Positions 1-64,000 of a stretch of 64,000 bases of DNA are shown one piece after another. The notes under the pieces are model-generated. The model was not told the origin of the DNA. It saw only the letters and a program-made list of their open reading frames with translations, and did no database searches. The DNA comes from Octopus sinensis (taxonomy: Eukaryota): NCBI RefSeq assembly GCF_006345805.1, contig NC_043007.1, positions 35,030,001 to 35,094,000 of the forward strand, in the 5' to 3' direction. The translations under genes were made by a program, and so were the position numbers. The stretch's first letter is position 1. Every line of letters begins with the position of its first letter.

Positions 1-4
1 TATC

Positions 5-35
<31 letters not shown>

Positions 36-443
36 TTATATATATATATATATATTATATATGTTTTATATTTAATTATTAATATATATATATATATATA
101 TATATGTACTCGCGCGCGCGCACACATACTTCAGACTATTGCAGAAAGGGAAAAAAAAGTAAATGAAGAAAGAAACGAAGAAAGAAAGAAAGAAAGGACA
201 GAAAGGAAAAAAAAAGAAAAGAAAAGAAAGAAAAACGAAAAGAAAGAAACAAAACGCATTCCTGAGTCATGACAGCCAGAACCGTTAATAAAACCACAAT
301 GTCATGTCAAAAGCAGTGTCAGACAGAAATGGTTGTAAATTACGGATTTGAAGCACGTAGATACGAGAGTTTCGTGTCATCTGAGTTCACGTTCGCTCCT
401 CCCACACCACAGGGATTATGACCACCACCCCCATCATAGACTT

Positions 444-825
444 GAAGCACTCCGTCGGTTACGACGACGAGGGTTCCGGTTGATCCGAATCAACGGAACA
501 GCCTGCTCGTGAAATTAACGTGTAAGTGGCTGAGCACTCTACAGACACATGTTCCCTTAATGTAGTTCTCGGAGATATTCAGCGTGACACAGAGAGTGAC
601 AAGGCTGGCCCCTTTGAAATAGGGTACAACAGAAACAGGAAGTAAGAGTGAGAGAAAGTTGTGGTGAAAAGAGTACAGCAGGGATTACCACCATCCCCTG
701 CTGGAGCCTCGTGGAGCTTTAGGTGTTTTCTCTCAATAAACACTCACAACGCCCGGTCTGGGAATCGAAACCGCGATCCTACGACCGCGAGTCCGCTGCC
801 CTAACCACTGGGCCATTGCGCCTCC
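444..825 (-). mobile_element. tRNA-derived SINE, family A head with tail X
   Basis: Minus-strand head GGAGGCGCAATGGCCCAGTGGTTAGGGCAGCGG...GGTTTCGATTCCCAGACC has Pol III A/B boxes. Same head at 47755-48058 and 50851-51157; tail ...CCCTCGTCGTCGTAACCG shared with 6856-7176. Confidence 0.85.
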
Positions 826-1080
826 CATCATACACACACACACACACACAGAGCGGATCAGACTGGTGGTATGTATGGGATCAAGCTCAACTCCTTTGGG
901 TGTTTCGACAGTTCTAGGCCTTTTTAATACCCCTCTGCTACTCAGCTCATCAACTTTTGGCAATCTCAAAGCGCTCTGTTGTCACCGTTTCTTGGTATCA
1001 GGTCGCACCGTGGTGATTGATCTCCCCCCCCCCCAGCACCAAAGCTGACCCAAATCTCTGTCGTTTCATTACCATATTTC

Positions 1081-1259
1081 TGGCCGTGTGGTAAGAAGCT
1101 CGCTTCCCAACCACATGGTCCCGGGTTCAGTCTCACTGCGTCCGCATGGCGCCTTGGACAAGTAGTGTCTTCTACTATAGCCTGTTTGTGTGTGTGTGTG
1201 TGTCTATCTGTCTGTCTGCCCGTGTGTGTGTGGGGGGTATATGTGTGTGTGTGTGGGGG

Positions 1260-1308
<49 letters not shown>

Positions 1309-1512
1309 TGTTTGTCTGTCCCCCACTATCGTTTTACAACCGGTGTTAGTGTGTTTACGCCCTCGTAACCTAGCGGCTCGGCAAAAGAAACCGGTAGAGT
1401 AAGTACCAAGCTTTAAAAAAAAAAAAGTTCGAGGGATTTATTCATTCGACTAAAAATTCTTCAAGGTAGTGCCCCAGCATGGCCGCAGTTTAATAACTGA
1501 AACTATTAAAAG
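1081..1512 (+). mobile_element. tRNA-derived SINE family C (internal TG/TA microsatellite), diverged copy
   Basis: TGGCCGTGTGGTAAG...GGTTCAGTC head and CCAGCATGGCCGCAGT tail match copies at 14741, 30080, 38533 and 41617. Confidence 0.8.
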
Positions 1513-1580
1513 ATTAAAAAATGTTTAAAAAAAAGTAAAATATATTTCATTTGGAATATGCTGCTGTATTAGCTGTTACT

Positions 1581-1755
1581 TATGTGTGTGTATGTGTATG
1601 AGGGTTGAATGACTATGTGTGTGTATGTGTATGAGGGTTGAATGACTATGTGTGTGTATGTGTATGAGGGTTGAATGACTATGTGTGTGTATGTGTATGA
1701 GGGTTGAATGACTATGTGTGTGTATGTGTATGAGGGTTGAATGACTATGTGTGTG
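1581..1755. repeat. 33-bp minisatellite (TATGTGTGTGTATGTGTATGAGGGTTGAATGAC) x5
   Basis: Exact tandem units seen directly; followed by a SINE C 3' half (about 1757-1890). Confidence 0.9.
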
Positions 1756-1904
1756 TCTTTGTCCCTCTACAACCACTTCACAATCCCCGTAACTTAACGG
1801 TTCGGTCAAAAAGACCGATAGAATGTGTACCAGGCTTCAAAAAGGACTGGGATCGATTCATTGGACTGAAATTCTCCAAGGCGGTCAAATAAATAAAAGG
1901 TAAA

Positions 1905-2660
1905 AGATACATACATACGTAGGTAGGTAGGTAGGTAGGTATGTAGGTAGATAGGTAGGTGGGCAGGTGGGTAGCTAGGTAGGCAGGAAGGTAGGTAGGC
2001 AGGTAGGTAAGTAGATAGGTAGGTAGTTAAGTGGGTAGGTAGGTAGGCAGCTGGGTTGGTATGTGGGTAGGCAGCTGGGTTGGTAGGTGGGTAGGTAGGT
2101 AGGTAGGTGGGCAGGTAGGTAGGTAAGTATGTAGGTAGGTAGGTAGGTGGGTAGGTAGGTAAGTACGTAGGGAGGTAGGGAGGTGGGGAGGTAGGCAGGT
2201 AGGTAGGTAGGTAGATAGGTAGGTGAGTAGGTAGGTAGGTGGGTAGCTATGTTGGTAGGTGGGTAGGTACATGGGTTGGTCGGTAAGTAGGTAGGTAGGT
2301 AGGTAGGTGGGTAGGTAGGAGGGTGGGTAGTTAGGTAGGTATGTAGGTATGTAGGTAGGTATGTGGGTAGGTAGGTGGGTAGCTATGTTGGTAGGTGGGT
2401 AGGTGGGTAGGTAGGTGGGTTGGTAGGTAAGTAGGTATGTAGGTAGGAGAGTAGGTAGGTGGGTGGGTAGGTAGGTAGGTAGGTAGATAGGTAGGTAGGT
2501 AAGTAGATATGTAGGTAGGTAGGTATATATGTATGTATGTATGTATGTAGGTAGGTATGTAGGTAGGTGGGTAGGTAGGTAGGTAGGTAGGTAGGTAGGT
2601 AGGTAGGTAGGTAGGTAGGTAGGTTGGTAGGTGGGTAGGTAGGCATAAATAGGGTGGGTA
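1905..2660. repeat. Degenerate (GGTA)n tetranucleotide tract
   Basis: About 750 bp of GGTA/GGGTA units; explains the PTYL-repeat ORFs. Confidence 0.95.
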
Positions 2661-3366
2661 GACAGACAGACAGACAGATAGATATTAGTTTCAAATTTTG
2701 GCACAAGGCCAGAAATTTCGAGAGATAGGTTAAGTGGATTACATCGAACCTAATAATCAAATGGTGCTTGTTTTATTGAGCACAAAAGGATGAAAATCAA
2801 CGTCAACCTCGGCACTTTTTCCGGTGCAGTAACGATTCTGCAAGCTCACCGCCTTAGAGAGATAGACATTAAGGTTTGAATTGATAAATTCCATTGCAAT
2901 CCCAAGTTTCATGCTGTGTGCTTCGAATCAAGCAACATAACGTTGCCTAAATGAGCCCGCGTAAGGTGAAACTCTGTGTGGATAATCGACTCACTGCACA
3001 CAAGTAGAAACGCTGTCATACATCGAGTACACCTTATATGAATATATAAAGATGTATATGCATATATAAATGACTGAATATGTGAATGTGTGTGTGTGCG
3101 CGTGTGTGTGTGTGTCTTTTATTACACAACAGATTTACGTCCAACTGTAACTTAGCAGTTCGACAAGGGAAGCCGCTAGAAAAAAGATATGCACTGCAGT
3201 CTATTTGCTCGACTCAACTCTTCAAGGCGGTGCTCCAGCATGACTGTACTCTAATAACAGTTATATACGTATATACACGCACACACACACATACATACTC
3301 CCACACATATACATATATACTCTACACACACACAGTATCTATACACAATGACATACGAGTATATAC

Positions 3367-3430
<64 letters not shown>

Positions 3431-4085
3431 AAACACGCACACCACTAATACATACATCATATATATATATATATACTCCTACACACACATATAAACATGT
3501 GTACGTAGATAAATTAAAGATAGTCACACAGACATCTTTATTCACACAGGCAGCAGCCATGCAGACGCACAGTCAGACATTGAAAGGCGAATGGAAATTT
3601 CCATCACGTGTGAAGCAGCTATATATTTTTCCACGAGAAAATAAAAAAAAATAAAACAAAGACAAAAAGAAACTCATTTAAAACATTACAAAAAAAGCAC
3701 GAAAAGAAAAATAATCACAAAAACAAATAAATCAATACGACAGAAATAAAACAAATATTTAAAGCAGAAAACAAAAGAAAAATGGAAAAGGAATAAAAAT
3801 GTCCATAAAAACAATACAATATAAAACAAATTAGCAAAGAAGAGAAAGCGGCAGGCAGATTAAACTGGTTTTCACCGGTTTTTGGCGTCACTGACTGGAT
3901 CGACTGCCTCTCTCACTCACGTTCTTAGCCTTTAGTTTTCTCTTTACTCATTGCTTTGGCACGCTGCCATGTTGGAGTTTTAATGGTAATGTTGGATGGT
4001 GGTGTGAGAGAGGGCGTGCTTCCAAGCCTTTCAGGCGCTTCTAATAACCTACCGTTGCTTATACGTAGAACAGCGCCTTCCGGCA

Positions 4086-4167
<82 letters not shown>

Positions 4168-4361
4168 CCTCTGTATAAACGTATGTTTGTATTTGTACAT
4201 ATATGGAGATTTTGTCTTTCGCAAAGGAATGAAATTTGGCGCGTATTGTATTGTATAGTTTATATATTTCGGTGTAGGCTAAAGAAGTGACTCCAGGGCC
4301 TAAAATTTTGTGTCAGGACACGAATTCTTGGGCCGTTGGATTACTCACTCTTACAATTCTT

Positions 4362-4560
4362 TTTAATTTTGGCACAAGGCCAGGAATTTCAAAGGAAAGT
4401 GGCCAGTGGATGAGATTGGCCTCAGTACTTGTTTTAGCGACCTCTAAAGGATGAAAGGCAAAGTCGTCTTCGGAGGAATTTGGATTGAGAACAAAAAGCC
4501 GGAAGAAATTCCACAAAGCATTTTGCCCAGTGTTCTAACGATTCCGCCAACTCGCAGCCT
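4362..4560 (-). mobile_element. SINE family D, diverged copy
   Basis: Reverse complement of the GACTTTGCCTTTCATCCTTT core and CTGGCCTTGTGCCAAAA tail; another fragment at about 2689-2813. Confidence 0.65.
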
Positions 4561-5643
4561 TTCACGTATGATAATATCAGTTAAAAGATTATTTTATGTA
4601 CGTTGCCATATGTTCTGAGTCCGCTTTTTCCCAACGCCCCACTCTCATACACACATATACCGAGAAAGAGAGAGGAAGAGAAACATACAGAGAATTCTTT
4701 CATTGCCGCCATACTGGAGCATTCTCTTCAGGGATTGTAAATTGATCATGTCGACCTCTGTGACTCTGAAGTCTGATTCGACATCGTTCTGTAATTAGCC
4801 TATCTACCGAAAGACTGGCTTGCCATTTTGAGTCAACACTGGTTTTATCTTGTCGTATCACGCTAAAAAATGTCTATCGGTGCGAGTTGGTGACCTTTTC
4901 CTTGGATGAACATAAGGGTTGAGGAAAAGGATAACTTTATTGTATGGGCAAATGCTAGCTGCCGTCACAATGACTCATGCCTAGGTCTGCAAATATATGT
5001 GCAGCGATATGAGTCCGCATTGACCGACGGAGGCTCGTATTAGCACAGTGTCAAATTCATTAATATGCGCTTTGACATACGTATACACACATATGAATAC
5101 AAGCATTGTATACGTGTGTATGTCTTTATATATATGTATGAATATATGTGTGTAATTATGCGTATATATATATGTGTGTGTGTGTCTGTGCATGTGTGTG
5201 CATGTATGTATGTATCTATGTTTGTGTGTTAGTATGTCGTGCCAATGTGTTTATAAATAATGTTATCAAGCGCTTCATCTGCTATCGTCTCCATCACCGT
5301 TCACGGCGTCATCGCCATCACCATCATCAGTATCATCATCATCAGCATCATCGTAAAAGTCGTCGTCGTCGTCGTCGTCATCATTATCACCGTCGCGATC
5401 ATCATTGCAATCATCTTTTATCTCCACTCACGATAACCACGACCCATCGCTAAACAACGCCAATACCATCACCAAAACCAATTCCATCAAAGCCAACACC
5501 ACCACCACCACCACCATCGAAACATCCAACCAACCAACCAACCAGTCAACCAGCCACCCGCCCAACCACCCAACCATCCAACCACCCGCAGCCATTACAT
5601 TACTACTACATTTTATTTAAATCTCTTCTTTACAGCTTCCCCA

Positions 5644-5695
<52 letters not shown>

Positions 5696-6088
5696 CAAGA
5701 CGAATAGACACGTTAAAATGGAAGACGATCGACGAGTCCATATAAAGGAATATGAACGTTCTACAAAGTAGACAATTTTTGCATATAGTCGCCAACGGAA
5801 GAAGAAGCAGCAGTAGAAAAATGTAGAAGAAGGGCGGAGCTAGAAGATTTCATTGGCGGCGCCATGTTTTTTCATTTCTTTCTTTATTTTATTATTTATT
5901 TTGTTTATTGTTTTATTTCTTTTTCTCATTCTTCATATCTCTATGATATGAGAACAAATATACATTAAATATAGAAATATATATATATATATATATATAT
6001 CAGTCGAGCATACACTCGTTATATTATTTCTTATATTGTTAAAAAAGAATTATATTTCGTTTTGTTTTACCTTTCTTATTTATCTTAT

Positions 6089-6125
<37 letters not shown>

Positions 6126-6511
6126 CATATACATACATATCACTGTGCAAGTTATGTATAAGTATGCATGTATATATATATATATATATATATTCACACA
6201 CTCACACGCACACACACGCACGCGCACGCGCACAAATTTCCATAAATAGGCATGGCTGAAGGACAAGAAGTTCACGCAAATCACGTGGTACTAGTTCGAG
6301 ACCTCACTGTGCGTAAGCTCGTCCCATCCATCATCCATTCATCCAACCAACCATATTATATTGATATATATATATATATTGATAAAACGGTAAGATAACA
6401 AAAGAAAGAAAGAGACCTCAATATTATGCAAATATATATATATATATATAATATATATATATTAAAATGTATGTATGGAGGTGTGTGGTGATGGGTGAGT
6501 ATGTATGTATG

Positions 6512-6561
<50 letters not shown>

Positions 6562-6855
6562 ATATATAGACATACATATTTGTGTGTGTGTGTGTCTGCA
6601 CAGACAATGGAGCGAAGATCCAAAGGGAGAAACTCGGAGGAAAGGTTAACGAAGTGTTTAGCTTCCAATAAACATTATTAATAATTCTTTCCCGACGCCC
6701 ATTTGCCTTTTCTGTTTTTTTGGGAACGATAGGGTTCGAAAGAGACGGGAAGTGCTATAGCATATACGTATAGATATATGTTATATGAGTGCGAGATCTG
6801 TGTGTATACATATATGTATAAACTAAAACATACATATGCGTATATATATCTAAAT

Positions 6856-7176
6856 ACTCCGCCGGTTACGACGACGAGGGTCCCAGCTGATACGATCAAC
6901 GGAACAGCTTGCTCGTGAAATTAACGTGCAAATGGCTGAGCATTCCACAGACACGTGTACTCTTAACGTAGTTCTCGGGGATAATCAGCGTGACACAGAG
7001 AGTGACAAGGCTGACCCTTTGAAAATACAAGTACAACTCATTTTTGCCAGCTGAGTGGACTGGAGCAACGTGAAATAAAGTGTCTTGCTCAAGGACACAA
7101 CGCGTCGCCGGGAATCGAACTCACAACCTTACGATCATGAGCCGAATGCCCTAACCACTAAGCCACGCGCCCTCAC
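6856..7176 (-). mobile_element. tRNA-derived SINE, family B head with tail X
   Basis: Minus head GGCGCGTGGCTTAGTGGTTAGGGCATTCGG...GTGAGTTCGATTCCCGG, centre GTCCTTGAGCAAGACAC, 3' tail homologous to 444-620. Confidence 0.85.
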
Positions 7177-7556
7177 CGTATATATATATATACGCATATG
7201 TTTATATGTATGCGTGCTTTTATGTATATGATTATGTAGAATATAGCGGTTCGGCCAAGGCCACCGATGGAAGAAGTACAAGACAAAGAAAAACGGCAAT
7301 GGAATGGATTCATTCGATTAAACCCGCGAGGCGGTGCCACAGCATAGTTGCCATCCAATGACAGAAACAACCAAAAGCTGAAAGAGGAAAAAAAAACTAC
7401 AAAAAAGACATACATACATACATGCATACATATAAGGCATTCGTGTTTCCTCCTTTAATCTTTCACTTGTTTCAGTGATTAGACTGCGGCCATGCTGGGG
7501 CAGAGCCTGTAAGTACTTTAGTCAGACGAATCGGCCCTATATATATATATATATAT

Positions 7557-7679
7557 ATCACCGTGATCACCGTGACCAACCAGGCTATCAGATGTTGCTA
7601 CACATCGCTGGTCACAATGCGCTTCGCATTGATTTAACCTTCAAATGACGCCACCCCGCTGGCTAAGCGAGCAGGCCAA
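7557..7679 (-). mobile_element. 5'-truncated SINE A tail Z
   Basis: Matches 47755-47872 and 36184-36315; ends in a tandem ATCACGGTG repeat. Confidence 0.75.
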
Positions 7680-10242
7680 TATACATACATACATATATAT
7701 ATATATACATATATATATATTATATGTATATATGTATATATATATATAATATATATATATATATATGTATGTATATTACATGTGTCTATATATGAATATA
7801 TGAATATATGAGTATATATATATATATATTATATATATATATATGTGTATGTATATGTATATATGTATGTGTGCATGTATACATATATGTATATATATAT
7901 ATGAAATTTCCCTTTTTGTTTCCAGCATTCCTTGTCATCATCATTTACATCGCTACTCCCTGCCGTACTCCTTCAGTAAACACGTAAACCATCCCCTACC
8001 TATAGACACACATCTACACATGCAATACACTCCCTCTTTTGTTTTCTGTTTTTATCGTGCGTTTATTTTTTTTTTTCCTGCTCTATTTCTGTTTGGCGCT
8101 ATTCTATTACAACTAACAATACTATTTCTATTCTATTTATCTTCTTCCGTTTTATTTTATCTTTTTGTTATATTTTGCCTGTACATCACTATTCCCATAT
8201 TCCCACAACGCAAGTCAACTCCTGTACTCTCCTCTTTGTTGTTGCAATCATTATATATTATTACACAACAGATTTATCCTCCATGTTTTTCTTTTCACTC
8301 GTGTCTCATCTATCTTATTACCCCCCCTTTTTTCTTTCTATTTCTTTCTCTATATGTATGTACACATATGTACGTGTATGAATATATACATACATACAAA
8401 CATACATATATATAAAATTCACATCTCTTTCTCTCTAACTCCTCCTTTCACCCCGTATCCCTTCTCACATACTTTCCCCACTATCTATCTATCTCTCTCT
8501 CTATCTATCTATCGATCTATCTATCAATATATCCATCTATCTATCTACCTATCTACCTATCCGCTTTCACATTTTCTACGTTTCTTACTACCTCTCTTTC
8601 TTATTTCCTCTCTGTCTTTCTCTATTTGTCTCTCCCTCTCTCTCTATATATATATAAATCTCTTTCTCTCTTCTTGTCTACCTGTCTCTCACCCTCTCTC
8701 TTACCTACATGCAGTCTCACTGCCTCTCTCACTCCCCTTTCCTATACTCTCTATCTAACATTATCTTCATCTCTCCATCTCTCTCTCTCCCTTCCCCTCT
8801 CTTTCTTTCTCTCTTCTCATGCGCTATCGTTCTTTTCCCATGTTATCAAATATCGTCTTTGCTGGATATTATTACCAAATATGGCAATGTCTTTTTATCG
8901 CAATTTGTTTGTCTACCCCCTTCCTCTTTCCACTTTCTACTCTATTTGTCTTGCGCTCTCTCTCTCTCTCCCTCTCTCTCTCTCTCACACTCACACACAC
9001 ACACATACTCTCGCTCTCTTCCCACCCTCCCTTGTCTCCCCTCCTCACTCTCTCTTTGTTTCATACTGCCTAATATTTCAATCTGCCACACTCTCTCACC
9101 TATACATCCATTAACACATTTATATACATACATATATATATATATATATACACGTACTTATGCACACACACACATTTATATATATGTTTATATATATATA
9201 TACACACACACACACGCGTATATATGTATATATATATATGTGTGTGTGTGTATGTATGTATATATATACACGCACACATATAAGCATATATACAAGCGTA
9301 CATTATTCTTTATTTCTCTTTTTGTGTTATCTCCACCGCCACATTTCATTTTCTTCCTTGACAAACACCATCCTGTTTCCACTTAGAAAAGGACACGTCA
9401 TTGTCGTCTGCTGCGGAATCTCAGAATTGTGTGTGTCTCATTTTCTGTTGTTTTTTTTCTTTTTTCTTTTTCTCATGACTCATCACCCTCGACATGGCAC
9501 CATCGTAACTCCCTATGATACAGTTCTTACCATTCACCCATTACTACCATCACCACTACCACCACTGTCATTAGAAATTCATCAACATCGTTGTCGTCGT
9601 CGCCTTCGTCATCATGGCGCGCTAATACTTTTTCTTCTCCTAAGGGTGATGAAAAAGATGGATGCACATGATGACTGATAAAGAGAGTTATATGGCAACA
9701 TTCTTCTTGCCAAATCGTTATGTTTCATCGCCATTTCTTGTTTTTATGCCGCAACATTGTTGTGGCTATTATTGCAGTTATCGACGTCAGTATCGGCGTT
9801 CTTGCTTTGTAGGCGTTATCGTTATTTTCGTCTTTGTTCTTAGAATCACATGACTTTGCCAACACTCTGTCACACGTATCATATATCATATATCATACTA
9901 TATCCTGTCCTATTATATCATGTCATACCACATCATATCGTGTGTGTGTATGTGTGTGCGTGTGTGTGTGTATGAAGGAAGCTACCTCAATTGCAATGCG
10001 AAGGTAGCGTTTTAGCGCAGCTGATAATCTGCAGCTTTCGCCAGAGCTACAGCATAAACGTCTCCTCCCAGTTAAATGCTACGCACAATCATGTCGTTTG
10101 GTTTTGCAGGAAGAAAAGTGTCTTTTCAGATCAACCAAAGATCCATTCGACTAAAGTTTCTTCAAGGCGGTACCCCCGACATGGTCACAGTCAAATTAGT
10201 AAAAAAGGCAAAAGCATGTCCCCCCCCCCCAAACATATATAC

Positions 10243-10620
<378 letters not shown>

Positions 10621-11024
10621 GGGGGTCTAGTTGAGTAAATCAGGAATCAGACGAGTTCAAAGGTAAAGAAATGGTTGAGAACCATTGCGCTGGTTGAACA
10701 GATAGACTCCATTAGTAATTCAAGCTTGCTAATTATTCTGTCGATGTCTTTTGCCGAACTGCAAAGATACGGAGGTGCAAGTCACTCTCAAACGGAGGGA
10801 AAGAAACATAAAATCGGAAACACTCACTTATACACATATTTATATACGTATACGTACGTATATACATACATACATACATACATACATACATACATACATA
10901 CATACATACATACATCATACATACATACATACATACATACATACATCATACATACATACATACATACATACATACATACATACATACATACATACATACA
11001 TACATACATACATACATACATACC

Positions 11025-11128
11025 ATGTTGATGTTGCTGAAATTCCAATAAGAGAGCCTTGGATCTTGGTTATAGAACCGGTTCTTTTTCAATTGGCAAG
11101 ACATCTTGAAATAGAACTGAATAATGAC
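11025..11128 (+). mobile_element. 3'-terminal fragment of the (TACA)n-associated RLE retroelement
   Basis: TGTTGATGTTGCTGAAATTCC...TTGGCAAGACATCTTGAAATAGAACTGAATAATGACATAC is homologous to about 14270-14392 (minus) and about 12853-12950; flanked by (TACA)n. Confidence 0.65.
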
Positions 11129-11155
11129 ATACATACATATTTATGCATATATGAT

Positions 11156-11187
<32 letters not shown>

Positions 11188-11207
11188 ATATATATATAAT
11201 ATATATA

Positions 11208-11375
<168 letters not shown>

Positions 11376-11462
11376 TACAAGCAGGCAGACAGACAGGTAG
11401 ATAAATATACAGATAGATAGATAGAACAACAGATAGGGGAACAACAGAAAATAGATAAAACG

Positions 11463-11650
11463 TTATTACCTCCACCTTAGTGAATGCGGAGGTATTGTTT
11501 TCAGTCGTGTTTGTTTGTTTGTCCGTGGACAAGATAACTCAAGAACCGCTGGATGGATTCGAATGAAACTTTCAGGGACGTTTGGCCTTGTGACTGACAC
11601 GAATTGATTAGATTTTGGGATCGACTTGGTACCCAGAATTTTGGATTATT
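11463..11650 (+). mobile_element. Helentron/DINE-1-like (HINE) non-autonomous fragment
   Basis: TT start, TTATTACCTCC...GGAGGTATTGTTTTCA 5' inverted repeat, then GTTTGTTTGT microsatellite and GATAACTC...GGATGGATT...ATGAAACTTT; architecture typical of HINEs. Confidence 0.45.
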
Positions 11651-11759
11651 TGTTATATTTACTTTACTTTACATGAAGTGTTACGGTTTTACGTTGACTT
11701 TTATATCCCTTTAGGTAGAAGGAAACTCCAGCAGTTCACCGTGCATGTCCGTCTTTCTT

Positions 11760-11837
<78 letters not shown>

Positions 11838-11842
11838 CATCC

Positions 11843-11911
<69 letters not shown>

Positions 11912-12181
11912 CCTAGCTATCTATCCTTTCTTCGAAGAACGTAGACTGAACCCGAAATTCTCAGTTACTATAAAGAATATGGCATTGCCAAACAATGTTC
12001 CCGAAAATTGTATCTTTAAAGTGTAATTCCACCCCTACAACGTACCTATGTATATATATATATATACACGTTATAGATATAAGGTAAAGAATTATTAATT
12101 TAATAATAAATAAATTTTACCAAGTAGCTTCGGTATGGAAAAAAACCTATTATCGGTAAAAACTTATACAAAAAAACTTAT

Positions 12182-12238
12182 ATCATGCTGAAGAAGGAAA
12201 TGAATTTTACAATTCTAATCCAGAAGCGTGTACATGAT
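12182..12238 (+). ncRNA. Type I hammerhead ribozyme-like motif (GAAG variant)
   Basis: ATCATG-CTGAAGA-A-GGA...TCC-A-GAAG-CGTG-TA-CATGAT: 6-bp stem I, canonical CUGAAGA, stem II, GUA site. Confidence 0.55.
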
Positions 12239-12537
12239 TAATCGAAGACTTGTTAGTTTCGTTATTTTTTCTTCTTTTGCCTATGTGAGTTACGAGTATT
12301 GACTGCTATTTCTAAATTTTCGGTATGTGGTGAAACAAGTTTTTGCTAATCCCTTAATTACGTTTATAATTATAAAAAAACTTTTTGTATAAGTTTTTAC
12401 CGATATTTTTTTCCATACCGATGTTACCTGGTAAAATTTAATAATTATCAAATTAATTCTTTACCCTATATCTATAACATATATATATACACACATATAC
12501 ATACATACATACATACATACATACATACATACATACA

Positions 12538-12568
<31 letters not shown>

Positions 12569-12740
12569 GTTATATATGTATGTACGTACGTATACCCAAG
12601 TACGTACACGCACATAAATACAGAAAGAAAAAAATGCTATTAGAAGTTTACACATACAAGCCATGTATGGAACTGTTAAAATATGTAAAACTTCTGAAAA
12701 GTTTAGCATGCGTATATGTCCGGACATGCAAGTATCTGTA

Positions 12741-12780
<40 letters not shown>

Positions 12781-13853
12781 AAACAAAAGGTATAAATCTG
12801 CGCATGCACTGACTCTGCATACTTTCACATATACACACATACATGTACGACCACCCTGTTGATATTGAAATTCCACAGAAGGAGCGTCGGATCTAGGTTA
12901 GAAACCGACCTTTTCTCCATTGGCAAGATATCTAGAACTAAAACTACGTAACGTGCAAAGGCATACCTACACACATACATACATACATACATACATACAT
13001 ACATACATACATACATACATACATACATACATACATACATACATACATACAACAGTACGCACACACGCGCGCGCGCACACACACAAGCAAATATACAGTG
13101 ACATATACATGTATGTACGCTTTTACGAATATCTCTCCTATTCAGACACAAACAGCACATCGATCCGCCAGCCGAACGTCTTTGGCAAGAATTCTTCTTT
13201 GAAATCAGGAATGCATTAAAACCTTCTTTTATATAGATTTTTGCCTGCAAGTCGTCTTCTTCAGTTCATCATTCTTCCATGCTTTCACCTCTTTATTTCT
13301 TTCTTCCATTACATAATTCTTTTTTTCTTTCTTTCTCTTCCTTTAGTTTGACATTGTTCAATAGAAGGAACAGACTGTAATTGGATGCGATTCTTCTCCC
13401 CTTCGCCTGATAACGTCTTTCAACGGTCAACCTGTTCGTTTGGTTGCGTTTATTCTTTCGTTCCGATTTTGCTATTTTTTTTCTTTGCTTTCTTCTTCTT
13501 TTTTTTTTCATTACTTGTTGTTGTTGTTGTTGTTGTCGTCGTGGTCGTTGTCGTAGTTATGGTATCGTCGTTGCTGTTTTGGTTCATAATTGTGTTGTTA
13601 GGTTTTTATGCGTTATTTCCACCCTCCCTCCTTTGATATTTCCTCAACCAGCCTCATTTTGAATGATTTGCTTTTCATTTTCCCATGTTTCTATCATTTC
13701 TCATCTTTTTTTTATTTCTTTCCCATCTTTTCTTCATCATCTTTTTCTTCTTCGTTGTCAGCCATTGCAAGTCTTTTCACTCGATGGGAAATGACAAGGA
13801 TTCCAGAATGAAATGAAATGGTATTATTATTATTATTATTACTACTATTATTA

Positions 13854-13907
<54 letters not shown>

Positions 13908-14269
13908 GCAACAAAGAGTAGATAATTCATCAAGTTCTATTATGTTTGTCTACCCTTTCCTCTCTTCTCTTTCTCTCTCCCTCCCTTCTCCCCTCTTCCT
14001 CTCCCCTTCCCTGTCCTTGTCAGTCTGAATATATGTCTTAATCAAGAGTTTAAGTATTTAAATAAAACAGAAGGAAACAAAAATGTCGCCCCTTTTTCTT
14101 CAACGAAGGAGATATACAAATGGACAACAATAAGGGAAGAAACAAAACAATGTATGCATGCATGTATGCACGTATGTATGTATGTATGTATGTATGTATG
14201 TATGTATGTATGTATGTATGTATGTATGTATGTATGTATGTATGTATGTATTATGTATGTATATATTAT

Positions 14270-14718
14270 GTATAAATGTATGTATATCATTATTCAGTTT
14301 TATTTCAAGATTTCTTGCCAATAGAGAACAAGCCGGTTTCTAGCTTAGATCCAAGGTTCCTCCATTGAAATTTCAACATCAACAGGGTATGTATGCATCT
14401 ATGTATGTATGTATGAATGTATGTATGTATATGTGTAGATTTGTATGTCTTCTCATGCATATTGTTGCATATCTCGACATGTTCATATATATTTAAATAA
14501 TAAACTTCAGGAAAGTTTTACAGATTTCTACAGTTCCTGTGATGGATTGGATCTGTGGTCTTCGACTCAGCTTTCTCCTTTCTGGTTTTGAGAAGGCTAA
14601 TTTCTCAAGATTGGTATTTAGGCAGTGTGTTACATATCCCAGGTCACCAATAATTATAGGTATAAACCTGAACTTATAATCTGGATAGAGTAACTGCAAA
14701 TTTCGCAGTAGTTCAGTA
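14270..14718 (-). mobile_element. 3' end of an RLE-type non-LTR retrotransposon (C-terminus and 3' UTR)
   Basis: ORF ELLRNLQLLYPDYKFRFIPIIIGDLG...GTVEICKTFLKF resembles the RLE C-terminus (PIIIGALG motif); the 3' UTR runs into (TACA)n. Confidence 0.7.
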
Positions 14719-14740
14719 TGTATAGGCGCAGTATGTATAG

Positions 14741-15140
14741 GCGCAGGAGTGGCTGTGTGGTAAGTAGCTTGCTTACCAACCACATGGTTCCGGGTTCAGT
14801 CCCACTGCGTGGCATCTTGGGCAAGTGTCTTCTGCTATAGCCTCGGGCCGACCAATGCCTTGTGAGTGGATTTGGTAGACGGAAACTGAAAGAAGCCTGT
14901 CGTATATATGTATATATATATGTGTGTGTGTATATGTTTGTGTGTCTGTGTTTGTCCCCCCACCATCGCTTGACAACCGATGCTGGTGTGTTTATGTCCC
15001 CGTCACTTAGCGGTTCGGCAAAAAAGAGAACGATAGAATAAGTACTGGGCTTACAAAGAATAAGTCCCGGGGTCGATTTGCTCGACTAAAGGTGGTACTC
15101 CAGCATGGCCGCAATCAAATGGCTGAAACAAGTAAATGAG
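14741..15140 (+). mobile_element. SINE family C, near full length
   Basis: GGAGTGGCTGTGTGGTAAG (A box), GGTTCAGTCCC (B box), TTGGGCAAGTGTCTTC body, GAAACAAGTAAATGAGT tail. Confidence 0.9.
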
Positions 15141-15627
15141 TAATGAGTAAATGAGAGTTCAGCATAGGTATTATCTTTTTTACATGTGTGTGTTTGTGTG
15201 TGTGTGCATGCGTGTAATAAAATTTGTGTAAAGGTCTTGTACTATGCTATGCAAAGCTTATCCACAGTTATTGCCCACCTGATGTAATCATACAGTAAGA
15301 ATGCTCCAGGAATTCCATAGCATCTGTAAAGTTTATTTAAATTGATAAATAATGGAAAATGTACTGTACGATATTATTTATTTAAAATCACTATAATTGT
15401 TTCTACAATTCGCTACATCCACAATACATTTGGTGAGTTGATATAATCAACGTATAGTGCAATCAGCGGTGTAAGATGTCGTTTCTTCAGGTAACTATTT
15501 TAAACAAGTTCTTTGCTAGATCATTCTGTCAGCTCACTCTGTGTGAAAATCAAAACCCAAAGCAGTGTGCTATTTTCAACAATATGTATGTGTGTGTGTG
15601 TGTATGTATATGTATATATATTATATA

Positions 15628-15690
<63 letters not shown>

Positions 15691-16459
15691 ATGGTGTGTG
15701 TATGTGTGTGTGTGTGTGTTGTGTGTGTGTGTATGTGTGTGTGTGGTGTATGTGTGTATGTATGTATGTAGGTTGTATGTATGTATGTATGTATGTATGT
15801 AAGTATGTATATCGAGAGAGATCTCAAACAATTGTCTTTCAAACAGTTTCTTCCTTCCATATTCCTTCATAAAGTGAGGGTCTGCCCGGAGCTATTTCTG
15901 AAGACACTTGCCTACGGCAGTACACAGTGAGATGGAACGCGAAACACGCGTCCACAACTTTTTGTTCCCGGGGTATCTCCAGGTATTAAGTGGCGCGTTG
16001 TAAATTGCAGAAAGTAGGTGTTTAGAAAGAGACAGATTCAGAAAATATCAATATTTGATAGATATGTTTTATCTCAGCTCATAACCATCAATTTGGATTT
16101 AGAGCAATAAATGCACGTAAGCTATTTATTGGTTCTGTAAGTCATATATAAACACGAAGATTAATAAATTTAGTGTAGTAATCTCTGGAGAACGATGTCA
16201 AGGGATTAGGGATAAAACTGGTGACATCCAAAACTACTTGTCTTTAGTCTTTAAAAACCGTTTTATGTGGGTATTAAACCTGCGTAGTAGCCGAATGTCA
16301 TTCGAATCACAAGATTGTGTTATAAAACGGGAAGAAACACTCTGAAAAATGTTTTAAATACTATCTTTGAAAAAAAAAAGATCGGACGCTCAGGGCTGGA
16401 ACGCTCTTCGATAGACCTAGAGTGTATCTAAGGTTAACAGCAAATCACCAAGAGCCATA

Positions 16460-16506
<47 letters not shown>

Positions 16507-16813
16507 GGTGGTGACGATGATGAGTGTATTCCACTGATGAAGGCAAAGCATTTCTTATGCAAACTCAGAAATCCGGGATCTAGAATTATCCAGTAATTTT
16601 TTGCTAGTTTATTTTGTCTGTTTGTCGTCTCTCCTGGTACTATATGAACATTTAATGTGGCTTTAGAGTCAAGTTTTGACTGCTTTTTCAAGCGTGGTGG
16701 TATCTCTTTGATACCTTTAAATTATAATTTTGAATAATTATTATTACCTTTGAAAGGTTTTTATTCCCATGCTGGCCACCTGATAAGATCGGTATTTTAA
16801 ATATCGATATTAT

Positions 16814-16905
<92 letters not shown>

Positions 16906-16934
16906 GTATATATATATGTATATAGTATATATAA

Positions 16935-16967
<33 letters not shown>

Positions 16968-17210
16968 ATACTAATAATATATATATATATATATATAATA
17001 TATATATATATGTTTGGTTAAAATAGAAAGATGAATAATCTTGTTGCAGATTAATCAAGGTTTAACGATACCTTGGTAGCAAAAATCACGGCAGAAGAAA
17101 GCACGGTTGGAGATAAAACCTTTTGGTGTTGCAACCGTGCGTTGGTGCGCATAATTGAATTTTAGTATTATTAGTGAATTGAAGAAATGGAGTTGAACGA
17201 AGATTGAACC

Positions 17211-17321
17211 GAATTCCTTTTATTGCATTCTACACATGTTTCAAAAGCCACAATTTTCCAAATTCTGATTAAATAAGGATCCCATATTGTGGCTTTCTCT
17301 TCAGGAAAAAAATAGGAATTC
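17211..17321 (-). ncRNA. Type I hammerhead ribozyme (mirror copy)
   Basis: Reverse complement of 17484-17594. Confidence 0.8.
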
Positions 17322-17483
17322 CGTTGGCAGAACAAAACAGAACAGAGGCGCAGCAAAGCAATTTGAACGAGCGGCTCTTTAAGAGCCCATGGGAGAACTG
17401 ATTATCAGTTCTCCCTGGGCTCTTAAAGAGCCGCTTCGTTCAAATGCTTTGCTGCGCCTCTGTTCTGTTTTGTTCTGCCAACG

Positions 17484-17594
17484 GAATTCCTATTTTTTTC
17501 CTGAAGAGAAAGCCACAATATGGGATCCTTATTTAATCAGAATTTGGAAAATTGTGGCTTTTGAAACATGTGTAGAATGCAATAAAAGGAATTC
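17484..17594 (+). ncRNA. Type I hammerhead ribozyme
   Basis: CTGAAGA 17501-17507; stem II GAAAGCCACAAT/ATTGTGGCTTTT; GAAA 17563-66; stem III ACA/TGT; GUA site 17572-74; stem I TTC/GAA extended by GAATTCCT/AGGAATTC. Confidence 0.8.
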
Positions 17595-17646
17595 TGTTCA
17601 ATCTTCGTTCAACTCCATTTCTTCAATTCAATAATAATACTATATA

Positions 17647-17729
<83 letters not shown>

Positions 17730-18289
17730 CAGGCTGGTCTTGTCTTTAATTGATATTATTTAGGGTATTTCCTGTTTCCATTTGTAAGGTGAGGGTTATT
17801 AGTCATATGCGTCATGGCTTCGTTAGTATAGAAAGTTGTTTCTCTTCTGCTATGATGTTCACAAAAGTATTTGAGTAAGCATTGTATAAATATGTTTTTC
17901 TCTAGGTGTGCGTTGTTCTATATGTTATTTTAATTAATATACCGGGATTTTAAACTTCCTGTTTTGTGGAGATAAAATTTGTTTAGTGTTTGTTTATAAA
18001 ATTTTTTCAAATTCTGTTCTAGATATATGGTAAAGTAGGGCTGATATAGAAGGTATCTACATATTCATGTAAAAAAAGGTTAGAACAAAAAAGAAAGGGT
18101 TCTTTCAGTTTGCTTGCATTCAAGTATACATTTTATTTGTATGTATGTATGTATGTTTGCAGGTTTATGTAGTTCTATTAGAAAATTTTTTGTGGGATTT
18201 TAGAGTACTTTTGGATAATTTCTAACGTACTTGTTTAGTGTAGAATTGTAAAGCTGCATGACAATTTTTTAAAAATTTTATATTGCGGG

Positions 18290-18600
18290 AATGGTTTAGG
18301 GTCTTTGTGGATGGAGCGGAGTTTAGTAAGATATAAGCAAGATTAGCCCTTAGAAAATATTATTGGTTTGAAATGTTTTAGTGTCTTTAAGATTTTGTGC
18401 TTGCATGAAGAGTTTCAGTTCAGGATTTGGTCCATAAATGTGGTAGGATTCATTTGTACAAAGTTAGCAGGGTTTCTTATTATCTGGGTATTGTTGCGCG
18501 TGAGAGGGTATTTTTTAAATTTTAAATGCCATATACGTTTGGATATTGACGTATCATTTTTCCAGTTTTGGGTTGCGAAAAAGTGTATGTGTGTTAGTTG
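18290..18600 (-). mobile_element. Decayed Penelope-like GIY-YIG C-terminal remnant
   Basis: TSISKRIWHLK...(frameshift) LCTNESYHI resembles the T.LS.YI.ELK...C.LC..E motif at 25213-25506; an inverted hammerhead-like motif lies at 18646. Confidence 0.4.
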
Positions 18601-18645
18601 TATCGTATCTTGAGCTGATGTTAGTTGTATCGTGTCTAATGCACC

Positions 18646-18690
18646 GCAATCCGACGATGGGTTAGCTGGCCGAAACATCGATGTCACTGT
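18646..18690 (+). ncRNA. Decayed minimal type I hammerhead
   Basis: GCAAT-CCGACGA-T-GG...CC-GAAA-CATCGATG-TC-ACTGT: palindromic stem III ACATCGATGT, GUC site, U4C core change. Confidence 0.5.
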
Positions 18691-18799
18691 TATCAACATT
18701 CTTGTATAAGAATGATAGATCTTTACTCTACAAAAGTATAGAGTACCCCATCAGATTAATGTAAGATAGTTTTTATTATAACAGAACATAAAAACAAAC

Positions 18800-18844
<45 letters not shown>

Positions 18845-19054
18845 TATATATATATGTATGTATGTATGTATGTATATATAGATGAAATTTACAGCAAAAT
18901 AAAAGACGAAGACAGGTGTATGAACAACAAGCAGGTGTATTAGTTTGACGCTCGGGAAAGTGACAAATCTTTTAGGTTTCGAGTCTACGCTCTTCAACAG
19001 AAAGGAATACGAGAAAATAAACAGAGAATTTTAAAAAAACTTGTAGATTCAGCA

Positions 19055-19112
<58 letters not shown>

Positions 19113-20189
19113 TAAGTATAGAAAAGCAGATACCTAGCTTTCGCATACATAAGGTCATTAAAATGAACTTAATAATATCTATTTGAAAAATTTCATATTT
19201 TGCAAAACTATATTCACAAGAAAATCCTTGCACGCACTGCCACTTAGAAGGATACAAAAAACTCTTGTTTTGTAATGTCGAATTACTTAATTGACATTCC
19301 CAGTTAGCCTCAAGTAGTAAACGTACAGTTTTCAGAACATTTAAATGTTTGAAATGCATTTTATTTCCAAATTTCATTTTAATATGTTAGAAATTTTTTT
19401 ATAACATTTGCATTCAATTATATTGATTTTTCCCCTTATTTTCTTCAAATAAATAGTTTACTTTCCCCCAAAACAAGGTTCATTGCAACATAACCCAACA
19501 GTGCATTATCATAACTAGTTTTATTTTGTTGCTGTTTAAAATTCATGTTATGTCCTCACTTTCCAATGATATCACAGAGGAACGTAACAACAGTGTTCTA
19601 CCCTGAAATCTGCTTTCAGCATAGTACTATGCTTATATATATATATAATATAGGATAAAATTTTTCGAAAAAGATTCTATCAATGGCCAGCATATTATAA
19701 AATACCTTAAAAGGTTACATTTAAAAACAACTTATAAACAAGGGCAAAATAAAAAAATTCTAATGCCAAATATGATGAAAATAGACTTAAATCGTCAATA
19801 ACCATATAATTCATTCCTTTGGGCATATTTGGCATTAGAATTTTTTCTTTTGCCCTTGTTTATAAGTTGTTTATATATATATATAACTAACTGGAAAATG
19901 TATATCTATCAGTGCTAGGAAATATTTACCTATATTGAAGGCCACCTCGGTGAGTAAGGGGGCGTAAACCAGATGACCTTCCTATTTCTATTATTCCTTT
20001 TCCTTACTGTTGGGCTAGTGATAGGTGTATATTTTATTTTTATATATTTTTTATGTATTTTTATATAATTTTTATGTGTGTGTGTGACGAAAAATGCGAG
20101 CGATGTATAAGTACGCAGGCAAGCAGAGTTATAACACAGTAATTTCCCTTTATTTAACGGTATTTTTTCATAGCGTTTTCAAATAGCCA

Positions 20190-20250
20190 GATAACCGAAG
20201 AGATGGTGTTGTGGATTTCCACTTCGGCATCTGAAACTCAGAGTTTTATC
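20190..20250 (+). ncRNA. Type I hammerhead-like motif (U4C)
   Basis: GATAA-CCGAAGA-GATG...CATC-T-GAAA-CTCAGAG-TT-TTATC: 5-bp stem I, 4-bp stem II, near-palindromic stem III. Confidence 0.5.
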
Positions 20251-20376
20251 TTGACTATCGAGTAATGTAACATATTATTGTATAGATAAATTTCCTCTAT
20301 TTACATAATATTGAGGTCTCTTTCTTTCTTTTGTTATCTTACCGTTTTATCAATATATATATATATATATATATAT

Positions 20377-20413
<37 letters not shown>

Positions 20414-20630
20414 TATATATATATGTATATATATATATGTTCCGTTTATTTAATCATTTAAGTATAACTTTTATTTTTAATCACTTGTTGGTTTCAGTTA
20501 CTGGGCTGCAGCCATGCCGAGGTACAGGTTTAAAGGGTTTAATCGAACAAGCACCCCCGCTCCAGTACTTATTTATAAGTCTGTACTTATTCTATTGGTC
20601 TTTTGCAGAACTGGTAAGTTACGGGAACCG

Positions 20631-20677
<47 letters not shown>

Positions 20678-21958
20678 CTCTCTCTCACGCACACACATGT
20701 ATATATTTATTATGTACATAATTATATATATATAAACGGGCTTCTACACAGTTTCCATCTATCAAATTCATTTACGAAGGATTTAGTAGAAGACACTTGC
20801 TCAAAGTACTGCAAGTCGGATATGAACCTGAAGCCACGTGATTCTCCTAAATTATAGGTTGGTATCATCTCCATGTACTGCATGGTACTCTCGAATTCTA
20901 AGCTAGCAGAAAGACCAGAGTATACCTTCTTCCACTTAATTAGCAATCTTTATTTATTTCTTCAATCTTTCTAGTATTACCTTTTACTGGTTTCAGTCAT
21001 TGGACTGCGGTCATACTGGGATAATATCTTGAAGTCTCTTCTTTTTTAGTTGAACAAAAGTCTTGTATTTATTCCATCGGTCTTTTTTTGTCAAACCGCA
21101 AAGTTACGGGGACAAAAACAAACCAACTTTGATTTTCAAGCGGTGGGGAGACAAACACAAAGGCACACAGACGCACATATACGACACGCTTCAATACAGT
21201 TTCCGTTTACCAAATCCGTGGCTATAGCAGAATACATTTGCTCCCAGCTATCTCACTATGCGCTGTTGAACTGAGCCTGACACCAAATGGTTGCAAAGCG
21301 AGTTAACCACACGGCTAATGCTTACACCTACTTCACTTCATTTTTCATTATTCGCTTCTTTATATTCCACACTCTTGCGTTGATATTTTAATCCATTGTG
21401 CGTATTTATCTTCATACACTTCCATTTAAGCTGATAGGTCTTCTGTCTTTGTGCAGCGTTCTTCATTCTATAATTCGTATCTTCCGACACATGACAAATT
21501 GTTCTCAATTACTAATTGAAGCTTGCGTACATTGTTCAGTTGACACATACTGGTAATAACTACTCATATTTTAAGATAAGAACAACATATTGTAATCCAG
21601 CAAGTGTTCTGGATTTTTTTGCAATATAACTAAGAGAAAAATTCTGTTACATATTCATCTGCAAAATATTTCCTATAAAGGTTTCTATATGCATATTGTA
21701 ATACATTTCCTAGAGGCGGAGATAATTTAAATAAATCAAGAATTTTTGTTATAAGGTATTAACATGCTGCTATTTGTCTACGTATTTCAAATACATGCCC
21801 CTAGCCATTTCGAGTTATTATTCTTTGCTCATTTTTTCATAAGTGTGTGTGTATGCGCATAATGTGTGTGTGAGCGTGTCCGTGTGTCCGTGTGTGAAAA
21901 ATATCTCTGTATGTGTATACGTATGTGAGCATGTAATGTTTATGTACAGATATATGTA

Positions 21959-22015
<57 letters not shown>

Positions 22016-22450
22016 TAATATATGTATGTATGTATGCATGCATGTATGTATGTATGTATGTATGTATGTATGTATGTATGTATGTATGTATGCATGCATG
22101 TATGATATGAATGTATGTATGCATGTATGAAGAGAGGAGACAGAAAATGGATTTCACGAAACTATATTCAGAGCCACTACCATCTTATCGATTCATCATG
22201 CACCTTACAGGTGAGATACTGTACAATCGATCGTGATGCAAAAATGAAGTAAATCCAGAGGCATATACCTCCATACTGTTGTTGTCATCAGGTAGCCGAA
22301 TACTGTGAACGGGCTTTAAACAACATACTACAAGGTGCATACCAAATAAAAATTGTTACTATATATCATGATGATGCCAATCACATAAAAATAGCCATCT
22401 AAAAGGTTATTACACTGGTGGTACTCCAGCATGGACACAGCCTTTGTGCT

Positions 22451-22523
<73 letters not shown>

Positions 22524-22559
22524 TCTTTTACTTTTTTACTTGTTTCAGTCATTTGACCT

Positions 22560-22900
22560 TTCTCAAGGTCATACTCGTTTGCGGACACCACTATATTGGA
22601 CAAACGAGTATGACCTTGAGAAAGAAAACCACTCTACATAAAGAGCAAATCCGTTTCCTGCAATACAGACAAATTCCTATCAGTGAACATATAGAAAAAT
22701 GTGCAGGTAATATCAAACCGAATTTCACAGTCTTCCCCTTCTACCAGTGCAAAGACACAATCTCTCAACTAGAACGTTTAAATAAAGAAACTTTTTTCAT
22801 TGAAAAATACAGAACGCGTCTTAATATGCACGCATAACCAACTTTTATCTTTTTGCGTATTTCATCACTACGTAAATCCCCTCACTAAACAAGGTTTTTG
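22560..22900 (+). mobile_element. Penelope-like element 3' fragment (GIY-YIG endonuclease)
   Basis: [16 protein letters not shown]...HKEQI...FYQC...KETFFIEKYRTRLN; homologous to 35110-35578. Confidence 0.8.
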
Positions 22901-22944
22901 AAACTCTGTCTGTACACATATATATTCCCCTCCCATTACCTATT

Positions 22945-23170
22945 TCTTTATTACCCACAAGGGGCTAAACATAGAGAGGACAAACAAAGACAGACATAGG
23001 TATTAAGTCGATTACATCGACTCCAGTGCGTAACTGGTGCTTAATTTATCGACCCCGAAAGGATGAAAGGCAAAGTCGACCTCGGCGGAATTTGAACTCA
23101 CAACGTAACGGCAGACAAAATACCACAAAGCATTTTGCCCGGCGTGCTAACGCTTCTGCCAGCTCGCCGC
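22945..23170 (-). mobile_element. SINE family D
   Basis: Reverse complement of GGCGAGCTGGCAGAAGCGTTAGCACG...GAGTTCAAATTCCGCCGAGGTCGACTTTGCCTTTCATCC. Confidence 0.85.
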
Positions 23171-23490
23171 CTTTACCGAACAGTTATCTCCCCTTACCCA
23201 CAACAATAACAATAATAATGACAACCAATTACCTCACTTTATTTATCTACTTGTGAAGTCACTCTCTCGTGAATTTCATCACACACAACATGGATAAACT
23301 TTCTTCTTAAAAAATATTCGTATATATTCAAATATGGAAAACATAGTATCATGAATAGCGATAGCGAAACCGGTCGATGTATTAATAATTATATTAAAAC
23401 TATGTAAGTGTGAGCATTTTCCTTTTTTAATTTCTTATATACATTAAAACCCACCACCTGGGGATAATCGAAATTCCTCTTTTCTGTTAC

Positions 23491-23534
<44 letters not shown>

Positions 23535-23561
23535 ATATATATATATATATTATATATATAT

Positions 23562-23640
23562 ATTTATTTTATAGAAGGAGTTTCTACAGGACTAGAACAA
23601 ACAGTTCTAGTCCTGTAGAAGCTCCTTCTATAAAATAAAT
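23562..23640. repeat. 37-bp-arm hairpin with 5-nt loop
   Basis: ATTTATTTTATAGAAGGAGTTTCTACAGGACTAGAAC-AAACA-GTTCTAGTCCTGTAGAAGCTCCTTCTATAAAATAAAT; one T/G mismatch. Confidence 0.9.
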
Positions 23641-23705
23641 TAATTTACTCTGCTATGTATTGAGTACCTTATTTACTGTGGTTAACCCCTACTCAACCCG
23701 GGACC

Positions 23706-23748
<43 letters not shown>

Positions 23749-24846
23749 GTATATAAATAAAGCAAAAACACATATATATATATATCAAGTGATATTCCTA
23801 AGGGGATATTATTTTAGTATAATACATATGAGAGTTAATTTATCACAAATTTATTAAAAAACCAAAATATTATATAACATTATGGGGATATTATATTTTA
23901 ATATAATGTATATGAGAGATAAGTAATTACAAATTTATTTTTAAAATCCCTAATAAAATATTACATGTATAAGTCTAACTATGGGAATTATTAATATATT
24001 TACTAACTTATATGGGTAGTAAATGGTTAAAAATATATGCCGGAAGCCAGCTGGACAAAACTCATAGAAGGGACAAAACAGCAAAAGTGACCGTATGTAT
24101 CGTCTCATCATGTAGTTTATCGCTAAAATTACGTCCAAAATTCATTCTCCGAATCCTCACATATCCTCTTCTATAAATAACTATACCTACATAGTACCAA
24201 ATTGTAATCATTATCGCTAAAAATATGTTCAAAAACTTATTATATCTGACAAATTGCCTCAAATTATGTTCAAAATCTATTATATCTGACAAATTGCTTC
24301 AAATGTAAGACTCCATCTGACAAATTGCCTCAAATGTAAGACTCCAACTGACAAAATGCCTAAAATGCAAGTGTTCATGTGATATTCCTAAGTCACGTAA
24401 TTAATAAACTCCTTAGTTGTTTAGTCCTTAAAATATCTATCCATCTATTTATTTATCTAATTACTTTTAATGTTATATTTAAGAGATGCAGTGGAGTTGG
24501 GAGTTTTTTTATAAAGAGAGCTCAAACAACTTACTAATCAGCCAACCAATTAATTAAATAATTAATTAATCAATCAATCAATCCAATCACTCGTTCTATA
24601 ATGTAGTTGCATTTCATAGTCTCTATTCATATACATACATATGCATAGATAATACTAATATATATATGCATGCATATATATAACCATATATACATATGTA
24701 CATACACACACATACACATACATACCCACATACACATATATATATCTCCACACACATATCAGCAGAAAACAAAAACATTTACATTTTTATCTTAATCTAC
24801 ATACATGTGCATGCATACATAAATGTATACATATATAATTGCTTGC

Positions 24847-24887
<41 letters not shown>

Positions 24888-25212
24888 AATATAAATACAT
24901 ACCTACATAAACCTTCATATATGTGTACGCATATATAAATATATGCATATACATACACATACATACAAGTGTTTGCACAAATATACACACACATCCATAT
25001 ATAAATACAAAAGTAGTATCTATAGTAACAAATACTCACATATACATGTATGTATATAATTATATAATTATATCAAACTTAATATATACCTTCATTTATA
25101 TATATATCTGCATAATTATCACACATGACATAATACAAAATATAGTAACAATGGTTAACCCTAAATAATTAATACTATTATTATGTCAGTAGGGGTATTT
25201 TAATACTAGGTT

Positions 25213-27239
<2,027 letters not shown>

Positions 27240-27240
<1 letters not shown>

Positions 27241-27649
27241 TTAATCACACTACACAACACAACACATCACATCACAACACACCACCACCCTCACATCAAT
27301 ACTGACCAATTCCCATCCCCACATTTTCACACCTACACATACACACACGCACACCTCATGATCACCAGCCCTCTTTCACACGCACATACGTACTTTCTTA
27401 CACACACGCGCACCTTCATTTTGCGATCACTACTACTTTGTTATCTCCCCTACTTCTTCGCTCTCCTGTGTGACCCTTCTGTCCGCCACTACACACACAT
27501 TTTCTCTCTCCTTGTTTCTTTCTGTGTTCCTTTCTGTGGACGAGCGTAGGCTCGAAACGTTAAAGACCTTTTCAATTCCCGAGCGTTATACTAATACATC
27601 TGTTTGTTTTCTACACCACCTGTCTTCGTCTTTTGTGTTTTTCGTGAAT

Positions 27650-27650
<1 letters not shown>
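27240..27650 (+). mobile_element. Penelope-type terminal repeat fragment with variant hammerhead
   Basis: CTTT-CTGTGGA-C-GAG-CGTAGG-CTC-GAAA-CG-TT-AAAG at about 27530-27565; related fragments on the minus strand at about 18900-19030 and 31500-31590. Confidence 0.55.
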
Positions 27651-27731
<81 letters not shown>

Positions 27732-28179
27732 GGCTATATTAAATCTCTGACCGTGACATAAACAGTTGCAATACGGAATCGTAACACATAATTGCCAATC
27801 AAGTGTGGCAGGAAAGTGCTACTGACGATTGTAGCCCCAGGAAGACATCTCTTGAAGCTGGCTAACGACACACATTTTGTGTCCGATTAGTATTTGCGAG
27901 GGGAGGTCATCGCTCCCATCTCTAACCTTACGTGATACACACGGAATCGAGTTTCTGGGTGGTTACCCGTCCTCAGCGTGTGTTAATCCTTCAGTTTCCA
28001 TCTACCAAATCCACTCACAATCTTTTGGCCGGCCTGAGACTATAGTATAAGACACTTGCCCAAGATTCCACACAATGAGACTGAACTCGGAACAATGTGG
28101 TTGGAAAAGAAGATTGTTACCACACAGCCACGCCTATACACATATACACACGGACTCACACTCATACTCTTACACACAC

Positions 28180-28255
<76 letters not shown>

Positions 28256-28671
28256 TGCATATATACATATACCTATGCGTATATATTCGTTATTTTTTCC
28301 TATATAATGTTATTATTTTGGTATCAGTAGACTATATGTACCGTTTTACCCATTACACATTTCAATATATTCAAAATATTTATCATATGAACACTTTAGT
28401 TCTATAATTTATTTTCTCTGAAATCCAACCTCTTAAGAACTCCATTTCATATTTTCAATAAATTCTATATAATTACACAATTATTTAGCAATTTTTCAAA
28501 TTTGTTATAAATTTATTTCTCATGATCATTATCTATGAGACATTATCAACGTATATTTAATATTGAAACGTCACAGACTGCAATGGTCTCCTCGGCAAAA
28601 ATCCTTTTATACATGTAGTTTGTTAAAAGCATTTGATACTTTAGAGGTTGTAAATTGTGTTTTTAACAAAA

Positions 28672-29056
28672 TCTCTCTATATATAAGGCTGAAGTTGTCT
28701 GTGTATGGCAGGTTTGTTCAACTAACACTATCTCCTCCGAGACCCTGCGGGGCAAGTTGACCAAAATTGAGAGTATGATAGAAGAAGGCTTGCTCTTCCT
28801 TCTGTAGAAGAAAAAAATCAAATCGGACCATGTCAACACCAAAAATTATTTACATCAAAAAGGTGTTTTTTTCTATGAAAATCCCTATTTTTTATGATTT
28901 TTTGACTGCTGTGTCGCCATTTTTCGTTGTATTTCAACCAGAAAAATGTTCACTTAAAGAGAATAACAAGCTACATAATGCAAAATTTTTACTTTTCAAA
29001 AATTTCAGTTCTAAAGGGTTGAAACAAACCCGAGCAACGCCGGGCGATACTGCTAG
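28672..29056 (+). mobile_element. Non-autonomous Helitron
   Basis: A|TC start, subterminal hairpin CCCGAGCAACGCCGGG, CTAG|T end. Confidence 0.75.
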
Positions 29057-29251
29057 TACATTTATAAAGGGATCTTTTCCGATAACACATTGCAGCCTCT
29101 AACTTTTCAACGATATCAATATGTCGAAGAGATTAAGATTTTAATCTAGAGTTGCTTCTGCTGCATAAGTTGAATATCTCTTATGATTTTTATTTTTTAG
29201 ATACATCTGTTAATAAGTATAGGCTTAGGCATGGCTGTGTGGCACGAAATT

Positions 29252-29645
29252 TGGCGAGCTGGCAGAAACGTTAGCACGCCGGACGAAATGCTTAGCGGTA
29301 TTCGTCTGTCTTTACGTTCTGAGTTCAAATTCCGCCGAGGTCGACTTTGCCTTTCATCCTTTCGGGGTCGATAAATTAAGTACCAATTACGCACTGGAGT
29401 CGATGTAATCGACTTAATCCGTTTGTCTGTCCTTGTTTGTCCCCTCTATGTTTATCCCCTTGTGGGTAGTAAAGAAATAGGTATTTCGTCTGTCTTTACG
29501 TTCTCAGTTCAAATTCCGCCGAGGTCGTCTTTGCCTTTCATCCTTTCGGGGTCGATAAATTAAGTACAAGCTATGTACTGGGATCGATGTAATCGATTTA
29601 ATCCCTTTGTCTGTCCTTGTTTGTCTCCTCTATGTTTAGCCCCTT
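29252..29645 (+). mobile_element. SINE family D with tandemly duplicated 3' part
   Basis: Head GGCGAGCTGGCAGAAACG; the segment from GTATT(T)CGTCTGTCTTTACG to the GAAATA tail occurs twice. Confidence 0.85.
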
Positions 29646-30079
29646 GTGGGCAATAAAGAAATAAGAAACTTGTTTCCCAACTACATGATTTCGAGTTCAA
29701 TCTTATTGCGGGGTACTTTGTGCAAATGTCTTCTACTAAAGCTCCAAACTGCCCAAAGCCATCTACATGAATCTGGTAGAAGGAAATTGAAAGAAGCCGG
29801 ATGTGTGTGTGTGTGTTTGTGTGTGTTTGTTTGTGTGTGTGTGTGTGTGTTTAAACCCACCAACTCAGGACAACCGATGCTGGTTTGCATACGCTTCCGT
29901 AACTTAGAGGTTCCACAAAAAGAGTTCAATAAAATAAAGTACTAGACTTTTTAAAAAGTCAGTACTGGGGTTAGTTCGTTCTATTGAAACAAATAAACGA
30001 GTAAAAGAACAGAGGAAAACATTTTGTACAAGTCCTTAATCTGATGGTAGATTTTGTTATCCCGTTCATCACTTTTTAT

Positions 30080-30508
30080 ATACTCTTTTACTCTTTTACT
30101 TGTTTCAGTCATTTGACTGCAGCCATGCTGGAGCACCGCCTTTAGTCGAGCAACTCGACCCCGGTACTTATTTTTTCTGTAAGCCCAGTACTTATTCTAT
30201 CGGTCTCTTTTCGCCGAACCGCTAAGTGACGGGGACGTAAACACACCAGCATCGGTTGTCAAGCAATGCTAGGGGGACAAACACACACACACAAACACGC
30301 ACACACAAACACACACATACATATATATACATGTATATATATACGACAGTCTTCTTTCAGTTTCCGTCTACCAAATCCACTCACAAGGCATTGGTCGGCC
30401 CGGGGCTATAGCAGAAGACACTTGCCCAAGATGTCACGCAGTGGGACTGAACCCGGAACCATGAGGCTGGTTAGCAAGCTACTTACCACACAGCCACTCC
30501 TGCGCCTA
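30080..30508 (-). mobile_element. SINE family C, near full length
   Basis: Reverse complement of the 14741-15140 family. Confidence 0.9.
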
Positions 30509-31131
30509 TGTTGATTGTATTTACATTAAACGTTTTCATCCAGAACGAGGCACTTCCGGAAAGCAGTGGGTTGGTTTAGTCATTAGAGCGTTTGGTTAAA
30601 CACTTCCCGTTTATCGATCTGATGTTCAGAGATCAAATATCGATGGTGTCAACGTCTTCTTTTTTAACCTTTTGGATGTAGATTAAAAGAAAAAAAAAGG
30701 TACTACACCAGTAAGAATAAGAAAACAAAGTCATTAACTTAATGATAAATTTTGGACCAAGAAAGACAGAGCAGACATCCATGAAATTTAAATTAAATTA
30801 AATTAATTAACGATTAAACAATATGGAAAATACGAGTGACTTTTTTGTCACTGCATTCTATTATTAATTAAGCTTAATTAATTAAAATTCTTTGCTCCCT
30901 ATATTGTGTTAACGCCTATTTTACAATTTATTAGAATTAAGAAATAACGAATGCCTGTGTTTTATTAAAACAATGTACTCCACTTTGGTTTTAGATCTTG
31001 AGATACTCGTACCGTTAATTAATAAGATAGGGAATGTTTGGTAATTGTAACGGTTAATTAACCTCTCGAGGACCGCGGCTGAATTTAACTAATTAAAACC
31101 TGAAGTAACGATAATCAAAGACAACGTAATA

Positions 31132-31162
<31 letters not shown>

Positions 31163-31194
31163 TGTATGTATGTATCTATGTATCTTTCTATCTA

Positions 31195-31311
<117 letters not shown>

Positions 31312-31593
31312 CGATATAATGAGTACTAGGCTTACAAAGAATAAGTCATAGGGTCGATTTGTTCGACTAAAAAGGCGGTGCTCCAACATGGCCGCAGTCA
31401 AATGACTCAACAAGCAAAAGAATTATATATTTATATATATACTCAAAAGTAACAGGAGCACCACTTTAATAATACAAACCTTCCCTACTTCAAGATAACT
31501 CTTTAAGGTTTCGAGCCTACGCTCTTCCACAGAAAGGAACACAGAAAGAAACGAGGAGAGAAACTAAAGAGAGAAAATATGTGTATATATATA

Positions 31594-32183
31594 TTGCTAT
31601 ACACACGCGCAACCCGCCCCCACAAACAGACACATACACATACGTCAATATGACAGACTTTCAGCTGGTCATATGCTGTCTCCCATAACGTGGACTCCAG
31701 TATGGCCGTTGTCCAGTGACTGATAGCTGTTATTGAAGAAAACAATAAAAAAGAATATATTTTAGAAGTCTATTCCAGGATCAATAATACAGGTTGTTTT
31801 ACACTTCTCAAAAACATGTCTATCGACAATTTCTATACAGTCTTTGAAAAGTCTTTGAAAGGTTTTCATAGGCAAAATCCATTTTCGAAAGTGAAGGCTG
31901 TACTAGAAAGGTCTTTAAAAAAATCTATAAACACCATCGCTAATATTCAGAAAATGAAGAAAAAATATGAGATAAAACAGCAATAATGGAAAAAAAGAAT
32001 AGCGAGTATAAAAGTGATTTAGACAATCGAAATATTTCGTGCTAAACGTAGCCACAATTTCGGAATTTTTTCTGCTATCTCTCGGTAAAATGGAGCCAAA
32101 TAAAATTCGTAAGGCTTGCCAAGAAAACTCAATGCCAATAAAGTAATTTATGTGAAACGGAACGGAGAGAGAATTTTAAGTGA
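31594..32183. repeat. About 600-bp dispersed repeat, copy 1
   Basis: Colinear similarity to 37891-38474, partial copy at 32918-33058. Confidence 0.75.
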
Positions 32184-32305
32184 ATATGCAAAGATAATGC
32201 AAAGCTAAAACTAAACTGTAGAGATTTCCTCTGGGATATAGTACAGCTCTGGGATATAGTATGGTGTTTTTTTTAAATTGTCTAAAGACTTCATAGACTC
32301 CTTGA

Positions 32306-32376
<71 letters not shown>

Positions 32377-33191
32377 AAATATGTTACGAAAAGAAAATAT
32401 AAAATACACGTGGAACTGTAAGGGTAAAGTATGAAAAATCAACGAAAATGCACATTGCAAATAGAAAAAGGCTATTTATGACAGGTAACGACAAATATAT
32501 ACATTTAGATTGACTGAGGTAGTAATACGAGTCATGAAAGTCATTATTATGAGATGATCATAAGATGATAATAAAGTAAGAGAACAAAACGAACCATGGT
32601 TTACGCAAAGCTATTCATTGTTTGAACAACACCGGTGTCAGGTCTAATAGTTCCGGAGAAAAAAGATTATTTGTAAGGGAGGTAATTAGTTCTGGATTTA
32701 GAGATGTGAGTGGTGTAGGAAGTGTATAGGGTTTAGTGGTTTCAATTGAAGAGTTAGTGGTGTTCAGTATTGAGTTGTGTGTTCATATTTAGTTTGGGGA
32801 GAAATTTATTGATGAAAAATGCCTCTTTATTCCTCTTTATATATAGATATAGACATAGATATAGATATAGATATATATACACATATGTATATAGACACAC
32901 ACACAGATGCATATGTATTGCTATACACACAAGCACAACACCCCACCACACACACACATGTCGATAGGATAGACTTTCAGTCGGTCATCTATTGTCTCCC
33001 GTAACGTGGATTCCAGTATGGCCGATGTCCAGTGACTGAGAGCAGTTAACGAGGAAGACATATATGTATATGTATATATACATTATATACATACATACAT
33101 TCATACATACTTACATACATACATATATATATATGTATATATATATGTATATATAAATGTATATATATGCACATATATATACATGCATATA

Positions 33192-33223
<32 letters not shown>

Positions 33224-33249
33224 CATACATATATGTATATATACATAAT

Positions 33250-33283
<34 letters not shown>

Positions 33284-34573
33284 TTATATACACATACATA
33301 TATATATATGCATATATACATAATATATATACATATATATACACACACACATATATATATATGTATATAAATATATATATATATATGTGTGTGTGTGTGT
33401 CTTTGTATCACTGTATCAACCAGACAAGCGTATGTTGTTATACAACGCTAGTCACAATGCACTTCCCTGCACTGTTGTAGCTATTGAATGATGTCACCCT
33501 GTTGGCTAGGCGGACAGGCACACACATACATGCATATCAGCCAGTTTATAGAATATAGAGGGTGCTCTATTTCGTTGCACTGGTTCTGGTGAGGTAACCA
33601 AGTAACTCGCAAGACAAGACCTCCTCGATTGAGTGACGTCCGTTGTAGAGAGGGATGTGGTTTTACGCCAGGTGTTGAGAAGCTGAAGTATGACAGAAGG
33701 GCAGACGCAAGTGTTTTGCTACATGAGATATACTCGGTTGCCTCGTATTAGATGTCCCAGCATTACATTATTTACTATAGTCAATATACGGTGAAAGCTT
33801 ATATTTATATTTACACATATATACACACAGAGACACAAGCACACACACATGTGCATGTGTTCGTTCATGCATCTCTGTCAATTTGCTTAAGTCTTGTATA
33901 CATGTGTATGTATATCACTATTTTCTTACGCATATTTGATTGCTTTTGCGTACACACGTTATTTTCCATTGTCTGCATTCATCAATACTGGGAATGTATT
34001 TTTCTGAGATGACATGATAAAGAGGCAAAATTGTTTAGGGCTCTTGGACATAGAAATGTGCCGGACATTTTTTTAATCAAAAAGACTTGTGTTTAAGTGC
34101 ACATTAGTCGAAACATTATGCAATACGATTGACATTTTCCGCAAAATTAAAGAACATAGGAAGAAGAAATACAGATTTAAACTTTAATATGTAAATGTAT
34201 CAACTTCCGGATAGAGTATATTAAAAGCAAAAATTATTTTCCTTTCTTTAATGTCAAGTCTTGTGAGTGCGTTGATGCCTATTATTCTAATTTTGATATT
34301 TAATGCTATTTTGATTCTTAAGCTAATGTGTTTTTGATATTTCTTCCAAACATTTGAGTGTGGTGTAGGGTGTTTAGCTCATTAATTCCAAAGAATCCGT
34401 AAGTTTCTCTTTGGCCTCATTGTCTTATCCCCCACTGCCTCGTCTAACATTATGTTTGTGGTTTTGCTTTTATTACTTTTTCATGTGTGTGTGATATGTA
34501 TTGGGTGCAGAACAATTGTTTCTTCTGTAATACATACATACATACATACATACATACATCATACATACATACA

Positions 34574-34605
<32 letters not shown>

Positions 34606-34859
34606 ATAAGGCAGAATGCTAAATTGAAAGTAAATTTCGATAAAAATGGGTGTATGAAAAAAAAAACGAAAAAAGAAATCAAACTGGCTTTCATTGCAAG
34701 GCAAATTTTCAAGATTTGGAAGGGAAAAATTTTTTTTAATTGAGGAAGGGGAAAAAAGAAATTTACAATGGTTTTTTTTTTCAAAAAATATATATATATA
34801 CATAAATTAATAAATAAGTATACCAATACATTGTAGAGTCTTTATGCTTTCAGAGTTCA

Positions 34860-36183
34860 ATATTAGTCCTTGGAAAAACTTCTTTGGAGGATTAGGATGC
34901 ATGTGTTTAAGTGTAGTATTTTGTTTGAAAAAGTTGGGTGTTCGTGTGTCAAAACAGGAAATGGGGTGGGAGTTATCCAGTTCCTGTGAATAAGGGGAGA
35001 CAATTCTGTGGATTTTATGCTCTTTAATTGGAATGCTGGATTTTTTGTCAAACAGGATGCTTATATCAATTTTTTGTCAGACAGGATACTAGAAAAAGGA
35101 ATATGGTCACCTTGGAGTTTGCATATTAAGAAGCGTTTGGAATTTTTCAATAAAAAGATTCTCCTTGTTGATTATTTCTTGTGTAGAGATTCCGTCTTTA
35201 CATTGATAGAAAGAGAATATATGAAATTTGGGATTTTTATTTCTAGCTACTGAGTAGAATTTGACGGTATTGTGGGAGATTTATCTGTTCTTTATGGACT
35301 GCTACTCTTCTACGTAAAAGAAGGCTCGTTTGTCCGACATAATTGTGTTGGCAACCGGCGCATGTAAGAACGTAAATGAGGTTCTCGGAGGAACAGGAGA
35401 AGTTGGTCTTGATTTTAAACTTTGTTCCTTGTTTGAAAGTAAATTCAGAGCCTCCAAGTAGGAAGGGGCAGGTACCACAATTAGGGCGTGCACATTTTTT
35501 AACTGATGGGGGTGGATGTGGTGTGTGAAGTTTGGCATTTGTTAAGAGTTTTTTCAAAGATTTATATTGTTTTTGCATTTAAGGATATTATGTGTATTGA
35601 TAATATTCATTTTTTGGTCTGTGGACAGTAAGGGGAGATTTTGTATGATTGTGGTGTATGCTTCGATGTTTTTGGGGTTGTTGGTGGAAATGTATGGAAG
35701 TATTTTGAGGTTGGGTGTGTTACTGTGTTGGGTGGTTTTCAGTGTATTATTGTCGAGTTCTTTGTCACATTTTATTCCATAGTCTATGTGTGTGGAGGGA
35801 TATTGACGTTATAATAGTGGGTTTTTTAGGTCTTGAAGGCGTATTTCTCGAGTTTTTGGATCCGAGACAATGGTGCATATCCTTTTAGCTAAGTTGAAGG
35901 GGATATTTATTTTGGTGTGTTTTGCGTGGCATGAACTGAAGAGGTGGTATTGCTGTGAGTCTGTGAGTCTGTATTGCTGTGAGTCTGTTCTGATTTGGTT
36001 GTCAGGTGTTTGTATAATTAGGAGATCAAGGAAAGGGAGATGATATTTGCTGAATTCCATAGTGAATTGAATGTTGGGATGAATGTTGTTCAGTGTGGTT
36101 TTGAATTCCAGAAGTTTTTCATAAGATTGTTTCCATATGAGGAAACAATCATCTGGAAAAGATACCTAGATGATAGTTTCATC
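34860..36183 (-). mobile_element. 5'-truncated Penelope-like element (RT end, thumb, Cys linker, GIY-YIG)
   Basis: DDCFLIW...IQFTMEFS...LPFLD; SSCHAKHTKINIPFNLAKRI; CARPNCGTCP...SCSSENLIYVLTCAGC...YVGQT. The Cys-rich linker suggests a Neptune-like group. Confidence 0.9.
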
Positions 36184-36315
36184 TTTCTTCTGTTGGTCTG
36201 CTCGCTTAGCCAGCGGGGTGGCGTCATTTGAAGGCTAAAACAATGCGAAGCGCATTGTGACCAGCGATGTGTAGCAACATCTGATAGCCTGGTCGGTCAC
36301 GGTGATCACGGTGAT
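36184..36315 (+). mobile_element. 5'-truncated SINE A tail Z
   Basis: Homologous to 47755-47880; ends GGTCACGGTGATCACGGTGATCAC. Confidence 0.8.
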
Positions 36316-36759
36316 CACACACACACACACATACACATACACACACAGACACACACACAGACACACACACACACATACACACACACACACAAATGTATAT
36401 ATATATATAACAGATTGTATCTTTTCTTGTGGAGTAGTAATTGTCAGGAACATAAAAAACAAGATTAATTGCGGTCTGAAACATTAAAATATAACATTAA
36501 TAAAATTATTAATATCATAAAATTTTATAAAAACTTTAATAATAACATATTAATAAGTGACAAAAATTTAGTCGACACTTCTAAGTTCTTCCTAATGACT
36601 TTTTGAAACTGTCTAAACACTTTATGATGGACTCGGTGTGTGTATCTGTGTGTGTGTGTATGTGTGTGTGTGTGTATGTGTGTGTGTACACGCACATATA
36701 CATATATGCGTTAAATGGAGAAGCCGTGACGAGTGACAATTGTATAAATAATAGTAATA

Positions 36760-36840
<81 letters not shown>

Positions 36841-36843
<3 letters not shown>

Positions 36844-37530
36844 TGAAAAGAAATATTACAAGTAACTGCAGAATATGTGGAGATGGACAAGAAACAATAA
36901 ATCATATTATCTCTAGCTGCCCAGTCCTGGCTAAGAAGGAATATATTCACAGACATGACAGAGTTGGAACCCACATACATTGGAAGCTATGCCAACATTA
37001 TGGAATAACAACAGAAAAAAGATGGTATAGGCACACACCAGAAAATGTCACAGAAAACGAGAAAGCAACCATACTCTGGGATATGCCGATACACGCAGAT
37101 AGAGAAATTAAGGCCAACAGACCAGATATAGTTGTCAGAGATCATGAAGAAAAAAAATGCTTTCTAATTGATGTATCAATACCGGCAGATGACAACGTGT
37201 CTCTAAAAGAAATGGAGAAACTCTCAAAATACAAAGACCTGGAAATAGAGGTAACTAGAATGTGGAACCTGAAAACAGAAACAATTCCTATCATAGTAGG
37301 TGCATTAGGCATGATAAAAAAATATTCAGACAAATACATAACAAAAACACCAGGACTTACAAACACATATAACATACAGAAAATTGCACTACTAGGCACT
37401 GCACACATCCTACGCAGAACACTTTCCATACAATAACCATCAGAGCATCACAACAAATCACAGCACATACCCAAGGCACACAGAGCTGCGCTCGGTAGTG
37501 AAGTGAAAGCACACTATAAAAATAAAACTA

Positions 37531-37533
<3 letters not shown>
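36841..37533 (+). mobile_element. 5'-truncated Dong/R4-like non-LTR retrotransposon (CCHC knuckle, RLE, 3' UTR) in (TAA)n
   Basis: CRICGDGQETINHIISSC, RHDRV, ILWD, RPDIVV, LIDVSIP, EKLSKYKDL, PIIVGALG; (AAT)n on both sides. Confidence 0.9.
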
Positions 37534-37594
<61 letters not shown>

Positions 37595-37890
37595 TAATAA
37601 TCCTCTTAAATCTTATAAGCGATCACTGTATTTTCACTAAAGAAACTAGTCTAATATTTGGGCATATAAGCCTTCGACGGAAAAAAAAGTCAGTGCACAT
37701 GCGAAACGAACCCACCTCTCTTACATTCGTGATAAGTGTGCTAACAGATTACACTAACCTACCCATGCATACGTACGTACGTAGTATGTATGTATATATG
37801 TATGTATGTGTCTTTCTGTCTGTCTGTCTGTCTGTCTCTATGTATGTATGTATGTATGTATGCATGTATGTACGTATGTATGTTTACATA

Positions 37891-38474
37891 TTGCTATACA
37901 CACATGCACAAACCTTCCCCCCCACACACACACAGACACCAATCTAATAAACTTTCAGTCGGTCATATATTGTCATCTCTCAGAATGTGGATCCTAATAT
38001 GGCCGTAGTTCAATGACTAAGAGCAGTAAAAGAAGTAAACAATTGAAAAACATATTTTAGAAGTCCATTTCGATATTAGTAACGTATGTTTTACTCTTCT
38101 TTAAGAGACAATTTCTATTGGCAATTTCTGTACAGTCTTTGAAAGGTCTTCATAGGCAAAATCCATTTTCGAAAGTGAAGGCTGTACTACAAAGGAGATT
38201 GGTCTTTAAAAAAATCTATAGACACTGTCGTTAATATCCAGAAAATGAAGGAAAAAATATGAGATAAAACAGCAATTATGGAAAGTAGAATAGCGAGTAT
38301 AAAAGTGATTTAGACAATCGAGATATTTCGTGCTAAACGTAGCCACAATTTCAGAATTTTTTCAGCTATCTCCCGGTAAAACAGAGCCAAATAAAATTTG
38401 TAAGGCTTGCCAACAAAACTCAGTGCCAATAATATATTTTATGTGAAACGGAATGGAGAGAGAATTTTAAGTGA
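37891..38474. repeat. About 600-bp dispersed repeat, copy 2
   Basis: See 31594-32183. Confidence 0.75.
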
Positions 38475-38532
38475 CTACATATATGGATATGTGTGTGTGT
38501 GTGTGCATCTGTATATGCTTATATATATAGAG

Positions 38533-38872
38533 AGCAAATCGACCCCAAGACTTATTCTTTGTAAGCCTAGTACTTATTCTATCGTTCTCTTTTTGCCGAA
38601 CCACTAGGTTACGGGGACGTAAACACACCAGCATCGGTTGCCAAGCAATGTTGGGGGGACAAGCACAGACACACAAACACATACACACACATACATATAT
38701 ATATATAAACATATATACGACAGGCTTCTTTCAGTTTCCGTCTATCAAATCCGCTCACAAGGCTTTAGTAGAAGACACTTGCCCAAGGTGCCACGCAGCG
38801 GGACTGAACCCGGAACCATGCGGTTGGTAAGCGAGCTACTTACCACACAGCCGCTCATCGCATATGGGACTT
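38533..38872 (-). mobile_element. SINE family C
   Basis: Reverse complement of the family C head and body. Confidence 0.85.
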
Positions 38873-39489
38873 ATCAGGGTTACACATAACGAGTAATAAT
38901 AATCATCGCTCTTTCCAGGTTAAGAAGGATCAGTTATTTCCCCTTGAACGATTGCAGTTGTTTCCGAAATTGGTCATTTTGCGTAAATTTTTTTCTTTTC
39001 TGTGGTGTGCAAATGAAGCGGACCACGTTTCAAAAACAAAGTTTCTGTCGTAAGGGCATAGGCTAAAAAGTTCCCTTTTTGAATTCAAGAAGGATCATTG
39101 TTCTCTCGGCCAAAGAAAGTTTGTACTATCTGCTTCCGTTGAGGTATAACACAGATTGTTCTAGCAGCTTCCAGTTAATTTCGTATAGAGTTTCCTTCTC
39201 TTTTCTTCGCCACATTTAACATGTAACTTCTTAACCACAGAGCTATAACAGTAGATTGACCGAATCGTTAGAGCGCGGGACAAAATGCTTGCGATATTTG
39301 TTCCGGGCGTTTGCCTATTAAGAACTTTAGTGTTGTACAAGAAGAAATAAAATTTAACTCCGTATACACACACATATACCCATACACATATTGTAAAGTA
39401 ATGAACACAGAAAGAAATAAGTCAACACAAGAAGAAAAAGTTTTAGAGAATGTTGTATTAGTTTATCGCTTAAAAAGAAAGGAAGGAAT

Positions 39490-39523
39490 CTTGACGCTTC
39501 GGCCGATAGTCCTTCATCAGAAG
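39490..39523 (-). ncRNA. Minimal type I hammerhead (GAAG variant) in a Penelope-type terminal repeat
   Basis: Minus strand CTT-CTGATGA-A-GG...CC-GAAG-CG-TC-AAG. Confidence 0.55.
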
Positions 39524-39782
39524 CAAAATACAGACGAAATATAAAGAAGAGTGAATGATAAAAGTGGTTATAATAAAAAACAAACTGCTGAGGGGTTAGG
39601 GAAAGGAAGAGTTAAAAAAGGGAGGGAGTTGAGGGCTGAATATACAGGAATTTATTGAGATGGTCATAGGGAGATGTGTAAGCTTGCAGTGATTTAGAGC
39701 TGTGTCTGTGTGTATGGAGGTGTGAAAGTTGGGGAGTGTAGGCGCGTGAGATAATGTGATTGGTTGGTGTGTAGGTTTAATC

Positions 39783-39825
<43 letters not shown>

Positions 39826-39935
39826 AATTCGGGGTGAGTACTTGATAATTATAAGCACCTGTGTATACCGTTTGGTGGTGTAGGTGGTGGAGTAAATTGA
39901 TCAAAATAAAATAAAAACATGATGCGAAGGACTCA

Positions 39936-40013
39936 GCGGTACATATGTTTCGGGCCTTTATTAGACAGATTTATAACAATGCATAATGTATGTCTGTGGC
40001 CTTCTTCAGCCGC
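39936..40013 (-). ncRNA. Type I hammerhead ribozyme (mirror copy)
   Basis: Reverse complement of 40290-40367. Confidence 0.8.
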
Positions 40014-40289
40014 GCACAACAGCTTCCACAAGGACATGTGTTACATCAAAAATTCTTGGTTGGGGATGCAAATCCTCTCATTCACGTACGACATAATGCG
40101 GCAGCAGCATAGAGTTGAAGCGTCCATCTCTTTCTTCTCTCAATGTAGAAATTTCTACATTGAGAGAAGAAAGAGATGGACGCTTCAACTCTATGCTGCT
40201 GCCGCATTATGTCGTACGTGAATGAGAGGATTTGCATCCCCAACCAAGAATTTTTGATGTAACACATGTCCTTGTGGAAGCTGTTGTGC

Positions 40290-40367
40290 GCGGCTGAAGA
40301 AGGCCACAGACATACATTATGCATTGTTATAAATCTGTCTAATAAAGGCCCGAAACATATGTACCGC
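40290..40367 (+). ncRNA. Type I hammerhead ribozyme
   Basis: GCGG-CTGAAGA-A-GGCC[ACAGA...TCTGT...]GGCC-C-GAAA-CATATG-TA-CCGC: stem I GCGG/CCGC, palindromic stem III ACATATGT, GUA site 40361-63. Confidence 0.8.
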
Positions 40368-40408
40368 TGAATCCTTCGCATCATGTTTTTATTTTATTTT
40401 GATCAATT

Positions 40409-40479
<71 letters not shown>

Positions 40480-40690
40480 CATACATACATACATACATAC
40501 ATACACATACAAGGAAATAAGCTCTTCTTATAGGGACTGAAACATCAAATTTCCACTAGTTTTAACTGGTTTAATACAAAATAAAGTATTAAAAAAATTA
40601 CAATACAAATGGGTATATATACAATAGACAAAAATAATAAAAGGAAAAGGGAGAGTTTAAACTGACACATGTTAATTTACTAATAGAACA

Positions 40691-40754
<64 letters not shown>

Positions 40755-41616
40755 AATAGTAATAATCCCTACAACTGTTTCGATTGCAGCCCAAAGCCAA
40801 TAACAAATTTATAAAAATTCATATCTTGGAAATATTTTGAAGTTTGAGAAACTGAAATATGTAAATTTTGCCCCGTTTTATCCTGATGTGATTTTTACTC
40901 AAAATAATCCCTAAATATGAATTTTTATAAATTTGTTATCGGTTTTGGGTTGAAATCGAAACAATTGTAAGGATTATTAATATTTATGTTATAATAATGA
41001 AATTATATTATGTTAATAAATTAACACATGTCAGTTTAAACTCTGCATTTTCCGTTTAATATTCTTATATTCATATATATGTATTTATGTATATATATAT
41101 ATATAATTATATTAAGAGACCTATCTCCAGCATGCTTGAAGTGACGATACATTCATAAAAACTAGCAAAACCTCCAGATAAATATACACATGACGGAAAG
41201 CAGGCTAATGAAAGAAAATTAAAAAGACCTCACGTTAATTGTGAAATGGTTCCAATTTCTTTCCCGTGTATTGTGTTGACGAAGAAAGGAGGCTTATTTT
41301 TTGCGTTAATCCAGAAATTGGAACCAATTCACAATTAAAATGAGGTCTTTTTAATTTTCGTTCACTAGCCCGTTTTCAGCCATGTGTATATTTATCTGGA
41401 GTTTTTGATAGTTTTCTTAAGGTATCGGCACTTCAAGCATGGGGTTTTTGCCCCTGTTCTCTTAATACAATTATATACATATGTACATTATTATTAATTC
41501 AATGTATAAATTGCCTATAAATTTTTATTGCATGCTGACTACTTGATAAAAATCATAAAATCATTCAGGTGACTTTTATCTTATATTCTATTATGAATTT
41601 ATATATATATATATAT

Positions 41617-41782
41617 AGGCGCAAGAGTGGCTGTGTGGTAAGTAGCTTGCTTACCAACCACATGCTTCCGGGTTCAATCCCACTGCGTGAAATTTTAAGC
41701 AAGTGTCTTCTACTATAGCCTTGGGACGACCAAAGCCTTGTGAGTGGATTTGGTAGACGGAAACTGAAAGAAGCTTGTCATA

Positions 41783-41823
<41 letters not shown>

Positions 41824-42046
41824 TATATATATATGTATATATGTTTGTGTGTCTGTGTTTGTCCCCCCAACATCGCTTGACAATCGATACTGGTGTGTTT
41901 ACGTCCTCGTGACTTAGCGGTTCGGCAAAACAGACCGATAGAATAAGTACTAGGCTTACAAAGAATAAGTCCTGGGGTCGATTTGCTCGACTAAAGGCGG
42001 TGCTCCAGCATGGCCGCAGTCAAATGACTGAAACAAGTAAAAGAGT
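41617..42046 (+). mobile_element. SINE family C, near full length
   Basis: A/B boxes, body and GAAACAAGTAAAAGAGT tail. Confidence 0.9.
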
Positions 42047-43931
42047 ATATATATATATATATATACATCAGACAAGTTATAGATAATCGTCATTCTATAT
42101 TTTTTCCTTTATCAGAGCAAATTTGGCTTACAGCTGTTTCCAGTTGTCATTATAGGTTCGATACTAATTTGTTTACTCAATCGGTCTATTGATTAGTTGA
42201 GAAAAAAATGAACGACCTTAAAAAATTAACGCTACTTTCGTCTGAATCATTTCAGGTTATAACAAAGCAGAAACTAGACAACAATATTTAAGCCTTATCC
42301 CAGGTTAATAAGATTATGTATGAAGAAAAAGCAGCCAACATTAATATAAGTAATCACCACCAACCATGAATCCACAAATGTTTTACTCTTCTTTTACTGC
42401 TCTTAGTTATTGAACTACGGCCATATTAGGATCCGCATTATGAGAGACGACAATATATGACTGACTGAAAGTTAATTTGGTTGGTGTATATGGGGGGTGC
42501 ATGTGTGTATAACAATATGCAAACATACATGCATGCATACGTACATACATACATATCTACATACATACAGACATACAGACAGATACATACATACATATAT
42601 ACATACATACTACGTAGGAACGTATGTATGGGTTGTTTGTTTCTTCTTGAGCCATGCCTGGCTCATAAAGGCCGGTTTTGCCCTTTACTAGAATGAAGGA
42701 CTACTCAGAATAACAAAACTAAGATATAAAAATCAACAAACAAGCATAACAAATGTGTATTCCCATCATCAGCTGCCAAGCAGGTATCACTATGGTTTCA
42801 GCATCTGGGCAGTGCTACTCAATCCGGCGGTGTTAACAGCGTTTAAAACATAAAGGCTGCTTGGAAATCAATAGTAATCAGCAGAAGCGAAACGTTAGCA
42901 CAATATGTTCGTTAATCCAACACCTGCTTGTTATTACAAGTGACATCAAAGTAAACAGTATTGAATTATAGTTACAAAACAATACCTATGCAACAAAGAA
43001 CTTACTCCGGAAAAGAACGTTGTGATCCTAAAGAACAAAGAAACAAGCGACAAACCTGTTAAACGTGCGATGTTCGATATGATAACATCGACCCCAGCTA
43101 ACAGCTAACCAAGAGTTTAAAACAAATAGATCATAAAACGAACATTAGTCTATGTTTGCTTTTTATCCGTCTGTATCATATCACAAACATGATACTACGC
43201 CATAAAGAAAAGTAATAAAAATTAGTAAAACATTGTACATTGTTTGTCCTTGAACAATATACAAGGAAAAACGACAAGCACAGATCAATACATATAAAAT
43301 ATGTTGAATGTTATAAAATAAAATAACCGCCGAAGAAATTGCAACTAAATGTAAAATAAATGTAAAAAAAAAAAATAATTAAAAAATAAACATAATAAAA
43401 ATAGAATAAATAAAAATGGATTTAGAATTAAATCAAATTGAAAATTGTATATAATAAATTAATATAAAAACAATAAAAACAGGGCAAAAACTATTGAGCT
43501 AGAACAAATAATTAATATGTCCTACCTAGAAAGAGACTAAATAATCTATTATCAATTAAACGGTCAATGTACTCGTTAACTGAGTACAACTCAAACTGCA
43601 TCAAAATTTAGAATAAAGAAATATATCTGGAATTTAAAATCAACACATACACCTAATAACTATAAACATTGAAAACTACTAAAACAAGTACATCCCAACA
43701 AAATTATTTTACATATAACAAAATTCCACGTGCTGCAGAGAAATTAACTGAGACCGTACTCACATCTAAACCCCTTGTTGCCAAAAGACCAAAAGACAGA
43801 TATAGGTCAACTGGAAAAAGTTAATCTCCTCTGCCCACCGGAAGTGACGTTGTCTACTACAGTGAATGACAACTGCCCAGCGGAACTGACATTGTACACA
43901 ACTGTGAATGACCACCAACCCTCAAAGCTTC

Positions 43932-44691
43932 TTAACCCCTTGACGTCGGCGGCGAGCAGGCAGAAACGTTAGTACGCCGGGCGAAATGCTTAGCAGTATT
44001 TCGTCTGTCGCTACGTTCTGAGTTCAAATTCCGCCGAGGTCGACTTTGCCTTTCATCCTTTCGGGGTCGAAAAATTAAGGACCAGTTACACACTGGGGTC
44101 GATATAATCGACTTAATCCGTTTGTCTGTCCTTGTTTTTCCTCTCTGTGTTTAGCCCCTTGTGGGTAGTAAAGAAATAGGTATTACCCACAGCATGCGAA
44201 ACACTGCTCCGGTTTTTATATCTAATGAGGCCACACAAACACACAAGTACCAACGAGCTCGCGTCTATTTACGTTCACCGTTACAATAAACTAGCGTCGT
44301 ACATTTACGTCTAACGTTTTATGAAAACGAACTACGTGAAGTTATTTATCATAATATGATATGCATGAGTTATTCTGCTCAAGTTCAGAAGATAGCTTGC
44401 GTGTGGTACAACTAAAAACACGGGATTATGCATGTAAAGTATCCGCATGTCATTGGTCTACTGCTAGTCTCATGACTTCAACGTATCCTAAAATAGCTAA
44501 GATGATGCACAGGACGGCGAGGGCGCGCACCTCAAGAGATAAAGTAGACGATAGCGAACGTAAACATACGTCAGCCGCTAAAAAGTCCGTGATAGATGTA
44601 GGGCAGCTCTACATCGTATATTTACGTTAACCGCGGGTAGGCATGCAAAAGTGTGATCGCATATTTGCGTCAACCGTTGTCAAGGGGTCAA
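43932..44691. mobile_element. Possible piggyBac-like MITE interrupted by SINE D
   Basis: TTAA-CCCCTTGAC ... GTCAAGGGG-TCAA: 9-bp TIR with an imperfect TTAA TSD. Confidence 0.35.
43947..44182 (+). mobile_element. SINE family D, near full length
   Basis: GGCGGCGAGCAGGCAGAAACG...GAGTTCAAATTCC...GTAGTAAAGAAATAGG. Confidence 0.88.
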
Positions 44692-44779
44692 CAGTGACTT
44701 AACTACCTTGAGTAAAAACTAACCCTCTTTAGAATTCCAGGCCCAGCAACATAGCGGAAATTATTTCATATTTTCTCAT

Positions 44780-45400
44780 AATTTCACTATATTTCCCTAA
44801 GCAACGGTTAAAACATTTAACCAAACCTTTTACTACTGTAACCTTGTTTTTCCACGTGCACTTGTAACGTTTTAACCCTATCCCAAATCACTCCGACTTT
44901 ATTTATTATGCTACTATATCTCATAACCTGATTGGAAAACATGACCTATCCAAATTCTATTATCCACTCAAGACAATGATGCAATACATGTGTCACCATT
45001 TCTAATCGCTTCGAGATCCACAGGAGATATGTTTCCTAGCAAAATTTCAAAACAGTTGTATTTAGAGATAAAAAAATATCATCGATATATCTGCGACATT
45101 CACTGAGTTGTTTGACCAATTCCATCTTTCCCTTTCGGCAAAGATCATTAAAGATTTGAACTCGCTGACGCAAATCCAAATTCGCTAATAAAGGGCTACA
45201 ACTACCATCTATCGGAATCCCCTTATTTTGTCTAAACACCTTCCCAGCAGATGTAATATATACGTTATTAGTTTATTTTTACTAAAACATGCATAACCAT
45301 TATAATTACACTAAGGCAAAAAAGCATTCACCATTTTTAATAGAAATATACTTGTAGCGTTCGTTTTTTCCACATATTTTAATCTTCTTTTATCAACAAC
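44780..45400 (-). mobile_element. Penelope-like RT fragment
   Basis: FRQNKGIPIDGSCSPLLANL...RRYIDDI motifs with frameshifts. Confidence 0.7.
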
Positions 45401-45911
45401 TAGCAGTATCGCCCGGCGTTGCTCGGGTTTGTAAGGGAAATAACTATATAAGCATTTTTAGAGAGTTACTTCCCTTATAGATGCCAATTCGGGCTTTCTT
45501 AGCCATTTCTGTTTTGGTGTCTTCAAGTCATGAAGTCGTTGTTCTAAAAGAACGCTGGTCTCCTTGATAACGCTTTACGACGTTGATTTCCTTACACTCC
45601 CTTCCCCACAGCTTCACGAGGGAGGGAAGAAGGGGGAGAAGCAAACAGGTGCAGGTGTGACCATGGATGCCAACTCCGCCGCCATCGACACACGAAAAAT
45701 TATGCATTAAAATGGAATATAAAATGATGTTAAATTATTTTTAAAATCGTAGACTCATCGTAGACGCGCGCTAATACTCAGACGGGCTCGATATGAATTA
45801 CGACTATAAGATACCCAAATTTGGTTAAACTGCACCGCAAAATGTGGGAGTAGTTAGGAATCTAAATCGAAGGGGACAGACAGCACACAACCTCACTTTT
45901 ATATATATAGA
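45400..45911 (-). mobile_element. Non-autonomous Helitron
   Basis: Minus strand: A|TC start at 45911, hairpin CCCGAGCAACGCCGGG, CTAG|T end at 45400; 3' end identical to 28672-29056. Confidence 0.75.
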
Positions 45912-46089
45912 TTTTAACAAATATGCTAATGATATATTCTCTTTTATTGTTCATGACTGCTTGCCAATGTTCTATTAGCTTGTCAATGTCTTGTATGGAA
46001 GAATTTATGGAACTACATTTTCGGCTCCATTTCATTCTTCAATGAAACACCGCACACATTGTTGGAGAGTGAGTGAATAAGGGCGATAA

Positions 46090-47340
46090 TCTGGTAAAAA
46101 AAAAAACACAAAGAGAAAAAAAAATGAAGGAAACAGAAGCAACCGGAAAATGAAGAAAATAAAACAAATACAGAATGAAAAACAGAAAAGAAATAGAGAA
46201 TGAAGAAAGAAGAAAAATAAATAGCGAATGAAGAAAAACGAAAAATAAATAGAAAATGAAAAACATAAAAGATACAGCGAATTAAATAGAAAACAGCAAC
46301 GAGTACATAGAATTAGAAATATGAAAAGAAAATGGAGAATGGAAGAAAACAGAAAGAACAGAATAAAGAAAACAGAAAAGAAAATAGAAAATGCAAACCG
46401 GAAAATAAAATAAAGAACGAAAAATATAAAATAAATTAGGGAATGTAAGAAAAAGGAAAAGAAAACAGCGAATGAAAAGTAGAAAAGAAAACAGAGAGTT
46501 AAGAAAACAGAAAAGCAAATACAGAATAACGTGATCAAAGAAAATAAAAAATAAGAAGCAAACAGCAAATAGAAAATAGATAATAAAACAGAAAAAGAAT
46601 AAAACGAAGGAAACACAGAAATAAGATTCAGAATGAAGGAAACACAAAAAGAAAATACAGAATAATGTGATCAAAGAAAATAGAAAATAAGAAGTAAACA
46701 GTAAAAAGAAAATAGATCATAAAACAGAAAAGGAATTAAAAGGAAACAGAGAAATAAGATAGAGAATGAAGGAAACACAAAAAGAAAAATGTGAATGAAA
46801 AACAAATGAAAACAGAGAATGACTCAAACAGTAAAAGACAATACAGAAAAAAGCAGAATAGAAACGGAAGTAGAAAATACTGAATGAAAAATAGAAAACA
46901 GCAAATAGAGAATAAAGAGATAAAATAGAGAAGGAAGGAAAGAGAATAAGAAAATGGAGAATGAAGATAACAGAAAAAGAGTTCAGATCAAGGATATTGA
47001 GAAAAGGGAAGGATAAAGTGAAAACGAAGAAAACGGAAATTGAAAATATAGGCTGAAAAAAAAAACAGTAAAAGTTAGAATAGAAAATGGATTTTAAAAA
47101 AAATGAAGAAATAAAGAAAATAGATGAATGAATAAAGAAGACGAAGAAAACAGATAAAGAAAATAGAAAGCGAAAAGAGAATAAAAAAGGGGAAAAGAAG
47201 GAGAGAATAGAAAAAAGTTACCAAAGACATCAGAAATAGAAGCAAATAAAAAAAAAGGAGAAAGAAAATGATATTAAAAGGGCTGGAAGGAAGACAAGGA
47301 ATAAGGACAGATAAGACGAAAAAGTAAAAAGGAAAAGTCA
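46090..47340. repeat. A/G-rich low-complexity tract with internal duplication
   Basis: AGAAAA/AATAGA units; about 46505-46640 is repeated at about 46640-46780. Confidence 0.85.
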
Positions 47341-47712
47341 ATATAAATTATTGTAACAACAACCGACAGCAACAACGGAGATGACTGTTCAGCAACAACA
47401 AATCCATCAACCACAACAAACAATACTCGCAACAAGAAACTAAGAACACCAACAAGGATAACACGAACAAGATCAAGATTGTTTAAAAATATAATATAAC
47501 AAACTTATCTGAAAGTATATATTCTCTTGTGTAACTAGATCCATCTGTAATATGAAGTCTGTCAAAATATATCTTAGTGCTGATATCAATGATGTTTATG
47601 TGTGTGTGTGTGAGTGTCTTTATTTTTATAGAAATATCAGATACGAGCAGTAACTCGTAAAATACAAGTTTAAAGTGGACATAATGGTTGTTCAAATGTA
47701 TGCCGACACCAA

Positions 47713-47754
<42 letters not shown>

Positions 47755-47762
<8 letters not shown>

Positions 47763-48058
47763 ATCACGTGACCGACCAGTCCATCAGATGTAGTTACACA
47801 TCGCTGGTCACAATGCGTCCGCATTGTTTTAGCCTTCGAATGACGCCACCCCGCTGGCTAAGCAAGCAGGCCGACAGAAGAAAGAGTGGGAGAAATAGTG
47901 GTGAAAGAGTACAGCAGGGATCACCACCCCCTGCCGGAGCCTCGTGGAGCTTTTAGATGTTTTCGCTCAATAAACACTCACAACGCCCGGTCTGGGAATC
48001 GAAACCGCGATCCTACGACCGCGAGTCCGCTGCCCTAACCACTGGGCCATTGCGTCTC
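47755..48058 (-). mobile_element. SINE family A head with tail Z
   Basis: Same tRNA head as 444-825 but a different 3' tail ending in ATCACGTG repeats. Confidence 0.88.
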
Positions 48059-48068
48059 CACACACACA

Positions 48069-48203
<135 letters not shown>

Positions 48204-48267
48204 TGTATGTACGTATGAGACTCACATTACGGATTTTATCTTATTACATTAAATTTAGTTCGGATTT

Positions 48268-48720
48268 ATCTCACACCTGAGACTATTCTTTATCTTTGTA
48301 AGTCCACCATTAGCCCCTGCATTGAGTTCTGTTGTCACATATGGGCAGGTGTTCCTGCCGATTGTTTAACTCTGTTGGACCGCATTCAACGCCGTATTTC
48401 TTAGGCTATTGGTCCTGATCTATCTTTTAAATTGGATTCACTCTCTCATCGTCGTCGTGTGACTTCCTTGTCTCTTTCTATAAGTATTTTCATGGACATT
48501 GTTCACTTGAGCTCTCTTCTCTGGTTCCTCCTTTAAGAAATTATCAGCGATCTTGCATCCAGTTCTCATCAGTGCAACCTCCTAACTGCCATAAAGCACT
48601 TTACAGTACAAATTTCTTCCCTCGCACCTCTGAACTTTGGAATTCCCTTCCAGTCTTGTTTTCCTCTTCAATAAAACCTCTGGTCTTTTAAGTCTAATGT
48701 ACATCGTCACTTATTGATTT
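48268..48720 (+). mobile_element. CR1-group LINE 3' coding fragment
   Basis: LTPETILYLCKSTISPCIEFCCHIW...LLDRIQRR...HRRRV...FYKYFHG...FFPRTSELWNSLP...FKSNV; one stop and a frameshift. Confidence 0.8.
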
Positions 48721-49209
48721 CTGTCGAGCGTCCATTTTATTCTAGTAGCTCTTACGTTTTCAGTGATCTAAGGACCTTGTAACGAGCAAATGCTTACAAA
48801 AAAAGACAGGTAGGTCATAGATACAGCTCCTCTTCCTCCGTTCACACCGACCACGCCACCCGACTCAACCATTACAAAATACCACCGTTTATTCAGTTAT
48901 GTATTCGCTTACGTGTTCCATACATTGGACTGTGGCCATTCTGGTGCATCGCCTTTAAGGGTTTAGTCGTGCAAAGGTCCCCAGTATTATGTTTTTTTCA
49001 CTCTTTGTACGTAATCTATTGGTCTTTTTTGCTAAGCTACAAGGTTATGGGAACATAAACAAACCAACACCGGTTGTCAAGTTGTGAGAGACACACAAGC
49101 ACAAGCATTTATACACATATATGTATAAACAAAATTTAGTGGAGTATTAAAATACCGCTTGTTATAAAGAGAGTTATCGCTCTAAAACCACAAATAACTC
49201 ACTATTAAA

Positions 49210-51646
49210 ATATACTCACTATTAAAATATACTCACTATTAAAATAACTCATATAAAAATATCTTTTCGTTTTCGTTAGTACTCTGTCAGATTCTAAAAC
49301 TTCTAGATACTTATAATTCCCTCCTCCTGTCAATGATTTTAATGTATGGCCATCTGGTAATTGGATATCTTCGTTGTTGACTACCTGTTTCATTCTCATG
49401 GCTAATATTGCACACTGATCTATGTCAAATTTCACGCCTATATCTTTGCTGAAGAGTCTTGCAGTCTGTATTAAGGAATCTATCTCTTTTTCATTCTTCC
49501 TAAAAAGCTTCAGATCATCCATGTAGAGCAAATGGTTGGTTATTTTTTTCCATTACTATTTCTGAACCGAAACCCTGTCTTTGCCTTCCTTAATACTAAA
49601 CTGAAGGGAATCAAACATAAGACAAAATATTGAAGGGGACAACGAGTCCCTCTGGAGAATTCCTCTTTTGGGATTAACTTTCCCTAAGACTGTATCACCC
49701 GAGTAGAGATCTTCGTTTCATTTCTTCATGCTACAGCTAATAAATTCTCTTATATTGACTTCTATACTGAATATATCAATCTCTTGATAAAATATTTTTT
49801 GGTCAGTTCTAAACAATTTGTTTTGTCGGTATTGCTTAATCCGTGGTTCAAACCTAGTTAGCTTTGCATTTTTTTTTTGGCAAGTATGCGCTGCTTCAGT
49901 TCTTCAATTATAACATTCAAGACTTTTGTATCTACACCATAATTCTTGCAAAGTTTTTCGAATTTGCACTCATTCTTAAGTTATCCATTTCTTTTCCTAA
50001 CAGGCATTGACATTACACTGTTTATATCAAGAAATTTATATCTTCTGAAATTCTCTTTTCCACAAAGGTTGTTTATTTCCTCTGCTATCCGTCGCTGTTC
50101 TGCTCTCAGAAGTTCTCAATCCCATCCTTTCTGCCATAATCCTACTAGCAGCTTTGATAAGATTATTTATTTATGTGATGTTCTTTGGTTCAATGTGCCT
50201 CAATACATTATTGACTTTACTCGTCTCTTGATTTAGTATTCATTGGTTAACCTTCTTAAAGTCGCACATAAATTCTGTCCCTTCTGTATTTAATTGATCC
50301 AAAATCCTGTCTCTTATCAATCGGCTTTTATTGTTTAAGCAGTCACTGACCTCAATTCTTTCACAATTCACGATAGTATATTCTTGCGAACAATTGTGTA
50401 TCTCTTCCGCTATACTACTTTCGTTTCTCGTATGCCCAGCATCACCCAATATCCTTCTTTTAATAGCTTCTAGCTCCAGTTCTGTTAATCATCCATTTTT
50501 CCGTATTGCTCTTGCCTGGTCACATATTCTCTGCTTAGTAATTTCAAACAGATCCATTGGCTACCATTTACTGTGCATTCGTTTTATGTACCCTCTGACA
50601 GGCACGCCATTCGCATTCACATGGGTGCTCCAGTAGTAACACTCCATAACCATCATGTTTACTTGTTTATTCCACTTATGCCTTGTAGCATTGCTAGCAG
50701 TGGCTGGATTAACACTGAGCCCACCCTGCTGCACAATGGGACACCTGCCGGGTGCGGCACCTTCACCATTGCTTCCGGTCCCGTTCACACCGTTATCGTT
50801 ATCTATTTTGCTTGGTATTTTCACTCACAAATGAGGTGTGTTTTTAGGTTTTTTTGTTTGTTCCTTCTCGAGCCATGCCTGGCTCATAAGGGCCGGTTTT
50901 CCGGTTTCTTGGCATATAGGTTCCCCACCTGGACGGGACGCCGGTCCATCGCAGGTGAGCTGCAAGATGTAGGAGGAAAGAGTGAGAGAAACTTGTGGCG
51001 AAAGAGTCAGCAGAAGTTTCGCCATTACCTTCTGCCGGAGCCGCGTGGAGCTTAGGTGTTTCGCTCAAAAACAGACACATCGTCCAGTCTGAGATTCGAA
51101 CCCGCGATCCCTCGATCGCGAGTCCGCTACTCTAACCACTAGGCCATGTGCCTCCACGTTTTTAGGTTACTACCAACCGGTATTTTATCACGACTACCCA
51201 TCTGATAAGGGTACACCAGGCACATGCATCACGACCATACGTGCCTGACATGGTAATTTCATATCAACATAAACATCGCATGACCTTGGAGGTGGGGCTC
51301 AGTTACAATTTTCCTCAATTTGAGTAGCTCATCCTGCTCAAAAGGTCCCTGGACAAGGTTCTTTTAAGGATGATGAACGAAACACCCATGTTTCCAGAAG
51401 TTAATTTTCCCACTCCAGATAATCCCTCTTAACAGATGGCTATGATGCTCCCCCACTACTCCTGCTCGTCATCAGAGATGGACATATTGTCAGCAACTAA
51501 GGGACATGATCAACTGATTAAAGTCAAACATCTGACAAGCAATTCTGTGGTATTGAGCAGAATATTTGCTGTAGCCCATTTTTTATGCCCAAACAAAACA
51601 ATGTACATGATAATACTTCCAAACAGTTAAGAACAAAAGCCTGGTA
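49210..51646 (-). mobile_element. Dong/R4-like non-LTR retrotransposon (5' UTR, N-terminus, partial RT), internally deleted
   Basis: N-terminus GRCPIVQQGG...VMECYY...RGYIKRMH...QRICDQARAIRKNG; QYRQNKLF; QGDSLSP; HLLYMDDLKLF...KYL. 5' end abuts an (ATT)n-like tract. Confidence 0.85.
50851..51157 (-). mobile_element. SINE family A head with tail Y, 11-bp TSD
   Basis: TSD GTTTTTAGGTT at 50840-50850 and 51158-51168; a tail Y fragment also at about 42640-42685. Confidence 0.85.
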
Positions 51647-51684
51647 TATTATTGCTATTATTATTATTGTTGTTTTTATTAAAG

Positions 51685-51880
51685 GCAGCGAGCTGGCAAA
51701 ATCGTTTGCGCGCTGGACGAAATGCTTAGCGGTATTTCGCCCGTCGCTACGTTCTGAGTTCAAATTCCGCCGAGGTCGACTTTACCTTTCATCCTTTCGG
51801 GGTCGATAAATTAAGTACCAGTTGCGTACTGGGATCGATCAGATCGACTCACTCTTTTCTGGCCTTATGCCTATAGTAGA
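51685..51880 (+). mobile_element. SINE family D
   Basis: GGCAGCGAGCTGGC head and GTCGACTTTACCTTTCATCCTTTCGGGGTCGATAAA core; more diverged copies at about 52000 and 53290-53485. Confidence 0.8.
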
Positions 51881-51884
51881 AAGG

Positions 51885-51919
<35 letters not shown>

Positions 51920-52080
51920 TACTACTATTACTACTACTTCTACTATTATAATCATTATTATTATTATCGTTGTTGTTGTTCTTATTATTATTAAGACGGT
52001 GAACTGGCGAATTGTTAGTATACCGGACAAAACGCTTAGCGGCATTTCGTCAGTTTTTACGTTCTAGGTTCAAATTCTGC

Positions 52081-52471
52081 AGGGTATTGTAATCACTCGT
52101 CTTTGTCTGTCTGTTTGTCTGTGTGTTTGCAAAATTACTGGAAAACGGCTGAACGGATTTTCACCAAATTTGGCAGAAATACTCACAGGGTGAATGGCTC
52201 AGAATGATGAAAATTTGGTTTGAATATCGTTAAAAATAAAGCAGAAAATCAAACTTATAAAATTTCCGATAATTAAGTAGTCATACTATTTTGTTCACTT
52301 ACTTTTTCATATGAATTGTCTGCGTGTGTATAGTAGTTCATGATGTACTTCTTTTTCACATGAATGTACTTCATTTTCACATGAATCGACCCTCGTCTGC
52401 GTGTGAATAGATCATGGTGTGCATATGCGCGTAAACACATGTGCCTACATACATACCCACAGACATATGCG

Positions 52472-52504
<33 letters not shown>

Positions 52505-52950
52505 TGTACAGTGATGGATTCAAGGGATTCGTTTATTTAAGACTTGATTTCTTAATTTCACCTGAGTACGAGTACCTATAATGGTGATACTGAAAAAAAA
52601 TGTACAAAAAAATCGAACTTGCAAATTTCCCGATAAGCAATTGGTCATAACATTTTGTTCACTTCTTTTTCACATGAATCGACCCTCGTCTGCGTGTGAA
52701 TAGATCATGGTGTGCATATGCGCGTAAACACGTGTGCCTACATACATACCCACAGACATATGCGACTCTGTGTGTGTGTGTGTGTGTATGTGTACACTAA
52801 TGGATTCGAGGGTTTCGTTTATTTACAAACTGATTTTTTAATTTCACCGGAGTATAAATACCTATGATGGTGATTCTTAAAAAAAATTTTATTCAGTTCA
52901 ATTAAAAAGCATAGGTAAGCAACGCATTGTAAGCCACACTATAATTAGCG
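52081..52950 (+). mobile_element. HINE-like element with a tandemly duplicated internal unit of about 295 bp
   Basis: GGGTATTGTAATCAC...GTCTGT microsatellite...ACGGATTTTCACCAAATTTGG; about 52372-52620 recurs at about 52667-52880. Confidence 0.4.
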
Positions 52951-53570
52951 TTAAAATTTATCTTCGCGCAGTGTATGCATCGCCCCTCTGAAGCCTTTTT
53001 TTTCCTTATTGCAGTTGTTGCTGCTGTTGCTGCTACTACCACTGCTGCTGCTGTCGCTGCGACTGCTGTTGCTGCGACTGCCGCCGCTGCTATTGCCGCC
53101 GCTGCTACTGCTATTAGAGTGATGAATTAGCAGAATCGTTATATTCTGATTCCAAATCCCGACGGCGTCAACCTTGATTTTTGTCATTTTGAAGCTGATA
53201 AAATAAAATACAGCCAAGTACTTAGGTCGATGGTATCAACTAAATACCGCCTCTCCTCAGAAGTATTGGCCTCGTGCCTTTATGAGAAACCAATGACGGA
53301 GTCGAACAAAATGCTTCGTGGCATTTCTTCCCGCTCTTTACATTTCGAATTCAAATCAGGCCGAGATCAATTTTAGCGTTCATCCTTCTGGGGTCGATAA
53401 AATAAAGTACCAGTTAAGTACGGGAGTCAATGCAATCAACTTTTCCCCCTACCCTCAAGATTGCTGGCCTTGTACCAATATTCGAAGCAATCATTAAGGG
53501 AATTAATTATTTATACTTTTAATCCGCACATTCTAATAGCTCCTCTTTAACAATCACTATTATATATATA

Positions 53571-53642
<72 letters not shown>

Positions 53643-54349
53643 CTTCTACAGAAATTATTTAAAACTGATTTTTTACTCATTACAGAAAACTCAGATCATC
53701 CAGTAATTACACTCAATATTATCTTCATATATCTGGGTTTCGCTCATGAATTCTAAATGCAATTATAGTTTCCTTGTGTTTCGTTTTTCATTTGATGTAT
53801 CTTACCAATTTACTTAGCTTCCAACTGAAAATATTATAGATGTAACTTATTTATGGAACAGCTAGTGTATTAATACCTATCGAATTACTGTTTGCATTTA
53901 TCTCAATTTTAAGTATTAATCTATTTCATCTATAATATTCCTGCCTGATATTTTCTGTCTAGCTCATTAATCCTTAAGTATTTCCAAGACTGTGTTTGGT
54001 CTAATTCTCTTATCTCAGTTTCTTTATCTTTCACGGTATTATTGGTTTTATCGATTTTTTTTCTCCCTTGGAATAATCATATTGTGAAACTAATCCGTTT
54101 CATCTTCGCAATGTTCTCTTTTGTTTAGTTCCGTGAAAATTCCTAGCAATTTACTTATAGTATATCTCATGAGTTGGCTTACCAACGGCTAATGCTTCCG
54201 AATGCACAAGTGGAAAATGCTGTCAAAAGCTCTGAGCAATCGATTCATGCCAAACAAAGCTTTATTTTTTTTTATTCCTCTCCTCAGAGAGCCTTTTAGG
54301 TAAGGTGTTGTTAATCAGTAACTGATCTTTAACATCCACATATACCTGT

Positions 54350-54945
54350 GTGAGGTTGCGGAAGAAGCAGCAGCAGCAGCAGCAGAAGAAGAGAAGTAGA
54401 AGAAGAAGAAGAAGGAGGAGGAGAGGAGGCGAGGAGAGGAAGAGAAAGAGAAGGAAGAAGAAGAAAAGAAGACAGAAGAAGAAAAGGAAAGGAGAAGGAG
54501 AAGAAGAAGTAGGAGGAGAAGAAGGAGAGGAGGAGGGAGAAGAGAAAGAAGGAGGAGGAGGAGAAGGGGAGGAGGAGGAGGAGGAGGAGAAGGAGAAGAA
54601 GGAGGAGGAGGAGACGGAGAGGAGGAAGGAGGAGGAGGAGGGAGGAGGAGGAGGGAAGGAATAGAAAGGAGGATGAGGAGAAGAAGAAGAAGAAAAAGGA
54701 GAAGAAGAAGAAGAAGAAGAAGGAAAAGAAGAAGAAGAAGAAGAAGGAGGATAGAAGAAGAAGAAGAAGAAGAAGAAGGAGAAGAAGAAGAAGAAGAAGA
54801 AGAAGAAGAAGAAGAAGAAGAACGACGAACGAGAAGGAGGAGAAAGAGAAAGAGGAGAAAGAGGAAGACGAGTCAAATAAAAACAAGGAGGAGAATGAGG
54901 AAGGAAGGAGACGAAAAAGGAGACGAAAGATGGAGGAGAAAAAGA
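54350..54945. repeat. Polypurine (GAA/GGA)n tract
   Basis: Almost purely purine on the plus strand for about 550 bp. Confidence 0.95.
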
Positions 54946-55283
54946 ACAGGAAGATCTCCGCTCTCATTCCTACCCCCATTTGATTGGGTAGATTTTAGAT
55001 AATCTAGCAAGAAGTCTGGAATTTTTATCATTTCAAGTCATTTACATTCTACCCTTCATGGGTCCTTTTCCAACCCCCACCCACTGTTGCATTTGTTGCT
55101 GCTCGTATCCTTCCGTCCGTATTCATTCTCCGTTCTAAACGTACCAACTTTTCTTTTTTCTCGAGCCTAGATGCAAGCCTGAAGGTGGTCACTCGCATTA
55201 CTATAAGTAGTAGTAGGAGTAGTAGTAGTAGTAGTAGTAGTAGTAGCAGCAGCAGTAGCAGCAGTAGCAGCAGCAGCAGGAGC

Positions 55284-55321
<38 letters not shown>

Positions 55322-55360
55322 AAGTAGTAGTAGTAGTAGTAGTAATGGCAGCAGCAGCAG

Positions 55361-55540
55361 CCGTTCAACAATTTGGACCTGGAGATCTCCATTTCCAGCG
55401 ACTTCGAGGGCCACCTCCCAGTGGTGTCGGGCGTCAACGAAGAGCCCTCGACTACAACAAGACGACCAAAGTTTTTTCCAAGGTCTGGGGTCTCCCGCCC
55501 CTAAGCCCTAGACCATCACCTAATCACCCTTACCCGTCTT
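55361..55540 (+). other. Exon-like GC3-biased island, possibly frameshifted
   Basis: 25/29 codons end in G/C in one register (PFNNLDLEISISSDFEGHLPVVSGVNEEP), then 14/18 in a shifted register; no recognisable family. Confidence 0.3.
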
Positions 55541-55595
55541 GTTGCTTAACAACTACAATATCAGCAGCAACAGCAGCAGCAGTAGCAGTGGCAGT

Positions 55596-55639
<44 letters not shown>

Positions 55640-55913
55640 TTGCTTAGTCTCCCTCAAATCATATCTTAGTTGTTTTAGAAAAGACGACGTACGTTTAGGA
55701 AAATGTACGCCATGTGGTGCTCTGTGTTTGTGTAAACGAATGTGGCAGGAGTCATGGATGGAACGGAACGCTTTTGACAATTGGTCTGCCCCATGAGGGC
55801 AAATGCAGGCCAAAATAACAACGAAAACAGCAAAAGCAGCGACGATAAAAGCCGTAGAACAGTTACAGCATCATCATCATCATCATCATCATCACCATCG
55901 CCATCACCATCAC

Positions 55914-55970
<57 letters not shown>

Positions 55971-56590
55971 CATCATCATCTCATCATCATCAACATCATC
56001 ATCATCATCATCATCATCATCAACAACAACAACAACAACAGAATCAACAATAATAATAATAACATCAACGAAACAAAAATCACAGCAATAACCGCAACAA
56101 CATTGGATTTGTGTTTTATTTGCTGTTTTCATTTAATTCTTTATTATACTTGATATCATTTTTATTTTTGTTTGAAGTCAAAGTCTTTTGATTTCTTCAA
56201 AGAAAAAACATTCCTTTTCATAAAGCCGTATTTGAGATTTAACAAGAATCTCCTCATAACGTTTTCTCTTTCATTCGGCTACATTTTCTGTTTTGTTTCT
56301 TAGTTTTGCACTTCAGCACTTCTTTATTTTCTATTGTTGACATTAGAAAGGTTTACGAAAATGTTTCTTTTTATTTCGTTTCCTTGTGTTTATTTTCTCA
56401 CATTATTTGCTTGCATCTAAATATTTCCTTTGTAGGCGTTTCAACCAGAGTCACTTTCTTTTGTTCCAATTTTTGTGATTTCTACAATGATTTCTTACAT
56501 AATAACAATAATTACTATTGTTGGATAATTATTATTATTATTATTATTATTATTGTTATTATTATCATCATTATTATCATCATTATTATT

Positions 56591-56738
56591 GAGTGAGAGA
56601 GCAGTGCATGCCATCAAAGTGACACTGGGGTAAAAATATACGAAGCCCAGTATACCCATCATGACTACCCGTCTGATAAAGGATACACCAGGCACATGCA
56701 TCACAACCATATGTGCGCGACATGGTGATCTCATATCA

Positions 56739-56803
<65 letters not shown>

Positions 56804-56964
56804 CATCATTATTATTGAGTGAGAGAGCAGTGCATGCCATCAAAGTGACACTGGGGTAAAAATATACGAAGCCCAGTATACCCATCATGACTACACGTCT
56901 GATAAAGGATACACCAGGCACATGCATCACAACCATATGTGCGCGACATGGTGATCTCATATCA

Positions 56965-57026
<62 letters not shown>

Positions 57027-57187
57027 CATCATTATTATTGAGTGAGAGAGCAGTGCATGCCATCAAAGTGACACTGGGGTAAAAATATACGAAGCCCAGT
57101 ATACCCATCATGACTACACGTCTGATAAAGGATACACCAGGCACATGCATCACAACCATATGTGCGCGACATGGTGATCTCATATCA

Positions 57188-57235
<48 letters not shown>

Positions 57236-57406
57236 TATTATTATATCATCATTATTATTGAGTGAGAGAGCAGTGCATGCCATCAAAGTGACACTGGGGT
57301 AAAAATATACGAAGCCCAGTATACCCATCATGACTACCCGTCTGATAAAGGATACACCAGGCACATGCATCACACCATATGTGCGCGACATGGTGATCTC
57401 ATATCA

Positions 57407-57469
<63 letters not shown>

Positions 57470-57616
57470 GAGTGAGGGAGCAGTGCATGCCATCAAAGTG
57501 ACACTGGGGTAAAAATATACGAAGCCCAGTATACCCATCATGACTACCGTCTGATAAAGGATACACCAGGCACATGCATCACAAACATATGTGTGCGACA
57601 TGGTGATCTCATATCA

Positions 57617-57670
<54 letters not shown>

Positions 57671-58005
57671 GAGTGAGGGAGCAGTGCATGCCATCAAAGT
57701 GACACTGGGGTAAAAATATACGAAGCCCAGTATACCCATCATGACTACCCGTCTGATAAGGGTACACCAGGCACATGCATCACAAACATATGTGCGCGAC
57801 ATGGTGATCTTATATCAAGATAAACAGCACATGACCTTGCAGGTAGGGCCTAGTTAGAATTTTCGTCAGCTCGAGTAACCCATCCCGCTCAAAAGGTCCC
57901 TGAATAAGGGTTGTTTAAGGATGTTGAACAAAACACCCATGTTTCCAGAGGCGAATAATTCAAACCCCAAAGAATCCCTCTCAACACATGGCTATGATGC
58001 TCCCC

Positions 58006-58038
<33 letters not shown>

Positions 58039-58391
58039 CATATTATTGAGTGAGAGAGCAGTGCATGCCATCAAAGTGACACTGGGGGGTAAATATATAC
58101 GAAGCCCAGTATACCCATCATGACTACCCGTCTGATAAAGGATACACCGGCGCATGCATCACAAACATATGTGCGCGACATGGTGATCTCATATCAAGAT
58201 AAACAGCACATACATGACCTTGCAGGTGGGGCCTAGTTAGAATTTTCGTCAGCTCGAGTAACCCATCCCGCTCAAAAGGTCCCTGAATAAGGGTTGTTTA
58301 AGGATGTTGACACAAAACACCCATGTTTCCAGAGGCGAATAATTCAAACCCCAAAGAATCCCTCTCAACACATGGCTATGATGCCCCATTA

Positions 58392-58445
<54 letters not shown>

Positions 58446-58991
58446 CATTATTATTGAGTGAGAGAGAGCAGTGCATGCCATCAAAGTGACACTGGGGTAA
58501 AAATATACGAAGCCCAGTATACCCATCATGACTACACGTCAGGCAAGGATACACCAGGCACATGCATCACAAACATATGTGCGCGACATGGTGATCTTAT
58601 ATCAAGATAAACAGCACATGACTTTGCAGGTGGGACCCAGTTAGAATTTTCTTCTGGTCGAGCAATCCATCCCGCTCAAAAGGTCTCTGAATAAGGGTGG
58701 TTAAAGATGTTGACGACGAAACACCCATGTTTCCAGAAGTGAATTATTCAAACCCCAAAGAATCCTCTCGACACATAGCTATGATGCTCCTATGATGCTC
58801 CAGATGTGATCAGAGATGCACATATCGTCAGCCACTAAGGGACATGCTCAATGGTTAAGGTCAAACAACTGACAAGCAAATCTGTGGTATTGAGCAGAAT
58901 ATTGCTGTAGCCATCTTTTATTCCAAGACAAAACAATGTACATGATAACACTTCCAATCAGTTAAGATCAGAAGCCATGAGAGCCACTGCC

Positions 58992-59039
<48 letters not shown>

Positions 59040-59210
59040 GTATCATCATTATTATTGAGTGAGAGAGCAGTGCATGCCATCAAAGTGACACTGGGGTAAA
59101 AATATACGAAGCCCAGTATACCCATCATGACTACCGTCTGATAAAGGATACACCAGGCGCATGCATCACAACCATATGTGCGCGACATGGTGATCTCATA
59201 TCAGTTATTA

Positions 59211-59254
<44 letters not shown>

Positions 59255-59986
59255 TATTATTATCATCATTATTATGAGTGAGAGAGCAGTGCATGCCATC
59301 AAAGTGACACTGGGGTAAAAATATACGAAGCCCAGTATACCCATCATGACTACCCGTCTGATAAAGGATACACCAGGCACATGCATCACAACCATATGTG
59401 CGCGACATGGTGATCTCACATCAGTTATTATTATTATTATTATTATTGAGTGAGAGAGCAGTTCATGCCATCAAAGTGACACTGGGGTAAAATATACGAA
59501 GCCCAATATACCCATCATGACTACCCGTCTGATAAAGGTACACCAGGCACATGCATCACAACCATATGTGCGCGACATGGTGATCTCATATCAAGATAAA
59601 CAGCACATGACCTTGCAGGTGGGGCCCAGTTAGAATTTTCTTCAGGTTGAGTAGCCCATCCTGCTCAAACGGTCCCTGAATAAGGGTTGCTTTAGGATGT
59701 TGAACGAAACACCTATGTTTCCAGAGGTGTGAACCATTCAAACTCCAAAGAATCCCTCTCAACACATGGCCATGATGCTCCCCCACTACTTCTGCTCGTG
59801 ATCAGAGATGCACATATCGTCAGCCACTAAGGGACATGCTCAACTGGTTAAGGTCAAACAACTTACAAGCAAATCTGTGGTATTGAGCAGAATATTTGCT
59901 GTAGCCCATCTTTTATACCAAGACAAAACAATGTACATGATAACACTTCCAATCAGTTAAGATCAGAAGCCATGAGAGCCACTGCC

Positions 59987-60026
<40 letters not shown>

Positions 60027-60391
60027 CATCATTATTATTGAGTGAGAGAGCAGTGCATGCCATCAAAGTGACACTGGGGTAAAAATATACGAAGCCCAGT
60101 ATACCCATCATGACTACCCGTCTGATAAAGGATACACCAGGCACATGCATCACAACCATATGTGCGCGACATGGTGATCTCATATCAGTTATTATTATTA
60201 TTATTATTTTATTATATATTATTATTATTATATCATTATTATTGAGTGAGAGAGCAGTGCATGCCATCAAAGTGACACTGGGGTAAAAATATACGAAGCC
60301 CAGTATACCCATCATGACTACCCGTCTGATAAAGGATACACCAGGCGCATGCATCACAACCATATGTGCGCGACATGGTGATCTCATATCA

Positions 60392-60431
<40 letters not shown>

Positions 60432-61000
60432 TATTATTATTATTATTATTATCATCATTATTATTGAGTGAGAGAGCAGTGCATGCCATCAAAGTGACAC
60501 TGGGGTAAAAATATACGAAGCCCAGTATACCCATCATGACTACCCGTCTGATAAAGGATACACCAGGCACATGCATCACAACCATGTGTGCACGACATGG
60601 TGATCTCATATCAATTATTATTATTTATTATTATATTATTATTATTATTATTTATTATTATTATTGAGTGAGGGAGCAGTGCATGCCATCAAAGTGACAC
60701 TGGGGTAAAAATATACGAAGCCCAGTATACCCATCATGACTACCCGTCTGATAAGGGTACACCAGGCACATGCATCACAAACATATGTGCGCGACATGGT
60801 GATCTTATATCAAGATAAACAGCACATGACCTTGCAGGTGGGGCCTAGTTAGAATTTTCGTCAGCTCGAGTAACCCATTCCGCTCAAAAGGTCCCTGAAT
60901 AAGGGTTGTTTAAGGATGTTGAACAAAACACCCATGTTTCCAGAGGCGAATAATTCAAACCCCAAAGAATCCCTCTCAACACATGGCTATGATGCTCCCC

Positions 61001-61036
<36 letters not shown>

Positions 61037-61386
61037 CATTATTATTGAGTGAGAGAGCAGTGCATGCCATCAAAGTGACACTGGGGTAAAAATATACGAA
61101 GCCCAGTATACCCATCATGACTACCCGTCTGATAAAGGATACACCAGGCGCATGCATCACAAACATATGTGCGCGACATGGTGATCTCATATCAAGATAA
61201 ACAGCACATACATGACCTTGCAGGTGGGGCCTAGTTAGAATTTTCGTCAGCTCGAGTAACCCATCCCGCTCAAAAGGTCCCTGAATAAGGGTTGTTTAAG
61301 GATGTTGAACAAAACACCCATGTTTCCAGAGGCGAATAATTCAAACCCCAAAGAATCCCTCTCAACACATGGCTATGATGCTCCCC

Positions 61387-61452
<66 letters not shown>

Positions 61453-62019
61453 CATTATTATTGAGTGAGAGAGCAGTGCATGCCATCAAAGTGACACTGG
61501 GGTAAAAATATACGAAGCCCAGTATACCCATCATGACTACACGTCAGGCAAGGATACACCAGGCACATGCATCACAAACATATGTGCGCGACATGGTGAT
61601 CTTATATCAAGATAAACAGCACATGACTTTGCAGGTGGGACCCAGTTAGAATTTTCTTCTGGTCGAGCAATCCATCCCGCTCAAAAGGTCTCTGAATAAG
61701 GGTTGTTTAAAGATGTTGAACGAAACACCCATGTTTCCAGAAGTGAATTATTCAAACCCCAAAGAATCCCTCTCGACACATAGCTATGATGCTCCTATGA
61801 TGCTCCAGATGTGATCAGAGATGCACATATCGTCAGCCTCTAAGGGACATGCTCAACTGGTTAAGGTCAAACAACTGACAAGTAAATCTGTGGTATTGAG
61901 CAGAATATTTGCTGTAGCCCATCTTTTATTCCAAGACAAATCAATGTACATGATAACACTTCCAATCAGTTAAGATCAGAAGCCACGAGAGTCACTGTCT
62001 AGTGCTACATCAGGGCATT

Positions 62020-62020
<1 letters not shown>
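56591..62020 (-). mobile_element. Tandem array of 17 copies of a non-autonomous element separated by (TAA)n
   Basis: Every copy shares the 3' end ...GCATGCACTGCTC(T/C)CTCACTC followed by an (AAT)n-type tract; lengths are about 150, 335, 540 and 556 bp; the 5' part is homologous to 51213-51646. Confidence 0.9.
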
Positions 62021-62098
<78 letters not shown>

Positions 62099-62104
62099 GT
62101 AGTA

Positions 62105-62158
<54 letters not shown>

Positions 62159-63084
62159 GATTACGTCATATGTAAAGTAACATAAGCTCTTTTTGAAGCG
62201 TTGAAATCTATTGTAGAACAAGTATTGTTGAACAAGTAGAAAGATATATATTTTTCAACACGTTAATACGGAACAGTATATATTTTGGGGATAAAACCTT
62301 TTTAAGAGCGTGTATGTGTGTGTGCGTGCATGTGTGTTTGTGTGTGTGGATGTATGTTTATATGAAGCTCTCTCTTTCCTTTTCTTTACTACTTGATTTT
62401 CTCTTTATTCCTTCTCATAACTATCTGTAGTGCTCTTGATGACAAACTATATAGTAAGGCTTCATCTAATTGTAAATTTTGTATAATTTGATTCCTTGTC
62501 TGAAGAATTTCTAATAGGAAATTTATTACATGTCTATCTAACAGATAAAACTCTCTAATTCCTATTAGTAAACGAAACGTGTGTAATGGTGAATAAATAA
62601 CACCAAAACAATTTTTCAACTTTCTCTTTTGTTATATAGGTACATACACACACACACACACATATATATGTGTGTGTGCGAGTGTGTGTGTGTGTGTATG
62701 AGTGTGTGTGTGCATGTATGTATGTATGTATGTATGTGTGTGTATGTATGGATGTATGGATGTATGTATGTATGCGTGTATGTATGTATATGTATATATG
62801 AATGTGTAAATATATATGTATATATTTATGCATGCGTGTATATGTATATACTTGTATTTTTTGTTTATATATATTTCAGTATGTATAAACAAGTTTCTAT
62901 TTGGTTGTGTTAAATATATTTAAGTATATCTTCAAACACACACACACATACGCGCGATTTCTCATACACGCACATATATATACACAGGTGTGTGCATGTG
63001 CTTTTGTGTGCGAACGGAAGATAAGCTGGCAAAGAATGTGTGTATGTATATCTGTGTGTGTATGTGTGAGAGAGAGAGAGATAG

Positions 63085-63375
63085 ACAGACAGACAGACAG
63101 AGACAGACAGACAGAGACAGACAGATAGACAGACAGAGACAGAAAGACAGAGAGAGTGAATGAGAGAGAGAAAAGGGTAGTTAGAGATGGAGAGAGAGAG
63201 AGAGAGTGAGTGAATGAGAAAGAGAGAGTGAGTGAGTGAATGAGACAGACAGAAAGACAGAGAGAGAGAGTGAATGAGAGAGAGAAAAGGGGAGTTAGAG
63301 AGGGAGAGAGAGTAAGTGATGAGAAAGAGGGAGAGAATGAGTGAGAGAGAGAGACAGAGAGAGGGAGAGAGAGCA
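63085..63375. repeat. (GA)n/(GACA)n compound microsatellite
   Basis: Seen directly. Confidence 0.9.
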
Positions 63376-63744
63376 GACAGAAGCGATCGCAAAAGAAGAT
63401 TTTCGCAAATTTTACTGAATAAATAAAACGAAGATAATTGAAAATTGTAAGATAAATCTCACTGGTTAAATAAAATTATGTTTATCGAAGCTGCAATGTT
63501 GTCATGGTGACTTAGAAATGATATTAATTCGACTGAAATAGTGACAAGATAAACCATCTGCTTCCATCACGTTATCTTGTTTGGTGCTGAAAACGTTGTT
63601 TTTAGTATTTCTGTCAATATGTGGGGGGGGGGAGAAGGGGGTAATGGTATATTCTGTTAAGAACGTAGTAGAGTACTTTATAAAGCTGGTCTACCTTCAG
63701 ATTTCACCCTGTGTTATCCAGTAGTAGTACTATACATACTTGAT

Positions 63745-63927
63745 CCGTGGAACAAGCTGCCAGACGAGATGGTAAAGATGCCGACGACCGCTTTGTTCAA
63801 AGCCTCCCTGGACCTCAAGTGGCCTGAACTCTTTACATGAACACCACCCTGTACTTAACTCCATGTCCCCCTACATGGCCTTGCTATTTGCTTTTGAGCC
63901 AAATTAACTAACTAACTTACTAACTAC
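63745..63927 (+). mobile_element. CR1 LINE extreme 3' end with (CTAA)n tail
   Basis: PWNKLPDEMVKMPTTALFKASLDLKW (WN.LP...FK..LD motif), stop at 63838-40, short UTR, CTAA repeats. Confidence 0.7.
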
Positions 63928-64000
63928 TTCCAGGTTTGTGTTTTGGTTATCTGTCGTGTGTGAATAGATAATTGAGAGAATTTGGAAACAACAAGAAGGA

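What the first reader, a model, noticed from the sequence alone, without database searches (positions are those of the whole stretch)
56591..62020. Array of a bipartite non-autonomous (TAA)n-targeting retroposon derived from a Dong/R4 5' UTR
Seen: 17 same-orientation copies, each ending (minus strand) in the same tail of about 75 nt followed by an (AAT)n-type tract, with variable 5' ends (about 150, 335, 540 and a longest 556 bp). About 430 nt of the long copies aligns with 51213-51646, which is the 5' UTR of the RLE retrotransposon at 49210-51646. Established: Dong (R4 clade) elements insert into (TAA)n, and internally deleted non-autonomous derivatives are known for R2 (SIDEs) and some other LINEs. 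Inference: this is a non-coding 5'UTR + 3' tail parasite mobilised by a Dong-like RT/RLE that repeatedly re-targets the TAA spacer, building a retroposon-microsatellite satellite. I do not know of such a Dong derivative being described, but cannot search.
Basis: partly seen in the sequence, partly recalled or inferred. Interest (0 to 1): 0.85.

Follow-up and report, generated by a model that had tools for sequence, protein, structure and literature searches.

The report
Dong-linked non-coding retroposon array in (TAA)n
A 5.6-kb block of 17 head-to-tail copies of a short non-coding retroposon, each ending in a (TAA)n-type microsatellite, is a real mobile-element family also found scattered in octopus genomes; it shares most of its body with the leader of a Dong-like LINE, but this array grew largely by ordinary DNA duplication, so it is a useful though not surprising transposable-element case.

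Summary
Seventeen minus-strand copies lie at 56591-62020. All end in ...CTCTCTCACTC plus (AAT)n. Their lengths are 147-154 (x10), 336-344 (x4), 536, 539 and 558 nt.

Unit positions 37-491 match 51641-51187 at 82%. That stretch is continuous with a decayed Dong-like ORF (N-terminal domain plus RT) once a SINE flanked by an 11-bp target duplication is removed. The last 48-67 nt of the unit has no match in that LINE copy.

New evidence:
- A peptide translated across the body/tail junction finds relatives in Octopus bimaculoides (three UniProt entries).
- Two contigs from other assemblies hold solitary, near-full-length homologues (about 69% identity). One ends in a degenerate (TAA)n, the other in other degenerate triplet repeats.
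- The element is therefore a dispersed, long-lived, non-coding retroposon family, not only a local satellite.

- The array is not 17 independent insertions. A 2.0-kb block of six units plus spacers is duplicated at 96%, and neighbours share irregular spacers.
- The adjacent LINE copy has no RLE domain; only its relatives do.
- No HDV-like ribozyme or pol III head was detected.
- The origin of the tail in the LINE 3' UTR is untested.

Verdict: partly supported; a SIDE-like partner of a Dong-type LINE.

The parts
56528..56590 (-). Left-flank microsatellite, (ATT)n on + which is (AAT)n on -, with ATC interruptions. It lies 3' of copy c01.
56591..56739 (-). c01, 149-nt class
56817..56964 (-). c02, 148-nt class. 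Identical to c03 over the aligned unit.
57040..57187 (-). c03, 148-nt class. First unit of duplicated block A.
57260..57407 (-). c04, 148-nt class. Shares an irregular ATATATAAT spacer with c13.
57470..57616 (-). c05, 147 nt. Chimeric: the tail variant CCCTCACTC and pure spacer of the c06 type, joined to the truncation point of the 148-nt class.
57671..58006 (-). c06, 336-nt class (lineage B). 99.4% identical to c15.
58048..58391 (-). c07, 344 nt (lineage B). Counterpart of c16.
58456..58991 (-). c08, 536 nt (lineage A). 98.3% identical to c17. Its 5' junction is (AAT)nAA|GGCAGTGGCTC.
59057..59210 (-). c09, short class
59276..59424 (-). c10, short class
59448..59986 (-). c11, 539 nt (lineage C). 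About 91% identical to A and 93% to B. Same 5' junction as c08.
60040..60188 (-). c12, short class. Identical to c01. First unit of duplicated block A'.
60244..60392 (-). c13, short class
60466..60613 (-). c14, short class
60666..61001 (-). c15, 336 nt (lineage B)
61047..61387 (-). c16, 341 nt (lineage B)
61463..62020 (-). c17, 558 nt, the longest copy (lineage A). It carries about 21 extra 5' nt that c08 and c11 lack.
56987..58989 (.). Higher-order block A (spacer plus c03-c08). Duplicated as block A'.
   Evidence: 96.2% over 2037 columns
59987..61997 (.). Higher-order block A' (spacer plus c12-c17)
62021..62158 (+). (AAT)n on the + strand, i.e. opposite polarity to all array spacers. It abuts the 5' end of c17. 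Unexplained.
51187..51646 (-). Homologue of the unit body (82%). It forms the 5' leader of the Dong-like LINE copy and is preceded 5' by imperfect (AAT)n at 51647-51690.
50851..51157 (-). 307-bp tRNA-like SINE inserted in the leader, flanked by the 11-bp direct repeat AACCTAAAAAC.
49280..50840 (-). Decayed single-frame ORF of the LINE: N-terminal domain (…RHKWNKQVNMMVMECYY…), an internal deletion, and RT motifs through YMDD. It has many stops, and the 3' end with the RLE domain is missing.
36841..37533 (+). Separate 5'-truncated Dong-like element (CCHC zinc finger plus RLE, own 3' UTR) flanked by (AAT)22 and (AAT)20. Its family has an RT only 32% identical to that of the LINE above.

Best explanation
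The unit is a non-coding, non-autonomous non-LTR retroposon of about 540-560 nt. Its first roughly 490-510 nt are homologous to the 5' leader of a Dong-type (RLE, (TAA)n-inserting) LINE. Its last 48-67 nt are a distinct 3' tail, followed by an (AAT)n tract. In design it is a SIDE-like element (leader plus 3' module, no ORF, no pol III head).

It most likely moves by target-primed reverse transcription using a Dong-like RT/RLE that nicks (TAA)n. The conserved 3' module of about 150 nt (two hairpins) plus the (UAA)n end would serve as the recognition and priming part.

A few copies (about 3-5: a full-length type, a 336-nt type and a 148-nt type) landed one after another in the same microsatellite, each new tail offering a fresh target. 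The locus then grew at the DNA level, by unequal crossing-over between the (ATT)n spacers or the units. That includes one roughly 3-kb-period duplication that copied six units, local unit duplications and at least one chimeric unit.

Shown: the anatomy, the homology, the segmental duplication, dispersal of the family in other assemblies, and the absence of an ORF or pol III head.
Inferred: mobilisation by the Dong-like enzyme, the LINE origin of the tail, and the number and order of founding insertions.
For: - Seventeen 3'-anchored copies with three or four discrete 5' ends, each abutting (AAT)n.
- 82% match of unit 37-491 to the leader of a LINE whose ORF is continuous with it after removing a SINE with an 11-bp TSD.
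- LINE relatives have N-terminal domain, RT, CCHC and RLE in one ORF (P0197, 1129 aa; P0168). One relative (L004, 4666-8409) lies between (AAT)44 and (AAT)7.
- A second Dong-like element in the window is flanked on both sides by (AAT)n.
- No ORF longer than 50 aa in the unit. No tRNA gene in the window and no Rfam family match.
- The family is dispersed. phmmer with the junction peptide gave 8 representatives, three of them from Octopus bimaculoides. L009 holds a solitary full-length homologue ending ...CTCTCTCACTCAC plus degenerate (TAA)n, L006/L007 another, and L008 a short 3' copy.
- The 3' module is the best-conserved part across species and folds into two hairpins (-49.8 kcal/mol, z=-2.35).
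- DNA-level growth: 56987-58989 matches 59987-61997 at 96.2% including spacers; c04 and c13 share an irregular spacer; c01=c12 and c02=c03 are identical; c05 is chimeric.
- The long copies fall into three lineages 91-93% alike. The 336-nt class keeps GTGGGGGAGCATCATAGCC, as c11 and the LINE do, and lacks the c08/c17-specific duplication, so it is not a deletion of its A-type neighbours.
Against: - Only one LINE copy links the leader to the ORF, and it lacks its 3' end, so neither the linkage nor the LINE origin of the tail is replicated.
- The most conserved block of the family straddles the point where homology to the LINE stops. This fits an independent element at least as well as a deletion derivative.
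- In L006 and in two O. bimaculoides entries the tail is followed by other triplet repeats ((GAT)n or degenerate ones), and the 5' flank in L009 is not (TAA)n. Strict (TAA)n targeting is therefore not shown for the family.
- Covariation support for the 3' hairpins is weak: 1 compensatory pair of 45.
- No HDV-like 5' ribozyme was found, although Bombyx Dong has one (PMC3774820).
- Ten copies with one truncation point could be explained entirely by DNA duplication.
Confidence: 0.6

Rival explanations
1. One reading: all 17 units are separate retrotransposition events, each re-targeting the (TAA)n tail of an earlier copy.
For: Every unit is 3'-anchored and followed by (AAT)n, and several 5' lengths exist. 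Dong-type elements pile up in (AAT)n tracts in L004.
Against: A 2.0-kb, six-unit block including spacers is duplicated at 96.2%. Irregular spacer motifs are shared by paired units (c04/c13), and c05 is a chimera of two unit types. Ten units share one truncation point. Units that pair up by position (c06/c15 at 99.4%, c08/c17 at 98.3%) are far closer to each other than the three lineages are (91-93%).
Confidence: 0.05
2. Pure DNA-level satellite. One element inserted once. All shorter units are deletion variants, formed by slippage or recombination between the (AAT)n spacer and AT-rich internal sites and then amplified by unequal crossing-over. No repeated targeting occurred.
For: Higher-order duplication and chimeric units show recombination is active here. 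The truncation sites sit next to AAT-like internal motifs (AGTAGT|GGGGG; TTATC|TTGATAT) that could mediate microhomology deletions. Transposable-element-to-tandem-repeat conversion is well documented (PMC6947457, PMC9659126, PMC11481361).
Against: Three long lineages differ by 7-9%, while the spacers stay almost pure and the block duplication is only 1-4% diverged. The 336-nt class lacks the duplication private to its A-type neighbours. Every deletion would have to end exactly at the microsatellite. The family demonstrably transposes elsewhere.
Confidence: 0.2
3. The roughly 540-nt element is an independent old retroposon, and the LINE copy is the chimera. Either the Dong-like LINE landed in or next to a unit copy with loss of the tail, or its cDNA gained the unit body by template switching. 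In that case 'derived from the Dong 5' UTR' has the direction wrong or is coincidental.
For: Elements that both target (TAA)n are expected to end up adjacent (L004). Only one LINE copy is available. The unit's bipartite form is conserved at about 69% across species, and its most conserved block spans the supposed junction. Only about 50-80 nt separate the homology break from the ORF start.
Against: No remnant of the tail or of (AAT)n lies between the unit-like part and the ORF, so a simple nested insertion is excluded. The leader starts at an (AAT)n-like tract, as a full-length Dong insertion would. A leader of about 490 nt is comparable to the 335-nt leader of the relative in L004.
Confidence: 0.25
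4. Concatemers formed in one or a few TPRT events by RT template jumping from the 5' end of one unit RNA to the 3' (UAA)n end of another. R2-type RTs do this in vitro (from my own knowledge of Eickbush-laboratory work; not checked here).
For: Head-to-tail units are joined only by (AAT)n, and 5' ends are discrete, as expected if a few RNA species served as templates.
Against: It does not explain the 3-kb higher-order duplication with its 1-4% divergence, nor the 7-9% divergence between lineages within one array. Spacers of 41-77 nt are long for jump junctions.
Confidence: 0.07

Closest known systems
SIDEs (short internally deleted elements) of R2 (Eickbush & Eickbush 2012, PMC3414825; summarised in PMC3774820) and of CR1 in Lepidoptera (Wang et al. 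2019, cited in PMC11481361)
   Same: Non-coding. The 5' end is shared with the autonomous LINE and a short 3' module is used for TPRT. It occupies the same target as the LINE. It has no pol III head.
   Different: R2 SIDEs keep a demonstrable HDV-like ribozyme and a 3' end identical to the R2 3' UTR. Here no ribozyme was detected and the tail-to-LINE 3' UTR match is untested. The target is a microsatellite, not 28S rDNA. The family looks long-lived (69% identity across species) rather than a recent deletion.
Dong (Bombyx mori) and Dong-like R4-clade LINEs (DongAg, DongBg), which insert in (TAA)n (PMC3812793, PMC3774820). Dong-R4 LINEs are abundant and recently active in Octopus vulgaris (PMC13282606), and a full-length Dong is reported in O. 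bimaculoides (PMC9115989).
   Same: (TAA)n-flanked insertions. A single ORF with RT followed by CCHC and RLE, seen in relatives and in the window's second element. The unit shares the leader of one such LINE and the (AAT)n tail.
   Different: The unit itself encodes nothing. Clade placement of the window's LINEs against reference Dong/R4 sequences was not done.
RIME/ingi and NARTc/L1Tc of trypanosomes (from my own knowledge)
   Same: The non-autonomous partner consists of the 5' and 3' ends of the autonomous LINE.
   Different: APE-type LINEs, a poly(A) tail and no microsatellite target.
Tandem arrays and satellites derived from transposable elements, for example SINE tandem arrays in bivalves attributed to unequal recombination (PMC11481361) and the reviews PMC6947457 and PMC9659126
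   Same: A dispersed retroposon becomes a local tandem array with higher-order periodicity through unequal crossing-over.
   Different: Here the spacer is the element's own target microsatellite, so seeding by repeated insertion and growth by recombination can both act.

Membership tests
Non-LTR retroposon (TPRT-type insertion) | Copies anchored at a common 3' end with variable 5' truncation and a simple-repeat tail | tested here: met
   All 17 copies end at unit position 558 plus (AAT)n, with 5' ends at about 411, 226, 21 or 1. L008 is a short 3' copy and L009 a full-length copy in other assemblies.
Non-LTR retroposon (TPRT-type insertion) | Dispersed copies at unrelated loci | tested here: met
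   Three O. bimaculoides UniProt entries and Logan contigs L006-L009 with different flanks. Not tested in the source genome itself.
SIDE-like derivative of a LINE | No coding capacity | tested here: met
   The longest ORFs are 43-50 aa and are not conserved as protein.
SIDE-like derivative of a LINE | 5' part homologous to the 5' end of the autonomous element | tested here: inconclusive
   82% over 455 nt to the leader of one decayed LINE copy, contiguous with its ORF after SINE removal. No second LINE copy could be fetched.
SIDE-like derivative of a LINE | 3' part homologous to the 3' UTR of the same autonomous element | not testable with these tools
   The LINE copy is cut at about 49280, before its RLE and 3' UTR. 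The tail has no match elsewhere in the window or in the fetched loci. The other Dong-like 3' UTR (37437-37533) is unrelated.
Dong / R4-clade RLE LINE (for the partner LINE at 49210-51646) | RT followed by a CCHC zinc finger and a restriction-like endonuclease in one ORF | tested here: inconclusive
   This copy has only the N-terminal domain and part of the RT (Pfam RVT_1, 25.6 bits, below the cut-off). Relatives at 32-47% identity (P0168, P0197) have the full architecture.
Dong / R4-clade RLE LINE | Insertion in (TAA)n | tested here: met
   The 5' flank at 51647-51690 is imperfect (AAT)n. The relative in L004 lies between (AAT)44 and (AAT)7. The window's second element at 36841-37533 lies between (AAT)22 and (AAT)20.
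Dong / R4-clade RLE LINE | Phylogenetic placement with Dong/R4/Rex6 reference RTs | not tested
   No reference sequences were available in the tools.
Dong / R4-clade RLE LINE | HDV-like self-cleaving ribozyme at the 5' end (shown for Bombyx Dong and for R4, PMC3774820) | tested here: inconclusive
   Rfam cmscan at E<=10 gave no ribozyme family. An ad hoc double-pseudoknot descriptor gave no candidate shared by c08, c11, c17 and the LINE, and shuffled sequences give about 9 hits. The method is insensitive.
Canonical SINE | 5' head derived from tRNA, 5S, 7SL or snRNA with a pol III promoter | tested here: not met
   ARAGORN found no tRNA genes in the window. Rfam found nothing at gathering or E-value thresholds in the unit.
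Satellite / higher-order tandem repeat | Multi-unit blocks duplicated together with their spacers | tested here: met
   56987-58989 matches 59987-61997, 96.2% over 2037 columns, six units.

The most novel reading that the evidence does not exclude
A long-lived octopod retroposon lineage that parasitises Dong-type RLE LINEs without any pol III head. It would keep the LINE leader and a conserved 150-nt 3' module. Because its tail is also its target, it would seed arrays of retroposon plus microsatellite that recombination then inflates. This would be a general route by which (TAA)n-targeting elements create both microsatellite growth and new satellites, and it could account for part of the large 'unclassified SINE' fraction reported for octopus genomes.
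Probability: 0.3. Interest if true: 0.55.

Novelty: new member of a known kind. Interest (0 to 1): 0.35.

Why it matters
If confirmed genome-wide, this gives the Dong/R4 group a documented non-autonomous partner of the SIDE type. It also provides a clean example of how a target-specific retroposon and its target microsatellite together nucleate a tandem array, which then expands by unequal crossing-over.

This is practically relevant for annotating octopus genomes. Dong-R4 LINEs are among the most recently active families there, and most 'SINE' families remain unclassified (PMC13282606). Three O. bimaculoides UniProt 'proteins' appear to be translations of this element.

It does not reveal a new mechanism. 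Each ingredient is already known: (TAA)n targeting, internally deleted LINE derivatives, and transposable-element-derived arrays.

Tried and rejected
- Exact-pattern scans of metagenome contigs and genome contigs, with a 23-mer of the tail and a 30-mer of the most conserved leader block, found nothing. These collections do not hold the host genome.
- Exact look-ups of the antisense 50-aa ORFs of c11 and c17, and of P0210 and P0211, found no contigs.
- Searching papers for four 20-mers of the tail gave no hit. The supplement of the O. vulgaris repeat paper holds no library.
- Rfam at gathering and at E<=10 gave only low-complexity noise such as CrcZ and miRNA models.
- A home-made HDV-like descriptor was too permissive (about 9 hits per shuffle) and gave nothing conserved.
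- I tested whether the tail is a diverged continuation of the LINE leader, or a remnant of tail plus (AAT)n ahead of the ORF. It is not significant.
- I considered that the window's other Dong-like element (36841-37533) is the partner. This was rejected as the same family: its RT (via P0195, whose contig L005 is 99.3% identical in DNA) is only 32% identical to the RT at 49.3-49.7 kb, and its 3' UTR does not resemble the tail.
- I considered that c08 is a c11/c17 recombinant. This was rejected: the six differences are private to c17, because the LINE copy agrees with c08 and c11.
- I considered that the nearby 186-bp SINE-like repeat is a general (TAA)n-tailed family. This was rejected: only 2 of 9 copies end in TAA repeats.
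- RNAalifold on 8 sequences keeps the two hairpins but shows only one compensatory pair, so there is no claim of proven structure.

Full report
**1. What is there**

The region 56528-62158 is a compact array. The motif GAGTGAG[AG]GAG occurs 17 times on the + strand, each time just after an (ATT)n run. Read on the minus strand, each unit ends ...GCACTGCTCTCTCACTC and is followed by (AAT)n.

I delimited each unit by the next microsatellite. This gives ten units of 147-154 nt, four of 336-344 nt, and three of 536, 539 and 558 nt, with spacers of 23-77 nt. BLAST of the longest unit (c17) against the window shows every copy ending at unit position 558 and starting at about 411, 226, 21 or 1. TRF describes the same thing as periods of about 201-223, 386-411 and 3.

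**2. The match to 51.2-51.6 kb and what that sequence is**

Unit positions 37-491 align to 51641-51187 at 82%. A gapped local alignment carries weak similarity to about position 510 and then stops.

Downstream on the minus strand lies a 307-bp tRNA-like SINE (50851-51157), flanked by the 11-bp direct repeat AACCTAAAAAC. With the SINE and one repeat copy removed, the leader runs directly into a single reading frame (50840 to 49280). That frame encodes:
- a characteristic N-terminal domain (…RHKWNKQVNMMVMECYYW…GYIKRMHSKW…TKQRICDQARAIRKNG…);
- then, after an internal deletion, RT motifs up to NHLLYMDDLKLF and about 60 aa beyond.

Pfam gives only a sub-threshold RVT_1 hit. The frame has many stops and the element ends at about 49280, next to a 17-bp tandem repeat. 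This copy therefore has neither an RLE domain nor a 3' UTR.

Homologues at 32-47% identity include complete ORFs. One example is P0197 (1129 aa), with the same N-terminal domain, RT, a CCHC finger (CRMCG…H…C) and a restriction-like endonuclease region. One relative fetched with flanks (L004, element at about 4666-8409) lies between (AAT)44 and (AAT)7, with further copies in the same locus separated by (AAT)n.

The 5' flank of the window's LINE is also an imperfect (AAT)n. Calling it Dong-like is therefore reasonable on architecture (seen in relatives) and on target. A phylogeny against reference Dong/R4 sequences was not possible.

**3. A second Dong-like element**

At 36841-37533 (+) there is an intact ORF tail with the CCHC and RLE region and its own 3' UTR (…AAAACTACTG), flanked by (AAT)22 and (AAT)20. 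It has hundreds of homologues in marine invertebrates. It is 99.3% identical to a Logan contig (L005) that encodes 684 aa of RT, CCHC and RLE.

That RT is only 32% identical to the RT at 49.3-49.7 kb. The window therefore holds two different Dong-like families. The 3' UTR of this second family does not resemble the array tail.

**4. The unit is a genuine, dispersed retroposon family**

The host genome could not be searched as DNA. Instead I translated a unit across the body/tail junction (MRSPCRAHMVVMHVPGVSFIRRVVMM|GILGFVYFYPSVTLMACTALSLNNN) and ran it against 1.84 billion representative proteins.

Eight representatives came back at 52-78% identity. Most cover the junction and tail, followed by a run of N ((AAT)n) or D ((GAT)n), or in one case an H/Q-rich stretch. 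Three are UniProt 'uncharacterized proteins' of Octopus bimaculoides: A0A0L8HA28, A0A0L8IHR3 and A0A0L8IEC1. The window is therefore very probably octopod, and the element is scattered over several gene models in that genus.

DNA for three hits:
- L009 (3.4 kb) carries one solitary homologue, 69% identical to c11 positions 15-539. It ends …GATGCTCTCTCACTCAC followed by a degenerate (TAA)n, and a 90-nt 5' fragment lies just upstream.
- L006/L007 carry another near-full-length homologue (68%), whose tail runs into degenerate triplet repeats.
- L008 carries a short 3' copy (80% over 122 nt) with a short AAT-like tail.

So the arrangement of leader-like body plus tail is not a recent local accident. 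It is conserved across species as one element.

The 3' 150 nt is the best-conserved part, and its most conserved block (GTAGTCATGATGG.TATACTGGGCTTCGTATATTT) spans the point where similarity to the LINE leader stops. The 148-nt unit folds into two hairpins (-49.8 kcal/mol, z=-2.35). The alignment keeps them but offers only one compensatory change in 45 pairs. The structure is therefore plausible, not proven.

**5. How the array was built**

A self-comparison shows that 56987-58989 and 59987-61997 are 96.2% identical over 2037 columns. This covers six consecutive units (c03-c08 and c12-c17) with their spacers.

Other DNA-level signatures:
- c04 and c13 share an irregular spacer (…GATATAATAATAATATATAAT…).
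- c01=c12 and c02=c03 are identical.
- c05 combines the tail variant and pure spacer of its 336-nt neighbour c06 with the truncation point of the short class.
- The ten short units share a single truncation point, with two junction variants (AAC|TGATATG and AAT|TGATATG).

These features show that much of the copy number comes from unequal crossing-over, not from new insertions.

On the other hand, the long copies form three lineages that are only 91-93% alike: A (c08/c17), B (c06/c07/c15/c16) and C (c11). Pairs made by the block duplication are 98-99% alike. The 336-nt class retains GTGGGGGAGCATCATAGCC, like c11 and the LINE, and lacks a duplication private to lineage A. It is therefore not a deletion of its neighbours. 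Each length class abuts the microsatellite exactly.

The most economical account is a handful of TPRT insertions into one growing (TAA)n tract, followed by recombinational amplification. I cannot exclude that lineages A and C are an old in-situ duplication, because c08 and c11 share the same 5' junction. I also cannot exclude that the short class is a short master element.

**6. Other tests**

- No tRNA gene was found in the window.
- No Rfam family matched at gathering threshold, and nothing credible at E<=10.
- A hand-written HDV-like descriptor gave no candidate shared by the homologous 5' ends, and about nine hits per shuffled sequence. Bombyx Dong does have such a ribozyme (PMC3774820), so this remains open.
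- The unit has no ORF above 50 aa. An antisense 50-64-aa ORF is open in three of four homologues but diverges as expected for neutral sequence.
- The tail shows no significant similarity to the sequence between the leader and the ORF.

**7. Comparison with what is known**

Dong-type elements insert in (TAA)n in moth, mosquito and snail (PMC3812793). Dong-R4 LINEs are abundant and recently active in Octopus vulgaris (PMC13282606), and a full-length Dong is reported for O. bimaculoides (PMC9115989).

Non-coding derivatives that keep the 5' end and a 3' module of their LINE are known as SIDEs, for R2 (PMC3414825, PMC3774820) and for CR1 (cited in PMC11481361). RIME/ingi is a further analogue (my own knowledge). 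Conversion of dispersed elements into tandem arrays by unequal recombination is also well documented (PMC11481361, PMC6947457, PMC9659126).

The present element works like a SIDE of a Dong-type LINE. Membership in that class is incomplete, because the tail-to-LINE 3' UTR identity and the replication of the leader linkage could not be tested. I found no description of such a Dong partner in the papers searched, but Repbase and Dfam could not be consulted.

**8. Verdict**

The element is a real non-autonomous, (TAA)n-tailed retroposon related to a Dong-like leader. The array is mainly a recombinationally amplified cluster seeded by a few insertions. RLE, ribozyme and tail origin are not demonstrated for the adjacent LINE copy.

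I rate it a new member of a known kind, of moderate interest (0.35). One feature remains unexplained: the opposite-polarity (AAT)n tract and the 21 extra nucleotides at the 5' edge of the last copy (62000-62158).

Noticed in passing
window 36774-37593: 5'-truncated Dong-like LINE 3' end (CCHC finger plus RLE ORF, own 3' UTR) sitting between (AAT)22 and (AAT)20. It is 99.3% identical to a Logan contig (L005) encoding 684 aa of RT and RLE, so the family is young.
   Followed up: yes
window 50851-51157 (also 637-825, 47877-48061, 42633-42679): tRNA-like SINE of 307 bp inserted in the LINE leader with an 11-bp TSD (AACCTAAAAAC). Partial relatives occur elsewhere in the window. ARAGORN does not call it a tRNA.
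   Followed up: partly
window 62000-62158: The microsatellite abutting the 5' end of the last copy is (AAT)n on the + strand, opposite in polarity to all array spacers. The last copy also has about 21 extra 5' nt, and six private substitutions in its first 190 nt. This may be a rearrangement breakpoint.
   Followed up: partly
window 51436-51630 (+) and the homologous parts of c11 and c17: An antisense ORF of 50-64 aa is open in three of four homologues of the leader. Amino-acid divergence (about 28%) matches neutral expectation, so it is probably not a gene.
   Followed up: partly
window 51695-51880, 52025-52080 and seven other sites: A 186-bp SINE-like repeat has nine copies in the window. 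Only the two next to the LINE end in TAA-type repeats. The LINE's 5' flank is the tail of one of them.
   Followed up: partly
window 49192-49262: A 17-bp tandem repeat (4.4 copies) sits exactly where the LINE ORF breaks off. The LINE is 3'-truncated, which is unusual for a non-LTR element and points to a later deletion or rearrangement.
   Followed up: no
window 53000-56100: A dense run of different triplet microsatellites ((TGC)n, (GAA)155, (AGT)46, (CAG)21, (CAT)52) lies just upstream of the array.
   Followed up: no
L004 1-12562 (ENA ERZ25067548): In a distant relative's genome, at least four Dong-like copies in both orientations are packed together, separated by (AAT)n tracts of up to 44 units. 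This shows that pile-ups in (TAA)n are typical for this LINE group.
   Followed up: partly
L009 1065-1154: A 90-nt fragment of the element's 5' end lies 35 nt upstream of the full-length homologue, giving a partial head-to-head-less tandem in another species.
   Followed up: no
UniProt A0A0L8HA28, A0A0L8IHR3, A0A0L8IEC1 (P0210, P0211, P0214): Three Octopus bimaculoides 'uncharacterized proteins' of 49-103 aa look like translations of this retroposon's 3' module running into (AAT)n or (GAT)n. They are probably annotation artefacts.
   Followed up: partly
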